A stretch of 64,000 nucleotides of DNA, taken from Microgenomates group bacterium. GTDB lineage: Bacteria; Patescibacteriota; Microgenomatia; UBA1400; MFAQ01. Numbering within the stretch: position 1 is the stretch's first letter; the number at the start of each line of letters is the position of its first letter. The notes beneath the pieces were generated by a model. That model saw only the letters and a program-made list of their open reading frames with translations. It ran no database searches and had not been told where the DNA came from. The stretch is taken from the NCBI GenBank assembly GCA_049303575.1, contig JBAQNH010000002.1, positions 572,541-636,540 of the forward strand, given 5' to 3'. Of this stretch, positions 1 through 64,000 are shown piece by piece. Position numbers and translations under genes: made by a program.

Positions 1-1
1 C

Positions 2-889
2 AAGCCCACCTTCCAGTACACCGCCGAAAAATATGGATTAGCCACCCCAACGGCTCTTCACTTACCAACTCCTATTTTTAACTTAATAAATGGAGGCAAG
101 CATGGTGCCGGAAATCTCGATTTTCAAGAGTTTCATATTATTCCCAGTAGCCAGAAAAAATTTTCCGAATCTTTGGAAATTGGCAGCGAACTTTATCACA
201 ATTTAAAAAATATTTTAGTAGAGAAAAAAGCTATTCATTCCGTCGGTGACGAGGGAGGTTTCGCTCCCAATTTGTTCAGCAACACCGATGCCATCGAACT
301 ATTAGTAGAAACTGTTGAGTCCAGTCGTTACAAACTTAATCAGGATGTCTTCATTGGTCTGGATATCGCCGCCAATGGGCTTCTCAAAAATGGTAAATAC
401 AAAATTAGCGATGTCAAAGATAATCTTTCCGGTGAAAAGTTCCGAGACTTTCTCATTGACCTCAACCAGAAATACAGCTTATTGTCCATTGAAGATCCCT
501 TCGGTGAAGATGACTGGAAAGACTGGTCTGATTTAACTTCAAGTGTTGGTAAACAGTTAATGATTGTTGGTGATGATCTCCTTGTCACTAACAAAAAACG
601 CTTACTGGAAGCTATCGAAAAAAATGCTTGTAACGCAATTTTGGTAAAGCCAAACCAAATTGGTACTATTTCTGAAACTGTTTCGGTTATAAAACTAGCT
701 AAGAAAAATAATTTTTCCGTTATTGTCTCTCATCGGTCCGGAGACACGGATGAAGATTTTCTGGCAGACTTCGCCGTTGGTGTTGGTGCTGATTTCGTCA
801 AATTTGGTGCTCCTGGTAGGGGAGAGCGGGTTGCAAAATACAATCGTTTATCCTTCATTCAAGAATATCTTAGTAGTTTGCATGGATAA
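2..889 (+). CDS. eno: Enolase (phosphopyruvate hydratase), 5'-partial; the gene continues upstream of the window
   Basis: Frame-2 translation from base 2 gives KPTFQYTAEKYGLATPT...NLINGGKHGAGNLDFQEFHIIP, and the C-terminus has SHRSGDTDEDFLADFAVGVGADFVKFGAPGRGERVAKYNRL. Both are typical enolase motifs. Stop TAA at 887-889. Confidence 0.9.
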   Translation, partial: KPTFQYTAEKYGLATPTALHLPTPIFNLINGGKHGAGNLDFQEFHIIPSSQKKFSESLEIGSELYHNLKNILVEKKAIHSVGDEGGFAPNLFSNTDAIELLVETVESSRYKLNQDVFIGLDIAANGLLKNGKYKISDVKDNLSGEKFRDFLIDLNQKYSLLSIEDPFGEDDWKDWSDLTSSVGKQLMIVGDDLLVTNKKRLLEAIEKNACNAILVKPNQIGTISETVSVIKLAKKNNFSVIVSHRSGDTDEDFLADFAVGVGADFVKFGAPGRGERVAKYNRLSFIQEYLSSLHG

Positions 890-2402
890 GAAATCGGTAA
901 TTCTCTGTATTCTCGATGGTTGGGGAATAGCTCCCCCTGGTCCAGGTAATGCCATAGACATTGCCAACCCAAAAACTTATAACTATCTGCTTCAAAACTA
1001 TCCCTCAACTCAACTTTTGGCTTCAGGACCGGCGGTCGGTTTACCCGAAGGTCAAGATGGCAATAGTGAAACTGGTCATTTGAACATTGGTGCAGGTAGA
1101 GTTGTCTTTCAGGATTTAGCCTTGATTAATATGGCCATAGCCGACGGAAGTTTTTTCACCAACAGAGCTTTACTGGACACCGTCAAACATCTCTCTTCTT
1201 TTCAGTCCAATCTCCATTTAATCGGTATGATTGGCAACTCTGGTGTTCACTCCTACAACGAACACCTCTTTGCCCTATTGTTATTTGCCAAAAAAAATAA
1301 CCTTCAAAATGTTTTTCTACATCTGATTACCGACGGACGTGATAGCCCTCCCGATAACGCCATCGAGCAAATAAAAATTGTTCAGGAAAAAATACGAGAG
1401 ATTGGAGTTGGCTCCATTGCTTCAATCATTGGACGATACTATGCCATGGATCGAGATCTACGTCTGGACAGAACCCAAAAAGCTTTTGACTGTCTTACAA
1501 AAACAAATCTCAGGTCGGAACAAGATCCTTCTGCTTATCTAGAAAAATCCTACGCCGCCAATATTTATGACGAGTTTATCGAGCCCGTTTCCATTGGAGA
1601 CAATTCCAATAACTCCAGAATCAAATCCGGAGATTCCGTTGTCTTTTTTAACTTCAGAACCGACAGACCAAGACAACTAACGGAAATGTTCTTTGGGTCG
1701 GGAATTCCCAATTTAAGATTTGTCACCATGACCAAATATCGCAAAGACTACCAAAATCCGGTTATGTTCTCTACCACTACGCTTTCCAATACCTTGGGGG
1801 AAGTCATTTCCAACCATAATTTAAATCAATTAAGAGCTGCCGAGACGGAAAAAATTGCTATGGTTAGCTACTACTTTAATGGCCAAAGCGAAGTTCCTTT
1901 TCCGGGAGAAACAAACCTCTTTATCGATTCCCAAAAAGTAACTACTTACGATCTCACTCCTCGTATGTCCACGGACAAACTCGTTGAGGAGTTTCAAAGA
2001 AAAATTAAGGAAGATAACTTTACTTTATCCGTCATCAACATCGCCTGTCCAGACATGGTTGCTCACACCGGCAAAATAGATAAAACCGTTGAAGCTATCA
2101 AGGCTGCTGATGACGCCATGGGAAATTTAGTTAATCTTTCCAAAGAAACAAACTCCTATTTATTAATCACCGCCGACCACGGTAACGCCGAAGAGCTACT
2201 AGACCTCAAAACAGGCAAGGTAAACACCCAGCACTCGAATTTTCCCGTACCCTTCATCGTCTATCATCCGACCGACAACAAATTTAAACTCCAGCCGGGA
2301 AAACTAGGTGATGTTGCTCCCACCATACTTTCGCTACTGGATTTCCCGGTACCTGCGGAAATGAACGGTAAGGATCTGATCTTAAGAGAAAAATCTCTTT
2401 AA
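882..2402 (+). CDS. gpmI: 2,3-bisphosphoglycerate-independent phosphoglycerate mutase
   Basis: ATG at 882 overlaps the eno stop (ATGGATAA). The protein MDKKSVILCILDGWGIAPPGPGNAIDIANPKTYNYL...ITADHGNAEE is the iPGM family. Glycolytic neighbour of eno. Confidence 0.9.
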   Translation: MDKKSVILCILDGWGIAPPGPGNAIDIANPKTYNYLLQNYPSTQLLASGPAVGLPEGQDGNSETGHLNIGAGRVVFQDLALINMAIADGSFFTNRALLDTVKHLSSFQSNLHLIGMIGNSGVHSYNEHLFALLLFAKKNNLQNVFLHLITDGRDSPPDNAIEQIKIVQEKIREIGVGSIASIIGRYYAMDRDLRLDRTQKAFDCLTKTNLRSEQDPSAYLEKSYAANIYDEFIEPVSIGDNSNNSRIKSGDSVVFFNFRTDRPRQLTEMFFGSGIPNLRFVTMTKYRKDYQNPVMFSTTTLSNTLGEVISNHNLNQLRAAETEKIAMVSYYFNGQSEVPFPGETNLFIDSQKVTTYDLTPRMSTDKLVEEFQRKIKEDNFTLSVINIACPDMVAHTGKIDKTVEAIKAADDAMGNLVNLSKETNSYLLITADHGNAEELLDLKTGKVNTQHSNFPVPFIVYHPTDNKFKLQPGKLGDVAPTILSLLDFPVPAEMNGKDLILREKSL

Positions 2403-3103
2403 CTGCCGATAGAAATCAGCAAAACCAGCTCTCCTTTAATTCTTTTTTCTTTTGACGACTCAAGCAGTTGTGTCAAACTTCCTCTTATTATTTTTTGCGA
2501 CACTTTCGTCAAATCCACAGCTAAACATGCGGGTGTATCCTTACCCATAATTGCAATTGCCTCAGGTAAGATTTTTTGAAGTCTCAAGGGGTTCTCATAA
2601 ATAACCGCTGTCATTTTTGAAATTGTACCCATTTCTTTAAGAGTTGCTAGCACTGCTGTTCTTTTTCCAATTTTCTTTGGTAAAAATCCCACGAAGATAT
2701 AACGATCGGTTGGTAATCCGGAAACAGCCAAAGCAGCGCTTTCCGCCGTTGGTCCCGGAACTACATCAACCTCCCAATTCATTTCTACGGCCTTACTGAC
2801 CAGCTTATACCCCGGGTCAGAAATCAGAGGCATACCAGCGTCAGAAACCAAAACCACAGACTCCAATGAACAAATTTCGGCTAGTATTCTTGGCAGTATT
2901 TTGGCTTCATTAAAATCGTTAATAAATCTAATTGTCCCGGAAAATTTTTGCACATGTCCCATCTGCATCAACTTACTCCACAAATTATTAAACATTCTGC
3001 TGTCCTCACAAATTAAATACTTAGCTTCCTGCAAAGTTTTTAAAGCCCGAAGAGATATATCCTCAATATTACCTATTGGGAGTCCGACTATGGTTAGTTT
3101 CAT
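2399..3103 (-). CDS. rsmI: 16S rRNA (cytidine1402-2'-O)-methyltransferase RsmI (tetrapyrrole-methylase fold)
   Basis: MKLTIVGLPIGNIEDISLRALKTL...SDAGMPLISDPGYKLV...VPGPTAESAALAVSGLP is the RsmI signature. It overlaps the gpmI 3' end convergently. Confidence 0.85.
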   Translation of the reverse strand: MKLTIVGLPIGNIEDISLRALKTLQEAKYLICEDSRMFNNLWSKLMQMGHVQKFSGTIRFINDFNEAKILPRILAEICSLESVVLVSDAGMPLISDPGYKLVSKAVEMNWEVDVVPGPTAESAALAVSGLPTDRYIFVGFLPKKIGKRTAVLATLKEMGTISKMTAVIYENPLRLQKILPEAIAIMGKDTPACLAVDLTKVSQKIIRGSLTQLLESSKEKRIKGELVLLISIGS

Positions 3104-3106
3104 AAA

Positions 3107-3727
3107 TTAAAATTTGCGTATAACGCCAACGCACTTACCCTGTACTTTAACATTAATTGCGAAAATAGGGGACATAGATGAGTTTGCCGGTTCCAAACGG
3201 ACTCTGGTTCTTTCGCGAAAAAATCTTTTTAAGGTAGCTAAACCGTTTTCTAGCAAAGCCACCACAATATCACCGTCCTTTACTCCGGCTGCATCACACT
3301 CTTCAATAATTACGTAATCATGGTCAAAGATTCCTTCTTCAATCATCGAGTCTCCCTTAACCTGTAAAACAAAGGCTCGTTTCTTGCCCGAAAGCATCGA
3401 TGCCGCCACCTTCATGGAAGCATTAGGGTCAGTTAGCGGTTCAATTGGTCTTCCGGCTGCGATAAAACCTAGTATTGGTAACTCAATTGAAGCCGACTCC
3501 ACGCTTCCACGATCAACCAGTGAAATTCCTCGAATTGCTCCCTCAAATTTTTTAATGATATTTTTCTTTTCCAAAGCTTGGAGATGTTCGTGAACGGTAG
3601 CCAGAGAAGAAACTCCAATTGCACCTGCAATTTCCGAAAGGGTGGGGGAGTAACCATTTTTTTGAATAAACTGGGAAATAAATTCCACGATCTGTCTTTG
3701 CCTTCGATAAAGTGTTACGGTCATAAC
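3107..3727 (-). CDS. lexA: LexA repressor (SOS regulator, S24 peptidase)
   Basis: N-terminal winged HTH (LYRRQRQIVEFISQFIQKNGYSPTLSEIAGAIGVSS) and C-terminal autocleavage domain (AAG cleavage site, VKGDSMIEEGIFDHDYVIIE...GDIVVALLENGLATLKRF). Start set at the internal Met (MTVTLYRRQ) of the longer ORF 3107..3808. Confidence 0.85.
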   Translation of the reverse strand, partial: VMTVTLYRRQRQIVEFISQFIQKNGYSPTLSEIAGAIGVSSLATVHEHLQALEKKNIIKKFEGAIRGISLVDRGSVESASIELPILGFIAAGRPIEPLTDPNASMKVAASMLSGKKRAFVLQVKGDSMIEEGIFDHDYVIIEECDAAGVKDGDIVVALLENGLATLKRFFRERTRVRLEPANSSMSPIFAINVKVQGKCVGVIRKF

Positions 3728-3777
3728 TTCATTATTACCAAACAATACCCAAAAGTCAAGCGCTCGAAACTTCACCC

Positions 3778-3797
3778 TTGCGGTGATATAATCGCAA
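3778..3797. promoter_or_regulatory. Candidate operator: inverted repeat TTGCG-N10-CGCAA overlapping an extended -10 (TGaTATAAT, 3784-3792) in the lexA/uvrB divergent intergenic region
   Basis: The sequence cccTTGCGgtgaTATAATCGCAAcc is read directly. It sits about 40 nt upstream of a GTG start preceded by AGGAGGG. Role as a LexA box is inference. Confidence 0.3.
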
Positions 3798-3833
3798 CCA
3801 ACAGACAATTTTGCATCTTAACAGGAGGGTATC

Positions 3834-4169
3834 GTGCTCAAAGAATTCCTAGACAGAATTTTGGGTATTAAAACCAAACCCCGTGTGGAAAATTCCCAGC
3901 AGGTGCCTGAGGGAATTGAAACCCAAACAGGACCAAGAAAGGAAATTCTTACGGGAGGATTTGTTTATGTACATCCCGAAGAGTGTGAAGGCTATACTAT
4001 GTTCACCGATAACATCGGCAATGCTGTTAAATTCATCCACTCGGCCAAAACACTCAAAGAAAAGAAAGAAAGAGAAAAACTGTACGAGGAAGTGGGTAAG
4101 AGGGAAGCACTCTATCTCGCCAATGCAATGGTAGCAAAAATACAAAAACATCTAGAATCAAATCAATAA
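3834..4169 (+). CDS. Hypothetical 111-aa protein downstream of the lexA-divergent promoter
   Basis: GTG start with strong SD (acAGGAGGGtatcGTG). Followed by a clean rho-independent terminator. No recognisable domain. Confidence 0.5.
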   Translation: MLKEFLDRILGIKTKPRVENSQQVPEGIETQTGPRKEILTGGFVYVHPEECEGYTMFTDNIGNAVKFIHSAKTLKEKKEREKLYEEVGKREALYLANAMVAKIQKHLESNQ

Positions 4170-4176
4170 AAAAACC

Positions 4177-4203
4177 ACCCGATCACCCGATCGGGTTTTT
4201 TTT
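4177..4203 (+). terminator. Rho-independent terminator (ACCCGATC-acc-GATCGGGT followed by T8)
   Basis: Perfect 8-bp stem and T-run seen directly after the 3834..4169 ORF. Confidence 0.7.
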
Positions 4204-4220
4204 CGGGTAAAATATAGACT

Positions 4221-6269
4221 GTGGAATTTAAGATTAAATCGGACTACCAACCCACGGGGGACCAACCTCAAGCAATTGAGCAACTTTCCACAGCCATTTC
4301 TTCCGGGAATCCTCACCAAACTCTTTTGGGGGTTACCGGCTCAGGAAAAACATATACTGTCGCGAAAGTAATCGAAAAAACTCAACTACCCACTCTTGTC
4401 ATCTGTCACAATAAAACTCTCGCCAGTCAGCTATACCAAGAGTTCCGTGATTTTTTCCCGGACAACGCCGTTAGTTACTTTGTCAGCTACTACGACTACT
4501 ACCAACCGGAAGCATATCTTCCCAGCTCAGACACTTACATCGAAAAAGAAGCCGACATTAATCCGGAGATCGATAAACTTAGACTTACCACTACCGCCAA
4601 CCTCTTGTCTCGTCCGGACAGTATTGTCATTGCCTCGGTCTCTTGTATCTACAACATTGGCTCACCAATAGATCAAGAAAAAAATATTCTTACCCTGGCA
4701 ATAGGTCAGGTAATTGCCCGAGACACCGTACTTATGAGACTCGGTGATCTTCAGTACACTAGAACTAACGCCGAACTTTCTCGAGGCACTTTTAGAGCTA
4801 TTGGTAGCACCGTTCAGCTATACCCCTCATACAAAGACATCGTTATTTCCATGGTTTTTGAAGGTAACATTTTAAAAACAATCGACATTCTGGATCCCTA
4901 CAACTTTACAAAAACTGCCGACCCGGATCTTGAAAAAAGTGGTTTAATCACCATCAATCCAGCTAAGCTCTTCATTACTGATCCCAAAACACAAGGACAA
5001 GCTATCGACAATATTCGAAAGGATCTACAAACTCAAATCGAAAAATTTAAAAGCGAAGGTAAAACCATCGAAGCCTACCGTTTGGAACAAAAAGTTAACT
5101 ATGACCTTTCTATGTTAGAAGAAGTCGGCTATGTAAATGGCATTGAAAACTACTCCCGTTACTTTGACGGACGTAAACCGGGAGAACCCCCATATTCCTT
5201 ACTGGAATATTTTCACTACAACGCCAAAAAATTTCATAAAAAGGGTTTCCTCACCGTCATTGATGAATCACATATTAGTCTCCCTCAAATACGTGGCATG
5301 TATAACGGTGATCAATCAAGAAAAGAAAATCTCATCAATTATGGTTTTCGTTTACCTAGTGCCAAAGACAACCGTCCTTTAACTTTCACCGAGTTTCAGT
5401 CCCGCACACCACAAAACCTTTACTGTTCCGCTACTCCCAGTGATTATGAACTTTCTCTCTCGAAATCAAGCACCATTCCTACCGTAGCAGAGCAACTCAT
5501 CCGCCCAACCGGCCTCTTGGACCCGGAAGTATTTGTCCGTCCTGTCAAAGGCCAGATCGAAGACATTAGTAGGGAAGTCCTTGAACGGAAACTTAAAGGG
5601 GAGAGAACTTTGGTTCTCACTATGACGAAAAAAATGGCTGAGGATCTGTCAGAACATCTCCGCGAAAAATACAAAATTAAAGTCGAATACCTTCACTCAG
5701 ACATCAAAACTCTAGACCGAGCCGATATTCTCGAAAGTCTCCGTCTGGGAAATGTTGATTGTTTGGTGGGTATCAATCTTCTCCGCGAAGGTCTCGATCT
5801 ACCGGAAGTCTCTCTGGTTGCCATACTTGACGCCGACAAAGAAGGTTTTCTCCGTACACCAACTGCCCTAATACAAACAATGGGTAGAGCCGCTCGTCAC
5901 ATCAACGGTCAGGTCGTTCTTTACGCCGATAAAATCTCACCCTCCATGGACATTGCAATGAAAGAAACTGCCAGAAGAAGAATTACCCAAGCCCTCTACA
6001 ACAAAAAACACGGTATCACTCCCATCGGTATCAACAAACCCATAAGGGAAGCCTTGCTTCATCGTGACTCGAGCGGTCCAGCACCAAAAATCAAGGAACT
6101 TGCCGAGTTCGGTTGGACGGAAATTGAAGATGTTAATGCCGAGTCGCTTACTCCACAAAAGAAAAAGGTCTTGATAACTAAACTCAAAAAGATGATGACC
6201 CAAGCCGCCAACTCCTGGAACTTCGAGCTTGCTGCTCGCTACCGCGACACCATCCAAAGGTTGCAATAA
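4221..6269 (+). CDS. uvrB: Excinuclease ABC subunit B
   Basis: GTG start. MEFKIKSDYQPTGDQPQAIEQL...GVTGSGKTYTVAKVIE... plus helicase motifs and the C-terminal UvrB/UvrC-interaction motif (ELAARYRDTIQRLQ). Confidence 0.95.
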   Translation: MEFKIKSDYQPTGDQPQAIEQLSTAISSGNPHQTLLGVTGSGKTYTVAKVIEKTQLPTLVICHNKTLASQLYQEFRDFFPDNAVSYFVSYYDYYQPEAYLPSSDTYIEKEADINPEIDKLRLTTTANLLSRPDSIVIASVSCIYNIGSPIDQEKNILTLAIGQVIARDTVLMRLGDLQYTRTNAELSRGTFRAIGSTVQLYPSYKDIVISMVFEGNILKTIDILDPYNFTKTADPDLEKSGLITINPAKLFITDPKTQGQAIDNIRKDLQTQIEKFKSEGKTIEAYRLEQKVNYDLSMLEEVGYVNGIENYSRYFDGRKPGEPPYSLLEYFHYNAKKFHKKGFLTVIDESHISLPQIRGMYNGDQSRKENLINYGFRLPSAKDNRPLTFTEFQSRTPQNLYCSATPSDYELSLSKSSTIPTVAEQLIRPTGLLDPEVFVRPVKGQIEDISREVLERKLKGERTLVLTMTKKMAEDLSEHLREKYKIKVEYLHSDIKTLDRADILESLRLGNVDCLVGINLLREGLDLPEVSLVAILDADKEGFLRTPTALIQTMGRAARHINGQVVLYADKISPSMDIAMKETARRRITQALYNKKHGITPIGINKPIREALLHRDSSGPAPKIKELAEFGWTEIEDVNAESLTPQKKKVLITKLKKMMTQAANSWNFELAARYRDTIQRLQ

Positions 6270-6902
6270 TTAGCGGAATTTACAAGCCGTAACAACTCTA
6301 CCACCGATAGCGTCTCTGGAAGATGAAGTATCAATTTTTCTATCACCGATCGCTAGATCATCTGGATCAAAATTATTATTTTCCAGAAACTCCGCCAACA
6401 CTTTCATTGCTTTCTTACCATAGAACTGACTTTCCCTAGTACGATTATCCAAGAGAATAAATAACTGTGTCCCTTTTTTGCAAAATCTTTCAATATCGCT
6501 CAGTAAACCTTCCTCAACAATGCTCTGTGGGTTTGGCGCCACCATCATTATTAAATCGACCTTTACATCCGGTAGTTCATCAGTATAGCCAGGTACAATT
6601 ACTCTTTTTGTATCCTCGTCAATCCTTAAGGAACCTTTTCGAAAATCAATATTATTTGCGTTGATTGCCCGATCTACTCCGATCCAAAGATCACCCTTTC
6701 TTTGACTAACTGATAAATTAGTTCTCTCTCCTCCCGGACCAACATCCAAAACCACAAAATTTCTACCAACAAGAAGGTTCTCCATCTTTTCTTTCTTTTC
6801 CACGGCCCTCATATTACCAAAATCAACCACTTCATAACTTAGGCTACTGCTGATTTCAGTCTTCTTTGCTTTTTCCGAATTTTCGTTATTCGTTATTTCC
6901 AT
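6270..6902 (-). CDS. Putative SAM-dependent methyltransferase-fold protein (TrmB-like pattern). Function uncertain
   Basis: VVLDVGPGGERTNLSV...LWIGVD...KVDLIMMVAPNP resembles motif I / motif II / post-II of class I methyltransferases, closest to the tRNA m7G46 methyltransferase layout. Not a confident family call. Confidence 0.4.
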   Translation of the reverse strand: MEITNNENSEKAKKTEISSSLSYEVVDFGNMRAVEKKEKMENLLVGRNFVVLDVGPGGERTNLSVSQRKGDLWIGVDRAINANNIDFRKGSLRIDEDTKRVIVPGYTDELPDVKVDLIMMVAPNPQSIVEEGLLSDIERFCKKGTQLFILLDNRTRESQFYGKKAMKVLAEFLENNNFDPDDLAIGDRKIDTSSSRDAIGGRVVTACKFR

Positions 6903-6958
6903 ATCACCATTATAAGCACATTTACATTAACAGTCATTCGGGTATTTTAGGGTGAAAA

Positions 6959-9901
6959 ATGTTAAAATATAGCGTTATGTCGGAAATCTCACCATCAACC
7001 CATCTCATCATCAGGGGAGCCCGTCAACATAATCTTAAAAATGTTGACCTGATAATTCCCAAAAACAAGCTGGTGGTTTTCACTGGTGTTTCGGGTAGTG
7101 GTAAATCCAGTATGGCTCACGACACCATCTATGCCGAAGGTCAACGTCGCTATGTCGAGTCTCTAAGCTCATACGCCAGACAGTTCTTAGGTGTTATGGA
7201 TAAACCAGATGTTGATCAGATTGAGGGTTTGTCTCCGGCCATTCTCATTGACCAAAAACAGGGAAGTCACAATCCCAGAAGTACCGTCGGTACCGTCACT
7301 GAAGTTTACGACTATCTCCGTTTACTTTTTGCTCGTATTGGTCATCCTCATTGTCCAAACTGTGGCCGAGAAATTATGCCTCAAGACATTAATCAAATCT
7401 ACAAAGCAGTTGTCGAGTTGGCTGTTTCCCATCCCTCATACCAAAAACAAAAGGGGACTAGGGTTATGATCATGGCTCCTTTGGTAAAAAATCAAAAAGG
7501 TGAATTTGCCGATTTATTTCCCAATTTATACAAACAAGGTATTGCGCAAGTTAGAGTTGATGGAAAAATTCTCTCGACCCAATCAACTTTAAGTCTTTTC
7601 AAAAATAATCGTCACAACATCGAAGCCATTATCGATAAACTGGTCATTGGCCAAGTAAACAACGGCATCGAATACGAAAAACAACGTTTGATTGACTCCA
7701 TTGAACAGTCAATCAAAATGGCTGACGGTGAAAGCATCATCAGTATTGTTGACGATCCATCTCTTTCCTTTCCTGAGAATCCGGAAAAAATGGAGGATCA
7801 TCTTTTTTCTCAAAAACTATCCTGTCCTGTTTGTAACATCTCGATTCCCGAAATAGAACCTCGTTATTTTTCCTTCAACGCTCCCGACGGGGCCTGTCCC
7901 GAATGTACTGGTCTGGGAACTAAAATGGTTCTCGACACGGACAGTATTATTTCTCCGACCCTTACCCTTTACGAAGGAGCTATCATTCCGTTAGCTTCTC
8001 AATTTGAAACACGTACTTGGTTGGCTAAACTCATTGTCGAAGCCATGAGTTCGGTAGATTTTTTACCTACCACTCCCTTGAGTCAAATGACCGAGAAACA
8101 AAGTCAAGCCCTGTTCTCCGGCACCGGAGATAAAATTTTCTCCGTCAAAGGCATTAACCGTCACGGAAAATCTGTTTCGTGGAAAAGTAAGTACGAAGGT
8201 CTCGCCAAAGAGTTTGAACGCCGCTATACCGAAACAAGCTCTGATGCTCTTAAAGAAGAAATCGAAAAATACTTAATCAAAAAAACCTGTCCTGTTTGTC
8301 AGGGAACCCGTCTCAAACCGGAAGTTCTTGCTGTCCACGTTGATGGCAAATCCATTAGTGAAGTAACCGCACAATCAATTGAGAATGATGTTGTCTTTTT
8401 TGAAGAATTAAATAAAAAACTTACTCCCTCGGAACAACAAATTAGTCTTCCCATTGTCAAAGAAATAGGGGACAGACTTAGTTTCCTTGTCTCGGTTGGT
8501 CTTGACTATCTGACTCTAGGTAGAGAGTCGGGTACTTTATCTGGTGGTGAACTTCAGCGAATTCGACTGGCAAGTCAAATTGGTTCTCGCCTTACCGGTA
8601 TTCTCTATGTTCTTGACGAACCCACCATCGGTCTTCATCAAAGAGACAATGCCAAACTCATTAAAACACTTCAAGAGCTAGTTAATCTCGGCAACTCCCT
8701 CGTCGTCGTTGAACACGACCAACAAACAATGGAGTCGGCTGATCACTTGGTTGAGTTTGGACCTCAAGCAGGAGAACTTGGCGGCAAAATTACTTTTGAG
8801 GGAACAATCGAGGAAATGAAAAAGTCCGGCTGTATTACTGGAAAATATATTTCTGGTGTAAATAAAATTATCGCCAACAAACCCAAAAATCCACCTGAAA
8901 GCCAGGGCTCAATTCGTTTGTCGGGTTGTAACCATCACAACCTCAAAGATGTCGACGCCGAGTTCCCCTTGAACAGATTTATTGCTGTTACCGGTGTTTC
9001 CGGTTCTGGAAAATCATCTCTTGTCGTTGAAACACTTTACGAGGCCTTATCCCAAAAACTCAACTCTATGCACCGCAAACAGGACATTACCTATGGTTCT
9101 ATCTTGATTCCCGATGCCGTCAAAAGAGTCTCTTTAATTGACCAAAGTCCAATCGGTAAAACTCCAAGAAGTAATCCTGCTACCTACACCAAAGTCTTTG
9201 ACCACATTCGTTTACTTTTTTCAAACACTCAAGAGGCTCGTTTCCGTGGATACGGACCGGGACGTTTTAGTTTTAATGTCAAAGGCGGTCGCTGTGAAAC
9301 CTGCCAGGGTGATGGTCAGCTGAAAATCGAAATGCAGTTTATGGGGGATATTTATATTACCTGTGACACCTGTAAGGGAGCACGGTTCAACGAACCAACA
9401 CTGGAGGTTGAGTACAAAGGTAAAAACATCGCCGACGTTCTAAGTATGACCATGGACGAAGCTGCTATCTTTTTCAAAAACATTCCTACCATAAACAAAA
9501 AACTCGATACCATCCGAAAAGTTGGTTTGGGATACATCAAGATGGGCCAGTCAGCACCAACCCTCTCCGGTGGAGAAGCCCAGCGTGTTAAGCTTGCCAC
9601 CGAACTAGCCAAAACCGGCAATGGCCACACCGTTTATATTCTCGACGAACCAACCACCGGACTCCATTTTGCCGATCTTAGCAAACTTGTCCAAACTTTA
9701 GTTGACCTGGTCAATCAGAACAACACCGTTATTGTCATCGAGCACAATCTTGACGTCATCAAAAATGCCGATTACCTCATTGATATGGGTCCCGAGGGTG
9801 GAAATGAGGGCGGAGAAATAATTGCCACGGGAAGTCCTCAAAAAATTGCTGATCACTTTGATACTGCTACTTCACAGGAATTAAAGAAACTTCTGTTGTA
9901 A
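6959..9901 (+). CDS. uvrA: Excinuclease ABC subunit A
   Basis: IIRGARQHNLKNVDLIIPKNKLVVFTGVSGSGKSS, two ABC ATPase modules, zinc-finger CxxC pairs, LSGGEAQRVKLA signature. The true start may be the internal Met at 6977. Confidence 0.95.
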   Translation: MLKYSVMSEISPSTHLIIRGARQHNLKNVDLIIPKNKLVVFTGVSGSGKSSMAHDTIYAEGQRRYVESLSSYARQFLGVMDKPDVDQIEGLSPAILIDQKQGSHNPRSTVGTVTEVYDYLRLLFARIGHPHCPNCGREIMPQDINQIYKAVVELAVSHPSYQKQKGTRVMIMAPLVKNQKGEFADLFPNLYKQGIAQVRVDGKILSTQSTLSLFKNNRHNIEAIIDKLVIGQVNNGIEYEKQRLIDSIEQSIKMADGESIISIVDDPSLSFPENPEKMEDHLFSQKLSCPVCNISIPEIEPRYFSFNAPDGACPECTGLGTKMVLDTDSIISPTLTLYEGAIIPLASQFETRTWLAKLIVEAMSSVDFLPTTPLSQMTEKQSQALFSGTGDKIFSVKGINRHGKSVSWKSKYEGLAKEFERRYTETSSDALKEEIEKYLIKKTCPVCQGTRLKPEVLAVHVDGKSISEVTAQSIENDVVFFEELNKKLTPSEQQISLPIVKEIGDRLSFLVSVGLDYLTLGRESGTLSGGELQRIRLASQIGSRLTGILYVLDEPTIGLHQRDNAKLIKTLQELVNLGNSLVVVEHDQQTMESADHLVEFGPQAGELGGKITFEGTIEEMKKSGCITGKYISGVNKIIANKPKNPPESQGSIRLSGCNHHNLKDVDAEFPLNRFIAVTGVSGSGKSSLVVETLYEALSQKLNSMHRKQDITYGSILIPDAVKRVSLIDQSPIGKTPRSNPATYTKVFDHIRLLFSNTQEARFRGYGPGRFSFNVKGGRCETCQGDGQLKIEMQFMGDIYITCDTCKGARFNEPTLEVEYKGKNIADVLSMTMDEAAIFFKNIPTINKKLDTIRKVGLGYIKMGQSAPTLSGGEAQRVKLATELAKTGNGHTVYILDEPTTGLHFADLSKLVQTLVDLVNQNNTVIVIEHNLDVIKNADYLIDMGPEGGNEGGEIIATGSPQKIADHFDTATSQELKKLLL

Positions 9902-9907
9902 TATCAA

Positions 9908-11722
9908 TTGATGATGAAGAGAGTCTCTGTTCTAACACAACTAATTCTCTTTATCGTCGCTTCTCTCATTTTTTCCCCCAAAGCCCTGGCCATCGTCAAG
10001 TTTAGTACCGATTTTCAAAGTTATTATCGTGTTGATCCCAGTGGAAATACCCACGTTTCTTTCATCATCAATCAAAAAAATAACCTTTCGGTTGTTTATG
10101 CTACGGACTTTGGACTCAACATCAACGAAACCAAAGTCTCCAATATAAAGGTCACCGATGAGGGAACTTACATCATTCCCGACGTCGTCAAAACCCTAAA
10201 CCAAACAACTATTTCTTTCCCCTTTGCCAAAAAAGTCGTGGGCAAAGACAAAGTTCATTCATTCATCATCGAGTACGACACCACTGACATTGCCACTAAA
10301 GTTGGCAACACCTGGGAAATTAACATCCCTCGTCTGGAAACTGATGAGAATATCTCCGATCGAACTGTCGTCCTTGCCGTCCCTGACAACTTTCCTGTTC
10401 CTGCATACATCGATCCCAAACCCGACACAGTTAATAAAAATGTCTATTACTTCAACGGCAGTAACCTTGGAAACAAAACTATCAGTGCTGTTTTTGGACA
10501 GACACAATTTTATAAAGGGAACATTTCCTATCACCTAGTTAATGAATCAAAATCCAAAATTAACACCGAAATAGCTCTGCCTCCTGACACCGCCTATCAA
10601 ACTGTTTATTACGAAAAGCTTGACCCCATGCCCTTGACCGTAATTTCCGATGAAGACGGTAATTATCTCGCAAGATATTCTCTCGAGCCAAATTCAAACA
10701 TCGAAATAAAGTTAGCTCTATATATCAAACTCAACTTTACTCCCAAGGCTACCACCCAAACACTTTCAGATAAATTTCTTCTTTCCAACTCAACTTGGAA
10801 CTTTGATAATGGTGTTTTTACTACCCCAGAGATACAAAATTTAACCACCCCAAAAGCAATTTTTGACTTTGTTGTCGACAAGATGAAGTACGACTACGAA
10901 AAAATAAATCGTCAAAAATCTCAAAAAACTCCGGCGGCCGAATCATTTATCAATAGCCAAAGTGCCATCTGCACCGATTTTGCTAATGTTTTTGTCAGCC
11001 TAGCGCGAAAGGTCGGTATTCCGGCACGAGAGCTTGAAGGTTTCGCCATTTCCGACAATCCCAATCTTAAGCCTTTATCTCTAACCCAAGATGTTCTTCA
11101 CGCCTGGCCGGAGTACTACAACCAAGCCACCAAAACTTGGGTTCAAATAGATCCCACCTGGTCAAACACCACCAGGGGAATAGATTACTTTAACAAACTG
11201 GACTTCAACCATATTGTTTTCGCCATCCATGGAGTCAGTCCCGACTATCCGATTCCTGCTGGAGGATATAAATATAAACAGGAAAAAACCAAAGACATTG
11301 CTATTGATCCCGTTCAGTCTCTAACCTTCCCCGAACCAAGCTTTACAATTGCCAACTCAACTCAAAAGGGAGCTGAACTAATTTTTGAAATCACAAACAA
11401 CTCCGGCGTCTCCTACACGGGGAACACCATTGTCGAACGCAACGAAGCTATGGCCGAAACAGAGCAAGAAATCACTGTCCCTCCTTTTGGCACAACCCAG
11501 TTAAAACTTAAGCTAACAAAACAGCCATTCATCGGTCAAATTAAAACAAAAGCTATAATCTACATCAATGGAAACCGTTTTGAACAGCCAATCACCATAC
11601 AGCCAGCGATACCTCAGGTTGGATTTTTCTCCCTCATCGGAGTCTTTTTGGGACTCATTGCCTTCCTTGCCAGGCGTTTACATCTTCGAAGACACAAACA
11701 AAAAACCGTTATATATCGGTAA
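9908..11722 (+). CDS. Secreted/membrane-anchored transglutaminase-like cysteine protease superfamily protein
   Basis: N-terminal signal peptide. Cys-His-Asp core CTDFANVFVSLARKVGIPAR...HAWPEYY...WVQIDPTW. C-terminal hydrophobic anchor (FFSLIGVFLGLIAFLA). The 3' end overlaps uvrC in another frame. Confidence 0.7.
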   Translation: MMMKRVSVLTQLILFIVASLIFSPKALAIVKFSTDFQSYYRVDPSGNTHVSFIINQKNNLSVVYATDFGLNINETKVSNIKVTDEGTYIIPDVVKTLNQTTISFPFAKKVVGKDKVHSFIIEYDTTDIATKVGNTWEINIPRLETDENISDRTVVLAVPDNFPVPAYIDPKPDTVNKNVYYFNGSNLGNKTISAVFGQTQFYKGNISYHLVNESKSKINTEIALPPDTAYQTVYYEKLDPMPLTVISDEDGNYLARYSLEPNSNIEIKLALYIKLNFTPKATTQTLSDKFLLSNSTWNFDNGVFTTPEIQNLTTPKAIFDFVVDKMKYDYEKINRQKSQKTPAAESFINSQSAICTDFANVFVSLARKVGIPARELEGFAISDNPNLKPLSLTQDVLHAWPEYYNQATKTWVQIDPTWSNTTRGIDYFNKLDFNHIVFAIHGVSPDYPIPAGGYKYKQEKTKDIAIDPVQSLTFPEPSFTIANSTQKGAELIFEITNNSGVSYTGNTIVERNEAMAETEQEITVPPFGTTQLKLKLTKQPFIGQIKTKAIIYINGNRFEQPITIQPAIPQVGFFSLIGVFLGLIAFLARRLHLRRHKQKTVIYR

Positions 11723-12914
11723 GTCGATAAGCGTCAAAACACGGATCAAGCAACACTATGAAGGCTTTCAAAGCGGCACGACTTCAGCGGCAAACTTCAT
11801 TCCCAAAACCCATTATCTATATTTTAAAATCGTCAGCAACGATCTTGAAGCCGTTATTACCGAGGCCAACTTCATCAAAACATATCAGCCCCGTTATAAC
11901 GCCATCACCAAAGACGGTAAATCTAATATCTACATCATCTTCACCAATGAACCGGACACCAAAATTAAAATCATTCACGCTACTGACATCCAAAGTTTGG
12001 AGCTAGATGACTACAAAAAACAAGTCTTTGGTCCTTACACTTCCGGCAGAGTCGCCGAAACCTTAGTTAAACTGAGCCGACGTATTTTCGGCTACTGCAA
12101 CGCCCCCTTTAACTCTCAAGGAAGGGCTTGTTTTAATTACCATCTCCATCAGTGCCCCGGTCCTTGCCAGTTTCTCATTACTCCCAAACAATACCACCGC
12201 CATCTCGGACAAATCAAAAAATTTCTCTCTGGTCAATTTGTCCAATTAAATAAAAGTTTAAATCGCCAAATAATTGTGGCCATTAAAAAACAAAACTTTG
12301 AGTTGGCCAATGATCTGAAAAATAAAATCATGAGCCTTGACCAGGCGCTGAAAAACCAAAATTCCAGCCTTCTTTTGAAACTTTCCGATGCCACCGATCA
12401 GGTTCAACATTTGATTGTTAGTACCCTAAAACATCCGTTACTTTCGAAACCACCCGTAAGAATTGAGTGCTACGACTTGGCACATCTCCAAGGCGACAAC
12501 TATGTTGGTTCCATGTCGGTATTTATCAATGGAACTTCAGAACCTTCACTCTACCGCCACTTTAATATCAAGGGAGAAAAAAGATCAGATCCCCATGCTA
12601 TGAAAGAAATTATTTTTCGTCGTTTTAATCATCCGGAGTGGGGGAGACCGGACCTTTTGGTTCTTGATGGTGGAGTACCCCAACTCTCCATTGTCTCTTC
12701 AGTAATACCTCCAAATATTCCCACAATCGCCTTAGCCAAAAAGAGAGAGACTATTTATTTTTACGACAATAATTACGACAATAATAAAGTCACTTCTCTA
12801 AATCTGAATCTCGAAGATCCCGTCCTCAATCTCCTAAGGAATATTCGTGATGAGGCACATCGTTTTGCCACCACATTCCACATCAAAAAACGCCAAGAGT
12901 CGCTCCTGGCGTAA
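11568..12914 (+). CDS. uvrC: Excinuclease ABC subunit C, short form lacking the C-terminal (HhH)2 domain
   Basis: GIY-YIG module (PGVYIFEDTNKKPLYIGKSISVKTRIKQHY), UvrBC-interaction region, and EndoV-like domain with RDEAHRFA. The protein ends about 15 aa after that. The start is ambiguous: ATG 11568, or TTG 11619 which would give the E. coli-like spacing before PGVY. Confidence 0.85.
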   Translation: METVLNSQSPYSQRYLRLDFSPSSESFWDSLPSLPGVYIFEDTNKKPLYIGKSISVKTRIKQHYEGFQSGTTSAANFIPKTHYLYFKIVSNDLEAVITEANFIKTYQPRYNAITKDGKSNIYIIFTNEPDTKIKIIHATDIQSLELDDYKKQVFGPYTSGRVAETLVKLSRRIFGYCNAPFNSQGRACFNYHLHQCPGPCQFLITPKQYHRHLGQIKKFLSGQFVQLNKSLNRQIIVAIKKQNFELANDLKNKIMSLDQALKNQNSSLLLKLSDATDQVQHLIVSTLKHPLLSKPPVRIECYDLAHLQGDNYVGSMSVFINGTSEPSLYRHFNIKGEKRSDPHAMKEIIFRRFNHPEWGRPDLLVLDGGVPQLSIVSSVIPPNIPTIALAKKRETIYFYDNNYDNNKVTSLNLNLEDPVLNLLRNIRDEAHRFATTFHIKKRQESLLA

Positions 12915-12974
12915 TACTTAAGTTTGTCGTGAAGTAATCGACAAAATTTGGGCAAGCTCTTATATACTGGTATT

Positions 12975-13388
12975 ATGAAAGCCTTTTTAAGGGCAATTTT
13001 AATCAACCTTCTCGTCGTCTATCTGGTGGATGCTGTTTATCCAGGATTCTCGATACTTCATGATGCCAAAACACTCATTACTGCCGCCGTTATTTGGCTC
13101 CTGTTAAACAAGATCGTGAAGCCGATTATCAAGCTCCTCTTTCTTCCGATTAATCTCATTACCCTCAACCTATTTTCCTGGGTTGTCAGTCTCATTACCC
13201 TCTTTTTACTACCCTTAATTGTCAGCGGGGTCAAAATTTCCCCTTATGATTTTCCGGGGTTTAGTTACCAGGGTTTTAGCATCCCCGCATTTCACCTCAA
13301 TTTGTTCCTCTCATTTCTCGTTGCCTCCAGTTTTTTGAATTTATTTCACAACACAATCGTCTGGATTATCAAGAAAGACTCAGATTAG
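12975..13388 (+). CDS. Phage_holin_4_2 / DUF360 family membrane protein
   Basis: LINLLVVYLVDAVYPGFSI...ITLNLFSWVVSLITLFLLPLIVSG and four TM segments match the PF04020 pattern. ORF track starts at 12948; the internal Met at 12975 is chosen. Confidence 0.55.
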   Translation: MKAFLRAILINLLVVYLVDAVYPGFSILHDAKTLITAAVIWLLLNKIVKPIIKLLFLPINLITLNLFSWVVSLITLFLLPLIVSGVKISPYDFPGFSYQGFSIPAFHLNLFLSFLVASSFLNLFHNTIVWIIKKDSD

Positions 13389-13412
13389 AGACGCTAGCGT
13401 TATAATTGACCC

Positions 13413-13634
13413 ATGAAACTATCACTCATCGTTCAAATTCTCCTTTCGCTGGTCCTCATTGTCTTAGTTACTCTTCAATCAAAAGAGACCTCGCTCGGTT
13501 CTGGTTTCTCCTCGGTCACCCAGAGTGGCCTTCACACTAAACGTGGACCTGAAAAAATGATTTACTTGGCGACAATTATCGTCGCAATCGTTTTTGTAAT
13601 ATTTTCTTTCCTTAATATTGCTATCTGGAAATGA
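13413..13634 (+). CDS. secG: Preprotein translocase subunit SecG
   Basis: 73 aa, two TM segments, central LQSKETSLGSGFSS...GLHTKRGPEKM loop typical of SecG. Confidence 0.7.
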   Translation: MKLSLIVQILLSLVLIVLVTLQSKETSLGSGFSSVTQSGLHTKRGPEKMIYLATIIVAIVFVIFSFLNIAIWK

Positions 13635-14968
13635 TTAAGACCATAAGAGAGAGAGTTTGGTTCATCAAAGGCTTTCTCCAAAAATACAGTAAACAGATCG
13701 TTATTAGTGTCATTATCACGATTGTTTTTTCTCTTCTCGCCAACATACTCACCAAAAACACCTCCAGTAGGAGATCAGAAATTAAAATCGGCATCGTCGG
13801 TCAGTTCGGTGCCGGTCAGCTTCCTTCATATATTATCGATTACTTGAATGCCGGGTTAGTCTCCATCGACGAAAATCTTCAACCTGTCCCTGGACTTGCC
13901 GAAAAATGGGACATCGAAGACGGAGGTAATACCTACACCTTTTATTTAAAACCGGATCTCGAATGGTACGGAGGTGCAAAAGTTAAAGCCTCGGACATCA
14001 AATTTTCCATTCCCAACATTATTGTCGAAACTCAAGACCCCAACATTATCAAGTTCCGAATTCCTACTAAATTTGCACCCTTCCTCTCACTTTTAAACAT
14101 CCCGCTTCTAAATTCAAAAGGGAGCATCATTGGAAACTACGATATTCGTTTGAAACAAAAAAGTTCGGGGATAATTACCCAGATCATTCTCGAATCAAAC
14201 TCCCAAAAAATAGTTTTTAATGTTTTTTCTACTCCCAAACAGGCAATCACCGCCTTCAAATTAGGTCAGTTGAACTTAATACTAGGGCTACCTTCGGAAT
14301 ACTCAAGTGATCTAACCTCCTACGCCAACCTTGAGGAAAAGACTGATTTTAATCGTGTTGTAATGTTGGTTTTTAATCAAACAGATCCAAATCTAAAAGA
14401 CAAAAATATCCGACAGGGGATTGCTTACGCTCTAAACGACAAGTCCTTTGGACAGGCCGAAGCCCTTACCACCATTAATCCAAACTCTTGGGCCTTTAGT
14501 CCCCTCGTAAAAACCTATGAATACAACATAGGGAGAACAAAAGAGCTCATCACTACTCCCGTCGTCCTGGAACTCGCCACAACACCAGAACTGCTTCCGG
14601 TCGCCGAAGTTATTAAATCACGACTAGACTCGGAACTAATAACCATAAATACCAAAGTCGTAACCTCCACCCCTGATCAATTTCAACTATTACTCACTAC
14701 TTACAATATTCCCATCGATCCTGATCAATATCGAGACTGGCACTCAACCCAAATTACCAATATCGGTAAAGGAGCCGATGAAAAAATCGATAAGCTTCTG
14801 GAAGACGGCCGTATCAACTTAGACCAAAAAGAGAGAAAAAGAATCTATATTGAATTCCAAAAAACCTTTTCGGAAGAACTACCCGCTCTGGTTCTTTACC
14901 ACCCAACCGTCATCGACGTCGCCAGAAACAAAGCAAACTTTGGAATCATAAGTAGCGGCGGTTTATAA
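13631..14968 (+). CDS. Extracellular solute-binding protein, family 5 (oligopeptide/nickel-type SBP), N-terminally membrane-anchored
   Basis: LVSIDENLQPVPGLAEKWDIEDGGNTYTFYLKPDLEWYGGAKVKASDIKFSI is the SBP_bac_5 signature. N-terminal TM helix. Confidence 0.7.
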   Translation: MIKTIRERVWFIKGFLQKYSKQIVISVIITIVFSLLANILTKNTSSRRSEIKIGIVGQFGAGQLPSYIIDYLNAGLVSIDENLQPVPGLAEKWDIEDGGNTYTFYLKPDLEWYGGAKVKASDIKFSIPNIIVETQDPNIIKFRIPTKFAPFLSLLNIPLLNSKGSIIGNYDIRLKQKSSGIITQIILESNSQKIVFNVFSTPKQAITAFKLGQLNLILGLPSEYSSDLTSYANLEEKTDFNRVVMLVFNQTDPNLKDKNIRQGIAYALNDKSFGQAEALTTINPNSWAFSPLVKTYEYNIGRTKELITTPVVLELATTPELLPVAEVIKSRLDSELITINTKVVTSTPDQFQLLLTTYNIPIDPDQYRDWHSTQITNIGKGADEKIDKLLEDGRINLDQKERKRIYIEFQKTFSEELPALVLYHPTVIDVARNKANFGIISSGGL

Positions 14969-14973
14969 GTTAG

Positions 14974-15047
14974 TGGACCCTGAGGGATTCGAACCTTCGA
15001 CCTCCTCGATGTAAACGAGGCGCTCTAACCAACTGAGCTAAGAGTCC
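14974..15047 (-). tRNA. tRNA-Val (anticodon TAC)
   Basis: Reverse complement folds as GGACTCT/AGGGTCC acceptor, D-loop AGTTGGTTA, anticodon loop TTTACAT, T-loop TTCGAAT. No encoded CCA. Confidence 0.85.
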
Positions 15048-15063
15048 GACATTAGAGATATTG

Positions 15064-15147
15064 TGCGCGGGAGAGGACTTGAACCTCCACGCCTTTTAGG
15101 GGCACTAGCACCTCAAGCTAGCCTGGCTACCATTACAGCACCCGCGC
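15064..15147 (-). tRNA. tRNA-Leu (anticodon GAG), long variable arm
   Basis: Acceptor GCGCGGG/CCCGCGC, anticodon stem CTAGC/GCTAG with loop TTGAGGT, T-loop TTCAAGT, extended variable arm. Confidence 0.8.
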
Positions 15148-15256
15148 ATAAAACTCATCTGCTTAAAATTTCACAAATTTTATCTCTTTTTCTAGATAAA
15201 CAGACGACATCGCTATTATAATACAGCTTCCTGATTAAAACCAACGATCTAGGTAC

Positions 15257-15337
15257 ATTGTGTGTGGGCGGGGAGGGACTCGAACCCTCATGAGTTGCCT
15301 CACAGCGTCCTGAACGCTGCGCGTCTACCATTTCGCC
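15257..15337 (-). tRNA. tRNA-Leu (anticodon CAG), long variable arm
   Basis: Acceptor GGGCAGG/CCCGCCC (one A-C mismatch), anticodon stem CAGCG/CGCTG with loop TTCAGGA, T-arm GAGGGTTCGAGTCCCTC. Confidence 0.7.
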
Positions 15338-15419
15338 ACCTGCCCAACCCTCATATTATCTCATTAAAACAGGCTCATGTGATAAAATACTTCATCCAAA
15401 ACCCTTCAGGAGGTGTCCT

Positions 15420-15662
15420 TTGAGAATCGAAAAAGACATAAATGCCAGAACCCTAACCGAAGAACGGAAAAGGGCCTGTATCGCCTGCAACCTTCTCCAA
15501 CAAGCTCAGCACCAAATTCGACTCCAACTCAAGCAAGCCATCATCGACCAAGACGCAGAGAAAATTACTTCTTTGCGTCGTCAACTCAAAAACAATCGTC
15601 GGGGCTATACCGGCCTTCGCCACCTGAACAAAGTTCTTCTTCGTCTCCGTCGATACATCTAA
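15420..15662 (+). CDS. Small basic hypothetical protein (80 aa)
   Basis: TTG start 6 nt after AGGAGG. Followed at 15671-15696 by a hairpin/T-run terminator. Arg/Lys-rich. No domain recognised. Confidence 0.4.
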   Translation: MRIEKDINARTLTEERKRACIACNLLQQAQHQIRLQLKQAIIDQDAEKITSLRRQLKNNRRGYTGLRHLNKVLLRLRRYI

Positions 15663-15670
15663 ACGAAATC

Positions 15671-15696
15671 AGCCACTCCACAAGAGTGGCTTTTTT
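15671..15696 (+). terminator. Rho-independent terminator (AGCCACTC-cacaa-GAGTGGCT followed by T6)
   Basis: Read directly from the sequence. Confidence 0.65.
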
Positions 15697-15714
15697 GATA
15701 TAATCAAGGCTGTT

Positions 15715-15787
15715 GCCAAGCTAGCCAAGGTGGTCACGGCGCGAGTCTGAAAAACTTGAGATTGAGGTTCAACTCCTCAGCTTGGCA
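15715..15787 (+). tRNA. tRNA-Phe (anticodon GAA)
   Basis: Acceptor GCCAAGC/GCTTGGC, anticodon stem CGAGT/ACTTG with loop CTGAAAA, T-arm TGAGGTTCAACTCCTCA. Preceded by a TATAAT box. Confidence 0.75.
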
Positions 15788-15802
15788 CATTGCACAGCCT
15801 AT

Positions 15803-15876
15803 GCGGGAATAGCTCAGTTGGCTAGAGCGTCTCCTTGCCAAGGAGAAGGTCGCGAGTTCGAGTCTCGTTTCCCGCT
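15803..15876 (+). tRNA. tRNA-Gly (anticodon GCC)
   Basis: GCGGGAATAGCTCAGTTGGCTAGAGC..., anticodon stem TCTCC/GGAGA with loop TTGCCAA, T-loop TTCGAGT, acceptor TTCCCGC, discriminator U. Confidence 0.85.
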
Positions 15877-15917
15877 CATTTCGATAAAGAATTATCTTTT
15901 GGGTATAATATACCTAC

Positions 15918-16763
15918 GTGAATAGTGAACATCAGCCACACCTTGAGTTTGAAAAGAATTTAATTTCAGAATATTTCAGATTAGGTTCAATCAACAAAGT
16001 CTTTCAGCAACACAAGTACAACCTTCCCATTTCCTTTGCCAGTTTTGACCGTGTTCTAAGTAAGTATGGCGTTGTTAAATCCGCTGGTCCAAACTCAAAA
16101 CTTTCAGAATCACTTTTCATTCTCAGTCTCCTGGCAAACTACAAAATTCCTCTCGAAAAAGTCTATCATCGATTTGCACCAAAATCGATTCAGGTCTCCA
16201 CCAACACCCTCCATCGCATTCTCCACTACACTCGTTTAGGACTAACTCGCAGACAGGGAGCCGCTCTAATTATCTCGCCAAAAGGTAAGCCTCACCAAGT
16301 TTTGCTTGGCAAAGATCTAAGCTTAACCAAATCATCACTGGGTAATAGGGGAGATCTCTCGTTGCCCATGGGTCACTCTAAAATTGGAGAACCCATCAAA
16401 GACACCATTGCTCGTATTCTTCAAAATGAGGTTTTTACCGATAAAGTCATAAATAAAACTTTTCCCTGGGAAGTCATTCCGGAGCATATTAAACCAGTAA
16501 TGTACATTAACATTGCCGATATCCAAGTTTCGGTTTACAAGCTGGAGCTACCACAAAACCTAAATCAATTTTCCAGTTTCAAGCTTACAAAACAAAAATA
16601 TACTCGCTTAGACAACCTACCCAAATCAAGTTTTCGTCCCGGAGTTAAAGATATTCTTAATCATTACTCAAATCTACGTACCAACAACTATTCAGAAACA
16701 CTCGTTCACGACTCGGAGCTAAACGCCAAGATTTACGCTCTTGCCAAGGAGCCTGCAGAGTAA
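15918..16763 (+). CDS. Hypothetical protein (281 aa)
   Basis: GTG start downstream of a TATAAT. No confident domain assignment. Confidence 0.5.
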   Translation: MNSEHQPHLEFEKNLISEYFRLGSINKVFQQHKYNLPISFASFDRVLSKYGVVKSAGPNSKLSESLFILSLLANYKIPLEKVYHRFAPKSIQVSTNTLHRILHYTRLGLTRRQGAALIISPKGKPHQVLLGKDLSLTKSSLGNRGDLSLPMGHSKIGEPIKDTIARILQNEVFTDKVINKTFPWEVIPEHIKPVMYINIADIQVSVYKLELPQNLNQFSSFKLTKQKYTRLDNLPKSSFRPGVKDILNHYSNLRTNNYSETLVHDSELNAKIYALAKEPAE

Positions 16764-16797
16764 TTCCTCGAAGCTAATGGTAAAATACAACTGGTAT

Positions 16798-16870
16798 TGC
16801 CGAGTCGTCTAGTGGTAGGACGCCTCCCTTTGGAGGAGGATATCCTAGGTTCGAGTCCTAGCTCGGCAAC
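16798..16870 (+). tRNA. tRNA-Gln (anticodon TTG)
   Basis: U1:A72 acceptor TGCCGAG/CTCGGCA (typical of bacterial tRNA-Gln), anticodon stem CCTCC/GGAGG with loop CTTTGGA, T-arm CTAGGTTCGAGTCCTAG. Confidence 0.8.
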
Positions 16871-16969
16871 TAAATAATATTCTCCCATACAGGGAGAATA
16901 TTTTTATCAAAACGAAACCCAAAGAATCGTGTCTTCCTCCACAAACATATTGCTCTCTGCTGTAGATCT

Positions 16970-17758
16970 ATGTATATTGATCTCATGCCTGAAGGATATA
17001 ATTTTGAAACACCACAAGGAGATAATAGGATTGATGAACAGTTGCAAAGCCGCATCAGAAACAATATTAACCTTGTAAAAAACCAAGAAAAAACACCCCT
17101 CGACAGGGAGATTAGAATTTTCGGGGACACCTTTGAAATGATTGCTTTGGCGGAAAATCATCAGAATCATCCGGAAACACAGGTCCAACAAGATCTCCGA
17201 AAACTAATTGAAAAAATTTATCAAAATGCAGAGCTTATTCTAGGAACAGCTCACGAAAGACCAAGTAAGCCAGACAGCATCAGTGTTACTTTCGATAATC
17301 AGGGTAAACTGGTCATCGACGAAGTTGTTGAGCTCAAATCCTCAAACAACGCCTTTATTCACGGACTCAAAAAGGAACAACCCGCAAAAACCCTGGAAAC
17401 TATTGGTGCCGTCGTCACCATCCTTAATCGACTCAAAAAAGGAGAGGAGACCACCAAAATACTTCCCAAAGACAGTGATTTGTCGTTAGACAAGAGAATC
17501 AAAAGAGATGTCGAGCTCAAAAAAATAAAGGAGCAAGTACTCTTAATCACCAAGGACAAAGGTCCAATTACTTTTTCTCCCGACATGATCTATCGCATTA
17601 TTGTCCCCAAAGGAGAAGAACTACCCACCTTTAATTCTCGTCTCCTTGAAGAATTTGGTTATGCCGTAACCTTAAAAATTTCTCACAGCGACTACTCCAA
17701 AAAAGATATTCATGGAATCATTAATAAAATTACCTCCGAAGAGTCTATTTATCATTAA
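16970..17758 (+). CDS. Hypothetical protein (262 aa)
   Basis: Long ORF with coding-like composition. No recognisable domain. Confidence 0.5.
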   Translation: MYIDLMPEGYNFETPQGDNRIDEQLQSRIRNNINLVKNQEKTPLDREIRIFGDTFEMIALAENHQNHPETQVQQDLRKLIEKIYQNAELILGTAHERPSKPDSISVTFDNQGKLVIDEVVELKSSNNAFIHGLKKEQPAKTLETIGAVVTILNRLKKGEETTKILPKDSDLSLDKRIKRDVELKKIKEQVLLITKDKGPITFSPDMIYRIIVPKGEELPTFNSRLLEEFGYAVTLKISHSDYSKKDIHGIINKITSEESIYH

Positions 17759-17784
17759 CGAAAATTAGTTTAGAATGTCTTCTT

Positions 17785-18231
17785 ATGGATAATAAAGCCA
17801 CCCAAACAACAATACCAGCAGGTACAAACGAAGAAGTTACCAACCTCTTTACCATTGAAAACCTAATCAAAACCCACATCTCACACATTGAGACAGTCAA
17901 AACCGAGCTCAGCAAACAAGTCGAGATGATGAATGATATCCAAAACAACGACCCGGAATTCAAAGAAGCCGCCGACCAAGGCAAAGAAGTAAACAAAAAA
18001 AAGGCCGAAGCCAAACAAAACATTCTCAAATCTCCCTCAAATGCTTCTCTAAACCAAAAAATCAAGGATATGCGCCAAGAACTAAAGGAACTTAAAGGGG
18101 CTCTATCAAACTACCTGCAGCAGTATCAAAGAATTGCCGACACCGACCAAATTGAAAGTGAAGACGGAGAAGTTCGCCAAATCGTCTATTCTGCTCGTTT
18201 GGTAAAACTCACCTCAAAGTTCGGTAAATAG
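17785..18231 (+). CDS. Hypothetical coiled-coil protein (148 aa)
   Basis: Charged, heptad-like sequence (KELKGALSNYLQQYQRIAD). No domain recognised. Confidence 0.45.
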   Translation: MDNKATQTTIPAGTNEEVTNLFTIENLIKTHISHIETVKTELSKQVEMMNDIQNNDPEFKEAADQGKEVNKKKAEAKQNILKSPSNASLNQKIKDMRQELKELKGALSNYLQQYQRIADTDQIESEDGEVRQIVYSARLVKLTSKFGK

Positions 18232-18319
18232 TAAACTGGCTACAAATACGCTCTTATAGGGTGTATAATAACCAGGTTAATCGCTTGCCCGGCGGCTAAA
18301 AACCGCCCAAACCCAAACT

Positions 18320-20146
18320 ATGTTAAATATCAGAAATATCGCGGTCATCGCTCACGTTGACCACGGCAAAACCACTTTAATCGACGCTTTCATTAAACAG
18401 TCTCACATTTTTCGTGATAACGAAGAAGAGATGACCGAAACCTGTCTTCTAGACAGTAATGTGTTGGAGCGGGAAAGAGGTATCACTATTCTTGCTAAAA
18501 ATATTTCCGTTAACTACAAAGGTACCAAGATCAACATCATCGATACTCCCGGTCACTCCGACTTTTCCGGTGAAGTTGAGCGTACTTTAGGCATGGCCGA
18601 TGGTGCTCTCCTTATTGTTGACGCCCAAGAAGGCCCCATGCCTCAAACTAGATTCGTTCTTAAAAAAGCTTTTCAGTTGAATCTCAAAGTTATTGTCGTC
18701 ATCAACAAGATTGACAAGCCCAATGCCAATATCTCCGCCACCGAACATAAAATTGGCAATCTTTTCCTTGAGTTGGCAACCAGAGACGATCAACTTGAGT
18801 ATCCTGTCCTTTATGCGGTCGGTAAAACAGGTAAGGTTTTCAAAACCATACCCGAAGACTTCAATCAGGAAGGTAATGTTATTCCCTTGCTCGATGAGGT
18901 TCTAAACTACATTCAGGCTCCCACCAATGACGAGACCGGTTCATTCAAGATGCTTTGTTCTTCTCTAAACTACGACAATCATCTCGGAAGAATCATGGTT
19001 GGCAAAATTTTCAGAGGAACCATAAAACCAGGACAAAAAGTTTTGTTACTGGGTGAAACTAATAAACCAGGAACCATCGAAAAAGTCTTTGTTTCCAAGG
19101 GTTTGGAAAGATGTGAAGTTCCGGAAGCCAGTGCCGGCGACATTGTTTCCCTTACCGGTCTTTCTGATGCCAAAATTGGTCAAACTATTTCCACAGTAGG
19201 GGACACAGAGTCTCTTCCTAGCGCTGAAATTACCGAACCAACCCTTCACGTCACCGTCGGACCAAATACTTCTCCCTTATGTGGACGAGAAGGTGAATTC
19301 ACTACCGCCAGACAAATAGAGGAAAGACTAGCACGGGAACTGGAAACAAATCTATCCTTAAAACTTGAAAAACTCGAAAGTGGTAAATACCAAGTCTCCG
19401 GAAAAGGTGAGCTTCATCTCGCCGTCCTACTTGAAACCCTAAGACGTGAGGGTTATGAAGTTGAAGTTGGCAAGCCGGAAGTTATTTACAAAACCATCGA
19501 CGGACAGAAATGCGAGCCTATGGAAGAAGTCAACATCGTCGCCCCCAAAGAATATCTCGGTACCATCACCCAAGAAATTGGCAAAAGACTGGGACAGCTT
19601 AAACACATGGATCCAATTAACGACCAGGAGGTTGAGTTTGTCTACATTATGCCTACTCGCACCATCCTTGGTTTAAGATCCCTTCTTCTTACCGCTACCA
19701 AGGGTACCGTCATCTTTAACTCTCAGTTTATCGACTTCGAACCAGTCGGTCCATTTCTCCCCAAAATGAGAAAAGGCGCCCTTATTGCCTCAGACTCAGG
19801 TGAAGCCCTTTCCTATGGCCTTCAAGCAGCTCAGGAACGTGGTGTCACCTTCGTCGAACCAGGTGAGAATATCTACGAAGGTCAGGTTGTTGGTATGAAC
19901 CAAAAAGAAGAAGATATAGAGATCAACGCAGCCAAAGGCAAACATCTTACCAATATGCGTTCCAAATCCAGTGATGGTGTCATTCAGCTCACTCCGGCCA
20001 TCAAATACTCTCTCGAACAATGTCTCGACTTCCTTGAGTCTGACGAATTACTGGAAATTACTCCCAAAAGTCTTCGTTTGCGCAAAAAATACTTAACCAG
20101 CATTGAACGACGTCGACACAGAGAAGAACTAAAGAATATTTACTAA
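18320..20146 (+). CDS. typA: Translational GTPase TypA/BipA
   Basis: AHVDHGKTTL (G1), IIDTPGHSDFSGEVER (G3), NKIDK (G4). EF-G-like domain layout at 608 aa. Confidence 0.9.
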   Translation: MLNIRNIAVIAHVDHGKTTLIDAFIKQSHIFRDNEEEMTETCLLDSNVLERERGITILAKNISVNYKGTKINIIDTPGHSDFSGEVERTLGMADGALLIVDAQEGPMPQTRFVLKKAFQLNLKVIVVINKIDKPNANISATEHKIGNLFLELATRDDQLEYPVLYAVGKTGKVFKTIPEDFNQEGNVIPLLDEVLNYIQAPTNDETGSFKMLCSSLNYDNHLGRIMVGKIFRGTIKPGQKVLLLGETNKPGTIEKVFVSKGLERCEVPEASAGDIVSLTGLSDAKIGQTISTVGDTESLPSAEITEPTLHVTVGPNTSPLCGREGEFTTARQIEERLARELETNLSLKLEKLESGKYQVSGKGELHLAVLLETLRREGYEVEVGKPEVIYKTIDGQKCEPMEEVNIVAPKEYLGTITQEIGKRLGQLKHMDPINDQEVEFVYIMPTRTILGLRSLLLTATKGTVIFNSQFIDFEPVGPFLPKMRKGALIASDSGEALSYGLQAAQERGVTFVEPGENIYEGQVVGMNQKEEDIEINAAKGKHLTNMRSKSSDGVIQLTPAIKYSLEQCLDFLESDELLEITPKSLRLRKKYLTSIERRRHREELKNIY

Positions 20147-20152
20147 AACAAA

Positions 20153-20177
20153 AACCCTCCTAAAAAGAGGGTTTTTT
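20153..20177 (+). terminator. Rho-independent terminator (CCCTC-ctaaaaa-GAGGG followed by T6) after typA
   Basis: Read directly from the sequence. Confidence 0.6.
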
Positions 20178-20178
20178 G

Positions 20179-20253
<75 letters not shown>

Positions 20254-20339
20254 TGGTGCCGAGAGAGGGGGTCGAACCCTCATGGGATTGCTCCCACAAG
20301 TTTTTAAGACTTGTGTGTATACCATTCCACCATCTCGGC
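20254..20339 (-). tRNA. tRNA-Leu (anticodon TAA), long variable arm, 3' CCA encoded
   Basis: Acceptor GCCGAGA/TCTCGGC, anticodon stem CAAGT/ACTTG with loop CTTAAAA, T-arm GAGGGTTCGACCCCCTC, then ACCA. The only tRNA here with an encoded CCA. Confidence 0.8.
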
Positions 20340-20511
20340 GCACACGTATATTTTAACTCAAAAAAATCTTGAGTGGCTAGAAGATGGGGTTTCGCCAGCC
20401 AGAAAATAGTTTAGTCTATCAACAAAAAAACCCGGTGATGATAGTCTCTCTAGCAAACCAAATAAAACACTATTTAGCTTGCGAGAGAACCCTTCAATTA
20501 CCTTACTAAGG

Positions 20512-20982
20512 TTAAACCTCCTTGTTTATTATGTGTACAAACTCGTTATTCTCCAGAATAATTTTAGGGAGAACAACAGGTTTAATATCTACACCTTCAA
20601 AATCATTTGGCTTTATTGCCACAAAACCCAAGTTATGTGAATTACCGGACTTTATCTCACTTAAATTCAAACTTATATCTATATCAACACGATAAACTAG
20701 TGCAAGTTCGTGATATTTTCCACCTCCCCCAGGTAGAACAAAAAAATTCTCAATTACAGCTACCAATTTTAAATCATTACATTTCAGTCCAATTTCCTCC
20801 ATCAGCTCTCTTTTTGCCGACTCAGAGGAGTCCTCATTAATACTTGCTTTTCCACCAACCGCAAATAAATATCCATCCCCAGATTTTTCAAAAATGTAAC
20901 CATCAGGTGTATTTAAAAGTACAACTACCCTATAATTAAAAACCGTATCTTCAACAACGAACTGTAAATCACCTTTTTGCAT
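20512..20982 (-). CDS. NUDIX hydrolase
   Basis: Nudix box GGKASINEDSSESAKRELMEEIGL (GX5EX7REUXEEXGU). Confidence 0.8.
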   Translation of the reverse strand: MQKGDLQFVVEDTVFNYRVVVLLNTPDGYIFEKSGDGYLFAVGGKASINEDSSESAKRELMEEIGLKCNDLKLVAVIENFFVLPGGGGKYHELALVYRVDIDISLNLSEIKSGNSHNLGFVAIKPNDFEGVDIKPVVLPKIILENNEFVHIINKEV

Positions 20983-21066
20983 GGTAATTGTAAGTATAAA
21001 ACAATCTAAATAAGAAAAGTGAACTAGATGATAAGTGTCAAAAGATGACAGAGTAAAGCATTAGTG

Positions 21067-21138
21067 AGCGGGTGAGGGGAGTCGGACCCCTTTTATCAGG
21101 TTGGAAACCTGGAGTAATAACCGTTATACGACACCCGC
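21067..21138 (-). tRNA. tRNA-like element resembling tRNA-Gly (anticodon TCC) with a non-canonical T-loop. Possible pseudo-tRNA or island attachment remnant
   Basis: Reverse complement has a perfect 7-bp acceptor GCGGGTG/CACCCGC, a D-loop with GG, an anticodon loop TTTCCAA (U33, A37), and T-stem AGGGG/CCCCT. The T-loop is TCCGACT (C instead of T at position 55), and there is one mismatch each in the D- and anticodon stems. Confidence 0.45.
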
Positions 21139-21169
21139 ATAACCCCTAAATTATATCAAACTTTCACGA

Positions 21170-21844
21170 TTATCCAGCTACAGCATCAACCCACCCAAGT
21201 ATACGTCTATGGAGTGATACTCCAAATTTTGTGTCACCATTTGCCAAAACACGCAATTGTACTGTACCGTGTGGCAATTTGTGTTTACTATGTTTCTCTT
21301 TTCTAATATCAATCTGTGTTTTTCCAAATTGTTTTATTGGAATTCCGGAAACACTTGACCAATATTCCATATCTTTGTCAATGTTGTTATCAGGATACGA
21401 GTGTAAAGCTAAAGACAGATTGTTCATGGTCAAACCAATTACCTCGACAAACCATTTGACTGCAATCTTAATTACTCTCGGATCAGAATTAGTAATTCTC
21501 ACAGACTCAATCATTTTTGTACCCTCACCTAGGTACAATCCTATTCCAAATAGCCACAAGTCTCTCGAAGAGATAACACCAATTTCCTTAATTGCAGATT
21601 TATGAATCTCTTTTATACTATCCAACTTTTTTTGATGCCTATTACTAGCGGACAAATTAGTTCCATTGGCGATTCGTTCTAAAGTAATCTTGTTAGGAGT
21701 GAAGGGAATCATTTTCAACCAATCGCTTAGTGTACTTCTTGGTAATTCAAGATCCTTGTGAATGTAAGAATAGGAAAATCCCTCTTTTCTCAATGCTATC
21801 GCTTTTTCTCTAAGAATTTTTCTATCCTGGACAGCCATATACAT
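21170..21844 (-). CDS. HTH-domain protein with a LAGLIDADG-like motif (possible free-standing homing-endonuclease-like or DNA-binding protein)
   Basis: N-terminal HTH-like segment (RKILREKAIALRKEGFSYSYIHKDLELPRSTLSDWL). Central WLFGIGLYLGEGTK resembles a LAGLIDADG-type motif. Family call is tentative. Confidence 0.4.
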   Translation of the reverse strand: MYMAVQDRKILREKAIALRKEGFSYSYIHKDLELPRSTLSDWLKMIPFTPNKITLERIANGTNLSASNRHQKKLDSIKEIHKSAIKEIGVISSRDLWLFGIGLYLGEGTKMIESVRITNSDPRVIKIAVKWFVEVIGLTMNNLSLALHSYPDNNIDKDMEYWSSVSGIPIKQFGKTQIDIRKEKHSKHKLPHGTVQLRVLANGDTKFGVSLHRRILGWVDAVAG

Positions 21845-22092
21845 CTAAGTATACCAAATAACGTGTACGTAATAGAGAATTACAACAATTATTAAAAACC
21901 TCCAGTTGTCGAGAGGAAGCGAACAATTACGAACCTCTCATGGAAGCTATTTTATCATGCTGGAAACCGGTTAATTTAGACTTCAAAAAAATACTCCTCA
22001 CAAAGGACAATATGACTACAGGCACTAATGAGGGTGGATTCTCTTATCTATATTGATTAGGGTGGTCATTCTTGAACCATTTAGAAAGTGGT

Positions 22093-22653
22093 CTACAGCC
22101 ATCTAGCCACTCCTCCATGATGCGAACAAGTACCTCTTCGACTCTGACTAAACGAATATGTCCCATCACCACACTTCGCTGATGCTCCCACAGGCACACC
22201 TCCGTCATTCGTATAGCTCGGTGACTGTACGGTCTGTCCAGCGGTGTTTACGTAAGTCTTATCATTTACAGTGACACTTTCTTTTGTCGGCGTTGGTGTC
22301 TTAGTGGGGGTTGGAGTAAGCGAGGGCGTAGTTGTACTTGTGGGTTCGAGGGTAATTGCAGATGTGGGTGACGTTGGTGAGATATTCAAACTACCCGACC
22401 CAACAGAATATTCTTCAGAAACAGGAGTGATCGTCGGAGAAATATTGGTAACCGAAGTTCCTTTGACATCTTTACCAGTCTCAGGAGCCGTAACTCCAAT
22501 CAACACGAACAAGGCGACTATAATTCCAATCATTACTAGTCCAAACTTCTTTCTACTTACACCGTCCTTCCTGACAATCCAAACAGGTTTAATCAGCCCT
22601 ATAGGTAGAGCAATTAAACTCAAGAAAAACAATAATCCAAATACAATAGCCAC
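22093..22653 (-). CDS. Membrane-anchored protein with Pro/Thr-rich linker and C-terminal DUF3761 domain
   Basis: N-terminal TM helices, PT-rich low-complexity region, C-terminal CGDGTYSFSQSRRGTCSHHGGV (DUF3761 signature). Confidence 0.6.
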   Translation of the reverse strand: MAIVFGLLFFLSLIALPIGLIKPVWIVRKDGVSRKKFGLVMIGIIVALFVLIGVTAPETGKDVKGTSVTNISPTITPVSEEYSVGSGSLNISPTSPTSAITLEPTSTTTPSLTPTPTKTPTPTKESVTVNDKTYVNTAGQTVQSPSYTNDGGVPVGASAKCGDGTYSFSQSRRGTCSHHGGVARWL

Positions 22654-22721
22654 AATGTCCCGTATTATAGACCAAACCGGTCCGTGGATTCAGCTCATTA
22701 CATTTCCACTTGAAAATAAAG

Positions 22722-23351
22722 CTAATGATTGGTTGTCTCCACAACCGGTCTTTGTCTCTTCTTCCCCGATAACTTTTTTACCAATACTCCTTTAGAAATA
22801 TCGAAATCTTTCATAACATCTCTTAAGGAGATTATAAGCGTACCCAGTTGTTCAATAGATTCAAAAGCAATTTCTTCAACAGGCCTTCCCCAATTTCCGC
22901 GTTTGGGATGCACCCACTGGTTCCCAAGATCGTATAAGTCGTTAAAAAGTTTTGCGCTGTTTTTATCAATAATCTTGTAACCCTTTTTATGGTTATAAAG
23001 AAAATCATTTACGATTTTTCTGAAATCTAAACTTTCGGCAAGCTGCTCAATGATCAATCTGTCCCCATCAATCTCCACCTCTTCATAAAAAATTTCACTT
23101 GCTAAATATTCAGCGATAGATCGACAAACCATAATCGTGGAAGCGAAGTAACCTAGAGAAAAAAGATCCTTTGCTTGATCAAAAAGGTTTACACTTGGAG
23201 TGTCGTACAAAATACCCCCAACCTTAATCCTTTTTATTCTTTTTCCAATTAAAGAAAGGTTTGGTTCGAATTTAGCCAATAAATTACTTGCCACAACATC
23301 GTCAGGTTCACTATTAGCAAACTGTGTATCTAAAGCCAAAAAGACATCCAT
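22722..23351 (-). CDS. Hypothetical protein (209 aa) immediately upstream of, and co-oriented with, the KAP NTPase
   Basis: 62-nt gap to the KAP gene on the same strand. No recognisable domain. Confidence 0.5.
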   Translation of the reverse strand: MDVFLALDTQFANSEPDDVVASNLLAKFEPNLSLIGKRIKRIKVGGILYDTPSVNLFDQAKDLFSLGYFASTIMVCRSIAEYLASEIFYEEVEIDGDRLIIEQLAESLDFRKIVNDFLYNHKKGYKIIDKNSAKLFNDLYDLGNQWVHPKRGNWGRPVEEIAFESIEQLGTLIISLRDVMKDFDISKGVLVKKLSGKKRQRPVVETTNH

Positions 23352-23412
23352 AAGGTATTTTATCCTACCGATGTGTTTACATTAGATATAAAAAATAACA
23401 CGCCTTTTGACA

Positions 23413-26019
23413 TTAAGAGGTTAAAGGAACATCCGTAGTTGAAATTTCCCATGAGGCAAAAATTAAATCTTTCTGCTCATCCAATTCAGGTTTTTTGAGA
23501 TCACTTACATTTTCCAGAAGGATTTTTCCATCCTCAATACTAAAATCTCTCCATAAATCATTTTCTTTGACTAAGAGGGAACTCGCTGCGATTCTCTTCA
23601 CGATGCTAATATTCTTATTAAGAAAAATTTCCACAAGCTTCTTAAACAATTCCATTTTCCCTCCTTTGTTCAAAAATGTTTTTACAGTCTCAGAAGTGAT
23701 TTGGTCAAAATTATCTTCATTGTCCAAAGAGTTATTTAAAAGGGATTTAAGTTTCTCGTTATCACCTTCTTCCATACTCAGATTACTTCTCTGAGAAATT
23801 ATATTTACAATTTCCGAAATACTCAGATTTGCTTCAAAAAGACTTGTCTTGCATGGCCCAAATAAACCATAATCTTCTAAAAACGACTTGTTTTGTGAAA
23901 CCCAATCAATATCCCTTTTTATCTTTACAAGACTAGGTATAGAGTCTAGGTATAGTCTAGCTAGGTTACCATCTCTCAAACCTTTATCATTCAACTGAGA
24001 AATATCCGATTTGTATTCCTCTAAAGCTTCAATTCCTTTTATACTTTGCTTAATAACATCGTTATTTCCATTTATACTTAGACAATTTTCCAAAGCAACT
24101 AAATCACGCGGTGTTTCAGAAAAAGCAATCGTTGCAATGTCCTGCAAACTATCTTTAATATCTATTTTAATATTGTCAGGAAGTTGCTTTATCATCTCCC
24201 ACAGATGCTCTCTATAGGTAGGTTCGTTACGGTAAAAATCAGATAAACCTTCTCTACTTTTTGCAAATAACGAATTCACGTATTGCTGTCTAGATAATAA
24301 CCTAAACTCGTCAGGAAACATGCCGACAATATCTAATTTAGATTTCCAATCTCCCAATCTCTCTGACCATTCTTGAGACTCTGCAGCTAATTTTAGACTC
24401 TCCAAAATAATATTTTGTCGCTCGTTTGGATCCTCAGTATTATCAAATTCTTTTAGTGCGGTATCAGCATATTCTTTATTTTTGTCAGGAGTTATTCCTC
24501 CTTTTGTCATCGTCTCTCCAAGTTTGTTAACTAGTTGACCTTGTTTAAGGTATTCTAAAAATTTAGAGGGGTCCGGTCCTAAAGAGCTGGGAAGACCAGT
24601 AGCGGCAGAAAAATAAAAATAATTAGCTGGTTCGTATATCGTAGTTCCTTCATCGTTTGTAAACTTAGGAGATTGCTTTAATAAATTTGCATATTTGACC
24701 ATTGCATTATCTTCACCAAGTAGTTTTATAACACTAATACCTATGGCTAAATCATCCCTCTTTGGATCCATTCTTAACATTTTTTCATGACCTACAATAG
24801 CCTCTGGATGTAAAACCAATTTTTCATACACGGGGAAAAAGAATTCTTCGATAGTCAATATCTTTGCAATAAGGTCAATGTGAAGTAGCATGGAGGAAAG
24901 TTCTTTTGCTACATTTTCCTCTTGGTCTAGAATCAATGTATTTTTCTGAGTGATAAGACTTTCTACATTAAAACGAACCTTGTCTATAAATCGAATTACA
25001 TTCCTTGGGTTTCTGGCAAATAAGTCATCGTTCATAAGTAGAAGCTTAAAATTTTCTTTAACTTCGTCTGAAGCAAAAACCAGTTTTGATTTTTTTAATT
25101 CGTCATCAACAAACGATCCGAATTGATTAGAAGTTGGATACGGCATTCTCCAATAAACATTAAAAAGTTTTTTTATATACTCACGGCCTTTTTCAAGTTT
25201 TTGTTCTGGAGACATTGTTTCAAGAAGCTGTAGATCTACAACTGCGGCTTTTTCCACAACAGTATGATCGGCCGTAACAACAAATGAACATTCTGGGTGC
25301 TGAAAAAACGTACGAAATGCGTCCATGACTATCTTAATGGTAGATGGAGTACATCTATCAAGATCGTCAATGAAAACAACAATTTTTCTCTTTCCCTTTA
25401 GTAGCATATAAAATCTATCTTCAAATTCTTCTGAAGTTGTAACCTTCGCATAGCTTTTTGTCGTTGTAATTTGCTTTAGCAGAGCAGGAATTACAAATAA
25501 AGTTATTATCCACAAAGAAAGTGCTGATAGAAACGGAATAGCAAAAAGTTTAGATATAAGTTCAAAAAGTAAATTTGGTATTCCCAAACCCAAAAAAACA
25601 GCAAAAGCAACCACAAACGTTGTAAAAATAATAAGCCAAGGAATTCTCTTAAGCAACTTCACCAAAGTATCTACAAGTTCACGCCACTCAACATTCGTCT
25701 TCGAAGTATCATAATACAGGTCATCCAGATCAACCTTTGACTGTACAGATTTTTTAACTTCCTTTAAAAACGCTTTTTTAATACTTACTTCGTCTTGAGA
25801 GTATTTCCAAGGATTGAATTTAATTATCGTAAATCCATTATCGGATAAGGGAGTTTCAATTCTGTTTAAAACGTCAGTTTTACCCTCTCCCCACCTACCA
25901 GAAATTGCAAAAACCATATTATCTCTTTCCACCTTCGTTTTTTTCGATTCCTTAGAATAGTGTTTAGCAATCTCTTCCGCTATTTTATTAGCATATAGTT
26001 GGTGATTTAGCCTATCCAT
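23413..26019 (-). CDS. KAP-family P-loop NTPase with transmembrane insert
   Basis: Walker A FAISGRWGEGKTDVL. Hydrophobic helices (IPWLIIFTTFVVAFAVFLGLGIP..., FLSALSLWIITLFVIPALL) are inserted between Walker A and Walker B (KIVVFIDDLDRC). This is the defining KAP architecture. Long alpha-helical C-terminal region. Confidence 0.85.
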   Translation of the reverse strand: MDRLNHQLYANKIAEEIAKHYSKESKKTKVERDNMVFAISGRWGEGKTDVLNRIETPLSDNGFTIIKFNPWKYSQDEVSIKKAFLKEVKKSVQSKVDLDDLYYDTSKTNVEWRELVDTLVKLLKRIPWLIIFTTFVVAFAVFLGLGIPNLLFELISKLFAIPFLSALSLWIITLFVIPALLKQITTTKSYAKVTTSEEFEDRFYMLLKGKRKIVVFIDDLDRCTPSTIKIVMDAFRTFFQHPECSFVVTADHTVVEKAAVVDLQLLETMSPEQKLEKGREYIKKLFNVYWRMPYPTSNQFGSFVDDELKKSKLVFASDEVKENFKLLLMNDDLFARNPRNVIRFIDKVRFNVESLITQKNTLILDQEENVAKELSSMLLHIDLIAKILTIEEFFFPVYEKLVLHPEAIVGHEKMLRMDPKRDDLAIGISVIKLLGEDNAMVKYANLLKQSPKFTNDEGTTIYEPANYFYFSAATGLPSSLGPDPSKFLEYLKQGQLVNKLGETMTKGGITPDKNKEYADTALKEFDNTEDPNERQNIILESLKLAAESQEWSERLGDWKSKLDIVGMFPDEFRLLSRQQYVNSLFAKSREGLSDFYRNEPTYREHLWEMIKQLPDNIKIDIKDSLQDIATIAFSETPRDLVALENCLSINGNNDVIKQSIKGIEALEEYKSDISQLNDKGLRDGNLARLYLDSIPSLVKIKRDIDWVSQNKSFLEDYGLFGPCKTSLFEANLSISEIVNIISQRSNLSMEEGDNEKLKSLLNNSLDNEDNFDQITSETVKTFLNKGGKMELFKKLVEIFLNKNISIVKRIAASSLLVKENDLWRDFSIEDGKILLENVSDLKKPELDEQKDLIFASWEISTTDVPLTS

Positions 26020-26149
26020 TATGAAGATATGATAACCCCAATTTATATAACATCAACACCTTAATCATTTTTCTTACAGTTTTATGCTCAAAACAGTCAA
26101 GCTAATACAAATGTTAAACTTAATAATCTCCAAACAATAAAGTAGCCGC

Positions 26150-26572
26150 ATGACAGTCAATATAATTACAAAATATAAATCTCCAAAATTCCAATTATGG
26201 TGCAAGTATTTCTTTGACAAGAGCAATAGAACTACATACGGTAACGCCGCACAATCCACCTTAAAAGCCTACAACACCACAAACTACCATAGCGCAAGCC
26301 AAATAGGATACGAGAACTTGAGAAAACTTGATTTCCTGAAGCCAGCAATAGCAGAAAGTGAAGGGTTTGGGATTGCTGAGTTTATCAAAGTAGCCATAGC
26401 TAAAGCTCTCAAAGGAAGTTACGCTGATTGGGAAAAACTAGGTATCCAACTTGGTTACTTTGAACCGGAGAAAAAGATACCTACCGTTGCGGTCCAAAAT
26501 AATTTTGACATGTCCACACTAAGGGAAACAGTAAGAAAGGCGAGAATTGATAGGGGATTGTCCGTGGTCTAA
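26150..26572 (+). CDS. Phage terminase small subunit-like protein (Terminase_2-type HTH); no large subunit adjacent
   Basis: KFQLWCKYFFDKSNRTTYGNAAQSTLKAYNTTNYHSASQIGYENLRKLDFLKPAIAE matches the conserved TerS N-terminal pattern (F..EY....NATQAAI.AGYS...A...G..LL....V..AI). Confidence 0.5.
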   Translation: MTVNIITKYKSPKFQLWCKYFFDKSNRTTYGNAAQSTLKAYNTTNYHSASQIGYENLRKLDFLKPAIAESEGFGIAEFIKVAIAKALKGSYADWEKLGIQLGYFEPEKKIPTVAVQNNFDMSTLRETVRKARIDRGLSVV

Positions 26573-26581
26573 TTTGACTCT

Positions 26582-27202
26582 CTACTTCGATAATTTACGC
26601 CTTTCAGTCAACCACAAGACAATATAGACACAAACCGAAATGAAAAACATAACGAGGACAACAGAACGATATTTGTGAAAAAGAAGTAGCATCAAAAAGA
26701 AGAGTGCCTTCTTAGGCATAGCCTGAGACTGTGTACTGCCCCTAAAAAAGCTCGTCATCGAATCGTAGAGGAATGTATCAACAAGCAACATACCGGCCAG
26801 AAATAGACAAGCGTACCCTAACCATTCTTTGTTAGTAGTTTCTTTCTTTAATTCCCGATTTGTTTTAATCACACTTATCGACTCGAATTTATTTTGTACG
26901 TATCCTTTTATCTTCTGGTAATTAAGAATGCACCAGAGGAATGAAATAATATACAACCAGACGCCAGATTCCGTCATCACATTTTCACTTTGTTGTTTAA
27001 GGAAATTGAAAACGGATTTGATGCCTATTGAAGCTGTGCTATACAAAGCACTCGAAGAAGACGCCAGGTTCACCAGAAACGCTGATAACCAGATCACGAA
27101 TAATACTTTAATCGCTAGAGTAAGTTTCAATTTTTTTATTGCGACTATCAAACATTGAAGATTATTTGTCATATTTGTTTCGGTGATTGAAAAAATATAC
27201 AA
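26582..27202 (-). CDS. Hypothetical multi-pass membrane protein
   Basis: Several hydrophobic segments. Co-oriented with the CAP-domain gene. Confidence 0.45.
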   Translation of the reverse strand: MYIFSITETNMTNNLQCLIVAIKKLKLTLAIKVLFVIWLSAFLVNLASSSSALYSTASIGIKSVFNFLKQQSENVMTESGVWLYIISFLWCILNYQKIKGYVQNKFESISVIKTNRELKKETTNKEWLGYACLFLAGMLLVDTFLYDSMTSFFRGSTQSQAMPKKALFFLMLLLFHKYRSVVLVMFFISVCVYIVLWLTERRKLSK

Positions 27203-27380
27203 AAGAAATCACTACACAGACAACAATCCACCTCGGAAGTAAACCATCCCAATTTTCATATTCAGGAGCAAGTATAGAGAGTATCAACATCGGAACCTGG
27301 ATACCAATAATACCCAGACCAACCCCAACTCCAATGGATTTGGGGAGTATGTGAATCAATCTAGAGATTATGTTTTTCAT
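27162..27380 (-). CDS. Small hypothetical membrane protein (72 aa)
   Basis: Two hydrophobic helices. Overlaps both neighbours by short stretches in an operon-like arrangement. Confidence 0.35.
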   Translation of the reverse strand: MKNIISRLIHILPKSIGVGVGLGIIGIQVPMLILSILAPEYENWDGLLPRWIVVCVVISFVYFFNHRNKYDK

Positions 27381-28173
27381 TTAATTGACGATTAGCAAAA
27401 TGTTCTACCGAAAATACGCCACACTGACCGATTCCTACTTCGGTATATGCAGGATCAAGAATGTTGTCTCGATGTTCCTCGCTGTTCATGTACGCCGTAG
27501 CGGTTCTTTTTGTACTGTTGTTGTAATCTCTAGCGATATTTTCACCAGCATGGTAATAGTCATACCCAGCCTTCTTAATAAAATACCAAGGTTGTTTTCC
27601 ATCAGGAGAGACATGTTCAAAGTAATTGTTGTCTCTCATGTCACACGCCTTGGCCTTTGCTGACTCGTCAAGAAGCTTGTTCTCAGTTAACGGCTTTAAC
27701 CCTACTGCGACACGCTCTTTGTTGATTAACCTAACCATGTCTGTGTAAGAAGAGATCTCGATATACGCCGGATCTATCTTGGTTACTCTGTAGTAGTAAT
27801 TTGATCCATAGAAACCTCCGAATAGCCCGATGGCTAACAAAATCATGCTCTTAGAAATCTTCCCAAATATTGTTTCCCTATCTACACTCTTCACTTTTTC
27901 AGAATGTGTTCCTAGGTTTCGTTTGTCTCGCCGATTTTTGTAAATGATATTAAGATAAAAGAATAGAACCAAGAAAGAAATAATACCTATAATAACAGTC
28001 GATATTAAGATGATATTTTGAATTTCTGTGTATGACCCTTCAGAACTGGCGGAAGAAACGAGAAGAAATAATATTACTGACACAAACCACACCAAAGTAA
28101 ATATCAAGGCCAATTTTGTTTGGTTTATAGCATGTTTTGCCATTACGAAAAGTATAGCTCTACATAATACCAA
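27361..28173 (-). CDS. CAP/SCP (PR-1-like, YkwD-type) domain protein with N-terminal TM anchor
   Basis: LINKERVAVGLKPLTENKLLDESAKAKACDM...HAGENIA...MNSEEHRDNILDPAYTEVGIGQCG...VEHF is the CAP domain signature. Confidence 0.7.
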   Translation of the reverse strand: MVLCRAILFVMAKHAINQTKLALIFTLVWFVSVILFLLVSSASSEGSYTEIQNIILISTVIIGIISFLVLFFYLNIIYKNRRDKRNLGTHSEKVKSVDRETIFGKISKSMILLAIGLFGGFYGSNYYYRVTKIDPAYIEISSYTDMVRLINKERVAVGLKPLTENKLLDESAKAKACDMRDNNYFEHVSPDGKQPWYFIKKAGYDYYHAGENIARDYNNSTKRTATAYMNSEEHRDNILDPAYTEVGIGQCGVFSVEHFANRQLNEKHNL

Positions 28174-28250
28174 TCACAAGCTCATTACTGTGCCTAAAAG
28201 AGTCATATAAAGACAACTTTTCTACAGCGTTTTGCTCAAAATCGCTTTAT

Positions 28251-28475
28251 ATGTCTTTTTACTTCACCAAGCAACTTCGAGAAAACATTGGCAAGAAAAT
28301 AAGAAGAGCCAGAAAAAATAAGGGGTTAAAACAAGTTGAAGTCGCTGTCGAGGCTGGAATGAGTCCTAGCTATTACGGCAAGATCGAAAGGGGCATTGTA
28401 AATCCTTCATTGGAAAAGCTTCACAAAATCATAAAATCACTTGGTGTGAAGTCATCAGACATTCTTCCTTTTTAA
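28251..28475 (+). CDS. XRE-family helix-turn-helix transcriptional regulator
   Basis: LRENIGKKIRRARKNKGLKQVEVAVEAGMSPSYYGKIERGIVNPSLEKLHKIIKSLGV is the canonical Cro/C1-type HTH. Divergent from the CAP/membrane operon. Confidence 0.75.
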   Translation: MSFYFTKQLRENIGKKIRRARKNKGLKQVEVAVEAGMSPSYYGKIERGIVNPSLEKLHKIIKSLGVKSSDILPF

Positions 28476-28488
28476 GGGGACAATCTCG

Positions 28489-29241
28489 ATGTATAGGAAA
28501 ATCAACACTAAGAAACAAAAGGGTGTTAATCTCGTGCCTTTCACAAAAGGCGAAGAAAGTTTATTGGGTCTTCTCGAAGAAGATAAACTATTTGGAATTG
28601 TTGTATTAAATATCAGAAATAAACTTGGAATTCCGGCAAAAGGTTTTACTTCTCCGAACAAAGATCGCGAAAACATCAAGAAGATAGAAACAAAAAAACT
28701 TATTAGAGCATCCCACACTCTTTGCAGACTATATAACCTACCTGTTTACTGGGCACCAACCTTTCACATCTACATACTACTAAACAAGACAATAAAAATC
28801 GATGAGTCGTTATATTACAAACCGATCACCATACGCAAACAAAATAACAAGGTGCTCTTGGAAATAAATGAAAGGATTTCAATTAAAGAATTAGGCAGAA
28901 TCTTACAGTTAAACAGCTCCGAATATAAAGACAAAACCAAAAACCTACCACAAAGACCAACCAAAGAAATCAAAAACCTAAAAATACGCAAAAAAATCTC
29001 TCAAGTGGTTTCAATTTTTAGAGATAATCCAAAACCTCAGCCCTACAAAAAAATTGCTGACTTTTTCAATGAAATACAAATTGACCAAGAAACTACCCTA
29101 GACACCTCTGACGAGTCAGTTCTTAGAGAATATGTGTCCAGAAACGACAAAGAACTAAACAAACAAACTGATGATAAGAAACTTGATCTACTTAAACTTG
29201 TTTTGGGTATACAAGATATAGAAGAAGTCATCAAAGATTAA
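28489..29241 (+). CDS. Hypothetical protein (250 aa) downstream of the XRE regulator
   Basis: Lys-rich. No domain recognised. Confidence 0.45.
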   Translation: MYRKINTKKQKGVNLVPFTKGEESLLGLLEEDKLFGIVVLNIRNKLGIPAKGFTSPNKDRENIKKIETKKLIRASHTLCRLYNLPVYWAPTFHIYILLNKTIKIDESLYYKPITIRKQNNKVLLEINERISIKELGRILQLNSSEYKDKTKNLPQRPTKEIKNLKIRKKISQVVSIFRDNPKPQPYKKIADFFNEIQIDQETTLDTSDESVLREYVSRNDKELNKQTDDKKLDLLKLVLGIQDIEEVIKD

Positions 29242-29523
29242 GCTCGCAACAAAAAAGAGTTACTTTTCTTGTTTTTCAAGTTTTTTCCTAAGCGCAATAA
29301 GCTAAGGAAGAATGGAAAGTTCGACTAATAAATCTCAAACAAGACCAGCGACAAGCGTTGAGATAGTCGATGTGTCTTCAAATTCCCCATTGTTAGATCT
29401 TATTACCTTAATGTCATCTGTCCAAACAAATACACCCGAAGCAAAGCAGAATGAAACTACAATTAGTGACGGAAAAGGCGGCCAGATATACTTATAGCGT
29501 TTTACCAACAAATGTCCATATAA

Positions 29524-31119
29524 TTGGGTCATATGGATGATGTCGAAAAAGAGATTGATTTTACCAAGCTTAGGTATGTACTGTACGCAAGGAAATCAAC
29601 CGTCGACGAATCCAGGCAAATACGTTCGATTCCAGATCAGATTAAAGAGTGTCTCGATTTAGCTCATAGAATTGGCATCAAAATTCAGTCTAAAGACATT
29701 CTGCAAGAAACCCAATCCGCGAAGAAACCTAACCAAAGACCTATCTTTAGAAAGATGCTTAATGACATCAAGAAGGGGTTATATGATGGCATTCTTGCAT
29801 GGAATCCTGATCGTCTAGCTAGAAACATGCTCGAGGGCGGAGAGATTATTGACTTAGTTGATCAAAAAATTATCAAGGATCTCAAGTTCGTAACACATCA
29901 CTTTACTGCAGATGCAAATGGGAAAATGCTTCTGGGTATGGCTTTTGTTCTGTCAAAACAATACTCTGATGACCTATCTCAAAAGGTGACCCGCGGAGTA
30001 AGAAATAGTTTCAAAGAAGGCAAAACCCCAACTCCTAAACATGGTTACCTTAACGAAGACAGACTATACAAGCCAGATGGAAATAGTTTTAAGCTACTAC
30101 AAGAAGGCTGGATAATGAGAAGCGAGGGAGTAGGTATTCAAGAAATAGCAGACTACCTAAACGCTAACGGATACACGAAACGAGTAAAACGAAACGGAAA
30201 AGAAATCAAAATAAAGAAACAGATACTTAGCAAAATCTTTAAAGACCCATTCTATTATGGTGTCTTGGTGCAAGCCCAGAAAGAAATTGACTTACGTGAT
30301 GTGTACGACTTTGAAGCAATGGTAACTGAGGATATTTATAACAAAGTACAGCAACTTTCTTTCCGTAGAATAAAACCTAATAAACAACATCACTCGGCCT
30401 TCTATCCACTGAAGGCACTAATTCGTTGCTCATTTTGTGGAAGCAACATGTATGTATCACCATCGTCTGGAAACACAAGAAGGTATCTTAATGCCAGGTG
30501 TGACAACAAGGATTGTCCTAGAAAAAAGAGGGGAATAAGAACAATTGTTGTTTTTAACTTTATTTACGACTTTCTAGAAAAAGGGTTAAATTTTACCGAA
30601 AAAGAATACAACGAATACTATTCAAAGATGGAAAAACTCTCAGATGTAAAAAGAGAAGAGCTAAATATCGAGATACACAGACATGAAGGCTCACTTAAGC
30701 AAATTGAGTATGATCTAAAAGAAACTTCACTTAACATAGTTAAACTGCCAAAAACCTCACCAGCATGGAAAATCAACAGTCAAGAGATTAACGAGTTAGC
30801 AGATCAGGTTCAGGAGTCAAAAGAGATAATCAAAAAACTCAAACAGAGGCTAACAAACCCGGAAGAAGACAAACTAAGCCTCGAAGACTTCTTGAACCTT
30901 TCAAAAAATGCGGGTGCTGTCGTCAAATCTGCAGACGCAGTAGTAAAAGATCAAATTTGCAGAATTATCTTTACGAACTTTTTTGTTGACGAAGAAAAAG
31001 TAACGTCTTATCAACTAAAAGAGCCTTTCGCTACCCTCATAAAACAACGCGAACTATCTCTATGTCGGGGTGGTGAGACTCGAACTCACGACCCCTGCGT
31101 CCCAAACGCAGTACTCTAG
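29524..31119 (+). CDS. Large serine recombinase (resolvase-domain integrase)
   Basis: N-terminal catalytic domain (LRYVLYARKSTVDES...AWNPDRLARN), recombinase domain, and zinc-ribbon CSFCGSNMYV...ARCDNKDCP. The last 18 codons (positions 31066-31119) are antisense to tRNA-Pro. Confidence 0.85.
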   Translation: MGHMDDVEKEIDFTKLRYVLYARKSTVDESRQIRSIPDQIKECLDLAHRIGIKIQSKDILQETQSAKKPNQRPIFRKMLNDIKKGLYDGILAWNPDRLARNMLEGGEIIDLVDQKIIKDLKFVTHHFTADANGKMLLGMAFVLSKQYSDDLSQKVTRGVRNSFKEGKTPTPKHGYLNEDRLYKPDGNSFKLLQEGWIMRSEGVGIQEIADYLNANGYTKRVKRNGKEIKIKKQILSKIFKDPFYYGVLVQAQKEIDLRDVYDFEAMVTEDIYNKVQQLSFRRIKPNKQHHSAFYPLKALIRCSFCGSNMYVSPSSGNTRRYLNARCDNKDCPRKKRGIRTIVVFNFIYDFLEKGLNFTEKEYNEYYSKMEKLSDVKREELNIEIHRHEGSLKQIEYDLKETSLNIVKLPKTSPAWKINSQEINELADQVQESKEIIKKLKQRLTNPEEDKLSLEDFLNLSKNAGAVVKSADAVVKDQICRIIFTNFFVDEEKVTSYQLKEPFATLIKQRELSLCRGGETRTHDPCVPNAVL

Positions 31120-31138
31120 CCATCTGAGCTACACCCCG
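31065..31138 (-). tRNA. tRNA-Pro (anticodon TGG)
   Basis: Reverse complement CGGGGTGTAGCTCAGATGGCTAGAGT... with C1:G72, anticodon stem CTGCG/CGCAG with loop TTTGGGA, T-arm GTGAGTTCGAGTCTCAC. Confidence 0.85.
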
Positions 31139-31200
31139 ATGCCTATATTTTACCTCAAATGATGTAAAATATATAAGTTCATTCAAGAACAATTGTGTAT

Positions 31201-31277
31201 GGTGGGTGTAGCTTAGCTGGCTAAAGCGCCTCCCTGTGGAGGAGGAGATCGCGGGTTCGAATCCCGTCATCCACCCA
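31201..31277 (+). tRNA. tRNA-His (anticodon GTG) with genomically encoded G-1
   Basis: G-GTGGGTG...CATCCAC-C acceptor with the extra 5' G and C73, anticodon stem CCTCC/GGAGG with loop CTGTGGA, T-loop TTCGAAT. Confidence 0.8.
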
Positions 31278-31395
31278 TAACTCGGTATAGATTGATATAT
31301 ACGTATAATTTGTATATCACTATCGTCTGTCGTTAGTTTTCGTGTTCGGTGCTATAATTCAGGTTAACAAAATCTGTCATAAAGGAGGTGAGATA

Positions 31396-31533
31396 AATGA
31401 TAGAAGCTCTTAGAAAAATAATCAGAGCAGCACTTACATGGAAATGCTGCAAATGCGGTCGCACATGGGCTTGGAATGTGGATCCCTGCAAGTATTGCAA
31501 GCATTCCTATTGTGATCAATGTCAGAGCGACTA
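31396..31533 (+). CDS. Small Cys-rich (zinc-ribbon-like) peptide, 45 aa. Not in the supplied ORF track
   Basis: ATG 7 nt after AAGGAGGTGA. Translates to MIEALRKIIRAALTWKCCKCGRTWAWNVDPCKYCKHSYCDQCQSD (8 Cys in CxC/CxxC arrangements). Confidence 0.4.
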
Positions 31534-31593
31534 AGACAGACAAACGTATTACAATATCCTCAAGAGAACACAAACTTGAGGATTTTTTTATAT

Positions 31594-32226
31594 ATGAGAA
31601 TGACACAAAGCGAATTATCATCTCGACTACTTTATCTCCCAATTGACCTAAAGGAGAAAGTTCTACTATGGCTTGCCTACAAAGGGCTTAAGCCCGTGTC
31701 TGAGATTACTACAAGTAGAAGAGGTAATATATTGAGTCTATTAAGGCGGGGAGTCAAACGCGTGTCTACTTACGATTTCAATTCATCTAAATCCCAAAGG
31801 ATAAAAAGGTGGATTCTAGACGCAGGAATGTATTTTAAACCTGAGTCAGAAGGTAATATGTCCTGGCACGTAGGCAAAGATAAAAGTAAGGTTGAGATTT
31901 CTTCGGAAATAATCCGAAAGTTTGATTTTGAAAATGAGCTCAAAAGCGGGTTGCTTTTTGGCTTTCCAGAAGACTCCGCAAAGGCCTACGCTCATAATCG
32001 AATTGCAAAAGATGATGAACAGATACCAATGGTTTGGCCAAATAATGAGAATTACTTTGATAATAAATATTATGCCCCATATGTCCTATACAACATCCCC
32101 CTTCGTAGTGTTGAAAAAGATAGTCAAACCGCTAAACTGTGGGCAGATACAATCAGAAAAGACGTGCCAAAATTAGCTAAATGGTTTGAAAAAAAGGAAA
32201 AGAATCGTCGTAAAAAAGATAGGTAA
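31594..32226 (+). CDS. Hypothetical protein (about 210 aa from the internal Met; ORF track starts at 31519)
   Basis: Long ORF ending in a basic tail. No recognisable domain. Confidence 0.45.
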   Translation: MRMTQSELSSRLLYLPIDLKEKVLLWLAYKGLKPVSEITTSRRGNILSLLRRGVKRVSTYDFNSSKSQRIKRWILDAGMYFKPESEGNMSWHVGKDKSKVEISSEIIRKFDFENELKSGLLFGFPEDSAKAYAHNRIAKDDEQIPMVWPNNENYFDNKYYAPYVLYNIPLRSVEKDSQTAKLWADTIRKDVPKLAKWFEKKEKNRRKKDR

Positions 32227-32497
32227 GCACAAAAAATTCTCTAGGTTTAGTGGTCTGCGCACAAAATAGTCCTAATATTTCATCATCAAGAACCAGAAGT
32301 TTGATGTTACCAGTCACACACATACGTTGGGACGGTTTTTTATTGCCAAAAAATACAAAGGCACGAGATTGTTAATTTGATATAAAAATTACATATTGCT
32401 ATACTGAAACCATGAAGAACATTAGGGGAAACAAGGTAGTACGATTAATAATTATTGCCGCACTTATTCTTGTCGCGGTTTACATGCTTTATTCAAT

Positions 32498-32911
32498 TTG
32501 GTAAAACATATGGCTATTCCAAAATTTAAACCTCTCGCCAACACTTCCCAAGGAACTAAAAATATTTTAAAACCTGTTCTTATCGGGTTAGTTGCTATTC
32601 TCGCCGCTGCTTTCGGACTAGAATCCACTAATAACGATTTTGACCTGGGTAAACTTCTCAAAGGTTCATCGCTTGAAGAATCAAAGGTGGCTCGTGACGA
32701 ATCAGGAAACGTTCTTTTTGATAAATTGGGAAATGTCACCACCGACAAAACACTAGGCAAAAAATCAAACGATTACAATTGCTCCGACTTTTCAACTCAG
32801 TCGGAAGCTCAAGCATTTTTCCTCAAAGTCGGAGGGACCAAAAATGACGTTAATCGTTTAGATGGCAACAACGACGGAATAGCCTGCCAAGACCTTCCTA
32901 AGGGAGAATAA
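32498..32911 (+). CDS. Membrane-anchored protein with C-terminal Excalibur calcium-binding domain
   Basis: TM helix ([15 protein letters not shown]), then [21 protein letters not shown]...[16 protein letters not shown] (Excalibur DxDxDGxxCE-type motif). Confidence 0.6.
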
Positions 32912-32947
32912 GTAATGGAAGATTCTTAAACCAAAATCCAAAAAGAA

Positions 32948-33382
32948 ATGAAAATACTAGTCATTTACGACTCTACCTTTGGCAACACAAAAACAATCGC
33001 CGAAACGATTGCCAAAAACCTCCATAAAGAGGCACAAACAAAATATGTGTTGGACGTTTCCGCAAATGATTTACGAGGTGTTGACGTTCTAATAGTAGGA
33101 GCTCCCATCATCGCCTGGAAACCCTCAGAGAATATGTTTAATTTTCTATCTTCCTTAAAAGATGGTCAGCTTAAGGGAATAAAAGTGACCTCTTTTGATA
33201 CACGGGTCAAACTATTCCATGGAGATGCTGCAAAACAAATGCTCAACACTCTTCAAGACACTGGCGGACAACAGCTTACTCCACCACAATATTTTTATGT
33301 TAAAGGCAAAGAAGGTCCATTATTCAGTGGGGAAGTAGAAAAAGCGGCTACCTGGGCAAAAACATTGGCTAACTTACTGTAA
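32948..33382 (+). CDS. Flavodoxin-family protein
   Basis: MKILVIYDSTFGNTKTIAETIAKNL...VLIVGAPI is the flavodoxin FMN-binding fold signature. Confidence 0.7.
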   Translation: MKILVIYDSTFGNTKTIAETIAKNLHKEAQTKYVLDVSANDLRGVDVLIVGAPIIAWKPSENMFNFLSSLKDGQLKGIKVTSFDTRVKLFHGDAAKQMLNTLQDTGGQQLTPPQYFYVKGKEGPLFSGEVEKAATWAKTLANLL

Positions 33383-33397
33383 TCTTAAGTCTCCCAA

Positions 33398-34081
33398 TTA
33401 GGCAAACGTTATTACCTCACGCTTAGCAAGTCTATAAATCAAAGCCGGTCTATGGGCTAACCCCGACTTTCTTTTGCCCGTAGATACCAACAATCCCGAG
33501 GCTAGTATCCATTTTCTGAAATTGCGCTTATCAATCGTTTTCCCATAAATTATTTCGTAAATATTTTGCACTTCAGACAAAGAAAAATTATTTGGCAACA
33601 AACCAAAGGCGATGTTGCTGTAACTAATTTTGCTCTTTAACCTCTTAAAACCAAAATTGATAATCCGTTTATGGTCAAAAGCCATTTTAGGCAGGCCATC
33701 AACAGGAAAATATTTTGCCTCTTTGACTTCACTCTTTTGAATTTTTTTGATCTCCGTAATTGGGGCCAAAGCATAATAGGAAACCGTGATTACTCTTGTT
33801 CTCGGATCACGCTTGGGGTCACCAAACGTAAAAAGTTGTTCTAAAAATAAGTTTTTAACGCCACACTCTTCATATATCTCTCTGGCAGCTGCTGAGTCCA
33901 GATCTTCCTCCATTCTTACGAATCCTCCTGGCAAAGCCCAGTATCCCTTGAACGGCCAGGCCGCTCTCTTTATCAGTAGTACTTGGAGTTTATTGTCCTT
34001 TATTGTAAAAAACAGCACATCAACCGTCACCGAGGGCTTTTTAAAAACTTTCTCTTTGTATTCTTCTATAGTGTCGGTCAT
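33398..34081 (-). CDS. NUDIX hydrolase domain fused to a C-terminal winged-helix domain (NrtR-like)
   Basis: Nudix box ALPGGFVRMEEDLDSAAAREIYEECGV, followed by about 90 aa typical of NrtR-type C-terminal DNA-binding domains. Confidence 0.65.
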   Translation of the reverse strand: MTDTIEEYKEKVFKKPSVTVDVLFFTIKDNKLQVLLIKRAAWPFKGYWALPGGFVRMEEDLDSAAAREIYEECGVKNLFLEQLFTFGDPKRDPRTRVITVSYYALAPITEIKKIQKSEVKEAKYFPVDGLPKMAFDHKRIINFGFKRLKSKISYSNIAFGLLPNNFSLSEVQNIYEIIYGKTIDKRNFRKWILASGLLVSTGKRKSGLAHRPALIYRLAKREVITFA

Positions 34082-34111
34082 ACACCAACTCTAGCACTAG
34101 CTTGGTTAATG

Positions 34112-35341
34112 TCAAGCGAACTCCTTTTCTACAACCTCCCAAAACTTATACGCCCCATCTGGGCCAACCTCTCCAGACTTAAGATTTTCATCAGAAAATT
34201 TATATTTCCCCGAGCTCATTCGTGAAAAAAGACCCGAATCCACTCCCCACATAATAAAGTCGGAAGCTAACTTTGGATCATCCGACAATCGAATCGCTCT
34301 GGGGATCAGTTTTTTTGTACCAAGCATCAACCCTTGTCGTTTTAAAAACTCCACGTTCTCATACTCTTGACGACCGACCGGAGAAGTAAACAGCAACAAA
34401 CTTCCCCCTATCAAGTCCGGAGAAAGTATTGCCTTAAACGACTGTTCGCTGGGTTTGGTAATTTCCAAATGCATCAAGTTTTCCTGATATAGCAACTCAT
34501 ACAGACTAATCATTTCGTTATCATTTTTCCCGGTAATCAAACGTACGTGGGGAAGCTTAGATAACTTTGATAAGAACATCTCGGTGTACACTGCTTTTCT
34601 CACCAAAACCCAAAAGTGAAAGCGACTCGACTTGGTTAACATCATTTTAATCAAGTTCGCAATGAAAGTCTGACCAACCGCGGCTCCTGAAATTGGAATG
34701 GCGACATTTATCGGCATATCCACTGACTCAAAAGTAGCTTGTCTTTTTTCGGAACCGGGGGAAATAGATTTCGTTAATGTCGGACATATTGGATAGGGGA
34801 CAACCGAGAACTTTAGATTCATCTTTTTTTTCTTGGCGTAAGTCTCCAGCTCGTTCTTTGTGTCATTACTGGGCACAAAGGTAAGATCCGTCCCCTTAAT
34901 ACACCAAATATGCTGAGAAGTATCGTCTGTAACCTGAACCACTAAACGTATTTTTATTCCGGTTTCTTTCATCAACCGTTCTTTTACTTCACCAATTTGG
35001 TGGGCCATACCAAAATGAGTTGCCACCACCAAAATCTCATCAACTCCTTTTTGTTTCGCCACAATTTCTTTAAACTGTTCGTATATCTGTCCGCTAGACT
35101 TAATCAACACCCACCGATATATCACCGTAAAAATATCTTCCAGAAAACCATACTGCAGCGTCGTAAAGATCCACTTCGCAATTGGATTGGTGCTGGTGAA
35201 ACGATGAATGTTAGTGATGAACTTATCGTAAGATCCGAGCATGATGTATGGATACTTCTTCGGTCTGCTGTCAACCAAGGCATCAGTAACTCTCAAGTGG
35301 CCAAGCCCAGCGGGAGCGTAGGTAAAAATCAAAAGTTTCAC
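34112..35341 (-). CDS. GT-B fold glycosyltransferase (MGDG-synthase/MurG-like, GT28-type)
   Basis: N-terminal IFTYAPAGLGHLRVTDAL Gly-rich loop and two-Rossmann-domain length. Specific substrate not assignable. Confidence 0.5.
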   Translation of the reverse strand: MKLLIFTYAPAGLGHLRVTDALVDSRPKKYPYIMLGSYDKFITNIHRFTSTNPIAKWIFTTLQYGFLEDIFTVIYRWVLIKSSGQIYEQFKEIVAKQKGVDEILVVATHFGMAHQIGEVKERLMKETGIKIRLVVQVTDDTSQHIWCIKGTDLTFVPSNDTKNELETYAKKKKMNLKFSVVPYPICPTLTKSISPGSEKRQATFESVDMPINVAIPISGAAVGQTFIANLIKMMLTKSSRFHFWVLVRKAVYTEMFLSKLSKLPHVRLITGKNDNEMISLYELLYQENLMHLEITKPSEQSFKAILSPDLIGGSLLLFTSPVGRQEYENVEFLKRQGLMLGTKKLIPRAIRLSDDPKLASDFIMWGVDSGLFSRMSSGKYKFSDENLKSGEVGPDGAYKFWEVVEKEFA

Positions 35342-35400
35342 TAATATCCAATATATACGATATATACAATTAAAGGATAAGAAAGTGAGAAATTTAAATG

Positions 35401-35474
35401 TGGGTCAGGCGGGACTCGAACCCGCGACACCCTACTTAAGAGGCAGGTGCTCTAACCAACTGAGCTACTGACCC
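35401..35474 (-). tRNA. tRNA-Lys (anticodon CTT)
   Basis: Reverse complement GGGTCAGTAGCTCAGTTGGTTAGAGC..., anticodon stem CCTGC/GTAGG with loop CTCTTAA, T-arm GCGGGTTCGAGTCCCGC. Confidence 0.85.
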
Positions 35475-35515
35475 GAACATGAGTATTTTATCATCAAACC
35501 CCCACAATGAGACAG

Positions 35516-35589
35516 TGCTCCAAGCAGGAGTCGAACCTGCAACCAGCGGCTTCGAAGGCCGATGCTCTATCCAATTGAGCTATTGGAGC
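35516..35589 (-). tRNA. tRNA-Arg (anticodon TCG)
   Basis: Reverse complement GCTCCAATAGCTCAATTGGATAGAGC..., anticodon loop CTTCGAA, T-arm GCAGGTTCGACTCCTGC, acceptor TTGGAGC. Confidence 0.75.
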
Positions 35590-35712
35590 TTCCTGTATAT
35601 TTTACTCCAGGAAGCAATAAAAACACCAACCACAAGAGTTATGCCTTAAACCTGCCCCTTGAGGAACAAAACTTGACAGAGTACGCTATTTCTGACACGA
35701 TTAGTTAGTTTT

Positions 35713-36321
35713 ATGATTAAAAAGGGTTTAGTCCTCTTGATTGTGTTTTTAGGCCTTGCCGAGATAGTTTTTAGCATCAACTCGAATTCATTGAACGATA
35801 CAGCCGGTAACTCTTTGTCTCAATTTTCCAATAAAGGGGTTGAAAGAGAGTACACTCTCACCAACTTTGACGATCCGGTAGTCTTTGCCGCCCTTCCTTC
35901 GTTCGACCAACAAATACAAACGTCAATCAAGACGGCTGATGCCAGGTCGGAAATAATTCGTCAATACCTCAATAAATATGGTTCACCTCTCGAACCTTAC
36001 TCCGACCTTATCGTCCAGCTTTCGGATCAATACGACTTTGACTATCGCTGGCTCGTGGCTATAGCCCAACAAGAATCAGGCCTTTGTCTTCATATTCCGG
36101 AAAATTCATTTAATTGTTGGGGGTGGGGGATATACGGCGACAAAGTCACTCGCTTTGATAACTATGAGGACGCCTTAAGAAGAATCTCACCTCAGTTTAC
36201 AAAAATCTTTCTTAAGGGAGATCATTCCAAGGATCCATCAGAGGTCATGAAAACATACACCCCTCCGTCAGATGGCTCTTGGGCGGCTGGAGTTTCCACC
36301 TTTTTCGACGACCTAGACTAG
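35713..36321 (+). CDS. Putative secreted peptidoglycan hydrolase (glucosaminidase/FlgJ-like domain)
   Basis: Signal/TM N-terminus. WLVAIAQQESGLCLHIP...FNCWGWGIYGD resembles the mannosyl-glycoprotein endo-beta-N-acetylglucosaminidase family core. Confidence 0.45.
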   Translation: MIKKGLVLLIVFLGLAEIVFSINSNSLNDTAGNSLSQFSNKGVEREYTLTNFDDPVVFAALPSFDQQIQTSIKTADARSEIIRQYLNKYGSPLEPYSDLIVQLSDQYDFDYRWLVAIAQQESGLCLHIPENSFNCWGWGIYGDKVTRFDNYEDALRRISPQFTKIFLKGDHSKDPSEVMKTYTPPSDGSWAAGVSTFFDDLD

Positions 36322-36356
36322 GTTCTAATGGTAAAATATCGAAGTATTCTTCTCTT

Positions 36357-36439
36357 GCCGAGGTGGTGAAATGGTAGACACGATAGGTTTAGGACCTATT
36401 GCCCTTAAAAGCGTGGAGGTTCAAGTCCTCTCCTCGGCA
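36357..36439 (+). tRNA. tRNA-Leu (anticodon TAG), long variable arm
   Basis: GCCGAGGTGGTGAAATGGTAGACAC..., anticodon stem ATAGG/CCTAT with loop TTTAGGA, T-arm GGAGGTTCAAGTCCTCT, acceptor CCTCGGC. Confidence 0.85.
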
Positions 36440-36463
36440 CAAAATAAAGATATAATATCCACC

Positions 36464-37264
36464 ATGAAACTAACCGTAAAGGAAATAAAAAACAATACCG
36501 CCTATATCGAGGCCGTTTTAACAGAAGCTGAGGTTGCCTCTGAAAAAGAGCATGCCGTAGACGAATTAATAAGCACCGTCACTGTCAAAGGATTCCGTCA
36601 AGGTAAAGCGCCCAAATCCATTGCAGCCGAACACGTCGATCCTGATAAGCTCTCAAACCATATCTTAAGTCATGTTTTAAACAACATCGTCAGTAGTGCT
36701 CTGAAAGAAAACAAGTACCGACTCCTTGGCAGACCGGTTCTCGAAAATATCGATTCCAAAGAAAACAAAGGTTGGGTAATCAAGCTCTCTTTGCCCCTTT
36801 TCCCAGAAATAAATGTCGAAAACTACCAAAAACTATTTACCAAAATAAAGACAAAAGAGGCCAAACCAAAAACAGAAGAAGAAAGAGTAGAAAAAATCTA
36901 CCAAACACTTCTGGATAATATCAAGGTTGAAGTTCCCGAATCCGTCGTCGAAGAAGAGGTTAACTATAGTCTCGAAAGACTCGAAACCCAAGCCAAAACC
37001 CTTAACCTGACCCTGGAAAACTACCTTAAGGCTGTCAAAAAAACCATCGACCAAGTCAAGTCTGAGTATTCAAAAAGAGCGGAAGAATCAATCAAATTAG
37101 ATTTAATTCTCCTAGAAATTGCTAAGGTAGAAAAAATCGATACTACAAACCAAGAAATTAAAGAAGTAGCCAAGGCCGGTGGGGTACCTGAAAACCAACT
37201 TGCTCAACTAAAAACAATCATCAATCGTCGCAAGACCATTGAAATATTACTAAAACTTTGTTAA
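36464..37264 (+). CDS. tig: Trigger factor-like chaperone, short form (N-terminal ribosome-binding domain and C-terminal arm; the PPIase domain appears absent)
   Basis: MKLTVKEIKNNTAYIEAVLTEAEV...VTVKGFRQGKAPKSIAAEHV is the trigger-factor N-domain with the GFRxGxxP ribosome-binding motif. The ORF-track start at 36371 lies inside the tRNA, so the internal Met is chosen. Confidence 0.6.
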   Translation: MKLTVKEIKNNTAYIEAVLTEAEVASEKEHAVDELISTVTVKGFRQGKAPKSIAAEHVDPDKLSNHILSHVLNNIVSSALKENKYRLLGRPVLENIDSKENKGWVIKLSLPLFPEINVENYQKLFTKIKTKEAKPKTEEERVEKIYQTLLDNIKVEVPESVVEEEVNYSLERLETQAKTLNLTLENYLKAVKKTIDQVKSEYSKRAEESIKLDLILLEIAKVEKIDTTNQEIKEVAKAGGVPENQLAQLKTIINRRKTIEILLKLC

Positions 37265-37274
37265 CTTAATTCAG

Positions 37275-37832
37275 ATGGGACAAAACTGGACGGGTTCAGC
37301 TGGAAACAGCACCGGTAACATAAAGATCCAAAATTTTTTGGAAGCCCTTCGCAATTCTCAATCTGGGACGGCTCCCGTCGGAAAGACTGAAGCCCAACCA
37401 GCAAGAAACGTCTTTGCAGAAATTCAGGCAAAAAAGGAGATCGAACTGAAGAGAATTGAACAGTTCCAACATCAAAGAAACCAGGAATGGAACAAGGTTT
37501 TTTCCTCAAAAGAAGTTCAAACTGAAAAAAAGATCGAGTATATTAGGGAACAGCTTCAAAAACTAAGCAAACAGCTTAAAAGACTGGACAAAAATATCGT
37601 CAAGGCAGTTGAGTCTCCAGTTGTCACTTACGGTATGTATCAAGAAAATTTTCTTGAGCATATCCAAAAAATAATTCGTCTCTACAGCCTCAAGGTAAAC
37701 AGTGCCAATAGTTGGCTGGAAATGTATCAAAGTAGATCAAGGAAACAAGGCGCTTACTGGGGAATGGCTAAATCAAAAGGAAGCTCGTTTACCCAAAATA
37801 ATGAGCGTAATATCGCAACTTCCGTAGGCTAA
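37275..37832 (+). CDS. Hypothetical protein (185 aa)
   Basis: Charged coiled-coil-like sequence. No domain recognised. Confidence 0.4.
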   Translation: MGQNWTGSAGNSTGNIKIQNFLEALRNSQSGTAPVGKTEAQPARNVFAEIQAKKEIELKRIEQFQHQRNQEWNKVFSSKEVQTEKKIEYIREQLQKLSKQLKRLDKNIVKAVESPVVTYGMYQENFLEHIQKIIRLYSLKVNSANSWLEMYQSRSRKQGAYWGMAKSKGSSFTQNNERNIATSVG

Positions 37833-37867
37833 TAAAAATCTCACCAACGAGGATGAGATTTATATTG

Positions 37868-37941
37868 TGGGCCCGACTGGACTCGAACCAGTGACCTCTG
37901 CAATGTCAATGCAGCGCTCTAGCCAGCTGAGCTACGAGCCC
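37868..37941 (-). tRNA. tRNA-Val (anticodon GAC)
   Basis: Reverse complement GGGCTCGTAGCTCAGCTGGCTAGAGC..., anticodon stem CTGCA/TGCAG with loop TTGACAT, T-arm ACTGGTTCGAGTCCAGT. Confidence 0.85.
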
Positions 37942-38037
37942 AACATTGGTATTTTACCATCCCAAGGAGTTTTTTTCATCTCACCCTGAACCTAAATCTG
38001 TAGTAAAATACAATCATTAATTTATATATAAAACAAA

Positions 38038-38544
38038 TTGGGTAAATATTACCGTACCAATCAGAACATCAGATATCCCGAGGTAAGAGTTATCGACGAA
38101 GATAACAAACAACTGGGAATTATGTCCACCAAAGAAGCTCTCGAACGGGCTGTTGCTTTGGGACTTGATCTAGTGGAAATCACCGAAAAAGCTACTCCTC
38201 CCATCGTCAAAATTATCGAATTTCAAAAGTTTAAATACCAGGAAGACAAGAGAGACAAAGCCGGATCCAACAAGGGCGGCCAAGAAACTAAAGAAATCCG
38301 CCTCAAGCCTTTTATGCAGGAAAACGATCTGGGCGTGAAGGTTAGACAAGCTGAAAAGTTCCTAAAGGCTGGTGATAGAGTCAAATTAGTGGTAAAATTC
38401 CAGGGAAGGCAAATCACCAAGAAAGAATTTGGAGAAAAAGTAATGAACCAAGCCATAACAGGCTTGGCCGAAGTCTCAACGGTGGCTGAAGCTCCCAAGT
38501 TCCTTGGAAAGCTTCTCATTGCTCAAGTGAAACCAAAAAAATAA
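38038..38544 (+). CDS. infC: Translation initiation factor IF-3
   Basis: TTG start. INQNIRYPEVRVIDEDNKQLGIMSTKEALERAVALGLDLVEI...KFQGRQITKKEFG. Followed by rpmI-rplT in the conserved order. Confidence 0.9.
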   Translation: MGKYYRTNQNIRYPEVRVIDEDNKQLGIMSTKEALERAVALGLDLVEITEKATPPIVKIIEFQKFKYQEDKRDKAGSNKGGQETKEIRLKPFMQENDLGVKVRQAEKFLKAGDRVKLVVKFQGRQITKKEFGEKVMNQAITGLAEVSTVAEAPKFLGKLLIAQVKPKK

Positions 38545-38555
38545 CCTTAAAGTCA

Positions 38556-38756
38556 ATGTCAAAAACAAAGCAAAAGACAAGAAAAATTGTCATGAAACGA
38601 TTTAAGATTACCGGAACCGGTAAGGTCTTACGTCGCAGCCCTTACATGCGCCATTTACGTAGAAAAAAGAGCAAAAAGCTCATCAGACGATACCGACACT
38701 ACCAAGAGGTAACCGGTAAAATCGCTACCAAAATTAAGCAAATGCTTCATTTATAA
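38556..38756 (+). CDS. rpmI: 50S ribosomal protein L35
   Basis: 66-aa highly basic MSKTKQKTRKIVMKRFKITGTGKVLRR... In the infC-rpmI-rplT context. Confidence 0.9.
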   Translation: MSKTKQKTRKIVMKRFKITGTGKVLRRSPYMRHLRRKKSKKLIRRYRHYQEVTGKIATKIKQMLHL

Positions 38757-38773
38757 ACCACTAGAAATCGAAA

Positions 38774-39130
38774 ATGCCAAGAGTTAAAACAGGTACTGTC
38801 CGCCATAAAGGACACAAAAAAGTCTTCGCCCTCGCCAAAGGTTTCCGCATGACCAGAAACCGCTTGTATAAGGTTGCCTCAGAAGCCACCATACACGCTG
38901 GTCAATACGCCTACAACGGCCGCAAGGAAAGAAAACAAACTATGAGAATCACTTGGATCTCTCGTATCAACGCTGCTCTTTCCAGTATTGCTGAAGCCCC
39001 CAAATACGGAGTTTTCATCAAGAAATTAATCGACAAAAAGATTAAATTGAACCGTAAGGTTCTTTCAGCTCTTGCTGTCAACCTTCCCGAAGCCTTCCAA
39101 AACGTCGTTTCCTTTACCGACAAAAAATAA
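38774..39130 (+). CDS. rplT: 50S ribosomal protein L20
   Basis: MPRVKTGTVRHKGHKKVFALAKGFRMTRNRLYKVASEATIHAGQYAYNGRKERK... is canonical L20. Confidence 0.9.
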   Translation: MPRVKTGTVRHKGHKKVFALAKGFRMTRNRLYKVASEATIHAGQYAYNGRKERKQTMRITWISRINAALSSIAEAPKYGVFIKKLIDKKIKLNRKVLSALAVNLPEAFQNVVSFTDKK

Positions 39131-39131
39131 C

Positions 39132-39180
39132 CGGGGAGTTAAACACGTCAATTTAAACTCCCCGAACAGGGGAGTTTTTG
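39132..39180 (+). promoter_or_regulatory. Candidate attenuator between rplT and pheS: a long hairpin (GGGGAGTTAAA...TTTAAACTCCCC) overlapping an alternative terminator hairpin (ACTCCCC-gaaca-GGGGAGT followed by TTTTT)
   Basis: Two mutually exclusive stem-loops share the ACTCCCC segment (39157-39163). The second is followed by a T-run. Read directly from the sequence. Confidence 0.45.
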
Positions 39181-39195
39181 TTATCATTAAGTACG

Positions 39196-40224
39196 ATGGC
39201 CATTAATTATAAAGAAACCATTGAAGGGATAAAAAAGCGTTTTGCTAAGGATCTTTCCGGTGTAAACACGGTTAAAGATCTTGAACTGCTCGAGGTCAAG
39301 TATCTCGGCAGACAAGGCGAAATCAACCTGCTTTTCAAAACCTTACCCCTAAAAGATGACCCCCGCATTGGTAAAGCTATAAATGACCTAAAAAATTATT
39401 CTCAGCAGCAACTCTCCGACAAACTCTCCCTTTTATTGAATCAGACTCCAAAAGATACTTTTGACGTCACCATTCCCGGTACTCCGCTTCCCAAAGGCAC
39501 CAGGCACCTCATTACCCAAGCCATTGAAGAAATTGAGGACATTTTTACCAGACTGGGATTCGTCAGACGCCGCTACCCTGAAGTGGAGACAGACTGGTAT
39601 TATGCCGAGGGATTAAACATTCCCAAAAACCATCCGGCCAGAGACGATCAAGAAACCTTCTATGTTGCCGATGACGTTGTTCTCACGGCTCACACCAGTA
39701 ATGGTCAGCTCAGAGAAATGGAAAGGGTCAAAACACCTCCCATAAAAATGATCAACATCGGCAAAACCTATCGCCGCCAGGCGGATACTTCTCACAGCAC
39801 GATGTTTCATCAATTTGAAGGACTTCTTGTCGACAAAAACATCAATATCACTCACCTGGTAGGGGTCATGGATTACTTTGCCAAATCCTTCTTCGGCAAC
39901 GACAGAACCATTCGACTTCGCCCACATCATTTTCAATTCACCGAACCCAGCTTTGAAATCGACATTAGTTGTGGTCTTTGCCATGGTACTGGAGTAATCA
40001 AAAACTCTCCTTGTAAATTTTGTAAATCCGGCTGGCTTGAACTCGGTGGTTCCGGCATGGTCCACCCCAACGTACTCAAAAATGGTGGCCTTGATCCCGA
40101 AATTTATTCGGGGTTTGCCTTCGGTTGGGGAGTAGAGCGTGTTCTTATGATGAAGTCCGGACTCAATTTACCCGACCTTAGACTTTTATACACCGATGAT
40201 CTGCGCTTTTTAAAACAATTCTAA
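39196..40224 (+). CDS. pheS: Phenylalanine--tRNA ligase alpha subunit
   Basis: Class II aaRS motifs (FHQFEGLLVDKNINITHL, GWGVERVLMM) and inserted zinc-ribbon CGLCHGTG...CKFCKSG. Start at the internal Met (MAINYKE). Confidence 0.9.
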   Translation: MAINYKETIEGIKKRFAKDLSGVNTVKDLELLEVKYLGRQGEINLLFKTLPLKDDPRIGKAINDLKNYSQQQLSDKLSLLLNQTPKDTFDVTIPGTPLPKGTRHLITQAIEEIEDIFTRLGFVRRRYPEVETDWYYAEGLNIPKNHPARDDQETFYVADDVVLTAHTSNGQLREMERVKTPPIKMINIGKTYRRQADTSHSTMFHQFEGLLVDKNINITHLVGVMDYFAKSFFGNDRTIRLRPHHFQFTEPSFEIDISCGLCHGTGVIKNSPCKFCKSGWLELGGSGMVHPNVLKNGGLDPEIYSGFAFGWGVERVLMMKSGLNLPDLRLLYTDDLRFLKQF

Positions 40225-40225
40225 T

Positions 40226-42211
40226 ATGGACATCAAAATAACCGACAAATCCCTTCGTTACTTTTTAGACACTCCTCTCACGCCGGAAGAGTTGGCTCAC
40301 GACATTAGCCTCTGTGGTCCCACTTTTGATAGAGTCAGTAAGATCGACGGCGATTATCTCTACGAAATTGAAGTCATCACTAACCGTATCGACACCGCCA
40401 GCGCCCAGGGGATAGCTAGAGACTCCGCCGCTATCCTCAACCAAATGGGTATTAAATCTAAGTTGCTCCACGATCCATATCTCGAAAAAATCAATCTTTA
40501 CCCCAATCTTTCTAAAACATTTCATTTTGAAATTTCAGACAACTCCTTGGTTCCTCGCTTCACCGCAGTCTCTCTGGAAAACGTCAACATTCAAAACTCT
40601 CCCAAAGATACCCAATCACTTCTCTCTCTTTGTGGCGAAAGACCAATAAATAATGCTGTCGATATCACCAATGAACTTACTCTACTTTACGGTTTACCTG
40701 GTCATATTTTCGATTTGGACAAGTTGGCTGCTCAAAAACTCACTATCCGTGAAAGCAAGAACGGTGAGGAAGTAGCTACCCTTGATGGCCAAAATAACAA
40801 ACTTAAAGGAGGAGACTTGGTTATCGAAGACGGAGCCGGCAGACTCGTTGATCTTTGCGGCGTCATGGGTGGATCTGTCGCCGAAGTCGATCAGCACACC
40901 AAAAACATTCTTTTAATTTTTCCTGTCTATCAGCCAAGCAAGGTCAGGCGCACATCTCTATATCTTCAAAAAAGAACTTTGGCTTCTCAAATTTATGAAA
41001 AACAACCGGATACTGAACTTTGTTTACCGGTACTTATGAATGCCATTAAGCTTTTTGGAGAAAGAACTGGTTCTCGCGTATCCTCCGCCGTTTATGATAG
41101 TAATCCGCTACCACCAAAAGCCAAAGAAATTCTTCTTGATATCAACTGGGCTAATAATCTCATCGGAATCCAAATTTCACCCAAAACAGTAGTCTCAATC
41201 TTAGAGAGTCTTGGTTTTTCCGTCAAAAACAAAGACCAAAATCAAATAATTTGTACTGTTCCCAGCTGGAGAAGATACGATATCGATATCAAAGAGGACT
41301 TAGTTGAGGAGATTGCCAGAGTTTACGGTTACTCCAAACTTCCCCCGACGCTTCCTTGTGTAAATCTTCCTCCGGAAGCAAAAAATAAATTACTCAATAC
41401 GGAGTCAAAAACAAAAACCCTTCTTTCTGCCCAAGGTTTCAATGAAGTTTATAACAACTCTTTGGTTTCCCTGGATCTAATTGAAAAGACCATGCTCAAA
41501 GAAGCGTCGCATTTAAAACTGAACAACGCGCTTTCCAAAGATTATGAATATCTCCGAACCTCTCTAGTTCCCTCAATACTCCAGAACATCAAAAACAACC
41601 AGGGAAAAACCGAAGAGCCATTTTATTTTTATGAGCTCTCTAATGTTTACCTCTCGACAGGAGAAAAACTTCCTCAGGAAAACTCCATGCTCGTGATTGG
41701 TACAACAGTTTCTTTCCGCCTTGCCAAAGGTCATCTAGCCCTCCTCTTTGAACATCTAAATGTCGGAAAATACAAATTCAAATCTTCAACCTCCTGTCCA
41801 GTTTATTTTGTTGCCGAAAACACGGCCGTGATTAACTCCGGTGACTCAGTCATAGGATTTATCGGTTCCATAAAACCGGCCATCTTGCACAATTTGGGTA
41901 TCACCTCAGACCCGATTATTGTTGAGATTGATGCACAGAAACTTGCCGACTCGATTTCCGAAAACTATATTTATAAACCCATTTCTGATTTTCCCGACGT
42001 TGTCGAGCAAATAACCATAAGCTCAAACGAAAGGGTAGGGGACATCATCGAAAAAATTCGCTCTGCCAACAAATTGATTAAGGACATTAGCTATCTAGAT
42101 TCGTTTGAAAAAAATCATTCCTTCAAAATAATCTTTTCTTCACCAGACAAAAATCTTACCCAATCCGAAGTGAACGATGTTAAAAAAATCATCAAAGCAC
42201 TCTTTGATTAA
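40226..42211 (+). CDS. pheT: Phenylalanine--tRNA ligase beta subunit (short, 661 aa)
   Basis: Immediately follows pheS. Has the B3/B4 and B5 regions typical of PheT. The N-terminal tRNA-binding domain appears reduced. Confidence 0.85.
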   Translation: MDIKITDKSLRYFLDTPLTPEELAHDISLCGPTFDRVSKIDGDYLYEIEVITNRIDTASAQGIARDSAAILNQMGIKSKLLHDPYLEKINLYPNLSKTFHFEISDNSLVPRFTAVSLENVNIQNSPKDTQSLLSLCGERPINNAVDITNELTLLYGLPGHIFDLDKLAAQKLTIRESKNGEEVATLDGQNNKLKGGDLVIEDGAGRLVDLCGVMGGSVAEVDQHTKNILLIFPVYQPSKVRRTSLYLQKRTLASQIYEKQPDTELCLPVLMNAIKLFGERTGSRVSSAVYDSNPLPPKAKEILLDINWANNLIGIQISPKTVVSILESLGFSVKNKDQNQIICTVPSWRRYDIDIKEDLVEEIARVYGYSKLPPTLPCVNLPPEAKNKLLNTESKTKTLLSAQGFNEVYNNSLVSLDLIEKTMLKEASHLKLNNALSKDYEYLRTSLVPSILQNIKNNQGKTEEPFYFYELSNVYLSTGEKLPQENSMLVIGTTVSFRLAKGHLALLFEHLNVGKYKFKSSTSCPVYFVAENTAVINSGDSVIGFIGSIKPAILHNLGITSDPIIVEIDAQKLADSISENYIYKPISDFPDVVEQITISSNERVGDIIEKIRSANKLIKDISYLDSFEKNHSFKIIFSSPDKNLTQSEVNDVKKIIKALFD

Positions 42212-42221
42212 TTGAAGCAGG

Positions 42222-44765
42222 TTATGGTGTCGGAGTTGGTGTCGGTTCCACCCAATCAGTATTTACCCCAAAGTTATGTGTTTTTGATTCTTCCTTACCT
42301 TCGTTATTTCGAGCACTCACTCTTACAGAGTGTTGTCCGGTTGAAAGCGAAATCGCCCTGCTTAAATACGGCTCTTCCGTAAACGTCTGTTCCAGTGTGT
42401 CGTCAACAAATAGTTTCACCTCCACAATTGGTTTAGAACTAACCACAGTAGCTCTAAAAGTCACCGAATCACCATTTACCCTTGAGCGGTCACCCGGGGA
42501 CACAATCTGAATATCCATTGAAGAAGTGGCACCACAAACCTCCGTTGGTGGTTTATAAAGAGAGTCTGTTTGCTTCACAATCCATTCGTTAATTCCCCTC
42601 TGCCACAGTCCTTTGGCCGTTAAGGGGTCATTTTCTTTTATTACCACATACTCTTTCTCATCGTAATTTCCTTGAGAAACGGATATCGGATCGGCAAGCT
42701 TATTTGGATCGGACTTACACACTTTCAATTTCGTGTGAATCATGTCCGGACCACTGGGTACACTGCCGTTGATAAACCATTCTTTATAAGAAGCAAATCC
42801 ATCGTGTGCTGGGAAACCGGAGATTCTATCCACTTCAATTTGACTGACTCCATCCGGAGGAGTAAACGGTTTATCCGGACGTTTGGTCAAGGCATCCAAT
42901 ATTTCTCGTCTCCAGATTGGGGCAGCACCGGATACACCGGATGCTACATTTCTCATTTTATCGTTGTTATTATTTCCCACCCAAACACCCACAATAGTGT
43001 CTCTACTCCAACCAACCGTCCAGTTATCACGCAGGTCATTCGTTGTACCAGTCTTCACGGCCACGGCTCTACTCCCTAAATTCAGATAAGAGTTTGGACC
43101 AAAAGTTAATAATCTGGCATTGTTATCAGACAATATTGAATTAATTAAAAAGCCTACGCGCTCATCCAACACCTTTTCTTTTCTCAACTCTTTGTTTTCG
43201 AAAATTACTTTTCCGGTATTGTCCTCAATTCTCAAAATAGCTACTGGCTCAACTTTTAGTCCTCCGTTGACAAACACACTGTAAGCCGACACCATATCGA
43301 TAAGTTTAATGTCTGCACCTCCCAAAGCCATTGATAAACCCACACGGGAAAGAGTTTCTTTTGTCGGCGTAAGAGTCGTAAATCCCATTTTGTATCCTTG
43401 ACTTAATACTTCTTCAACTCCAACCAAAGCCAACAGTTTGACCGCCGGAATATTAATAGAGCTCGCGAGCGACTCCCGAAGATGAAGCAAACCATGTTCC
43501 TTGCCATCGTAGTTTTTGGGAATGTAAGGTGTGTTTTCATCTTTACCGGGGAACTCCGTTATTACATCGGCCAACACCGAAGCAGGGGAGTATCCTTTGG
43601 CAAAAGCAGTCGCATAAACCAACGGTTTTATCGACGATCCTGGTTGTCTTTGTCTCATGGTTACATTTACCTCACCATCAATTGTTTTATCAAAGAAATC
43701 TTTAGAGCCAACCATGCTTAAAATCTCGCCCGTATTTGTATCCAACATTATCGAAGCACCGTTGCTTATATTCAAACTCTTCGATACTTTATCAATTTCC
43801 TCTCTAACAATAGCTTCTGCTTTTTCTTGCAAAGACCAGTCCAGACTGGTAATTACTTTTAGCCCACCCACATCCAAAACATTTGTTCCGTAACTGTCTT
43901 CAAGAATTTGTTTTATGTACATCACAAAATGAGGAGCTTTGATCTTTGTCCCCAAACCTCTAAAGACCACCTTGTCCAACTCTGACACCACCTGTATCTC
44001 TTGTTCTTTAGTGATTTTTTCATCCTCGCGCATTCTTCTGGCCACTTCTTTGGCTCTTGGAACATATGCTAAAGGTTCACCAATATAGGGAGAGTATCTG
44101 GAAGGGGACTGTGGTAGTCCGGCCAAGATAACGCTCTCTGTTAAATTAAGATCTTTAACTGCTTTTCCAAAATATTGTTCTGCCGCTGCCGCTACTCCGG
44201 CAGTACCACCTCCGTAAGGAACCTCATTAAGGTACATCTGTAAAATCTCATCTTTGGAATAGGTTTTTTCAATTCGCACCGATAAAACAAACTCTCTTAT
44301 TTTTCTGGAAATCTTTCTTTCATTTGTCAGCAGTACCGTTTTGACCAACTGCTGAGTGATTGTTGATCCACCAATCAATCTCTGATTCACAATTACGTTC
44401 TTAATAATACGAGGAATTGCTAAGGGATCAAAACCTTTGTGCTTATAAAAATCCTTATCTTCTATGGAAATTGTGGCATCTCTGAGGCTCTGTGGTACCT
44501 CAGAAAGGGGAGTAAACCGACGATCTTGGTCAGTAATCACGTCGTACAAAACAGTCTCTCCAGTACGATCCAAAATCTCCGTCGAAAAACCAGACTGTCT
44601 TTGTACCTTTCCTGGATCAGGTAATCCCCGAGAGTACCAGGCAAAAACAATAACCGTCAAAATAGAAATACCCACCAAACCAAAGAAAACAATTTTTCCC
44701 CAATTATATTTACTTATATATCTACTTAAAAGTGGACTAAGATTCAATCGCTTCCTTCTATACAT
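42222..44765 (-). CDS. Penicillin-binding protein 1A (bifunctional glycosyltransferase/transpeptidase)
   Basis: N-terminal TM anchor. GT51 motifs (EDKDFYKHKGFD, GGSTITQQLVK). Transpeptidase SxxK (QPGSSIKP), SxN and KTGT(T) motifs. C-terminal extra domain. Confidence 0.85.
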   Translation of the reverse strand: MYRRKRLNLSPLLSRYISKYNWGKIVFFGLVGISILTVIVFAWYSRGLPDPGKVQRQSGFSTEILDRTGETVLYDVITDQDRRFTPLSEVPQSLRDATISIEDKDFYKHKGFDPLAIPRIIKNVIVNQRLIGGSTITQQLVKTVLLTNERKISRKIREFVLSVRIEKTYSKDEILQMYLNEVPYGGGTAGVAAAAEQYFGKAVKDLNLTESVILAGLPQSPSRYSPYIGEPLAYVPRAKEVARRMREDEKITKEQEIQVVSELDKVVFRGLGTKIKAPHFVMYIKQILEDSYGTNVLDVGGLKVITSLDWSLQEKAEAIVREEIDKVSKSLNISNGASIMLDTNTGEILSMVGSKDFFDKTIDGEVNVTMRQRQPGSSIKPLVYATAFAKGYSPASVLADVITEFPGKDENTPYIPKNYDGKEHGLLHLRESLASSINIPAVKLLALVGVEEVLSQGYKMGFTTLTPTKETLSRVGLSMALGGADIKLIDMVSAYSVFVNGGLKVEPVAILRIEDNTGKVIFENKELRKEKVLDERVGFLINSILSDNNARLLTFGPNSYLNLGSRAVAVKTGTTNDLRDNWTVGWSRDTIVGVWVGNNNNDKMRNVASGVSGAAPIWRREILDALTKRPDKPFTPPDGVSQIEVDRISGFPAHDGFASYKEWFINGSVPSGPDMIHTKLKVCKSDPNKLADPISVSQGNYDEKEYVVIKENDPLTAKGLWQRGINEWIVKQTDSLYKPPTEVCGATSSMDIQIVSPGDRSRVNGDSVTFRATVVSSKPIVEVKLFVDDTLEQTFTEEPYLSRAISLSTGQHSVRVSARNNEGKEESKTHNFGVNTDWVEPTPTPTP

Positions 44766-44815
44766 ATTTTATTTGAATACAATAATATTATAATAACTTA
44801 TATTCGCCAAAACAT

Positions 44816-44911
44816 ATGACTAAAAGAAAAAGAAAAATCTACACGGCCATTATCTTCATCGGCTCACTGGCCCTGGTTCTTACAACCTTCATCTCGGCCT
44901 TTATCTACTAA
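44816..44911 (+). CDS. Possible 31-aa single-TM peptide translationally coupled to recG (TAA then ATG)
   Basis: MTKRKRKIYTAIIFIGSLALVLTTFISAFIY. The stop abuts the recG ATG. No clear SD, so low confidence. Confidence 0.3.
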   Translation: MTKRKRKIYTAIIFIGSLALVLTTFISAFIY

Positions 44912-46897
44912 ATGAGTAGTCTTTACCACCCCGAAGACACCGTTACCGCCATTAAGGGAGTGGGGGAAAGCACTGCAGAAAAACTCAATCGTCTAGGTAT
45001 TGATACCGTCTGTGACCTTCTCAATCACTATCCCTCTCGTTACTTCGATTTTTCGGAACCGATCCCGATAAAACAATTAACGGTCGGTAAAACTCAGTCA
45101 TTTATCGGCACCATTGGTAAAGTCAGTACTTTTTTTACAAAATCCGGAAAACTCCTCACCCAAAGCACAATCAAAGATTCCTCTGGCAAAATTATTCTCA
45201 CCTGGTTCAACAATCCCTACATCAAGCGTCTCATCAAAGAAAACACCATCTACACCGTAGCAGGTAAGGTTTCATTTTGGGGTAAAAGTCTTACCGTTGT
45301 CGCCCCCATTATCGAAGAAGGAAATACTCCTTCGATCAATACTTCCGGGCTGGTACCTGTCTACCCCCTCACCGAGGGTATTACTTCCAAATGGCTCAGA
45401 ACTAAAGTTCACACGATTCTTCCGTCAACTAAATTCACGGACTCGTTAGACCCACAAATTTTAAACTCTCTTGATTTACTTTCGGAATCCGCTGCCTATC
45501 AAAATATTCATTTTCCCCAAACCAAAGAACTTCGTTATCGTGCAGACAAACGGCTCTCTTTTAACGAACATTTACGTATTAACATCAATAACCAGTTGGA
45601 GTTGCAAAATTTAGGAGAGTCCGTTTCCCTCACCATTAAAGACAGCGTCACCAAGAAAACAACCGGTAAATTTCCCTTCAAACTTACCCCGGATCAAGAA
45701 AAAACCGTTACCGCAATTTACAAAGATCTCAAAAGCAATGAGTTCACTCACCGTCTAATTCAGGGAGATACGGGCTCCGGAAAGACCGCCACTATTATTT
45801 TTGCCGCCAATCAGTGTCTGGAAAATAATTTAAGCTGCGCTATCCTGGCTCCCACGGAGATTTTGGCCACCCAACACTTCAAGACCCTGCTATCCCTATC
45901 TCCGTTTCCCCAACAAATTCAACTCATTACTGGCTCGTCTAAACAAGCTCCCAAACTCAACAAACCTTCAATCTTCATTGGCACTCACTCTCTTCTCACT
46001 GGTCTTCCGCCAAAGCTAAAATATCCTCTTGCCTTTGTCGCCATCGACGAACAACATAAGTTTGGCGTCAAACAAAGAAATGAACTTCTCAACCGTACTC
46101 CGGTTCCTCATTTGTTCAATCTTTCTGCCACCCCTATACCTAGAACCGTGGCTCTTGGTCTTCTTGGAGATATCAACATCAGCAATATTACTCACCGGCC
46201 GATAAACCGTTTACCCACTAAAACTTTTGTCATTTCACCATCCCACTTTAAAAAAAGTCCCGATTGGTTGGCGGAACAGTTAGCTAAGGGTAGTCAAATT
46301 TTTGTCGTCTGCCCCAACATCCAAGACCACGAAACCGGCGTTGCCTCGGTCGATAAAATCTCCAAACTATATCGAAAAATAATTCCCGCTAAATATCCTG
46401 TTCTCACTATCCACGGAAAAATGAAGCCGGAAATCCAAAATGAAATTCTTTCAACTTTTAAAAAACAGGGGAGTGGTGTCCTGGTGGCTACCTCTCTCAT
46501 CGAAGTTGGTATCGACATCCCCTCGGCCAATATTATGATTATTCACTCGGCCGAACGTTTTGGTCTGGCCAGTCTACATCAACTTAGGGGTCGTGTTGGT
46601 AGGGGAGAAGCACAAGGCTACTGTTTTCTCGTCCCTTCTGCCGACGATGAAGAAGAATCGGCAAGACTTCAGCTTCTTCAAAAATATAACTCTGGTTTAA
46701 TTCTCGCCCAAAAAGATCTTCGCTTGAGAGGTGCTGGGGAAGTCTTTGGTATCAAGCAACACGGAACATTACCCACAACACTCAAGTACTTTTGGTCAAA
46801 GAAGCTCTTTTTAAGTGCCAAACACACCGCCAAGGTTCTTGTCAAAAAAAACCCCAAAATGGCCCTGCAGATTGCAAGCAGGCTCGAAACTTGCTAA
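44912..46897 (+). CDS. recG: ATP-dependent DNA helicase RecG
   Basis: N-terminal wedge region (GVGESTAEKLNRLGIDTVCDLLNHYPSRY). SF2 helicase motifs (QGDTGSGKT, LAPTEILATQH, DEQHKFG, HGKM). Length 661 aa. Confidence 0.85.
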   Translation: MSSLYHPEDTVTAIKGVGESTAEKLNRLGIDTVCDLLNHYPSRYFDFSEPIPIKQLTVGKTQSFIGTIGKVSTFFTKSGKLLTQSTIKDSSGKIILTWFNNPYIKRLIKENTIYTVAGKVSFWGKSLTVVAPIIEEGNTPSINTSGLVPVYPLTEGITSKWLRTKVHTILPSTKFTDSLDPQILNSLDLLSESAAYQNIHFPQTKELRYRADKRLSFNEHLRININNQLELQNLGESVSLTIKDSVTKKTTGKFPFKLTPDQEKTVTAIYKDLKSNEFTHRLIQGDTGSGKTATIIFAANQCLENNLSCAILAPTEILATQHFKTLLSLSPFPQQIQLITGSSKQAPKLNKPSIFIGTHSLLTGLPPKLKYPLAFVAIDEQHKFGVKQRNELLNRTPVPHLFNLSATPIPRTVALGLLGDINISNITHRPINRLPTKTFVISPSHFKKSPDWLAEQLAKGSQIFVVCPNIQDHETGVASVDKISKLYRKIIPAKYPVLTIHGKMKPEIQNEILSTFKKQGSGVLVATSLIEVGIDIPSANIMIIHSAERFGLASLHQLRGRVGRGEAQGYCFLVPSADDEEESARLQLLQKYNSGLILAQKDLRLRGAGEVFGIKQHGTLPTTLKYFWSKKLFLSAKHTAKVLVKKNPKMALQIASRLETC

Positions 46898-46931
46898 AAT
46901 AGGGCAAGTAACATTAATAATCAATAAACAA

Positions 46932-47084
46932 CATGGCCGCTACACCAAAAAGAAAAATATCTACAGCCAGGCAAGGAGCCAGACGTTCTCAAATTCATCT
47001 CATTGAACCTATGATGATCACATGTAAAAAATGTGGCAATTTGAAAAAGTCCCACTTCGCCTGTCCTGTTTGTAAAGCTAAATA
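46932..47084 (+). CDS. rpmF: 50S ribosomal protein L32 (zinc-ribbon type). Not in the supplied ORF track
   Basis: MAATPKRKISTARQGARRSQIHLIEPMMITCKKCGNLKKSHFACPVCKAK has the L32 N-terminal basic motif and CxxC...CxxC. Confidence 0.8.
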
Positions 47085-47091
47085 ATCTACT

Positions 47092-47481
47092 GTGAAATCT
47101 GCCCAAGATCCCAGACACCTAAAACGAATTGCTGTTTTTAAATCGCTTTTTGCCGGAAGTTTTACTGCCCAGCCGGAACATCCGACCAGGGTAGACAAAA
47201 TTCAGGCCAATATCAAAAATATCGACGACATTATCCAAAAATGTGCTCCCGAATGGCCCATCTCCCAAATTAATCGTGTCGATCTGGCAGTACTAAGACA
47301 GGCAGTTTATGAATTATTAGTAAAAACCGAGACTCCCACCAAAGTTATTATTGATGAGGCCGTGGAGATCGCCAAACGTTACGGGGGAAAAACCAGTTCC
47401 AGTTTCGTTAATGGTGCTCTCGCTTCAGCCATCAACCTAGCCGGCAGATCCGAAACCTCCGATGACCACTCAAAACCTTAA
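47092..47481 (+). CDS. nusB: Transcription antitermination factor NusB
   Basis: GTG start. DLAVLRQAVYELL...TPTKVIIDEAVEIAKRYGGKTSSSFVNGAL is the NusB signature. Confidence 0.75.
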   Translation: MKSAQDPRHLKRIAVFKSLFAGSFTAQPEHPTRVDKIQANIKNIDDIIQKCAPEWPISQINRVDLAVLRQAVYELLVKTETPTKVIIDEAVEIAKRYGGKTSSSFVNGALASAINLAGRSETSDDHSKP

Positions 47482-48145
47482 ACCACTTCAGAATCTTTTA
47501 GGCTACACCTTTAAGAACGAAAAACTTCTCCAAACCGCACTCACTCACCGTTCCTGTCTCAACGAACCTGGTGTTACTGAAAGTTACGAACGACTGGAAT
47601 TTCTGGGTGACGCTGTCCTCGAGATGATTATCTCGGTTTATCTCTTCAACAAATACCCCGACAAAATGGAAGGTTATCTCACCGCGGCCAGATCGGCTAC
47701 CGTCAGAACCGAGTCTCTCTCCAAAATCTCCAAAGATCACGGCATTGACACCTACATCATCATGAGCAAGGGAGAAGAGTCCACTGGCGGCCGAAATAAC
47801 CCCTCAATCCTCGAAGATGTCATCGAAAGCTTGATAGGCTCCCTCTACTGCGATGGCGGTCTTGATGCCGCAAACCAGTTTTTCACCAACTTTATTCTCC
47901 CCAACGCGGAGAGTATTATCAACGAAAATCAGCTCAAAGATGCCAAGTCTCTTCTTCAGGAAAAGGCACAAAGTAAGGGTTTTGTCTCTCCACTTTATAA
48001 AACAGTCAAAGAATCCGGTCCTGACCACAACAAGACGTTCGAGGTGGTTGTACTGGTAAATGACAAGGAAATCATTACCGGATCGGGCAAAAGTAAGCAG
48101 GATGCCGAGCAAAACGCTGCTAAAAAGGCCATTGAGCTGATATAA
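47462..48145 (+). CDS. rnc: Ribonuclease III
   Basis: RNase III signature ERLEFLGDAVLE and C-terminal dsRBD (GPDHNKTFEV...GSGKSKQDAEQNAAKKAIELI). Confidence 0.9.
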   Translation: MTTQNLKPLQNLLGYTFKNEKLLQTALTHRSCLNEPGVTESYERLEFLGDAVLEMIISVYLFNKYPDKMEGYLTAARSATVRTESLSKISKDHGIDTYIIMSKGEESTGGRNNPSILEDVIESLIGSLYCDGGLDAANQFFTNFILPNAESIINENQLKDAKSLLQEKAQSKGFVSPLYKTVKESGPDHNKTFEVVVLVNDKEIITGSGKSKQDAEQNAAKKAIELI

Positions 48146-48152
48146 TATCGCT

Positions 48153-48380
48153 ATGCTAAAAATCAAACTACAACCGACCGGTAAAAGACACCAACGCTTC
48201 TATCGTATCGTGGTCGCTGAAGGTAAATCCAAGTTATCTGGTAAGGTTATCGACACCTTGGGTACCTACAACCCACACGATGTCGAAAATAAAGTTGAAA
48301 TAAATAAAGAAAATTATCAATTATGGCTGAACAAGGGAGCCCAACCAACAGACACCATTAGAAAATTAGTTAATAAATAA
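48153..48380 (+). CDS. rpsP: 30S ribosomal protein S16
   Basis: MLKIKLQPTGKRHQRFYRIVVAEGKSKLSGKVIDTLGTYNP. Confidence 0.9.
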   Translation: MLKIKLQPTGKRHQRFYRIVVAEGKSKLSGKVIDTLGTYNPHDVENKVEINKENYQLWLNKGAQPTDTIRKLVNK

Positions 48381-48381
48381 A

Positions 48382-48762
48382 ATGAAACAACTAATCGAGT
48401 ACATCGTCAGTAACATCGTTAACCATCCAGAAAGTGTCACCATCACCGAGGAACAGACCGAAGACAAAGAAGCTACCAAATATTTAATTAAGGTTGACCC
48501 CGAAGACGTTGGTCGAGTTATCGGAAAAGAAGGTAAGGTAATCAAATCCATTCGCCAAATTGTTAGAATCGCCGCTATTCAAAAAGGTACCCGCGCTATC
48601 GTTGACCTCCTTGAGGACGACGCTACCCAAAGACCCGAAGCCACCGAAGAAGTAATCGAGGAAAAAGAAGCTCCTGAAGAACTAACCGAAAAGAAAGAAG
48701 AAGCTCTAGAGGAAGTTGCTGAAGTCATTGAGGAAAAGAAAGAAGAAGTTTCCGCAGAATAA
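48382..48762 (+). CDS. KH-domain RNA-binding protein (UPF0109/YlqC-like) with acidic C-terminal tail
   Basis: VGRVIGKEGKVIKSIRQIV KH GXXG motif. Conserved position after rpsP. Confidence 0.7.
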   Translation: MKQLIEYIVSNIVNHPESVTITEEQTEDKEATKYLIKVDPEDVGRVIGKEGKVIKSIRQIVRIAAIQKGTRAIVDLLEDDATQRPEATEEVIEEKEAPEELTEKKEEALEEVAEVIEEKKEEVSAE

Positions 48763-48779
48763 GCAAAGGGGGACCGTTT

Positions 48780-49586
48780 TTAAAACCCAAACAGTTTTTC
48801 CGACGTATTGGTTGCTATTGGTACCTCAGTTCCTCCCGTTTGGCTGAATGTGGAAAACTCCGAGATTCTCTTTACCAAAGCCATATCTGCGTCCGTAAAA
48901 GGTTGCATTTTAGTAATATCCACCTTTTTAAGAATCGCTTGATAGTACTTAATTTCCAGATCCATTGTTATCGACTTGTCACCTTGCGTCGACTGTGAAA
49001 GTTTACTTACTTCCTGCATTCCCAAATCAGATACAATCCCAACCGGCAATGATGTCTCAGCTTTATCAATGAAGCTCAGTATTTTGTCCACAGGAGCTGA
49101 AACAGACAGCTTGATTGGATAACTAATAAAGTTCGCCATATTTTCGGCACTTTCAACCACACTACTCGTCCCTGCCTTATCGTCACCGAACAATACTCCG
49201 CTCGGTAAGGAATAAGATACGATCGACATCCCGGTTATCTCATTAGCAATGTTCCGCAACAAAAATACGGCGTTTTCAGGAGAATAGGTCTGTGGAATCG
49301 CCTGTAAAACCAAGTTTTGCGTCGCTTCCGGTATTTGCTCATTAAGCTTGTCAAAACCCTCCTTAGAGTTCTTCAGGGACTCCAGATCGGTCTGTTTACT
49401 CTCCACGCGTGATCTTAAAAGATTGACTGTCTCAAATTTTGGCCAAATCACGAAAATTAACACGAAAAACATCACCGCCGAGGCCAACAAAAAGGTCGCC
49501 ATTGTTCGAATTGTTCCTTCATCTACCCAGTCAGGTAAGACAAAGCCAAAGATATTCTTATATCCAACGATTTTATTTTCAGCCAT
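48780..49586 (-). CDS. pilO: Type IV pilus assembly protein PilO-like
   Basis: Single N-terminal TM, coiled-coil, periplasmic domain. Position after pilM-pilN. Confidence 0.5.
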   Translation of the reverse strand: MAENKIVGYKNIFGFVLPDWVDEGTIRTMATFLLASAVMFFVLIFVIWPKFETVNLLRSRVESKQTDLESLKNSKEGFDKLNEQIPEATQNLVLQAIPQTYSPENAVFLLRNIANEITGMSIVSYSLPSGVLFGDDKAGTSSVVESAENMANFISYPIKLSVSAPVDKILSFIDKAETSLPVGIVSDLGMQEVSKLSQSTQGDKSITMDLEIKYYQAILKKVDITKMQPFTDADMALVKRISEFSTFSQTGGTEVPIATNTSEKLFGF

Positions 49587-50133
49587 TTCCTTTTAACTCA
49601 AGTTGTAAACTGGTGTTGTATGCACCGCTTTTATCTTTAGCCACTCCTTCGATAAAGGCTCCGGAAAAAAACTTGCTTTCCTCCCACATGTCAGTATTTA
49701 GCAGAACCCTTTCCAGGGCTTGTTGGACAAAAATATCATCCGTTGTCACCGTTAAAGAAATCCATCCCGCTTGCTTAAAATCGATACCGGTCAAGGTAGC
49801 GTTTGGAGGTAACAACAAGGCTATCTGATCTAGATAATCTTTATAACGAAATTTGTTCTTATTGATCCTTTCAAACTCGGTTACGATTAACTTTGTTAAA
49901 ACAAATCGGCTTAATTTTTCGTTATTGCTTAGCATGGCACTGGAAATACTTGCGGACTCACTCTCTACATTTTTTAATCTATTATTCAAGATAATTGTAG
50001 AGATCACCACATACAGCGTTGCTCCAACAAAATACGCAGAAAACAATCCAAATAACGAAAAGGTTACTACTTTTGTCCAGTTTCTACCGGTATAAGCTTT
50101 TCGTTTTTTGCTAATTAGGTTTACCTTAATCAT
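49579..50133 (-). CDS. pilN: Type IV pilus assembly protein PilN-like
   Basis: Short cytoplasmic N-terminus, TM helix (VVTFSLFGLFSAYFVGATLYVV), periplasmic coiled-coil. Directly follows pilM. Confidence 0.5.
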   Translation of the reverse strand: MIKVNLISKKRKAYTGRNWTKVVTFSLFGLFSAYFVGATLYVVISTIILNNRLKNVESESASISSAMLSNNEKLSRFVLTKLIVTEFERINKNKFRYKDYLDQIALLLPPNATLTGIDFKQAGWISLTVTTDDIFVQQALERVLLNTDMWEESKFFSGAFIEGVAKDKSGAYNTSLQLELKGNG

Positions 50134-51143
50134 GAATTTTCAATCGCTAAACCATAAGCTATGGCAAAAACCGGTCCTAAGGCTGAATTTTTCTGATCAA
50201 TACTCATCTCCGAAAAAGGATTACCCATCACTATTTCGACTCCCGAAAGGGACTCTGACAAATAGGGGATTAAACCCAGTAGATATGCTCCTCCCCCCGT
50301 CAAAATTATTCTATTTACCGTTGACTCCGGGTGTTCGTTTTGATAAGCAATTGTAAGCTTCTTCAGTTCACCGGCTAGATTATCAATCACCGGTTTCAAA
50401 ACAGTAAACATCTTGCCTTCTAGCTGGTCTTTTACCATTCCGTATGTTCTCTTATAACTTTCGGCCTGATCTAAAGGGAGTCCAAAGGCATCCGCGATAA
50501 GCTTGGTCATGACTAATCCTCCAAACGGTAGATAATAATTTCCAAAGATCTGTTCTTTACCGGCCAAAACCAACCCCGTACCGCTGGATCCAATATTTAC
50601 CAGAATAGAAGGACTCTCATCGCTCATAATCGGTGAAAAAGATCTTATTAAAGCGGGAATTTCGTTTTCCAACCTTAAAGGTGTCACCTCAACCAACTCC
50701 AACAACTGGACATAGACGTCCGATACCGGTGTTGGTACCGCCACTACATAAACCGAGATTTTTTCGTCACCCCTAACCTTATCTGGTTTATTCAAAACAG
50801 CCCACGATGTCTCCACTTCATTAGGGGGAAAGGGGACAGATTGATCCAGTTCCCATTTTATTGCCGTTGCCAACTCTGGCGAAGACATAATCGGCAACTG
50901 CATCAATTTGGAAAATACCAACGACTCGGAAATGGAAGCTACCACTTGTTTGCCTTTAAGACCGGCACCTTTAATCAACTCCTTTAGGTGGTCAGCCAAG
51001 GCAATCTTCTCGGCGTTATTCATCGCCATCAAATTCTTATTGGCAGGGTTAGCGGCCACTACTACCGCCGAGATTTTTTTCCCGTCAATCTTAAGAATTT
51101 TAATACTTGTAGAACCAATATCTAAACCAAAATGGGCAGCCAT
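50130..51143 (-). CDS. pilM: Type IV pilus assembly ATPase-like protein PilM (actin-fold)
   Basis: FGLDIGSTSIKILKI... and actin/FtsA-like fold motifs (ILTGGGA). Confidence 0.8.
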   Translation of the reverse strand: MAAHFGLDIGSTSIKILKIDGKKISAVVVAANPANKNLMAMNNAEKIALADHLKELIKGAGLKGKQVVASISESLVFSKLMQLPIMSSPELATAIKWELDQSVPFPPNEVETSWAVLNKPDKVRGDEKISVYVVAVPTPVSDVYVQLLELVEVTPLRLENEIPALIRSFSPIMSDESPSILVNIGSSGTGLVLAGKEQIFGNYYLPFGGLVMTKLIADAFGLPLDQAESYKRTYGMVKDQLEGKMFTVLKPVIDNLAGELKKLTIAYQNEHPESTVNRIILTGGGAYLLGLIPYLSESLSGVEIVMGNPFSEMSIDQKNSALGPVFAIAYGLAIENS

Positions 51144-51188
51144 ACTGTACTCAGTATACCTTAATTTTTTATATCAAAACATCACCAA

Positions 51189-51938
51189 TTACTGAACAAT
51201 ACTTCCTCCGGAGAACAGGGCATAATCAAAAACTGACGGTATACTATCGGCAGCCGACTCATCATACTGCAATCCATACTTCACCGTTTGGTCTCCAGAC
51301 TGCACTGATCCGGTCGATTTTATTGATTTTATTTGAGAAGGAAACTCTGCACCGACAGGCACTACTCTTAATAAAGCCGGCGACCCCAAAACGGTAATTC
51401 TCACCTTAACCACGTTGATATTTAAAGCAATATTGGGTGTTTTTTTTGCATAACCCCCGGAACCGGCTGTAGCAACGGTAAAACCATTTAAGCCGTCATA
51501 GTCATAGGCATAATCGGTGACAGTTCCAGAACTCGTTATCACAGAAATAAAAACCGCTGGTTTATTATTCGGGTTATCGTTATCCGGCCCCCAGTAAGCA
51601 ATAAAACTCGTCAAGGCGGCATTCGCTGGCTGCAAACTAATCTCTACCGTACTCCCGATATCCATTGATCCCAAATCCACACTACTTTTCCCGATATCAG
51701 ATTTTTCCGCATAATAATCTGTTCCCATCAACCCGGCCGTAGTCCCTGACGGATTCATAATTAACTGTTCCAAACCTGTTTGAGCAAAGAGCAACGCCTG
51801 AACTCCTTCAGATTCCGACTGTTGAATTTTTGTATCCACTGTCGAACGGGAAGCTAAAGACACCGCCAATGAGCTAACGACCGTCATGATCAACACCAAC
51901 ACTAACGCTACCTGCCCCTTGTGTTCACTTTTTATCAT
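51189..51938 (-). CDS. PilX-like pilus assembly protein (PilX_N-type N-terminus)
   Basis: KGQVALVLVLIMTVVSSLAVSLAS resembles the PilX N-terminal domain. Confidence 0.4.
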   Translation of the reverse strand: MIKSEHKGQVALVLVLIMTVVSSLAVSLASRSTVDTKIQQSESEGVQALLFAQTGLEQLIMNPSGTTAGLMGTDYYAEKSDIGKSSVDLGSMDIGSTVEISLQPANAALTSFIAYWGPDNDNPNNKPAVFISVITSSGTVTDYAYDYDGLNGFTVATAGSGGYAKKTPNIALNINVVKVRITVLGSPALLRVVPVGAEFPSQIKSIKSTGSVQSGDQTVKYGLQYDESAADSIPSVFDYALFSGGSIVQ

Positions 51939-51939
51939 T

Positions 51940-52464
51940 TCAGTTTATACCGCTATTAAGCAAATTTATGTCCTTGTTAAAAACACCAGTCGCCACCTCA
52001 CCAGACTTTCCGCTGGCATTGGCTTCAATTACCATTTTTATCTTATCATTAACCCCGGATCTACAATACCAAGTAAACTCCAATTTTGTCACCTCAATCT
52101 CCGGATTACTAATCGGTACGGCTGAGTCCGAAGATACTATTCCACTCGAAAGAGAATAGGTTGCTTTTCCGCCGGCAAGATCCATCACCACGAGAGTACT
52201 CCCGCTGACACCATTAGTTCCGGCTGCTACACAGCTTAGTCTGTCATCGGTACCAACACGGACTACCTCACCATAGCGTAGACTTCTTTCGATCATTTCG
52301 TCCAGGGCTCTCAGACTATTATTCAACGCCGTTTGGATATCACTAACACCACTTGAACGGAAACTTCGATAAAAAATTGCCGTTCCGCCTGCCAAAACAA
52401 TAACCAATAGTGATACTGCCACTACCAACTCGACTAACGTATATCCTTTAAATCTGTTTTTCAT
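51940..52464 (-). CDS. Prepilin-type N-terminal cleavage/methylation domain protein (minor pilin)
   Basis: MKNRFKGYTLVELVVAVSLLVIVLAG has the G-(F/Y)-T-L-(I/V)-E class III signal. Confidence 0.7.
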   Translation of the reverse strand: MKNRFKGYTLVELVVAVSLLVIVLAGGTAIFYRSFRSSGVSDIQTALNNSLRALDEMIERSLRYGEVVRVGTDDRLSCVAAGTNGVSGSTLVVMDLAGGKATYSLSSGIVSSDSAVPISNPEIEVTKLEFTWYCRSGVNDKIKMVIEANASGKSGEVATGVFNKDINLLNSGIN

Positions 52465-52874
52465 TTTGTCAATTTTGCTAATATCTGAGAAAATTCGGTC
52501 GTAATTTCTTTATCTGCATCCTTCCACACAATCTTCACTGTCATTTTTGTACCACTAGCAATACCGGTACTGTCATAGGTAATCGTACAAACATACTTGA
52601 CCGGATCAGGATTATCCACGCAGGCACTATAACCAGACTGGGGATTAGGACTCTGAAAAAATAATGTCGGCTCCAGATCTCTTGCCTGCCGATAGTGGTT
52701 CAACTGATTCTGAGCAATATTTGTCGCTGCATTTTTACCGGCCTGGAAACTGGCCAAGCTTAAGGACCTAGAAATAAGATCCGATACTCCCACCAAAACT
52801 ACCGCAATAATTCCCACCGCGACGACAATCTCGATGAGTGACTGCCCCTTAGTGTCCTTAAGGATATGTTTCAT
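52461..52874 (-). CDS. Prepilin-type minor pilin
   Basis: MKHILKDTKGQSLIEIVVAVGIIAVVL. Start moved to the internal Met of ORF 52461..52904. Confidence 0.6.
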   Translation of the reverse strand: MKHILKDTKGQSLIEIVVAVGIIAVVLVGVSDLISRSLSLASFQAGKNAATNIAQNQLNHYRQARDLEPTLFFQSPNPQSGYSACVDNPDPVKYVCTITYDSTGIASGTKMTVKIVWKDADKEITTEFSQILAKLTK

Positions 52875-53355
52875 ACTCTTTTGTACTGATATTTCCGTTT
52901 GCATCTGTTTTTACCACCACCGTGTAGGGGTCATTGGAGTTTTGAATCGGAAACTCTCCAACTTGACTGATGGCTCCTGTTCCTGCTCCAAAATAGATAT
53001 CTACCGTGTCTGTAAAAAACACCTTTGTCAATACTTCTTCATTGGTTTTCACCAATATTTCTACGCCGTTACAAATTGCAGATATGGTCATGGTCGTACA
53101 ACCTTCTCCAATGCAATCTGCTTTTAAACGATACCGTTCCAATCTGGAGGCACAACCAGCAGGATAAACCAAGTTTTTAGCCATTGCCTGGACCTTCTTC
53201 ATCTCTGTTGCAAAATTTCTGGCATCATTCATCGCCGCCTGTCTTTGGCTAAAACGAAAATAGGAAGCTATTGACATGCCGGACATTAAAATAATAATGG
53301 CAATCACCACTATCAACTCGATCAATGTAAAACCACTATGTTTTATTATCCTCAT
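52858..53355 (-). CDS. Type IV pilin-like protein
   Basis: MRIIKHSGFTLIELIVVIAIIIL class III signal. Confidence 0.75.
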   Translation of the reverse strand: MRIIKHSGFTLIELIVVIAIIILMSGMSIASYFRFSQRQAAMNDARNFATEMKKVQAMAKNLVYPAGCASRLERYRLKADCIGEGCTTMTISAICNGVEILVKTNEEVLTKVFFTDTVDIYFGAGTGAISQVGEFPIQNSNDPYTVVVKTDANGNISTKEYETYP

Positions 53356-53717
53356 GGATTAGTGAGCGATTTTGCTCCGCCTTCATAACAACTTGCCGTT
53401 AAGGTATATCCACCTCCTGACGGTGTATAGGTATAGTTTGCTGTCGCGCACTTCGGGTCTTTTGGTGTTGTTTTCAAAGTAACTATCGTAGTCGTTAATG
53501 GGCACGTAACAGAGGGATAAACTACAGCTGGATACTCACCATCAATCGACCTGCACATCTCCAAAGCTTGCCGAATAGCCTCCATGTCCGCGCTTCTTCT
53601 GGCATTTCTGGAATTTTTACTTATCGTCGTATAGGACACCACTCCGGCAGCAAAAATTACTGCAATTATTGTGATCACCACCAAGAGCTCAATAAAAGTA
53701 AAGCCGTTTTTTTTCAT
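53352..53717 (-). CDS. Type IV pilin-like protein
   Basis: MKKNGFTFIELLVVITIIAVI. Confidence 0.75.
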   Translation of the reverse strand: MKKNGFTFIELLVVITIIAVIFAAGVVSYTTISKNSRNARRSADMEAIRQALEMCRSIDGEYPAVVYPSVTCPLTTTIVTLKTTPKDPKCATANYTYTPSGGGYTLTASCYEGGAKSLTNP

Positions 53718-54133
53718 TGTAAATTAGCTACACAATAATACGTTTTCCCGGCTGCCCAAGAACAACCCGATCCAGAATTTCCGGAGGTGTTTTTCTCCAT
53801 CAACGCACAGATACAATAGCTCGCCGTGGTCGCGCACGATGTGAACTCAACATATTTATAAGTAGCATCATTTATGGGGTCTTGTGGCCAAGAACTTTTT
53901 AAATACGAAGCCGCCGTCGAACATGTTGCCGGATATTTATAACTGTTCGCAGGGTCGGAATAATACTGTTCCAGAGCATTCTGCATAGCTACTAGGTCCT
54001 GCTTCCTTCTTGAGTCTCGACCACTTTTTTGAGTTGCAGAGTACGACACCGTCGCCAAAGCGACGAGAATTCCGATAATTCCAATTACTACCAAAAGCTC
54101 CAACAAGGTAAAAGCGTTTTTAACTTTGTTCAT
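53714..54133 (-). CDS. Type IV pilin-like protein
   Basis: MNKVKNAFTLLELLVVIGIIGIL, with Cys pairs in the C-terminal region. Confidence 0.75.
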   Translation of the reverse strand: MNKVKNAFTLLELLVVIGIIGILVALATVSYSATQKSGRDSRRKQDLVAMQNALEQYYSDPANSYKYPATCSTAASYLKSSWPQDPINDATYKYVEFTSCATTASYCICALMEKNTSGNSGSGCSWAAGKTYYCVANLQ

Positions 54134-54135
54134 TT

Positions 54136-54570
54136 TTATTGATTGTTAACTTGATAAATAACCCCGGTATTTGTAGTTCCTCCGCAAGCAACAACTGGAA
54201 CCAATTTTGTTGAGTCTGCCGAATTTTCCAAACAAGCAGTAATTCCATAACTTAAATTTGAATTTGTCGCCGTATAAACATAGTTTGCCCAACTACTTCC
54301 TTTAGGGTCAACAAAAACCACCGTAGAGTAACCTTCATTTATCAAATATGTTGTTTGATCAGCGGTCGAAAGAGTTACTGGATATTTTCCGTTGTTGTCA
54401 TTTCGATATAGCTCCAAAGCTTTCTGGAGTTGGCTGAGATCACTCTTTCTCTGTACGTCTCGTGCTCTAGCTCTGGCTTGGTTGAAATTAAAAATTGCCA
54501 TTCCGGTAAGAACGGCAATAATCCCCATAGTAACCAGCAACTCAATTAGGGTAAATCCGTTTTTTTTCAT
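54136..54570 (-). CDS. Type IV pilin-like protein
   Basis: MKKNGFTLIELLVTMGIIAVL. Confidence 0.75.
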   Translation of the reverse strand: MKKNGFTLIELLVTMGIIAVLTGMAIFNFNQARARARDVQRKSDLSQLQKALELYRNDNNGKYPVTLSTADQTTYLINEGYSTVVFVDPKGSSWANYVYTATNSNLSYGITACLENSADSTKLVPVVACGGTTNTGVIYQVNNQ

Positions 54571-54572
54571 TG

Positions 54573-55118
54573 TTATTTTGCTTTTATTAATCCTGTTTCA
54601 GTAATCTTATAATTACACGGGGATGGGCCACAATCGACACCATCCGACGCCCAGTCTGTTTTAGTGGTTGTTCCTGATACTACCACCACATCTTTGTCTT
54701 CAAGGTTTTCCAAAGAAGTGTAATAAGCAAAACTACTCAAACTGGCATCTGGTTTGTAGTAATATTTTTTTTCATTATCAGTATCAGCCGGCAATTTGTC
54801 TAAATAAACCGTTGATTTTCCGTTAAAACAATAAGTAAACTTAGTTGTGCAGACCGTCGGAGAACCACAATTACCCGGTGAAATAACAGAACTACACATA
54901 ATTTGACCACTTCCATTGCTGGCGGGATACGAACCTGCATCGTTGTAGTAAAGCTCAAGTGCTTTAGCTATTTGATTCAGGTCATTTTTTCTCTGTGTAT
55001 CTTTGGATTTAACTGTTGCTTGAGTAAAAGAACCAATTCCAATAACGGACAAAATACCAATAATCGCCATCACCAAAATTAACTCAATCAAAGTAAATCC
55101 TCTCGTTTGTCTTCTCAC
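54573..55118 (-). CDS. Type IV pilin-like protein
   Basis: MRRQTRGFTLIELILVMAIIGIL, Cys-rich C-terminal domain. Confidence 0.75.
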   Translation of the reverse strand: MRRQTRGFTLIELILVMAIIGILSVIGIGSFTQATVKSKDTQRKNDLNQIAKALELYYNDAGSYPASNGSGQIMCSSVISPGNCGSPTVCTTKFTYCFNGKSTVYLDKLPADTDNEKKYYYKPDASLSSFAYYTSLENLEDKDVVVVSGTTTKTDWASDGVDCGPSPCNYKITETGLIKAK

Positions 55119-55149
55119 AATTTCATTGTGCTTTAAACCTAATCAAATG

Positions 55150-55965
55150 TCAAACAAGCAACCCCATATACCAATTCCAAATCGATCCACCCCATACCAA
55201 AGCGACCACTGTTCCGGCAATCAAAAACGGTCCAAAGGGTAAGTACTGTCCTAGCTTTTTCTTTCCGGTCATTATTAAAATCATTCCTACCACTGCTCCC
55301 AAAACAAAAGAAAGGAACACTCCCGGAACTATTTTCGGCCATCCTAGCAATAGTCCTAGTGCCGGTGCCAAATAAATATCACCCATTCCAAAACCATCAA
55401 CCTTTTTAATCATTTTAGTCAACACTTGGATAACCAAAAATAGTAAACCCAGACCCAATCCGGACAGAAGAGCTCGCACAAAGTCCGCGGTTTGCATAAT
55501 ACCAAAGCCGGTTAACCCCACACGATAAAACAGAGCCAGAGAAAAAAATAATAGGTTAAGACTGAACGGAATTATCATGTAAAGTAAATCCGTCATAAAA
55601 ATAGCCAACATCACCATTCCAACAGCCAGCCAAAACACCGGCTGAATAAAACTCCAAGGAGACCCAACTAGTTTGAAAAAATTAAAACCCACCAAAAACC
55701 ACCACACAAACATTACTCCGGTCAAGACTTCAATTAGAGGATAACGAATCGAGATCTTTTTATGACAATATGCACATTTTCCCCTGAGCCATAAGAAAGA
55801 AAATAGGGGAATGTTATAAAACCAAGCCAATTGATGTTTACATTTTGGACAGATGGATCTACCGGATAGGGGAGAGGAACCATGAGACGTGCGAAAAATT
55901 ACCACATTCAAAAAAGATCCCCAAACCATGCCCATCACAAAAATAAATAGTATTACTAAAAACAT
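55150..55965 (-). CDS. pilD: Prepilin peptidase (A24 family)
   Basis: Polytopic membrane protein with N-terminal zinc-binding CPKCKH...CAYCHKKI and A24 peptidase helices. Confidence 0.85.
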   Translation of the reverse strand: MFLVILFIFVMGMVWGSFLNVVIFRTSHGSSPLSGRSICPKCKHQLAWFYNIPLFSFLWLRGKCAYCHKKISIRYPLIEVLTGVMFVWWFLVGFNFFKLVGSPWSFIQPVFWLAVGMVMLAIFMTDLLYMIIPFSLNLLFFSLALFYRVGLTGFGIMQTADFVRALLSGLGLGLLFLVIQVLTKMIKKVDGFGMGDIYLAPALGLLLGWPKIVPGVFLSFVLGAVVGMILIMTGKKKLGQYLPFGPFLIAGTVVALVWGGSIWNWYMGLLV

Positions 55966-56042
55966 ATCTTATGGTAGCATCTCCAACCCAAAAAAAAGGC
56001 CCCACTGTGTAGTGGAGCCCTTTTTCTATTAACCTAAGTTAC

Positions 56043-56627
56043 TTACTGGAAACACTGGACACACTGTCCGGCGTCTCTTTGATCGACTGTACAACCAGCG
56101 GTGACTACCCCTGCTGTCGCAATGTTGTAGATTGTTTGAGCATCAGATCTATTTGACTTGCTCTCAGGAGGGAAACAAACTCCAACTCTGGTTTTACTAC
56201 CCGAAGTGACGTACAAAGTCGTTGATAGACCGTCAAAGAAGGTATCTTTTATCTCACCGTCAATACTTAGAGTGTTATCAATACAGGTTTTCATCCCAGC
56301 GTCATGACCAGGCGATCCTGCCTTATTAACAAGAACGGCCGGGAAAGGATAGGCTGTCGTCGGGGTCCTTAAAGTATCAATTGTCGCGGACGTACAGTCA
56401 TACACGGCACCAGTCATTTTGTACCAGGGTAGATAGCCATGTGTCGCGTAATATCTCTGGGAGGAACCAAGCATCTCAATTGCTGCACTTCTGTTATTCG
56501 TGTCACGAGCTTTTTTCAACTGTTCAAATGGGTCAATTGCGGCCAGTAGTCCGGCAGCTAAAATTCCCAAAACACCAATGACAATCAAAAGTTCCATTAA
56601 TGTGAAACCTTTATTTGTTTTATTCAT
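56043..56627 (-). CDS. Type IV pilin (candidate major pilin)
   Basis: MNKTNKGFTLMELLIVIGVLGILAAG, then a globular domain with Cys pairs. Separate transcription unit with its own upstream AT-rich region. Confidence 0.7.
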   Translation of the reverse strand: MNKTNKGFTLMELLIVIGVLGILAAGLLAAIDPFEQLKKARDTNNRSAAIEMLGSSQRYYATHGYLPWYKMTGAVYDCTSATIDTLRTPTTAYPFPAVLVNKAGSPGHDAGMKTCIDNTLSIDGEIKDTFFDGLSTTLYVTSGSKTRVGVCFPPESKSNRSDAQTIYNIATAGVVTAGCTVDQRDAGQCVQCFQ

Positions 56628-56674
56628 TTTTTTATTATTTTTATAATTGTAATGACCAATATCACTATGAATGA

Positions 56675-57877
56675 TTAAAACTGACTTGTCAAGTTATATA
56701 TAGGCATAATTACGGCTATCACCAAAAAACCGACGCCTATACCCATGACAATCATAATCATCGGTTCAATGGCCGTCGTCAGCGCTTTAATTTTTGTTTC
56801 ACTTTCACCTTCATAAAAGGTCGCGAGCTTTGCCAACACCTCGTCCAGTTTTCCGGTCTCTTCACCAACAGAGATCATCTGCCCCAAAATAGGGGGAAAG
56901 ACCTCCAAAGACTGAATTGCTTCGGCCAAACTTACTCCTTTTTCAACCAAAACTGCGGCTTGTCTTACTTCCGCTCCGTATACCTTGCTTCCCAAAGTTT
57001 CTGAAACAATTTGCAAAGTATCCAAAATCGGAATTCCGGCTCCCAAAAGAACACTCACTGTTCTGGCAAACTCCGTCAAAATAATGTCTTTCCGTAGTTT
57101 TCCCCAGATAGGAATCCGAAATGTTAGTTGCTCAACAATCAAAGATCCTACTTCCGTTTTTGCCCAGTTTCCAATCAAAACCGATGCCAAGGCGACAACA
57201 ATCACAATCCCGTACCAAAATCTCACCACAATGTCGCTAATTCCCATTAAAATCTTAGTCGGTGTTGGCAACTCGGCTCCAAAATCCTTATACATCGCGG
57301 TCAGTTTCGGAACCACAAAGACCATCATAATTGCCCCAATGACCACCATACCGATAGACACAATCATGGGGTATACCATTGCTCCTTTTGTTTTGCTTCT
57401 AAACTCTCTCTGTTTATCCAAAGCGTCGGCCAATTTCTTTAAAACTTGATCAAGAACACCAGCCGACTCACCGGCTCGGACCATGGCGATATACACTGTC
57501 GTAAAACCGCCTCCGGAACCCTGAAGAGCCTCTGCCAAACTCGAACCCGCTTCAACTTCTGTCAAGACCTTCTCTATTACCGTTTTCAAAGATGGAGTCG
57601 ACTGCATTTTCAGTATTTTTAAAGCATTGACCAAAGGCAACCCGGCACCCACCATTGTCGCTAGTTGTCTGGTAAAGTTGGTTATCTCATCCTGTTTTGG
57701 TTTGGAAAATCTTCCAAAAATGGAGTCAAGGTTAAGTTGATCCGCCTCCGTGAGTGAAGTAATAATCATTCCCTTACCACGCAAAATTGAAACCACCTGT
57801 TTTTGATCAGTTGCCTCCATTACACCACTAGAAGGAGTTCCTTTTTGGTCTCTGACTTTGTAATTGAAAGCTTTCAT
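56675..57877 (-). CDS. pilC: Type IV pilus platform protein PilC (GspF family)
   Basis: Two GspF repeats, three TM segments, about 400 aa. Confidence 0.85.
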   Translation of the reverse strand: MKAFNYKVRDQKGTPSSGVMEATDQKQVVSILRGKGMIITSLTEADQLNLDSIFGRFSKPKQDEITNFTRQLATMVGAGLPLVNALKILKMQSTPSLKTVIEKVLTEVEAGSSLAEALQGSGGGFTTVYIAMVRAGESAGVLDQVLKKLADALDKQREFRSKTKGAMVYPMIVSIGMVVIGAIMMVFVVPKLTAMYKDFGAELPTPTKILMGISDIVVRFWYGIVIVVALASVLIGNWAKTEVGSLIVEQLTFRIPIWGKLRKDIILTEFARTVSVLLGAGIPILDTLQIVSETLGSKVYGAEVRQAAVLVEKGVSLAEAIQSLEVFPPILGQMISVGEETGKLDEVLAKLATFYEGESETKIKALTTAIEPMIMIVMGIGVGFLVIAVIMPIYNLTSQF

Positions 57878-57879
57878 TA

Positions 57880-58953
57880 CTATTTATTTCCCAACAATTT
57901 GTCTAATACCGACGGTCGAATGGCATACTCCATCGCCACGGTCTTATCAACGACACTTCGGTTGACTAAATCAGACAAACTTTGCTCCAGTAAACTCATT
58001 CCCAAATTTCCACTCGTCTGGATTACATTATCAATCTGGAAACTCTTGCCTTCACGAATATTATTACGTACCGCCGGTGTTGCAATCAGAATCTCGGTCG
58101 CCACGGCTCGTTTACCATCAATAGTCGGAACCAATCGTTGGGCCAATACCGCCTCCAGCACCATTGAAAGTTGTAATACAATCTGGGGTTGTTGCTCCTC
58201 AGGAAAGCTATCAACAATTCTCTCTATTGTTTGTGAAGCCGAGTTTGTATGTAGTGTTGCAAATACCAAGTGTCCGGTTTCCGCCATAGTCATCGCTGCC
58301 GCCATGGTCTCGGCATCTCTCATTTCTCCGATGTATATCACGTTTGGATCCTGACGCAAAACCGACTTCAAAGCATTATCCCAAGATCTGGTATCCGATC
58401 CAAGCTCTCGTTGGCTCACAATCGACTTTTTGTTTACATGAATAAACTCCACCGGATCCTCAATCGACACAATATGTTCTGTTCTAGTGCTGTTAATTTC
58501 ATCCAAAACGGAGGCCACTGTTGTCGATTTTCCGGAACCGGTCGGACCGGTCACAATTACAAACCCCTGTTTCAACTTGGCAAATGCATGGCAGATACCG
58601 GGTAAGCGCAGTTCATCAATTGCCGGAATTTTATCTGGAATAAAACGTAGTGAAATTGCCGCCGACCCCTTTTGGTAATAGGCATTGGCTCTAAATCTTG
58701 CTTTTCCTGCTACAGAAACGGAAAAATCTATTTCCAAATCCTTCAGAAATTTTTCTCTTTGTGTCTGATTCATCAAGTTGCTGATATACCCCAAAAGAAC
58801 TGAAGCGCTCATTAATCCGGCTGCTTCATAAAGAACTAGCTTTCCCATGAATCTAAAAATTGGATAGGAATCGGCCATCAGATGTAAATCAGATGCGTTT
58901 TTTTCGGCAGCCATTATTAAAAGATCCTGAATGATATTGTCGCTTTTTTCCAT
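57880..58953 (-). CDS. pilT: Twitching motility / pilus retraction ATPase PilT
   Basis: Walker A VTGPTGSGKSTT, Asp box, Walker B, His box. 357 aa without the N-terminal GspE_N extension. Confidence 0.85.
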   Translation of the reverse strand: MEKSDNIIQDLLIMAAEKNASDLHLMADSYPIFRFMGKLVLYEAAGLMSASVLLGYISNLMNQTQREKFLKDLEIDFSVSVAGKARFRANAYYQKGSAAISLRFIPDKIPAIDELRLPGICHAFAKLKQGFVIVTGPTGSGKSTTVASVLDEINSTRTEHIVSIEDPVEFIHVNKKSIVSQRELGSDTRSWDNALKSVLRQDPNVIYIGEMRDAETMAAAMTMAETGHLVFATLHTNSASQTIERIVDSFPEEQQPQIVLQLSMVLEAVLAQRLVPTIDGKRAVATEILIATPAVRNNIREGKSFQIDNVIQTSGNLGMSLLEQSLSDLVNRSVVDKTVAMEYAIRPSVLDKLLGNK

Positions 58954-60713
58954 TAAACTTGAGCCACTCTAATAACTTCTTCAAGAGAGGTTATTCCATC
59001 CAATACCTTAAGATAACCATCTTGTTTCATAATAATCATGCCGTCCTCTTTGGCTGATTTTTCCACGGTGTCAGCATCAGCTCTTTCCATTATCAATCTG
59101 GCGATTTTTTCTGTCACTTTCAGTACTTCATAAATACCAATCATTCCAAAGTATCCTGCGCCTCCGCATTTATCACATCCTGCTCCCTTATAAAGCATAA
59201 AGGGGGTGTTATTTTTTTGTGCCTCAGCCGCTTTAATCGGGTTTGACTTAACCCACCCGTCAAGTAAATTTCCCAGGACTCCTTGCATATCTTCTATTAC
59301 TCCTGCTTCAGGTACATAGGCAGTTTTACATTTATCACAGATTTTTCGAAGAACACGTTGACCTATAACTGCGGTCATTGAACTAGATAGTAAAAATGGC
59401 TCTGCTCCCATATCCAATAAACGGGGAAGAGCACCGGCAGCTGAATTTGTATGAACGGTAGAAAATACCAGATGACCCGTAAGAGACGCCTGTACTGCCA
59501 GCTGAGCCGTTTCCTCATCACGAATTTCACCAACCATAATAATGTTCGGGTCTTGGCGAAGAAAAGAGCGCAGTCCGGAAGCAAAAGTCAGCCCGGCTTG
59601 AGGATTAATCTGTACTTGATTAACGCCAGTAATTTGGTACTCTACCGGATCTTCCAACGCCACAATATTTACTTTTGGAGAGTTTACCATGGTTAAAATC
59701 GAGTAAAGTGTGGTTGTTTTACCCGAACCTGTAGGACCGGTAGCCAGAATAATTCCGTGAGGAATACGAATTGCTTCTTCCAGAGTGGTCAGTGCTTTTC
59801 CACGAAGACCCAACTCGGCCAAGGTTGGTACCTTATCCGTTTTTTTCAGTAAACGCATCACGATCTTTTCACCATTCACCGTGGGTAGGGAAGAGATACG
59901 TAAATCAACCTCACCCCACTCGGACTGAAAATTAAAGCGGCCATCCTGCGGAACTCTCTTTTCATCAATCTTCATGCCGGCCAAAATCTTAATACGGGAG
60001 ATTAATGAAGCGTGATAATCTTTATCCAAAGTTAACTTCTCTTCAAGAATACCATCAATACGGTAACGCACTCTTGTAATGTTTTCCATTGGCTCAATGT
60101 GAATATCCGAAGCTCTTAAACGAATCGCGTGTTCCAAAATCTTCCTCACAATTTCAACGATTTTTGGTTCCTTGATGATCTGGGAAATGGTGTCGGATGT
60201 TACCAAACGCACGCCCTCTTCATCTGTTACTTCCTTACCTCTCTTTAAAACACTTGAGATTTCTCCGGACAAGCTCTGGCTATATACATTGGCAATTAAG
60301 GTATCCAAATTTTCCTTGGATGTTAGCAATGATTTTATCGTGTAGCCTGTTCTTTTTTGAAAAAAATCAACCGTCGAAAGTTCCTCCGGTTTCACCATGA
60401 TCAAGCTCAAGGTCTTGTTTTGTTTGTCTAGGGTGTATGGCACCACCTGGTAGTTTCTGGCCAAATCCACCGAAATTAAACCAATCAAGTCTGGATCTAC
60501 CGAAATTTTGCTTTCGGCAAAATAGGGGATACCTAGTACTTTTGCTTTTGCCTCGGCTAGTCCTCGCTCATCCACCAATCTCTTTTCAATCAATAGCTCT
60601 GTTAAAGATTTCCCGGAAGTTACCGCCTCGATTTTCAAGGTGTCGATCATCGCTTCCGTCAGCTTACCTGTCGAAAGAAGATAATCCAGTAGGGCAGTTT
60701 CCTGATAATCCAT
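58953..60713 (-). CDS. pilB: Type IV pilus assembly ATPase PilB (GspE family)
   Basis: N-terminal GSPII_E_N region, Walker A ATGPTGSGKTTT, and tetracysteine motif CDKCKT...CDKCGGAGY. Confidence 0.9.
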   Translation of the reverse strand: MDYQETALLDYLLSTGKLTEAMIDTLKIEAVTSGKSLTELLIEKRLVDERGLAEAKAKVLGIPYFAESKISVDPDLIGLISVDLARNYQVVPYTLDKQNKTLSLIMVKPEELSTVDFFQKRTGYTIKSLLTSKENLDTLIANVYSQSLSGEISSVLKRGKEVTDEEGVRLVTSDTISQIIKEPKIVEIVRKILEHAIRLRASDIHIEPMENITRVRYRIDGILEEKLTLDKDYHASLISRIKILAGMKIDEKRVPQDGRFNFQSEWGEVDLRISSLPTVNGEKIVMRLLKKTDKVPTLAELGLRGKALTTLEEAIRIPHGIILATGPTGSGKTTTLYSILTMVNSPKVNIVALEDPVEYQITGVNQVQINPQAGLTFASGLRSFLRQDPNIIMVGEIRDEETAQLAVQASLTGHLVFSTVHTNSAAGALPRLLDMGAEPFLLSSSMTAVIGQRVLRKICDKCKTAYVPEAGVIEDMQGVLGNLLDGWVKSNPIKAAEAQKNNTPFMLYKGAGCDKCGGAGYFGMIGIYEVLKVTEKIARLIMERADADTVEKSAKEDGMIIMKQDGYLKVLDGITSLEEVIRVAQV

Positions 60714-60735
60714 ACCTTAACTATAGCAAATTTAT

Positions 60736-61380
60736 CTACGTCTTAACTAATTTCCACGAGCTTATCAAAAAATTTCCAAACGCTAGTTTTGCATTTACAT
60801 TTGTGAAGCGGATTTTAGATAAATAATCAATCGCCAGCTTCAATACTTTTAATCTATTTTTATTTACCGACCGTTCCAAACCGGATTTAAGTTTTACTAT
60901 CACTTCTTCCAAACAATTTTCCATCTCCGCTTTTTCCATCTCATCCGCAAAAGCCAAACACTTTGCCGGACCTTTAGCAAAACATTCCAAAACACTTTTC
61001 CAATAAACTCCATCCGTTTCCTTTCTTTTCATTTCATTTTCAATCACACAGCGAGACAATATTGTTGGCAAAAGACCATTTTCATTTCCGGCCACAAGGA
61101 ATAAACACATCGACTCACTCGATTCCTCGAGTGGTTTCAAAAGAACGGCCTGACACTCGGGAGAAAGCTTGTCCGCATCCCAAATAATCAGACTCATTCC
61201 AACAGATCCCGTGGAAACATTTCTCCCAAAGTTGATAAAACGTCGCAAATCGTCTATCTTACCTTCACTACCCTCGTAACTCATCGTCGATGCAATAGAC
61301 AGATCCAAAGAAGAAAGCAGTGTCTCTCGTTGGTACGTGCCGGCCACTATAATCTTTGGTAACATTAGCTTATTGTACAA
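60736..61380 (-). CDS. holB: DNA polymerase III delta' subunit-like (clamp-loader AAA+ fold, short)
   Basis: IIWDADKLSPECQAVLLKPLEE...LFLVAGNENGLLPTILSRC matches the Walker B / sensor-1 / SRC region of delta'/gamma subunits. No intact P-loop. Confidence 0.55.
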   Translation of the reverse strand: MYNKLMLPKIIVAGTYQRETLLSSLDLSIASTMSYEGSEGKIDDLRRFINFGRNVSTGSVGMSLIIWDADKLSPECQAVLLKPLEESSESMCLFLVAGNENGLLPTILSRCVIENEMKRKETDGVYWKSVLECFAKGPAKCLAFADEMEKAEMENCLEEVIVKLKSGLERSVNKNRLKVLKLAIDYLSKIRFTNVNAKLAFGNFLISSWKLVKT

Positions 61381-61421
61381 ACAGATGTACTTGATGTGTT
61401 AGTGGTTAACCATTAAAATGA

Positions 61422-63428
<2,007 letters not shown>

Positions 63429-63430
63429 AT

Positions 63431-63967
63431 ATGAACCTACTTCACTCAATTAAAGCGCACGGAACAGACTCTTTGATAAATGTTGTCATCGAGATTCCTA
63501 CCGGCTCTCAATCAAAAATTGAGTACGACATCGACACAGAAGAATTCACCGTCGATAGAATTTTGTCTACAGAACTTTCCTTTCCTTTTAATTACGGTTT
63601 TGTTCCTGAAACATGGAGTATGGATAACGACCCACTCGACGCTGTTGTTTTAAGCTCTAAACCGATAGAGACAGGTAGCATTATCGAATCAAGAATTATC
63701 GGCTTGTTGGCTACCAAAGACGAGAAAGGTACTGATGCCAAGTTAATCACCATCCCCAGTTCCGAAACAGATCAAATTTTTACCAAAATTAATACTATTG
63801 AAGACCTTGACGAACAAACACTCAGCAACATTCAATATTTTTACAAAAACTACAAAATAATTGAGCCGGGAAAATGGGTAGACATCGATGGTTATGCTTC
63901 TAAAGAAGAAGCCGAGTCTAAACTTAAAATAGCTATTGAGCAATACCATCAACATTTTCAAAAATAA
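63431..63967 (+). CDS. ppa: Inorganic pyrophosphatase (family I)
   Basis: INVVIEIPTGSQSKIEYD...FPFNYGFVPETWSMDNDPLDAVVLS is the family I PPase active-site signature. Confidence 0.85.
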   Translation: MNLLHSIKAHGTDSLINVVIEIPTGSQSKIEYDIDTEEFTVDRILSTELSFPFNYGFVPETWSMDNDPLDAVVLSSKPIETGSIIESRIIGLLATKDEKGTDAKLITIPSSETDQIFTKINTIEDLDEQTLSNIQYFYKNYKIIEPGKWVDIDGYASKEEAESKLKIAIEQYHQHFQK

Positions 63968-64000
63968 AACATGGAAGACCAAAACGAAGAAAACCAAACA

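Follow-up and report, generated by a model that had tools for sequence, protein, structure and literature searches.

Predicted direct-repeat LexA operators at lexA and uvrA in a conserved SOS and nucleotide-excision-repair cluster of Candidatus Collierbacteria

The window, by which we mean the whole 64-kb stretch of DNA that was analysed, carries a conserved SOS and nucleotide-excision-repair (NER) cluster in a genome of Ca. Collierbacteria (Microgenomates, CPR). It is quite likely that lexA and uvrA each have a direct-repeat operator bound by a self-cleaving LexA, with the uvrA unit lying behind the second of them. LexA control over part of the cluster is well supported. The features of the locus are as follows.

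2399–3103, minus strand: TP_methylase-family gene (Pfam PF00590), start 3 nt past the lexA stop
3107–3724, minus strand: lexA, canonical repressor of 205 aa, ATG at 3724 (PF01726, LexA_DNA_bind; PF00717, Peptidase_S24)
3731–3759, minus strand: lexA promoter, -35 TTGACT (3759–3754) and -10 AATAAT (3736–3731) (promoter scan, sequence)
3733–3753, minus strand: predicted LexA box 1, direct repeat TTTGGGTATTG/TTTGGTAATA, filling the lexA -35/-10 spacer (32.1 bits with the joint matrix, top match in the window)
3764–3792, plus strand: promoter of the 111-aa ORF, -35 TCGAAA and extended -10 TGaTATAAT (promoter scan, 10/12 matches plus TG motif)
3778–3797, no strand: exact inverted repeat TTGCGGTGATATAATCGCAA (TTGCG-N10-CGCAA) around the -10 of the 111-aa ORF (sequence)
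3834–4169, plus strand: lineage-restricted ORF of 111 aa with a strong Shine-Dalgarno sequence AGGAGGG (no Pfam or NCBIfam match)
4177–4196, no strand: bidirectional terminator hairpin in the gap between the 111-aa ORF and uvrB (terminator scan, 8-bp stem and T-run on both strands)
4221–6269, plus strand: uvrB, GTG start (Pfam UvrB, UvrB_inter, Helicase_C, UVR)
6270–6902, minus strand: accessory ORF of 210 aa, convergent with uvrB, possible SAM-binding motif I (VLDVGPGG)
6921–6948, plus strand: uvrA promoter, -35 TTTACA, 16-nt spacer, -10 TATTTT (promoter scan)
6937–6957, plus strand: predicted LexA box 2, TTCGGGTATTT/TAGGGTGAAA, across the uvrA -10, with its end 1 nt short of the uvrA ATG (joint matrix, 28.3 bits)
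6959–9901, plus strand: uvrA (Pfam UvrA_inter, UvrA_DNA-bind, ABC_tran)
9908–11722, plus strand: transglutaminase-like protein (PF01841, Transglut_core, E=5e-18), start 6 nt past the uvrA stop
11568–12914, plus strand: uvrC, short form of 448 aa (GIY-YIG, UvrC_RNaseH_dom)
12948–13388, plus strand: PF04020 ('Phage_holin_4_2') multi-pass membrane protein (Pfam), conserved downstream neighbour
13631–14968, plus strand: SBP_bac_5 solute-binding protein (Pfam), conserved downstream neighbour

The cluster at 3107–12914 reads lexA, 111-aa ORF, uvrB, 210-aa ORF, uvrA, transglutaminase-like gene and uvrC. All gene calls of the initial annotation hold here by Pfam and NCBIfam domain matches and by the sequence, and the grouping of lexA with uvrB, uvrA and uvrC around interleaved unrelated genes is genuine. 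The clustering is non-random, with the identical order recurring in many related genomes; it is a conserved synteny across Microgenomates. recA, the usual test case for an SOS box, is absent from the window and from every related locus examined. The LexA is of canonical type, combining a wHTH domain and an S24 peptidase domain with an Ala-Gly site and a Ser/Lys dyad. It scores 178.9 bits against TIGR00498 (cut-off 111), and the alignment shows no variation at the Ala-Gly site, Ser126 or Lys166. Its sequence matches an NCBI LexA from 'Microgenomates group bacterium' at 100% identity. In 21 related loci the TP_methylase gene, which we read as RsmI-like, comes after lexA on the same strand at a distance of at most 36 bp; it is probably co-transcribed with lexA.

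The conserved motif is a direct repeat, TTYGGGTAWTnTnnGGTrA. Its two T-N2-GG-type half-sites are 11 bp apart and therefore lie on one helix face. Box 1 is invariant or near-invariant in 24 Collierbacteria-level lexA loci; all 24 promoters read TTGAC(A/T)-TTTGGGTAWTnTTTGGTaa, 8–10 nt before the ATG, while the flanks diverge. Variants of the box are found in most of 79 Microgenomates lexA upstream regions, where GGGTAT, TGGGTA and TTCGGG are the most enriched hexamers (15–21 fold). The window has a single two-half-site box at lexA, whereas many relatives, including locus L023, have four tandem half-sites. The lexA ATG follows about 7 nt past the -10, without a Shine-Dalgarno sequence. Most likely, the canonical self-cleaving LexA represses by binding this direct repeat and not a palindrome. 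Bound in the lexA -35/-10 spacer, it would occlude the promoter and autoregulate lexA, and this operator probably also covers the TP_methylase gene.

The second box lies over the uvrA -10, from where it would control uvrA. With the joint matrix, no shuffle of the window scores above 16.2 bits, against 32.1 and 28.3 at the two sites; these site scores are circular, since the matrix was trained on both, and only the results of a matrix built from lexA sites alone are independent of this. The lexA-only matrix ranks the uvrA-upstream site second in the window, and in 11 of 15 related loci it places that site ahead of every other non-lexA position. All matches of at least 15 bits but one in the 1.28 Mb of related loci lie just upstream of lexA or uvrA, oriented with the gene. 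TTCGGGTAWTnTnnGG is kept at equal distance from the uvrA start in 14 relatives, and more distant lineages show TTCG-N7-TTCG-type repeats upstream of uvrA. A sister lineage has the box right next to the rarA/mgsA start in L143 and L206, and a variant of it in L208, making rarA/mgsA a predicted third DNA-repair target there. A metagenome motif scan gave mostly random matches, and the regulon is not defined by it.

Both copies overlap -10-like hexamers and are no more than 10 nt from start codons without a Shine-Dalgarno sequence, as would suit an element intrinsic to the promoter (spacer, -10, discriminator or leaderless-mRNA start signal) or the site of some other regulator shared by lexA and uvrA. 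This is unlikely. The gene uvrB and, in other lineages, the transglutaminase-like gene have a start-near -10 without the repeat, and thus the repeat is no general signal of promoters or leaderless transcripts. At lexA the box stands 1 nt from the -35, at uvrA 10 nt; given this difference in register of about 9 bp, it is independent of the promoter hexamers. Again, the repeat is restricted to lexA, uvrA and rarA, all of them DNA-damage genes, and it and the TTGAC -35 hexamer are the sole enriched motifs across the 79 lexA upstream regions. Autoregulation of lexA is, to our knowledge, near-universal, which also argues for LexA as the binder. The conservation of the uvrA box could partly reflect promoter or translation signals, since it coincides with a likely -10 and the start-codon-proximal region.

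A Patescibacteria SOS network is reportedly described by Sanchez-Osuna, Barbe and Erill (2017, Environ Microbiol 19:3465, PMID 28618189). Table S2 of PMC8565304 gives this paper as the source for an experimentally validated LexA, that of Ca. Collierbacteria GW2011_GWB2_45_17, and PMC7739468 names the Patescibacteria study as one of the examples in which LexA recognises a direct-repeat motif. This genome from the same candidate phylum is our locus L020. Its LexA is 87% identical to that of the window, with an identical recognition-helix region, and its lexA and uvrA promoters carry the same direct-repeat box. On that table entry and that citation, the SOS box of the lineage is therefore already defined, and the initial premise of an undefined box falls away. 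The motif and regulon list published by that study are presumably the same as in the window. The window comes from a different species than the reference genome and has the extra accessory ORFs of 111 and 210 aa. The box resembles the GTTC-N7-GTTC motif of Alphaproteobacteria and Acidobacterium in being a direct repeat of 11-bp period, and lexA promoters of distant Microgenomates (L041 and L045) read GTTCGGTGATTGTTCGCC, which is GTTC-N7-GTTC itself. However, the Collierbacteria half-site is TTTGGG or TTCGGG, in which the GG is required, and the box is longer. As a direct repeat, the operator also differs from the Cheo box or CTGT-N8-ACAG of the B. subtilis and E. coli systems.

The initial annotation had proposed a candidate LexA operator elsewhere, in the inverted repeat TTGCG-N10-CGCAA; on that view, a LexA dimer would repress both the 111-aa ORF and the divergent lexA. 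The repeat (3778–3797) is indeed perfect and overlaps a strong extended -10 (TGaTATAAT, 3784–3792), and LexA boxes are mostly palindromes by general knowledge and in the introduction of PMC8565304. Nevertheless, 64% of shuffles of the 109-bp intergenic region contain a perfect 5-bp inverted repeat with a spacer of 0–14 bp, and with one mismatch allowed the window has 2 copies against 1.08 expected. The exact repeat is single-copy in the window, with none near uvrA, uvrB or uvrC. A search of 80 species-level related lexA loci (1.28 Mb) for further copies returned 0 exact ones, and the sequence is confined to the window and one near-identical strain, L204. In the orthologous promoters of the closest relatives it is decayed by uncompensated substitutions (TTGTG..CGTAG, TTGCA..CGCAA, TTGCA..CGCAG), while the adjoining direct-repeat box shows no change at all there (alignment A2, 100% conserved). 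The position of the inverted repeat, upstream of the lexA -35, is also outside the core promoter of lexA, and the citation in PMC7739468 describes Patescibacteria LexA motifs as a direct repeat. The comparative motif search found a different conserved motif, namely the direct repeat, and so on the initial annotation's own terms the palindrome is already refuted. We give it next to no credence as a LexA switch and reject it as a chance palindrome that is not conserved across related loci. Could it be the operator of another, strain-specific regulator of the 111-aa ORF, unrelated to SOS? It sits exactly over the -10 of that ORF, which is itself strain-restricted, but L201, L202 and L205 keep the ORF and the extended -10 and not the repeat, there is no candidate regulator gene nearby, and the repeat is at chance level, all of which makes this highly improbable.

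The 111-aa hypothetical gene divergent from lexA stands as annotated, without a family match. Only 6 homologues are found in a collection of 5.8 billion proteins, all of 111 aa and 71–100% identical. The ORF occupies the same position in L201–L205, leaves an 8-codon remnant in L002, and retains the extended -10 in every locus that keeps it. In Gram-positives, B. subtilis yneA and M. tuberculosis chiZ are lexA-divergent SOS genes for cell-division inhibitors. The 111-aa ORF is similar to them as a small gene divergent from lexA across a common intergenic region. Unlike them, it has no TM segment, LysM domain or family match and occurs in only a handful of strains, and the predicted LexA box does not cover its promoter but sits 10 bp upstream of the -35. 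The second accessory gene had been called a TrmB-like methyltransferase fold. Its 210-aa ORF is confirmed and the fold is not: the sole methyltransferase support is a sub-threshold motif-I match to NpmA (E=0.006, 16 bits against a cut-off of 60), there is no PDB sequence match, and a single-sequence model is poor (pLDDT 58) with no significant fold match. Among relatives, only the closest (L002, L016 and L201–L204) have this ORF; it and the 111-aa ORF are accessory insertions at strain level, located in two variable spacers. Between them, uvrB has its own -10 (TAAAAT, about 7 nt before the start in the upstream alignment), and the matrix scan of the window found no complete LexA box upstream of it. 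In the window, the 111-aa ORF and the terminator separate uvrB from the lexA box, and uvrB would be expressed from its own promoter.

The B. subtilis uvrBA (dinA) operon and E. coli uvrA and uvrB are LexA-regulated NER genes. The window shares the adjacency of uvrB and uvrA with Firmicutes, and a LexA box, here predicted, at an NER gene promoter, but in the window the box is at uvrA and not at uvrB. In E. coli, uvrC is located away from uvrA and uvrB and is not considered to be under LexA control, whereas here it is within the block, with the gene of an envelope protein wedged between uvrA and uvrC. By inspection, this transglutaminase-like protein has an N-terminal signal or TM segment, a C-terminal TM anchor and Cys, His and Asp motifs, and it has PDB sequence matches to transglutaminase-like enzymes. 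Its gene directly follows uvrA (gap of at most 30 nt) in 14 loci and adjoins lexA itself in others. The uvrC 5' end overlaps it by 50–155 nt, an overlap conserved in relatives. UvrC scores 264 against TIGR00194, below the cut-off of 285. The UVR domain is weakly matched, Pfam and profile searches gave no HhH match, and the RNase H-like domain is followed almost at once by the C-terminus.

The terminator scan found no terminator-like site after uvrA before about 13.57 kb; with this, the 6-nt gap and the overlap, the released unit is probably uvrA, the transglutaminase-like gene and uvrC, whose spacing suggests co-transcription. It would be otherwise if LexA regulated only itself, with these three genes constitutive and their proximity without regulatory meaning. 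CPR genomes are compact and generally keep long syntenic blocks; uvrB, uvrC and the transglutaminase-like gene each lack an own box, and where the last is divergent from lexA, the box appears by inspection upstream of its likely -35 and not over it. Against this, the uvrA box is at a fixed position in at least 14 species and was found by a matrix that never saw the uvrA site, and the gaps and overlaps downstream of uvrA leave no space for separate promoters. Mere synteny is thus improbable, and we favor direct-repeat operators at both lexA and uvrA. LexA cleavage would then release uvrA, probably together with the transglutaminase-like gene and uvrC, and possibly the PF04020 membrane protein. 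The mildly novel point is the placement of an envelope transglutaminase-like gene behind the uvrA box, overlapping uvrC.

The initial annotation of this cluster is mostly right in what it observed and wrong in its interpretation of the operator. Its main gene calls (lexA, uvrB, uvrA, the transglutaminase-like gene and uvrC) are upheld by Pfam and NCBIfam. The genes are arranged as follows.

2399-3103, minus strand, TP_methylase-family gene, 3 nt after lexA on the same strand
3107-3724, minus strand, lexA, ATG at 3724 (PF01726 and PF00717; TIGR00498)
3834-4169, 111-aa ORF, no significant family match
4221-6269, plus strand, uvrB (Pfam)
6270-6902, minus strand, 210-aa ORF, no significant family match
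6959-9901, plus strand, uvrA (Pfam)
9908-11722, plus strand, Transglut_core protein gene (Pfam PF01841)
11568-12914, plus strand, uvrC, with GIY-YIG and RNase H-like domains
44912-46897, recG, present in the window outside the cluster

The window is placed in the Microgenomates CPR bacteria at the level of Ca. Collierbacteria. Its LexA matches an NCBI protein of 'Microgenomates group bacterium' at 100% identity and is 83-90% identical to several Collierbacteria LexA proteins. The winged-HTH DNA-binding domain (PF01726, E=9.5e-17, residues 5-66) and the S24 peptidase domain (PF00717, E=1.2e-24) are both present, and the protein scores 178.9 bits on TIGR00498, above the equivalog cut-off of 110.95. 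The Ala-Gly cleavage site (A89-A90-G91) and the Ser/Lys dyad (S126 and K166) are invariant in an alignment of 18 sequences. UvrB has the helicase core, UvrB interaction and C-terminal UVR domains (PF00271, PF12344, PF17757 and PF02151), and UvrA has the tandem ABC ATPase, DNA-binding and UvrB-interaction domains (PF17760, PF17755 and PF00005). UvrC is short. It has 448 aa and ends right after the RNase H domain, and relatives align across the same length; its UVR motif is sub-threshold (E=0.0097), no (HhH)2 match is found, and the score on TIGR00194 is 264, under the cut-off of 285. No recA is found in the window nor, by tblastn with an approximate E. coli RecA query, in 200 fetched loci.

The initial annotation proposed the inverted repeat TTGCG-N10-CGCAA, which overlaps the -10 of the 111-aa ORF, as a candidate LexA operator. 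The sequence does contain both the extended -10 TGaTATAAT (3784-3792) and an exact copy of the inverted repeat, TTGCGGTGATATAATCGCAA (3778-3797). When the 109-bp lexA/ORF spacer is shuffled, 64% of the shuffles contain a perfect 5-bp inverted repeat with a spacer of 0-14 bp, and such perfect 5-bp repeats occur about twice per 109 bp in the whole window. With at most one mismatch, two copies of this repeat are observed in the window versus 1.08 expected; only one is exact, and the sole 1-mismatch copy is intragenic at 47854, far from repair genes. The exact repeat is absent from 80 species-level lexA loci taken from genome assemblies (1.28 Mb), and the only matches in lexA upstream regions are the copy in the window itself and an unrelated sequence with 1 mismatch. 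Loci retaining the 111-aa ORF, and with it the promoter seen in the window, were aligned. In this alignment the repeat is kept in one near-identical strain (L204) and reads TTGTG..CGTAG, TTGCA..CGCAA or TTGCA..CGCAG in the others. The substitutions are uncompensated and occur at the rate of neutral positions. The inverted repeat is rejected as LexA operator, being at chance level in shuffles, not conserved and not recurring at SOS genes; it is a chance feature.

The comparative motif search across relatives finds a different conserved motif, a direct repeat, which is an outcome that the initial annotation had itself named as refuting its proposal. In the same alignment that breaks the inverted repeat, the block ATTATTACCAAACAATACCCAAAAGTCAAG (3731-3760) is 100% invariant. 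On the lexA strand it reads TTGACT-T-TTTGGGTATTGTTTGGTAATAAT and comprises the -35, a 21-bp element and the -10 of the lexA promoter, the latter ending about 7 nt before the ATG. The 21-bp element divides into two similar halves, TTTGGGTATTG and TTTGGTAATA, with a spacing of 11 bp, and forms a direct-repeat box (TTYGGGTAWTnTnnGGTrA; 3733-3753, minus strand) that overlaps the lexA core promoter. The box is conserved upstream of lexA in relatives and lies 8-10 nt upstream of the gene in 24 of 24 Collierbacteria-level loci. In 79 Microgenomates lexA upstream regions the top enriched hexamers are GGGTAT, TGGGTA and TTCGGG (15-21 fold), and recognisable box variants are found between the -35 and -10 of lexA in most Microgenomates lineages. 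The element takes the form GTTCGGTGATTGTTCGCC, that is GTTC-N7-GTTC, in some distant lineages. Many Collierbacteria relatives (loci L004, L009-L011, L013, L014, L017, L018 and L021-L023) carry another box-like element directly ahead of the lexA -35 (TTTGGGTTTTGTTAG-TTGACA), giving four consecutive half-sites with ~10.5 bp spacing from about -49 to -8; the window has the proximal pair only.

A matrix built from lexA sites alone gives, as its second-best match in the 64-kb window, ATTCGGGTATTTTAGGGTGAAA at 6936-6957, ending 1 nt before the uvrA ATG. In 11 of 15 related loci (10-20 kb), the uvrA site is the best match of the same matrix once lexA positions are set aside, and this ranking is a non-circular test. 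In an alignment of upstream regions, 14 relatives have TTCGGGTAWTnTnnGG in the same position before uvrA with unrelated flanks, and repeats of the TTCG-N7-TTCG type occur upstream of uvrA in more distant lineages (L030, L053, L055, L056 and L073). A joint matrix, trained on both window sites too, gives 32.1 bits for the lexA site and 28.3 bits for the uvrA site. The next match in the window is intragenic with 14.5 bits, inside the shuffle range (shuffle maximum 16.2), and there is no joint-matrix match upstream of recG. In the 1.28 Mb of related loci, all matches of at least 15 bits but one lie immediately upstream of lexA or uvrA and are oriented with the gene. At lexA, 1 nt separates the box from the -35; at uvrA the distance is 10 nt and the box overlaps the -10 (TATTTT). 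The box is therefore a separate element and not part of the promoter hexamers. At uvrB of the window only a lone, non-conserved half-site TTCGGGTAAA is found at about 4198-4207, with no full box, and LexA control of uvrB in the window was rejected.

A metagenome-wide motif scan gives at least 120 matches, most of them random and intragenic. Among the matches listed are three uvrA sites, one rarA site and three sites of uncertain promoter context. In the rarA contig (L143, 446-464) the box abuts the start codon of rarA/mgsA, and genes related to it carry Curtissbacteria annotations. Five further rarA loci were compared. L206 has the same box with 25.9 bits (1482-1502), L208 carries a variant of the repeat in the -35/-10 spacer (about 1465-1490), and L207 has a half-site; no box is found at rarA in the Roizmanbacteria-like L209 or in L210. 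The candidate box recurs at DNA-damage genes (uvrA, and rarA in Curtissbacteria-like contigs) and is otherwise rare. Judged by where its sites fall, the direct-repeat motif marks DNA-damage genes, and membership of rarA, known from sister-lineage (Curtissbacteria-like) contigs, looks lineage-specific. A lexA-like promoter (TTGAC, box, -10) also precedes unexpected genes in two metagenome contigs (L145, 588-606; L154, 221-239 / L157, 1968-1986). These encode a free-standing LAGLIDADG homing endonuclease (PF00961) and a 211-aa secreted protein without family match.

The lineage had been taken to lack a defined SOS box. Table S2 of PMC8565304 lists KKU00362.1 of Candidatus Collierbacteria bacterium GW2011_GWB2_45_17 as a reference experimentally validated LexA, with PMID 28618189 as source. 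This genome is our locus L020, and its lexA and uvrA promoters bear the same box as the window. Its LexA is 87% identical to that of the window, and the helix-turn-helix region SSLATVHEHLQALEKK is identical. With a Collierbacteria LexA listed as validated, so similar in sequence and accompanied by the same box, the premise of an undefined SOS box is wrong. In the citing literature the Patescibacteria LexA motif is described as a direct repeat (PMC7739468; original PMID 28618189), and the window box may be a copy of that motif. The correct operator probably belongs to the SOS system already characterised in Collierbacteria.

The gene order is conserved well beyond the closest relatives. uvrB is divergent from lexA in 53 of the 80 loci (26 with a spacer of at most 250 bp), uvrB is followed by uvrA in 27, and the full order of lexA and, divergently, uvrB-uvrA-transglutaminase-uvrC is found in 17, which include Collier-, Chisholm- and Daviesbacteria labels. 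Downstream of the block there is usually a PF04020 membrane protein and then an SBP_bac_5 protein. The spacers vary, from 63 bp to 6 kb between lexA and uvrB and from 71 bp to 6.5 kb between uvrB and uvrA; in the window the first holds the 111-aa ORF and the second the 210-aa ORF. Conserved order together with variable spacers carrying strain-level insertions argues that the clustering is ancient synteny and not recent assembly. Literature searches for LexA-regulated transglutaminase genes, or for clustered uvrABC genes in CPR bacteria, gave nothing relevant.

The 111-aa ORF, described from the start as hypothetical, has no significant Pfam or NCBIfam match and only six homologues in 5.8 billion proteins. 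A role as a YneA/ChiZ-type SOS division inhibitor was considered and rejected, as there is no domain match and, by inspection, no hydrophobic segment. The box ends 10 bp upstream of the -35 of this ORF and not over its promoter. In L002, a locus whose LexA is 99% identical, only 8 codons of the ORF (MLKKLPIV) are left, followed directly by the terminator (about 5160-5260), and its promoter is degraded to TATCAT. This state looks like a recent deletion and shows the ORF to be dispensable. The 210-aa ORF, initially assigned a TrmB-like methyltransferase fold, is confined to the closest relatives. Against methyltransferase families it gives a weak NpmA motif-I match (16 bits versus a cut-off of 60), and there is no NCBIfam or PDB sequence match. 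Its AlphaFold2 single-sequence model has a pLDDT of 57.8 and no Foldseek match at E of at most 0.001.

Elsewhere in the window, a low-GC island (20000-32000; GC 0.36-0.37 versus about 0.42) includes two genes.

23413-26019, minus strand, KAP-family P-loop NTPase
29524-31119, plus strand, large serine recombinase

The island is bracketed by tRNA genes (Arg/Leu 20178-20339, Gly 21066-21138, Pro/His 31064-31276), and the recombinase ORF overlaps tRNA-Pro, which is on the opposite strand, by 55 nt. It looks like an integrated mobile element. The 64 kb hold 15 tRNA genes in four clusters (14973-16870, 20178-21138, 31064-31276 and 35400-37941), which is dense for a small genome, and an Rfam scan of the window finds tRNAs only.

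We propose that LexA binds the direct repeat and would thereby occlude RNA polymerase at lexA and uvrA. The identities of the genes and the conservation, positions and specificity of the box are shown here; LexA as the protein bound to it, occlusion and co-transcription are inferred. Damage-induced self-cleavage of LexA would then release two units. The first would comprise lexA and the TP_methylase-family gene. The latter follows lexA within at most 36 bp on the same strand in 21 related loci, and given this close position an RNA-methyltransferase-type gene may ride on the lexA transcript. The second would comprise uvrA, the transglutaminase-like gene, uvrC and possibly the membrane protein gene. 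For uvrB there is a separate -10 (TAAAAT, some 7 nt ahead of the GTG), and here the 111-aa ORF and a bidirectional terminator (4177-4196) would insulate the gene from the lexA box. At lexA, uvrB and uvrA a -10-like hexamer precedes the start codon by 7-10 nt and a Shine-Dalgarno sequence is absent (3724-3736, 4205-4223 and 6943-6961), suggesting leaderless or near-leaderless mRNAs. The accessory 111-aa ORF, by contrast, has a 35-nt leader with AGGAGGG.

The transglutaminase-like protein matches PF01841 with E=5.3e-18 over profile positions 14-108 of 108, and its PDB matches are 6g49 and 3isr. By inspection, candidate triad motifs are present for Cys (SAICTDFA), His (LHAWPE) and Asp (QIDPTW), the N-terminus carries a hydrophobic segment (signal or TM), and a TM anchor lies at the C-terminus. 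The gene starts 6 nt after uvrA, and its 3' end overlaps uvrC in a different frame by 50-155 nt for any start codon (11568-11722); the GIY-YIG strand PGVYIF of uvrC (11670-11687) precedes the transglutaminase stop codon (11720-11722). Collierbacteria relatives also have such overlaps, of about 104-152 nt. The 6-nt gap and the conserved overlap argue for one transcript from the uvrA promoter. The gene also adjoins lexA where the uvr genes lie elsewhere, either divergent from it (L026, L033, L061 and L076) or downstream on the same strand (L044 and L054). Where it is divergent, inspection places the box upstream of, and not over, the likely -35 of the transglutaminase-like gene. Its position next to a LexA-linked promoter in three layouts (after uvrA, divergent from lexA and downstream of lexA) supports a persistent link. 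It is conceivable, though we consider it improbable, that the Microgenomates SOS response reaches the cell envelope through this anchored extracytoplasmic enzyme, whose Cys-His-Asp triad seems intact and whose gene would share a transcript with uvrA and be coupled in translation to uvrC, possibly with co-expression of the PF04020 and solute-binding proteins. The enzyme would then be a damage-induced effector of wall remodelling or division arrest, a functional analogue of YneA or ChiZ.

These results correct a plausible mis-assignment. LexA control in this lineage should be sought with the direct-repeat matrix and not by palindrome searches, and the window supplies two clean candidate sites, at lexA and uvrA. 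The box is carried by uvrA rather than uvrB in Microgenomates, and the lexA/uvrB/uvrA/uvrC neighbourhood is an old syntenic block over several Microgenomates candidate phyla. What novelty remains in the cluster lies in the envelope transglutaminase-like gene, which a gene overlap holds in place between uvrA and uvrC. The remainder is an ordinary instance of the regulon already characterised for Collierbacteria, and the inferred SOS-envelope link in CPR is the only point that could lead to new biology.

Follow-up and report, generated by a model that had tools for sequence, protein, structure and literature searches.

The locus studied here lies in a stretch of 64,000 nucleotides from a Microgenomates group bacterium, to which we refer as the window. 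Three neighboring genes on its minus strand encode an 868-aa P-loop NTPase of the KAP family, a 209-aa protein with a HEPN fold, and a DUF3761 protein (Table 1). The open reading frames of the first two are both real. Transcription runs from the KAP gene through the 209-aa gene to the DUF3761 gene. Thus, the 209-aa gene, which an earlier note on this DNA had placed upstream of the KAP gene, is located downstream of it; the co-orientation described there is correct, and the intergenic gap measures 61 nt (23352–23412) instead of 62 nt. The third product had been called a DUF3761 membrane protein; its Pfam match confirms the DUF3761 assignment, and it has an N-terminal hydrophobic segment.

Table 1. 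Features of the KAP/HEPN locus and the surrounding element, in window coordinates.
Feature	Coordinates	Strand	Evidence
KAP P-loop NTPase, 868 aa, candidate single-gene defense protein	23413..26019	-	PF07693, AF2, motifs, hydropathy
Stand-alone HEPN-fold protein, 209 aa, divergent DUF4145-like family	22722..23351	-	
DUF3761 protein, 186 aa, N-terminal hydrophobic segment, Pro/Thr-rich linker	22093..22653	-	PF12587 85.2 bits, hydropathy
Non-coding 172-bp stretch, 73% identity with L009	21907..22078	-	blastn
Promoter-like TTGATG-16-TATCAT, just upstream of KAP start codon	26029..26056	-	consensus scan, weak; site total of the region not above shuffled expectation
Large serine recombinase, 531 aa, element right end	29524..31119	+	Resolvase + Recombinase + Zn_ribbon_recom
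tRNA-Pro (TGG)	31064..31138	-	ARAGORN; Rfam tRNA 64.4 bits
140-aa ORF, weakly small-terminase-like, element backbone	26150..26572	+	PHROG 51 (terminase small subunit) E 0.0047
HTH_3 (Cro/CI-type) regulator, 74 aa	28251..28475	+	PF01381 60.9 bits; similar to HTH genes of L009 and L004

A simple scan detected neither a terminator-like nor a promoter-like site between the KAP and HEPN genes. Since the counts of such sites in the region are close to the shuffled expectation, an operon structure is at most suggested by them, and the KAP, HEPN, and DUF3761 genes may be co-transcribed in the window. Beyond the DUF3761 gene lies a non-coding stretch of 172 bp, which is conserved in the closest related element (at locus L009 of our comparison) and contains a terminator-like hairpin at 21916–21899. 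In L009, this stretch follows directly after the HEPN gene (blastn of the window against L009). It is likely that the transcription unit of the KAP, HEPN, and DUF3761 genes has its 3' end here, that the stretch lies near the end of the element, or both. The DUF3761 gene is an insertion relative to the L009 element, and elsewhere it is unlinked to KAP or HEPN genes.

The GC content of the island amounts to 0.34–0.39, compared to 0.41–0.44 in the flanks. At its right end, the last 56 nt of the large serine recombinase gene overlap a tRNA-Pro gene on the opposite strand, which is the probable integration target. The recombinase is 73% identical to its counterpart in L009 (72% for the nucleotide sequence), and the 140-aa ORF of the element backbone shows 28% identity over 111 aa to a gene bearing Terminase_2 in another locus, L004. 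Around the island, neither att-type direct repeats nor a remnant of tRNA-Pro were detected, the repeats there being short and at chance level only, and the Rfam scan over 19.5–33 kb returned tRNAs only. We place the element at roughly 21.9–31.1 kb of the window (approximately 9 kb), with an approximate left boundary. A recombinase at one end, the compositional shift, and the related element in L009 identify it as an integrative element. The earlier description of the genes as cargo of a tRNA-flanked recombinase island is supported.

The 868-aa protein belongs to the KAP family, as had been recognized from its Walker motifs and transmembrane insert. The corresponding Pfam model, proposed earlier as a check, is matched with 107.7 bits (PF07693; cut-off 20, E 8.6e-31) over residues 11–348, covering profile positions 6–286 of 293. 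Walker A reads G41RWGEGKT48 and Walker B V214VFIDDLDRC223 (Walker B core 214–219); W43-G-E-G-K47, D218, D219, and D221-R222-C223 are invariant in 24 relatives. Between the two motifs, hydropathy analysis reveals two hydrophobic segments (Kyte-Doolittle at least 1.6, averaging windows centered at 131–147 and 163–176), and helices 112–144 and 162–182 of the AF2 model (pLDDT 83.1) match this hairpin region. The hairpin is conserved: of 21 relatives scored, a set that includes the protein from the window, 20 show two hydropathy peaks, and in the protein from the window the two segments merge into a single peak by this criterion. From hydropathy and the AF2 model, the KAP protein is predicted to be membrane-anchored via this two-helix hairpin.

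The NTPase domain (approximately residues 1–350) is followed by an all-alpha C-terminal region of about 500 aa (approximately 350–860), and the full-length KAP relatives, of about 870 aa and 33–49% identity, share the same architecture. A Foldseek search of the model against the PDB revealed no effector domain in the C-terminal region and produced low-TM matches only, namely RdrA (TM ~0.26), AAA+ proteins, and ARM/HEAT repeats. PADLOC, likewise suggested earlier, recognized one of the two proteins: matches to QatA, PifA, and PDC-S20 are restricted to the KAP NTPase domain, and the 209-aa protein received none.

Since none of the family libraries (Pfam, PADLOC, NCBIfam, and PHROGs) matched the 209-aa protein and a profile search against PDB sequences gave nothing significant, a fold search was needed. 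It identified an alpha-helical HEPN core, one of the folds that had been proposed for inspection along with nucleases and pores. The earlier note had found no recognizable motif in this protein; it carries two conserved ones, G-N-x-W-x-H-P and C-R-S-x-A-E, and residues H148, N144, and E81 are conserved. With respect to DUF4145 (PF13643, gathering threshold 23.1 bits), the protein from the window has no match, 12 of 31 close relatives match below threshold, with alignments over the full profile and a best score of 19.6 bits, and 39 of the 67 wider-family members recovered with the profile of the HEPN protein match the model (best E 9.5e-8). An adjacent nucleotidyltransferase gene, as in HEPN-MNT pairs, is absent in the window and among the called genes of the nine other contexts of the HEPN gene. 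A scan of viral contigs for the family found no relatives.

The canonical Rx4-6H motif is replaced in the window protein by G143-N-Q-W-V-H148, with glycine in place of the arginine. Within the family, each of the 67 members has an arginine at either position 77 or position 143; neither its presence at both positions nor its absence from both was observed in a single case. R77 is combined with a small residue at 143 in 21 of the 67 (the subfamily of the window protein), and R143 with a non-arginine residue at 77 in the other 46 (small in 45, Gln in one), the wider relatives reading R-N-x-Y-x-H. This alignment pattern may stem from one or few evolutionary events. H148 is present in 66 of the 67 members, and position 81 is acidic in all of them. 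The one-arginine rule, together with the near-invariant H148, N144, and E81, argues for a retained active site. The HEPN protein is predicted to be most likely an RNase, and the alignment suggests that its catalytic arginine was moved from the Rx4H position (Gly143) to R77 on a neighboring helix.

The distribution of both families bears on the question whether the two genes belong together. Among the 86 loci fetched, which represent loci recovered by pattern-based scans, both HMMs match in the window alone. Full-length KAP relatives occur at 29 further distinct loci, where the HEPN model detected nothing even at E ≤ 10, and not in a single one of the nine other distinct HEPN contexts a KAP gene was found within about 5–6 kb. 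With the window included, the comparison comprises 30 distinct KAP loci and 10 distinct HEPN contexts, and the two genes are adjacent in the window alone. The earlier note had proposed a two-gene module and had named a lack of conservation of the small gene next to KAP homologs as the observation that would speak against it; the comparison across genomes reveals precisely this lack, and we abandon the module. Furthermore, no neighbor of the HEPN gene is conserved across the contexts compared, and the KAP gene has no conserved neighbors besides restriction-modification, LexA, RadC, and recombinase genes.

Two loci were inspected for cryptic counterparts. The closest KAP relative (L080, 49% identity) is followed by a 185-aa gene, which was rejected as a cryptic partner (hhalign probability 0.06%). 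In L009, the HEPN gene (82.7% nucleotide identity) and its downstream flank are kept, and an unrelated 461-aa ORF replaces the KAP gene; as a cryptic KAP this ORF was rejected as well (hhalign probability 0.1%). The similarity between the window and L009 ends 14 nt upstream of the HEPN start codon (blastn).

KAP relatives recur beside or within restriction-modification operons. At about 7–8 distinct loci, they are inserted into a type I operon between its hsdM and hsdS genes, which is the classical position of prrC. A Pfam scan of the 93 nearest neighbors from the 29 KAP loci identified N6_Mtase (9), HsdM_N (6), Methylase_S (5), ResIII (5), and Peptidase_S24 (4); genes for a TIR protein and for Fic also adjoin KAP relatives. 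Relatives of the HEPN gene occupy the same hsdM-hsdS interval in two contexts (L011 and L082/L083) and immediately follow a type IIG enzyme in another (L084/L085). The neighbors of the gene in L009 comprise AAA_21 and DUF4276 genes as well as a type III restriction-modification system. The contexts L001–L003 and L010 are chromosomal and not obviously defense islands, and the window itself contains no type I restriction-modification system. From the neighborhoods of its relatives, and by analogy to published single-gene KAP NTPases, the KAP protein is plausibly anti-phage. The earlier proposal of an anti-phage role finds support for the KAP gene, but not as a two-gene system.

Our findings probably reflect two independent single-gene cargo genes of defense type, KAP and HEPN, that are stacked on one small integrative element. 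Their adjacency would then result from the accumulation of cargo at the element's variable end rather than from a conserved partnership. Protection against phage has been reported for KAP NTPases that are encoded by single genes and whose C-terminal regions have no known function; Walker B and the C-terminal region are each required for it (PMC13552941). By analogy with such validated KAP proteins and with transmembrane P-loop defenses, the alpha-helical C-terminal region of about 500 aa may recognize a phage component, whereupon NTP binding or hydrolysis would power a response near the membrane by which phage replication is halted. In the HEPN protein, H148 and N144 would form a composite active site with R77 from a neighboring helix.

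If the two genes formed an obligate system, with the KAP protein as sensor or regulator and the HEPN protein as its dedicated effector, this would account for the compact, co-oriented arrangement (61-nt gap, no terminator-like site in between) and for a KAP protein without recognizable effector domain next to a neighbor with a nuclease-type fold. We consider such a system very improbable and hardly tenable, as the two genes are adjacent at one locus only of the 30 KAP loci and 10 HEPN contexts and the closest relative of each lacks the other gene; moreover, full-length KAP relatives keep their architecture of about 870 aa without the partner, and HEPN relatives stand alone in chromosomal contexts. 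The short gap, the co-orientation, and the lack of a site between the genes nevertheless leave room for co-transcription and some interplay in this genome. Separate systems might cooperate facultatively when stacked in one operon: NTP consumption or a membrane response by the KAP protein, triggered by infection, would potentiate the HEPN RNase, as Tmn does for ATP-sensitive systems such as PrrC. Synergy of a transmembrane P-loop NTPase with PrrC, Gabija, and Septu is published (PMC13001434; bioRxiv 10.1101/2022.08.21.504612), and both families independently occupy the same slot in type I restriction-modification operons. However, the pairing never recurs, the precedent belongs to the YobI family rather than to KAP, and the HEPN protein has no ATP-binding domain to sense depletion, whereas PrrC has one; such synergy is unlikely. 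Decidedly unlikely is the combination of both ideas, i.e., that the HEPN subfamily is an active RNase with the R77/G143 geometry and, in addition, is newly wired into one operon with a membrane KAP protein that potentiates it upon infection. If true, R77/G143 would constitute a non-canonical HEPN active-site geometry, and KAP and HEPN an emerging layered defense unit rather than an ancestral module.

A role outside phage defense also has to be weighed, with the HEPN protein as an addiction or stabilization toxin and the KAP protein as a membrane-associated exclusion or maintenance NTPase, a role that has been argued for PifA, or with the HEPN protein as an inactive RNA- or ligand-binding module. 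Both genes reside on an integrative element, the canonical HEPN arginine is absent, and some HEPN contexts are not defense islands; for PifA, too, phage exclusion may not be the primary role according to the authors (PMC13552941). This role appears quite improbable to us given the strong enrichment of both families near restriction-modification and defense genes in many unrelated genomes, beyond mobile elements. Neither was an antitoxin-like conserved neighbor of the HEPN gene found, and the one-arginine rule with the near-invariant H148, N144, and E81 favors a retained active site.

Taking the two genes as independent cargo, a false annotation as a two-gene defense system is averted, and KAP and HEPN are kept as separate single-gene candidates. 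Single-gene KAP defenses as well as DUF4145-HEPN defense, represented by RAZR, are already published. Our findings extend the range of single-gene KAP defense candidates to uncultured CPR lineages and reveal that the full-length KAP subfamily and the HEPN family each recur as inserts in type I restriction-modification operons. The HEPN variant, with a sole arginine of the 77/143 pair in all 67 members, provides a testable active-site pattern.

Among known systems, EF_KAP and three metagenomic KAP proteins (PMC13552941) resemble the KAP protein of the window in having a transmembrane helix within the NTPase domain and a long domain-less C-terminal region, and in being single genes in recombinase-associated mobile DNA. 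In contrast to that study, where a small recombinase served as bait, the recombinase of the window is of the large serine type; furthermore, the host is a CPR bacterium, and the likeness was compared at the level of the shared Pfam domain. PifA and QatA share the KAP NTPase domain with our protein (PADLOC 62 and 72 bits, respectively), yet identity with either was rejected: Against the equivalog model of QatA in NCBIfam, the protein reaches 83.4 bits where the cut-off is 600, and the match to PifA is limited to the N-terminal part. No QatB, QatC, or QatD neighbors were found, nor QueC, TatD, or any other Qat-partner family among the Pfam-scanned neighbor ORFs. PifA reportedly has no transmembrane helices (PMC13001434).

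Tmn is a plausible functional analogue. It is a transmembrane P-loop NTPase that senses phage RIIB via a helical-repeat arm (PMC13001434), and it shares with the KAP protein a P-loop domain into which two transmembrane helices (predicted in the KAP protein) are inserted, an alpha-helical arm (a cytosolic repeat in Tmn), and the single-gene mode of defense (a candidate one for KAP). Membership in the Tmn/YobI family was rejected, with no YobI Pfam match at E ≤ 0.1 and a strong match to KAP_NTPase. PrrC- and RloC-type genes resemble the KAP and HEPN relatives in position, as inserts in type I loci. The HEPN protein itself resembles the DUF4145 HEPN proteins, including RAZR, a DUF4145-type RNase acting by abortive infection (PMC13017515), and PD-T7-4, in its four-helix core, the G/R-N-x3-H region, and its small size. 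Unlike RAZR-type proteins, it has no zinc-finger domain and carries Gly143 for the canonical arginine, its arginine being located at position 77. Like its family, DUF4145 HEPN genes are known from restriction-modification operons (PMC3710099).

The KAP and HEPN genes are both cargo of a small serine-recombinase element, an island of about 9 kb, in a CPR genome, and the two families are each associated, independently, with restriction-modification systems. The earlier note had described two open reading frames, the small one preceding the KAP gene. Both are present; however, since these genes and the DUF3761 gene all lie on the minus strand, the small gene is located downstream of the KAP gene. 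Consensus scans, whose hits were overall not above chance, placed a promoter-like site upstream of the KAP gene and a terminator-like hairpin within a conserved 172-bp stretch, and no such sites between the three genes. Proteins identical to the 868-aa and 209-aa ones are recorded from a 704-kb Microgenomates contig, so the window is part of a CPR/Patescibacteria chromosome. Its flanks contain housekeeping genes (BipA/TypA, NUDIX, flavodoxin, NrtR) and numerous tRNA genes; fifteen tRNA genes are dispersed over about 23 kb, single or in small groups, on both strands and with protein genes between.

Coordinates of features in the window and in related loci (L numbers)
Locus	Feature	Position	Strand	Remark
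Window	KAP gene	26019 to 23413	-	868 aa; first in transcriptional order
Window	Gap, KAP to 209-aa gene			61 nt
Window	209-aa (HEPN) gene	23351 to 22722	-	second in transcriptional order
Window	Gap, 209-aa to DUF3761 gene			68 nt
Window	DUF3761 gene	22653 to 22093	-	third in transcriptional order
Window	Conserved non-coding stretch	21907-22078		172 bp
Window	ORF between tRNA-Gly and island	21170-21844	-	224 aa
Window	Element backbone	26150-29497
Window	Island membrane protein	26582-27202	-	206 aa
Window	Island membrane protein	27361-28173	-	270 aa
Window	Large serine recombinase	29524-31119	+	3' end overlaps tRNA-Pro
Window	tRNA-Pro	31064-31138	-
Window	Island boundary, tRNA-Gly	21066-21138
Window	Island boundary, tRNA-Pro/tRNA-His	31064-31276
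Window	15 tRNA genes	14973-37941	both
L080	Large serine recombinase	13444-15150		3' end overlaps tRNA-His
L080	tRNA-His	15094-15169	-
L037	Large serine recombinase	2744-4303	-	3' end overlaps tRNA-Thr
L037	tRNA-Thr	2730-2805	+
L009	AAA_21/AAA_15 and DUF4276 genes	4719-6442 and 10488-14952		positions cover these genes together with a second serine recombinase and its type III-like system
L004	Backbone with extra genes	1-6627

The assignment to the KAP family was confirmed by Pfam KAP_NTPase, which matches residues 11-348 with 107.7 bits against a cut-off of 20. Walker A (G41RWGEGKT48) and Walker B (V214VFIDD219, followed by L-D-R-C) enclose two strongly hydrophobic segments, modelled by AF2 (pLDDT 83.1) as two long helices, 112-144 and 162-182. 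Full-length relatives of approximately 853-890 aa, sharing 33-49% identity across 95-99% of the length, are known from several CPR lineages as well as from bins of Bacteroidota and Deltaproteobacteria. An alignment of 24 members shows no variation at the Walker residues or at many positions of the C-terminal region. Two hydrophobic peaks lie between the Walker motifs in 20 of the 21 scored members, the window protein counted; it is itself the exception, as its two segments fuse into one peak under the same criterion. Residues ~350-860 are entirely alpha-helical, and a Foldseek search of this protein against the PDB returned nothing beyond matches of low TM (RdrA of RADAR, E 1.5e-4, TM ~0.26; AAA+ proteins; ARM/HEAT repeats) and identified no enzymatic effector domain in the C-terminal region. 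A C-terminal loop invariant across the 24 relatives, S-x-x-T-G-L-P-S-x-x-G-P-D (residues ~471-483, with 473-480 modelled at pLDDT <50), may matter for function or interaction.

The 209-aa protein matched nothing in four HMM libraries or in a PDB sequence-profile search, and the earlier note had seen no motif in it. The latter was incorrect: the subfamily motifs G-N-x-W-x-H-P and C-R-S-x-A-E are present. The protein has 38 homologues of 156-242 aa, and from 31 of them AF2 produced a confident model (pLDDT 87.8, pTM 0.84). Sub-threshold DUF4145 matches spanning the whole profile were obtained for 12 of 31 close relatives (best 19.6 vs 23.1 bits). When the family profile was run against 1.84 billion representatives, only 128 clusters were retrieved, and 39 of 67 aligned members match DUF4145 (best E 9.5e-8), and a few match other HEPN families. 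From model and matches together it follows that the protein is a divergent DUF4145-like HEPN protein.

The most distinctive detail of this family is an either/or arginine. The canonical signature R-N-x-Y-x-H is found in 46 of the 67 sequences, and here position 77 (motif C-G-x-x-x-E-R) is never Arg (G/A/V/S/C in 45, Gln in one). The window subfamily carries G/A/C at position 143 and Arg at 77; 21 sequences combine R77 with a small side chain at 143. Thus exactly one Arg occupies the two positions in 67/67 sequences, with no case of both or neither. Position 81 is acidic in 67/67, H148 is kept in 66/67 and N144 in 59/67. RAZR, a characterised DUF4145 defence RNase, needs an Arg and a His in its DUF4145 domain (PMC13017515). 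Judged from the alignment, the catalytic arginine has probably been relocated from 143 to 77 rather than the active site lost. A single event, or a few, could account for the pattern.

The earlier note had proposed a two-gene system of KAP and small partner. Every fetched locus was searched with an HMM built for each of the two families. Genome and metagenome scans and two exact-protein look-ups yielded 30 distinct full-length-type KAP loci, window counted; outside the window, the HEPN model matched none of the 29 loci at a threshold as loose as E<=10. Conversely, no KAP gene was found within the 5-6 kb fetched per side in nine other distinct HEPN contexts (L001-L003, L004, L005-L008, L009, L010, L011, L082/L083, L084/L085, L086). 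In the contexts compared for shared genes, no conserved neighbour of the HEPN gene emerged either. Downstream of the closest KAP relative (L080, 49% identity) lies an unrelated 185-aa gene, and an unrelated 461-aa ORF precedes the closest HEPN relative (L009, 86%). The HEPN gene is hence not conserved beside KAP homologues, the very outcome that the earlier note had named as arguing against a module, and its reading as a two-gene system is not supported. An obligate module is very unlikely, the pairing being absent from all these other loci. Facultative synergy of the two stacked genes, for which Tmn with PrrC is a loose precedent (PMC13001434), appears improbable, as the pairing does not recur and the window HEPN protein has no nucleotide-sensing domain.

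Clustering revealed as recurrent KAP neighbours only restriction-modification subunits, LexA-like repressors, RadC, and recombinases. In ~7-8 distinct loci, KAP relatives are located right after hsdM and ahead of hsdS (L016, L034-L036, L039, L041, L043, L049, L054; loosely L040), with hsdR and radC upstream in several. Pfam hits to the 93 genes closest to KAP in the 29 loci include N6_Mtase (9), HsdM_N (6), Methylase_S (5), ResIII (5), EcoEI_R_C (4), and Peptidase_S24 (4). Of the KAP loci, L080 also carries a CAP12/Pycsar-type TIR protein with Fic, and L081 Dcm-Vsr with DUF6339. Two different operons have a HEPN relative between hsdM and hsdS (L011, L082/L083); other HEPN relatives lie directly 3' of a 1044-aa type IIG enzyme (L084/L085), close to LexA and N6_Mtase (L005-L008), and adjoining a type III restriction-modification system as well as AAA_21 and DUF4276 genes (L009). 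Single-gene defence candidates appear to use the hsdM-hsdS slot of type I operons as a cargo site.

L009, the nearest related element, also elucidates how the window genes became adjacent. Its recombinase shares 73% protein and 72% DNA identity with that of the window, and its HEPN gene 82.7% DNA identity. Similarity ends 14 nt upstream of the HEPN start codon; therefore, relative to L009, the place upstream of HEPN is taken in the window by another cargo, KAP. The 172-bp stretch lies directly 3' of the HEPN gene in L009 and past DUF3761 in the window, so that DUF3761 is, by the same comparison, an insertion downstream. The AAA_21/AAA_15 and DUF4276 genes of L009 are presumably a PARIS-like pair. 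Its second serine recombinase comes with a type III-like system (ResIII/RE_endonuc and N6_N4_Mtase) directly beside the element, hence a tandem array of defence-carrying elements.

Related elements share a backbone of serine recombinase, small ORF, HTH_3 regulator, and small-terminase-like gene, to which L004 adds a Toprim primase with DnaG zinc ribbon and Terminase_2. It resembles a phage-satellite-like (PICI-like) integrative element in CPR bacteria with cargo at one variable end. Three unrelated loci, in which the recombinase 3' end overlaps an opposite-strand tRNA gene, suggest that serine rather than tyrosine recombinases recurrently integrate at tRNA genes in these lineages; in the window, neither a direct repeat nor a tRNA remnant was found at the flanks. 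The 224-aa ORF at the island edge, with an N-terminal HTH, a weak homing-endonuclease-like match (PADLOC HEase, E 0.006) and an LxxGxxLGEG-type segment, may be LAGLIDADG-like. Of the island membrane proteins, the 206-aa one has several hydrophobic segments and no family match; the 270-aa one has N-terminal hydrophobic segments and a CAP/SCP domain (PF00188, 58.6 bits).

The restriction-modification associations and published precedents lead us to propose functions for both proteins. The KAP protein would act as a membrane-anchored, NTP-driven sensor-effector. Phage protection has been published for KAP NTPases that are encoded by one gene and have an uncharacterised C-terminal part; it depends on that part and on Walker B alike (PMC13552941). 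In the transmembrane P-loop NTPase Tmn a helical-repeat arm senses a phage protein, with ATP turnover coupled to a membrane response (PMC13001434). The HEPN protein would be a stand-alone RNase: restriction-modification operons contain DUF4145 HEPN genes (PMC3710099), and RAZR acts in abortive infection by cutting RNA (PMC13017515). It is less likely that the genes serve to maintain the mobile element or that the HEPN protein is inactive; either reading fits poorly with the broad restriction-modification association and the strictly conserved putative active-site residues.

With regard to known systems, identity of the KAP protein with QatA was rejected, since it scores 83 bits where the equivalog threshold is 600 and Qat partner genes are absent, and matches to the PADLOC models PifA and PDC-S20 are confined to the NTPase domain. 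The observation in the earlier note was, gene order and motif statement aside, largely correct, and the KAP gene is best regarded as a further single-gene KAP defence candidate of a known class, beside a divergent DUF4145-like HEPN gene.

Follow-up and report, generated by a model that had tools for sequence, protein, structure and literature searches.

A large serine recombinase gene ending antisense within tRNA-Pro at the edge of a probable genomic island in a Microgenomates group bacterium

Gene content of the locus

The window (i.e. the whole stretch of 64,000 nucleotides that was analyzed) contains a long open reading frame (ORF) whose 3′ end lies inside a tRNA gene of the opposite strand. 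The features of this locus, including the cores of the two attachment (att) sites, are as follows:

21066-21138, minus strand: tRNA-Gly(tcc), chromosomal flank outside the island (ARAGORN; syntenic with L005:662-736 of the related genome G002)
21170-21844, minus strand: conserved chromosomal gene of 224 aa, the last before the island (ORF counterpart L005:762-1436; weak HTH matches only)
21907-21911, no strand: attL core TGTCG, with the chromosomal B arm to its left and the P′ arm of the element to its right (three-way comparison of empty site, left junction, and right junction)
21913-22056, plus strand: 47 codons and a stop codon that would extend the integrase frame on an excised circle (translation; coding status uncertain)
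22093-22653, minus strand: DUF3761 protein of 186 aa, cargo (PF12587, E = 4.5e-24)
22722-23351, minus strand: ORF of 209 aa, cargo (no match in Pfam, PHROGs, or PADLOC)
23413-26019, minus strand: KAP-family P-loop NTPase of 868 aa, cargo (PF07693, E = 8.6e-31)
26150-26572 (plus strand), 26582-27202 (minus strand), and 27162-27380 (minus strand): three small ORFs (no match in Pfam, PHROGs, or PADLOC)
27361-28173, minus strand: CAP/SCP-domain protein of 270 aa, cargo (PF00188, E = 1.4e-15; phrog_16914, E = 8.4e-26)
28251-28475, plus strand: XRE/HTH_3 regulator of 74 aa, just upstream of the integrase gene (PF01381, E = 1.2e-16; PHROG category of transcriptional regulators/repressors)
28489-29241, plus strand: ORF of 250 aa between regulator and integrase gene (no match in Pfam, PHROGs, NCBIfam, or PADLOC)
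29524-31119, plus strand: large serine recombinase (LSR) ORF, the integrase gene (int), 531 aa as integrated, stop codon at 31117-31119
31063-31067, no strand: attR core TGTCG, with the P arm (last int codons) to its left and the B′ arm (tRNA body) to its right
31064-31138, minus strand: tRNA-Pro(tgg), intact (ARAGORN)
31202-31276, plus strand: tRNA-His(gtg), divergent neighbor in the conserved chromosomal flank (ARAGORN)

Judged by its domains, the protein encoded at 29524-31119 is a large serine recombinase, with a resolvase catalytic domain carrying the serine motif, a Recombinase domain, and a zinc ribbon. Pfam matches comprised Resolvase (PF00239, residues 19-167, E = 4e-21), Recombinase (PF07508, E = 2.2e-8), and Zn_ribbon_recom (PF13408, E = 1.4e-5; 25.8 bits, cut-off 25.3), and the protein also matched the integrase family phrog_95 (5.3e-57) and the catalytic domains 3g13 and 3bvp. 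Across 35 homologues, Y21, R23, and S25 as well as C302, C305, C326, and C331 were invariant, and the protein is presumably active in catalysis. The AF2 model displayed long paired helices after the zinc ribbon (359-405 and 413-442, pLDDT ~87-92), which may represent the coiled-coil motif that LSRs have within the zinc-ribbon domain, and the last 49 residues had a pLDDT below 50. A database copy of 528 aa with 100% identity (P0001) suggests that translation truly starts at an ATG three codons in.

The KAP NTPase resembles defense proteins (PADLOC QatA, E = 9.3e-21; PifA, E = 8.3e-18). As for the integration module, the 74-aa HTH_3 protein is a candidate regulator, and it would only be a guess to assign the 250-aa ORF as a directionality factor. 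Neither a tyrosine integrase nor a second recombinase was found by Pfam among the ORFs of the island, and no further Resolvase-domain, ParB, or Mom matches were detected among the island ORFs.

The integrase frame ends inside tRNA-Pro

The first-pass annotation had described the recombinase ORF as terminating inside, and antisense to, tRNA-Pro, and ARAGORN together with the ORF list confirmed this. ARAGORN places the lower coordinate of the tRNA at 31064, one base from the annotated 31065. The overlap measures 56 nt (31064-31119), i.e. residues 514-531 and the stop codon. Thus, the last 18 residues of the LSR are indeed encoded antisense to the tRNA, but the overlapping part covers about three quarters of tRNA-Pro and not merely its 3′ half. 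Likewise, tRNA-His lies downstream as noted, with a spacer of 63 nt instead of 60 nt. The Pro/His tRNA pair is kept in relatives. In total, 46 tRNAs and a tmRNA were found in the genome, with every anticodon present as a single copy, and the sole tRNA-Pro(tgg) is the one at the island edge.

Seven of the 312 open frames of at least 300 codons in this genome end at most 100 nt from an antisense tRNA or tmRNA. Three of these are the genome's three LSRs; among the 309 long frames that do not encode an LSR, the background thus amounts to four (~1% in this genome). The overlap of LSR and tRNA is not a chance arrangement, because three of the seven such frames, among 312 scored, encode LSRs.

Borders of the island and the empty site

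Based on an empty site in a genome of the same genus (G002, locus L005), the island (island 1) was mapped to window positions 21912-31062 (9,151 bp). The order of genes at the empty site is tRNA-Gly, the 224-aa gene, tRNA-Pro, and tRNA-His, with about 20-65 nt between the 224-aa gene and tRNA-Pro. Homology to the empty site reaches window position 21886/21911 and resumes from 31063; L005:664-1481 aligned with window 21066-21886 at 77% identity (blastn). The island DNA (9,151 bp) had no match in G002 or in a further genome, G008. Of the five bases of the TGTCG core, two are the last of the tRNA-Pro acceptor stem, one is the discriminator, and two belong to the trailer. The position of the core could be off by a base or two, since a single comparator was available, which belongs to another species and has flanks of 77% identity.

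By this comparison, tRNA-Pro is not split by the insertion. No displaced fragment of tRNA-Pro was found at the far end of the island (a 30-nt segment, allowing up to three mismatches, occurs once in the window), nor was a long direct repeat or a tRNA-derived repeat marking the island ends. Borders were therefore taken from empty sites. Structural work on serine integrases leads to the expectation of a 5-bp shift between the arms of attB and attP. For the arms defined here, no register shift was detectable (the best ungapped matches comprised 11-14 of ~31-35 positions with inconsistent offsets), and the att arms showed no significant dyad symmetry.

The G002 locus is the uninterrupted tRNA-Pro locus with which comparison had been suggested. 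It carries neither a recombinase nor a long ORF over the tRNA, and it backs the earlier reading of the overlap as a footprint of integration at the 3′ end of a tRNA.

Two further recombinases of the genome

The genome (756 kb) encodes three LSRs, each of which reads antisense into the 3′ end of a tRNA or tmRNA gene. The second LSR is a paralogue (52% identity) whose frame extends 21 nt into the tmRNA gene. The island at this site (island 2) comprises 3,196 bp and was mapped by two empty sites (G008 and G002). A 144-aa ORF next to its int gene is a candidate directionality factor. The core is the 7-bp sequence GTGGAGA, which is the 3′ end of the tmRNA. From these comparisons, island 2 qualifies as an independent second case in the same genome. 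The cargo across both islands includes the QatA/PifA-like KAP NTPase and an Ltp-type surface lipoprotein, which suggests that these islands move defense functions.

The frame of the third LSR reads right through tRNA-Glu. A search of eight genomes of the genus revealed no empty site for it: most of them lose homology at the tRNA, and G008 has this element as well. The LSR gene lies between the arms of an inverted repeat of 81 nt, so that the element may be of a different kind.

Related integrases share the arrangement

An antisense tRNA or tmRNA was located at the 3′ end of the LSR ORF in 33 of 36 loci in a first survey and in 26 of 30 in a second. When both surveys were joined, the arrangement was present at 57 of the 64 distinct LSR loci in related genomes; five of the seven exceptions were at most 70 nt from the end of a contig. 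The targets represent 13 tRNA amino-acid identities as well as tmRNA, and about half of the genomes in the surveyed group (145 of 286) contain a serine integrase.

Among the best 120 database homologues, 103 displayed a junction signature of antisense reading into a tRNA starting with CGGGG, and two had a tmRNA-type tail. For the 103 with the signature, the tail after the junction arginine was five residues long in 73 cases and 17 in 14 cases, with the others ranging from 2 to 40. Length and sequence of the tail track the target tRNA, not the integrase tree (a quick tree); where close relatives target tmRNA, tRNA-Val, or tRNA-Gly, their tails are unrelated. In the homologue alignments, conserved integrase sequence all ends before the crossover point.

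A single-protein scan yielded no unintegrated copies in viral contigs. An alignment scan of viral contigs detected four loci, including one fair relative (31% identity), which also ends in an antisense tRNA-Gly. Overall, the arrangement at tRNA or tmRNA ends is the norm in a large group of serine integrases and not an isolated case.

Proposed mechanism and alternative explanations

The 9.15-kb island was very probably inserted by its own LSR, encoded at the right edge, right at the 3′ terminus of the single-copy tRNA-Pro(UGG) gene, with attP lying within the 3′ end of int. According to this model, the last ~8 int codons would serve as P arm, the P′ arm would be found at the opposite end of the island, and the chromosomal attB would consist of the acceptor/T-arm side of the tRNA (B′) and its 3′ trailer (B), the extent of each arm being approximate. 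The crossover dinucleotide would fall within the 5-bp TGTCG core at the discriminator of tRNA-Pro. Only the trailer of the tRNA would be swapped, and a long target duplication would be unnecessary; tRNA-Pro would stay whole because the exchange sits at its very end. After integration, the int frame would have lost the continuation that it has on the circle and would run antisense through the tRNA to a chance stop at 31117-31119. The 18-residue tail encoded by the tRNA is therefore best read as a junction by-product of an attP located inside the int 3′ end, and not as a selected peptide.

Some observations could be accommodated by other explanations. If no mobile element were involved, a resident recombinase would lie beside the tRNA by chance, or the overlap would result from an assembly or frameshift artefact, a concern already raised in the first-pass annotation. 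The general frequency of variable regions flanked by tRNAs is all that speaks for such an explanation, which we consider exceedingly improbable: empty sites exist, the island is missing from relatives, the same geometry recurs across many independent assemblies (57 of the 64 distinct loci), and the background rate is ~1%. No frameshift is needed, because the homologues enter the tRNA in the same manner. Equally, an ORF over tRNA-Pro in an island-free relative, which would have spoken for a resident gene, is absent from G002. Dual coding, in which the tRNA-antisense peptide (…RGGETRTHDPCVPNAVL) would be a selected functional part of the integrase, might account for homologue alignments that reach query residues 527-531 at many tRNA-Pro loci and for a frame relative to the tRNA that is kept within the clade. 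Such conservation is, however, imposed by the tRNA sequence itself, and tail length varies among the 103 homologues with the signature, relatives at tmRNA, tRNA-Val, and tRNA-Gly have unrelated tails, and the tail region is predicted to be disordered (AF2). The authors of the Dehalococcoides study, in its account of the integrase DsiB, likewise favored a by-product (PMC3146451). Hence, dual coding is very unlikely.

A somewhat better case, although still a doubtful one, can be made for a switch that depends on the integration state: on the circle, int would continue for ~47 codons, and integration would swap this tail, possibly altering activity, stability, or directionality. In-frame joins predict an Int of 562 aa (island 1) and 560 aa (island 2) on the circle, where the frame would stay open over comparable distances (47 and 50 codons). 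In addition, one database homologue, P0090 (554 aa, from a contig of 41.8 kb), ends in a long tail that does not derive from a tRNA; this tail is about as long and begins at the same junction position. The same idea was raised in the Dehalococcoides report (PMC3146451), and for Mx8 an altered 3′ end is described to change the behavior of the integrase (PMC6070905). Against a switch, open runs of these lengths were reached by 1,464 and 1,388 of 20,000 shuffles (~7% each), the predicted tail had no significant similarity to that of P0090 (BLASTP, E = 0.26), a database word search with the P0090 tail returned P0090 alone, and the conserved integrase sequence lies entirely upstream of the crossover. 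The switch was kept as a rival to the junction by-product, since no similarity between the tails was detectable and such open runs occur in ~7% of shuffles.

Comparison with known systems

Integration into tRNA genes is conventionally tied to tyrosine integrases, and phage Mx8 of Myxococcus targets a tRNA gene. The first-pass annotation had called targeting of tRNA ends by LSRs less documented, which is fair, but it is not undocumented: overlap of int and att at a tmRNA gene is already known from the ssrA-specific islands of Dehalococcoides with the serine integrase DsiB (McMurdie et al. 2011; PMC3146451). As described in that report, these islands resemble the present ones in several respects: (i) an LSR of ~540 aa lies at the island edge; (ii) the 3′ end of int always overlaps att, with a stop codon outside the island, even inside the antisense tmRNA gene; (iii) the gene targeted is essential, tRNA-like, and present as a single copy; and (iv) the islands, which are of small to medium size, carry cargo and are described as lacking transfer genes. 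Island 2 of the present genome is also located at tmRNA. In contrast, island 1 lies at a true tRNA (Pro), and the core comprises 5-7 bp at the discriminator or 3′ end, whereas the DsiB islands are reported to have a direct repeat of 20 bp and to be inserted in the T-loop (PMC3146451). In Dehalococcoides, the reported module also contains DsiA, a small serine recombinase in addition to DsiB, and genes resembling ParB and Mom; no counterpart of these was found among the island ORFs here. The hosts also differ, being tiny-genome bacteria of the Patescibacteria type here. The likeness of our LSR to DsiB is that to its published description.

An int ORF crossing the crossover point has likewise been described for Mx8 IntP/IntX and for integrases of the SSV type; integration gives Mx8 int a new 3′ end and splits SSV int (PMC6070905, PMC4383910). 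According to these accounts, the Mx8 and Sulfolobus SSV enzymes are tyrosine recombinases that use long identity segments rebuilding the target, in contrast to a serine recombinase with a core of 5-7 bp. Like the present islands, those of the Islander class with tyrosine integrases use the 3′ portion of tRNA or tmRNA genes, have int beside an intact tRNA, and leave the target functional, as set out in PMC4383910, but here the searches revealed neither a tyrosine integrase nor a displaced piece of the tRNA at the far end. Elements with serine recombinases were summarized in a review of IMEs as inserting within protein genes and often disrupting them (PMC5704250). Unlike the elements covered there, the islands described here would spare the RNA gene through a crossover at its last bases.

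With Bxb1, PhiC31, A118, TP901-1, CcrB, and TnpX, the LSR shares the domain architecture and a very short common core. It matched the TP901-1 integrase and the catalytic domain of a conjugative-transposon recombinase, and no LSR of the phage collection exceeded 29% identity to it. NCBIfam gave weak matches to XisF and CcrB/CcrC models, all far below the cut-offs.

Significance

In the literature searched, no account of how broadly serine integrases target tRNAs was found. As a tentative and rather speculative extension, bacteria of the Patescibacteria type might hold a large undescribed radiation of serine integrases whose genes span attP and for which tRNA and tmRNA 3′ ends serve as attB, and the difference between the C-termini on circle and chromosome might help to set direction, without or beside a directionality factor.

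Comparative mapping indicates that serine integrases use tRNA and tmRNA 3′ ends as a rule in this group. It would also explain how genomes of 0.7-1.3 Mb with single-copy tRNAs tolerate such islands, because a crossover at the discriminator would leave the tRNA whole. For annotation, the last codons of these int genes should be distrusted, and an island should be sought on the int side of the tRNA. Finally, these loci may provide a natural panel of serine integrases with a short attB in highly conserved RNA genes, which would be of practical interest for genome engineering.

The recombinase gene and its overlap with tRNA-Pro

Three features lie at the right border of island 1:

29524-31119, + strand: large serine recombinase (LSR) ORF, 531 aa, first stop at 31117-31119
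31064-31138, - strand: tRNA-Pro(tgg), by ARAGORN
31202-31276, + strand: tRNA-His(gtg), by ARAGORN

The LSR product carries the Pfam domain set of large serine recombinases (Resolvase, 4e-21; Recombinase, 2.2e-8; Zn_ribbon_recom, 1.4e-5) and matches the PHROG integrase family phrog_95 (5.3e-57). ORF scan and ARAGORN bore out the first-pass annotation in that the frame remains open until its stop inside the antisense tRNA-Pro. The tRNA had been placed correctly on the minus strand with its upper boundary at 31138, but its lower boundary was one base off (31065 instead of 31064). The overlap amounts to 56 nt. The antisense tail indeed consists of 18 residues (514-531), but it covers about three quarters of the tRNA and not the 3' half alone.

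Borders and core of island 1

In the same-genus genome G002, an empty site was found at locus L005, where the tRNA-Arg/Leu/Gly block common to the window is followed by a 224-aa gene and, about 65 nt on, by tRNA-Pro and tRNA-His. By blastn, window 21066-21886 aligns with L005:664-1481, and window 31063-31276 with L005:1501-1711. Borders were read from a side-by-side comparison of the empty site with the left and right junctions. The left junction matches the empty site up to ...GTTGTCG and diverges beyond, and the right junction rejoins it at TGTCGGGG... and onward. The inserted segment measures 9,151 bp, and the core TGTCG is present in two copies (21907-21911 and 31063-31067). Read on the tRNA strand, this core takes in the final two bases of the acceptor stem and the discriminator and ends two bases into the trailer; tRNA-Pro is thus uninterrupted. 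A 30-nt piece of tRNA-Pro had no second copy in the window with up to three mismatches allowed, and the island DNA had no match in G002 or in a further same-genus genome, G008. G+C content was 0.33-0.38 across the insert vs 0.40-0.46 in the flanks. At the G002 site, the only ORFs touching tRNA-Pro are chance ones of 30-79 aa. Together with the mapped borders, this empty site supports the earlier reading of the overlap as a footprint of integration at the tRNA-Pro 3' end.

The surrounding region is tRNA-rich: 15 of the 46 tRNA genes of the genome lie within 23 kb (window 14973-37941), a stretch with several breaks in synteny to relatives. Between tRNA-Leu(taa) and tRNA-Gly(tcc), approximately 700 bp (20365-21065) are inserted relative to G002, holding a 156-aa NUDIX-domain ORF (20512-20982, - strand) with no recombinase nearby.

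In searches against Pfam and PHROGs, island 1 showed no genes for virions, replication, or conjugation. Its cargo includes:

23413-26019: 868-aa KAP P-loop NTPase, similar to QatA and PifA, both of them defence proteins

No Qat partner genes were recognisable beside it, and it is possibly a solitary defence gene. Further cargo includes a DUF3761 protein, a CAP-domain protein, and several small membrane-like ORFs, while an XRE-type regulator and a 250-aa ORF without known family lie directly upstream of the integrase gene (int). By gene content, island 1 appears to be an integrative island of small size whose cargo is of defence type.

Two further recombinases in the same genome

In total, the genome (755,815 bp) carries three LSR genes; its host probably belongs to the Patescibacteria, judging from genome size and from the source names attached to homologous proteins and contigs. 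The ORF of a 513-aa paralogue (L002:1489-3030; 52% identity to the LSR of the window) runs antisense to the tmRNA gene and reaches 21 nt into the 3' end of that gene. It belongs to the very small island 2 (3,196 bp, G000:C2:142329-145524), whose empty sites in G008 and G002 align to both flanks with a 10-nt overlap. In a three-way comparison, its core GTGGAGA corresponded to the tmRNA acceptor end, the discriminator, and the next base. Besides the integrase, island 2 contains only a 144-aa ORF with no assigned family and an Ltp-type lipoprotein of 197 aa with two repeats of the phage superinfection-exclusion lipoprotein (PF07553, E = 9.7e-42).

The third LSR (28% identity) reads entirely through tRNA-Glu(ctc); eight same-genus genomes yielded no empty site for this LSR. 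Its gene is flanked by a G+C-rich inverted repeat of 81 nt (99% complementary), the second arm of which terminates at the 3' end of tRNA-Glu(ctc):

L003:1315-1395 (G000:C2:361625-361705): first arm
L003:2921-3001 (G000:C2:363231-363311): second arm

The repeat occurs once more (91%) at C2:555097-555175, some 1 kb away from the genome's other tRNA-Glu gene, and G008 shows the same arrangement of LSR and inverted repeat. This unit may represent an integrase cassette that is invertible or self-contained.

Frequency and targets of the arrangement

Of 286 genomes from the order, 145 contained LSR homologues (E ≤ 1e-20). Loci were scored positive when the integrase ORF overlapped or closely abutted the 3' end of an antisense tRNA or tmRNA. 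This applied to 33 of 36 loci in a first survey (the best loci for the protein of the window, four public contigs, and our three own loci) and to 26 of 30 in a second (the best loci for the third LSR). With duplicates removed (L042, identical to L025; L082, same place as L003), the arrangement was found in 57 of 64 distinct loci. The ORFs at L096 and L100 fall short of the nearest listed tRNA by 76 and 13 nt, respectively. Among the seven misses, five genes end at most 70 nt from a contig end (L028, L037, L090, L102, L105), one is split (L043), and one has no tRNA within 1,467 nt (L109). A distant relative (31% identity) on a viral contig also terminates inside a tRNA, tRNA-Gly(gcc).

To gauge the background, 312 open frames of the source genome, each 300 codons or longer, were scored for an antisense tRNA or tmRNA no more than 100 nt from their end. 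Seven qualified, three of which were the LSRs. Only one of the other four overlaps its tRNA, an ordinary 980-aa alpha/beta hydrolase of secreted type with an Ig-like domain (L112, G000:C2:513100-516045, - strand), whose 3' end reaches 12 nt into tRNA-Val. This sole non-integrase long frame overlapping an antisense tRNA looks like ordinary tight gene packing.

Targets were labelled by the first antisense tRNA beyond the end of the best alignment, a rule that matters at three loci with tandem tRNAs; 56 of 65 loci received a label.

Targets of the labelled loci
tRNA-Pro: tgg 14, ggg 13, cgg 1
Other tRNAs: Gln 4, Glu 5, Gly 5, Lys 2, Ile 2, Arg 2
One each: Val, Tyr, Ser, Phe, Trp, Leu
tmRNA: 2

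A quick maximum-likelihood tree, built from 56 sequences (the 65 minus nine that were partial; last 20 residues trimmed), consisted of two clades (SH-aLRT support 100). The clade with the protein of the window targets nearly always tRNA-Pro, with Val, Gly, and the two tmRNA cases nested within; targets of the other are scattered over a dozen tRNAs. In G239, two clade-A integrases (G239:C4:95944-97521, - strand, and 108376-109941, + strand) face outward about 11 kb apart. The first ends in tRNA-Pro(tgg), and the pair suggests two islands back to back.

The integrase C-terminus

Database relatives of the LSR comprised 1,711 proteins at E ≤ 1e-30 among 8,000 candidates scored. Among the best 120, 103 displayed a junction signature x-Arg-Gly/Asp about 12 residues past the conserved ...LKEPF.TLLK.R, as expected of a frame reading antisense into a tRNA starting CGGGG. 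The remainder comprised two tmRNA-type tails (a script class), three of ADER type, two 'other', and ten without the anchor pattern, most of them similar by eye. Tails past the junction measured 5 residues in 73 proteins, 17 in 14, and 2 to 40 in the others. Because conservation stops before the crossover point, pLDDT is below 50 for residues 483-531 (AF2 model), and tail length varies, we rejected a selected peptide and regard the tRNA-encoded tail as a by-product of the junction.

By sequence alone, integration alters the integrase C-terminus. When the right end was joined in silico to the left end at the core, the int frame of island 1 stayed open for a further 47 codons (window 21913-22056; predicted 562 aa) and that of island 2 for a further 50 (predicted 560 aa). 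That this change regulates the enzyme appears unlikely to us, even though both mapped islands show such an open continuation and a long tail of other than tRNA origin starts at the same point in P0090, a database homologue of 554 aa encoded on a 41.8-kb contig. Shuffled DNA reached the observed open length in 1,464 (island 1) and 1,388 (island 2) of 20,000 trials; moreover, the island-1 tail matched P0090 by BLASTP only at E = 0.26, and a database word search with the P0090 tail returned P0090 alone. The case for the continuations as real coding sequence is thus weak, and for this reason regulation is kept as a rival, not as a fact.

Precedents and proposed design

Mx8 and SSV integrases are described as extending across attP (PMC4383910), and in Mx8 the location of attP inside int yields a new 3' end and altered behaviour (PMC6070905). 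Serine-recombinase elements are placed within genes, disrupting them, in an IME review (PMC5704250), and a word search of the LSR survey of Durrant et al. (PMC10083194) gave no hit for 'tRNA'. A true precedent is provided by the Dehalococcoides ssrA islands with their 540-aa serine integrase DsiB (McMurdie et al. 2011, PMC3146451). These authors doubt the function of the overlapped part and suggest that the circular form may be needed for full DsiB function. Our literature searches for serine integrases or recombinases with tRNA in Patescibacteria or the Candidate Phyla Radiation retrieved nothing relevant, although a tabulated mention elsewhere is possible. Four features would be new beyond the Dehalococcoides case: (i) true tRNAs of many identities are hit; (ii) the core spans 5-7 bp at the extreme 3' end; (iii) the DsiA module is absent; and (iv) the elements are prevalent in tiny genomes.

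In the design that we propose, a serine integrase gene lies at the island edge with its predicted attP within the last codons. A tRNA or tmRNA is entered by crossover at its discriminator, leaving the RNA gene intact, and the int frame continues antisense into it. The tRNA-Pro case of the window is very probably one instance of this systematic design.
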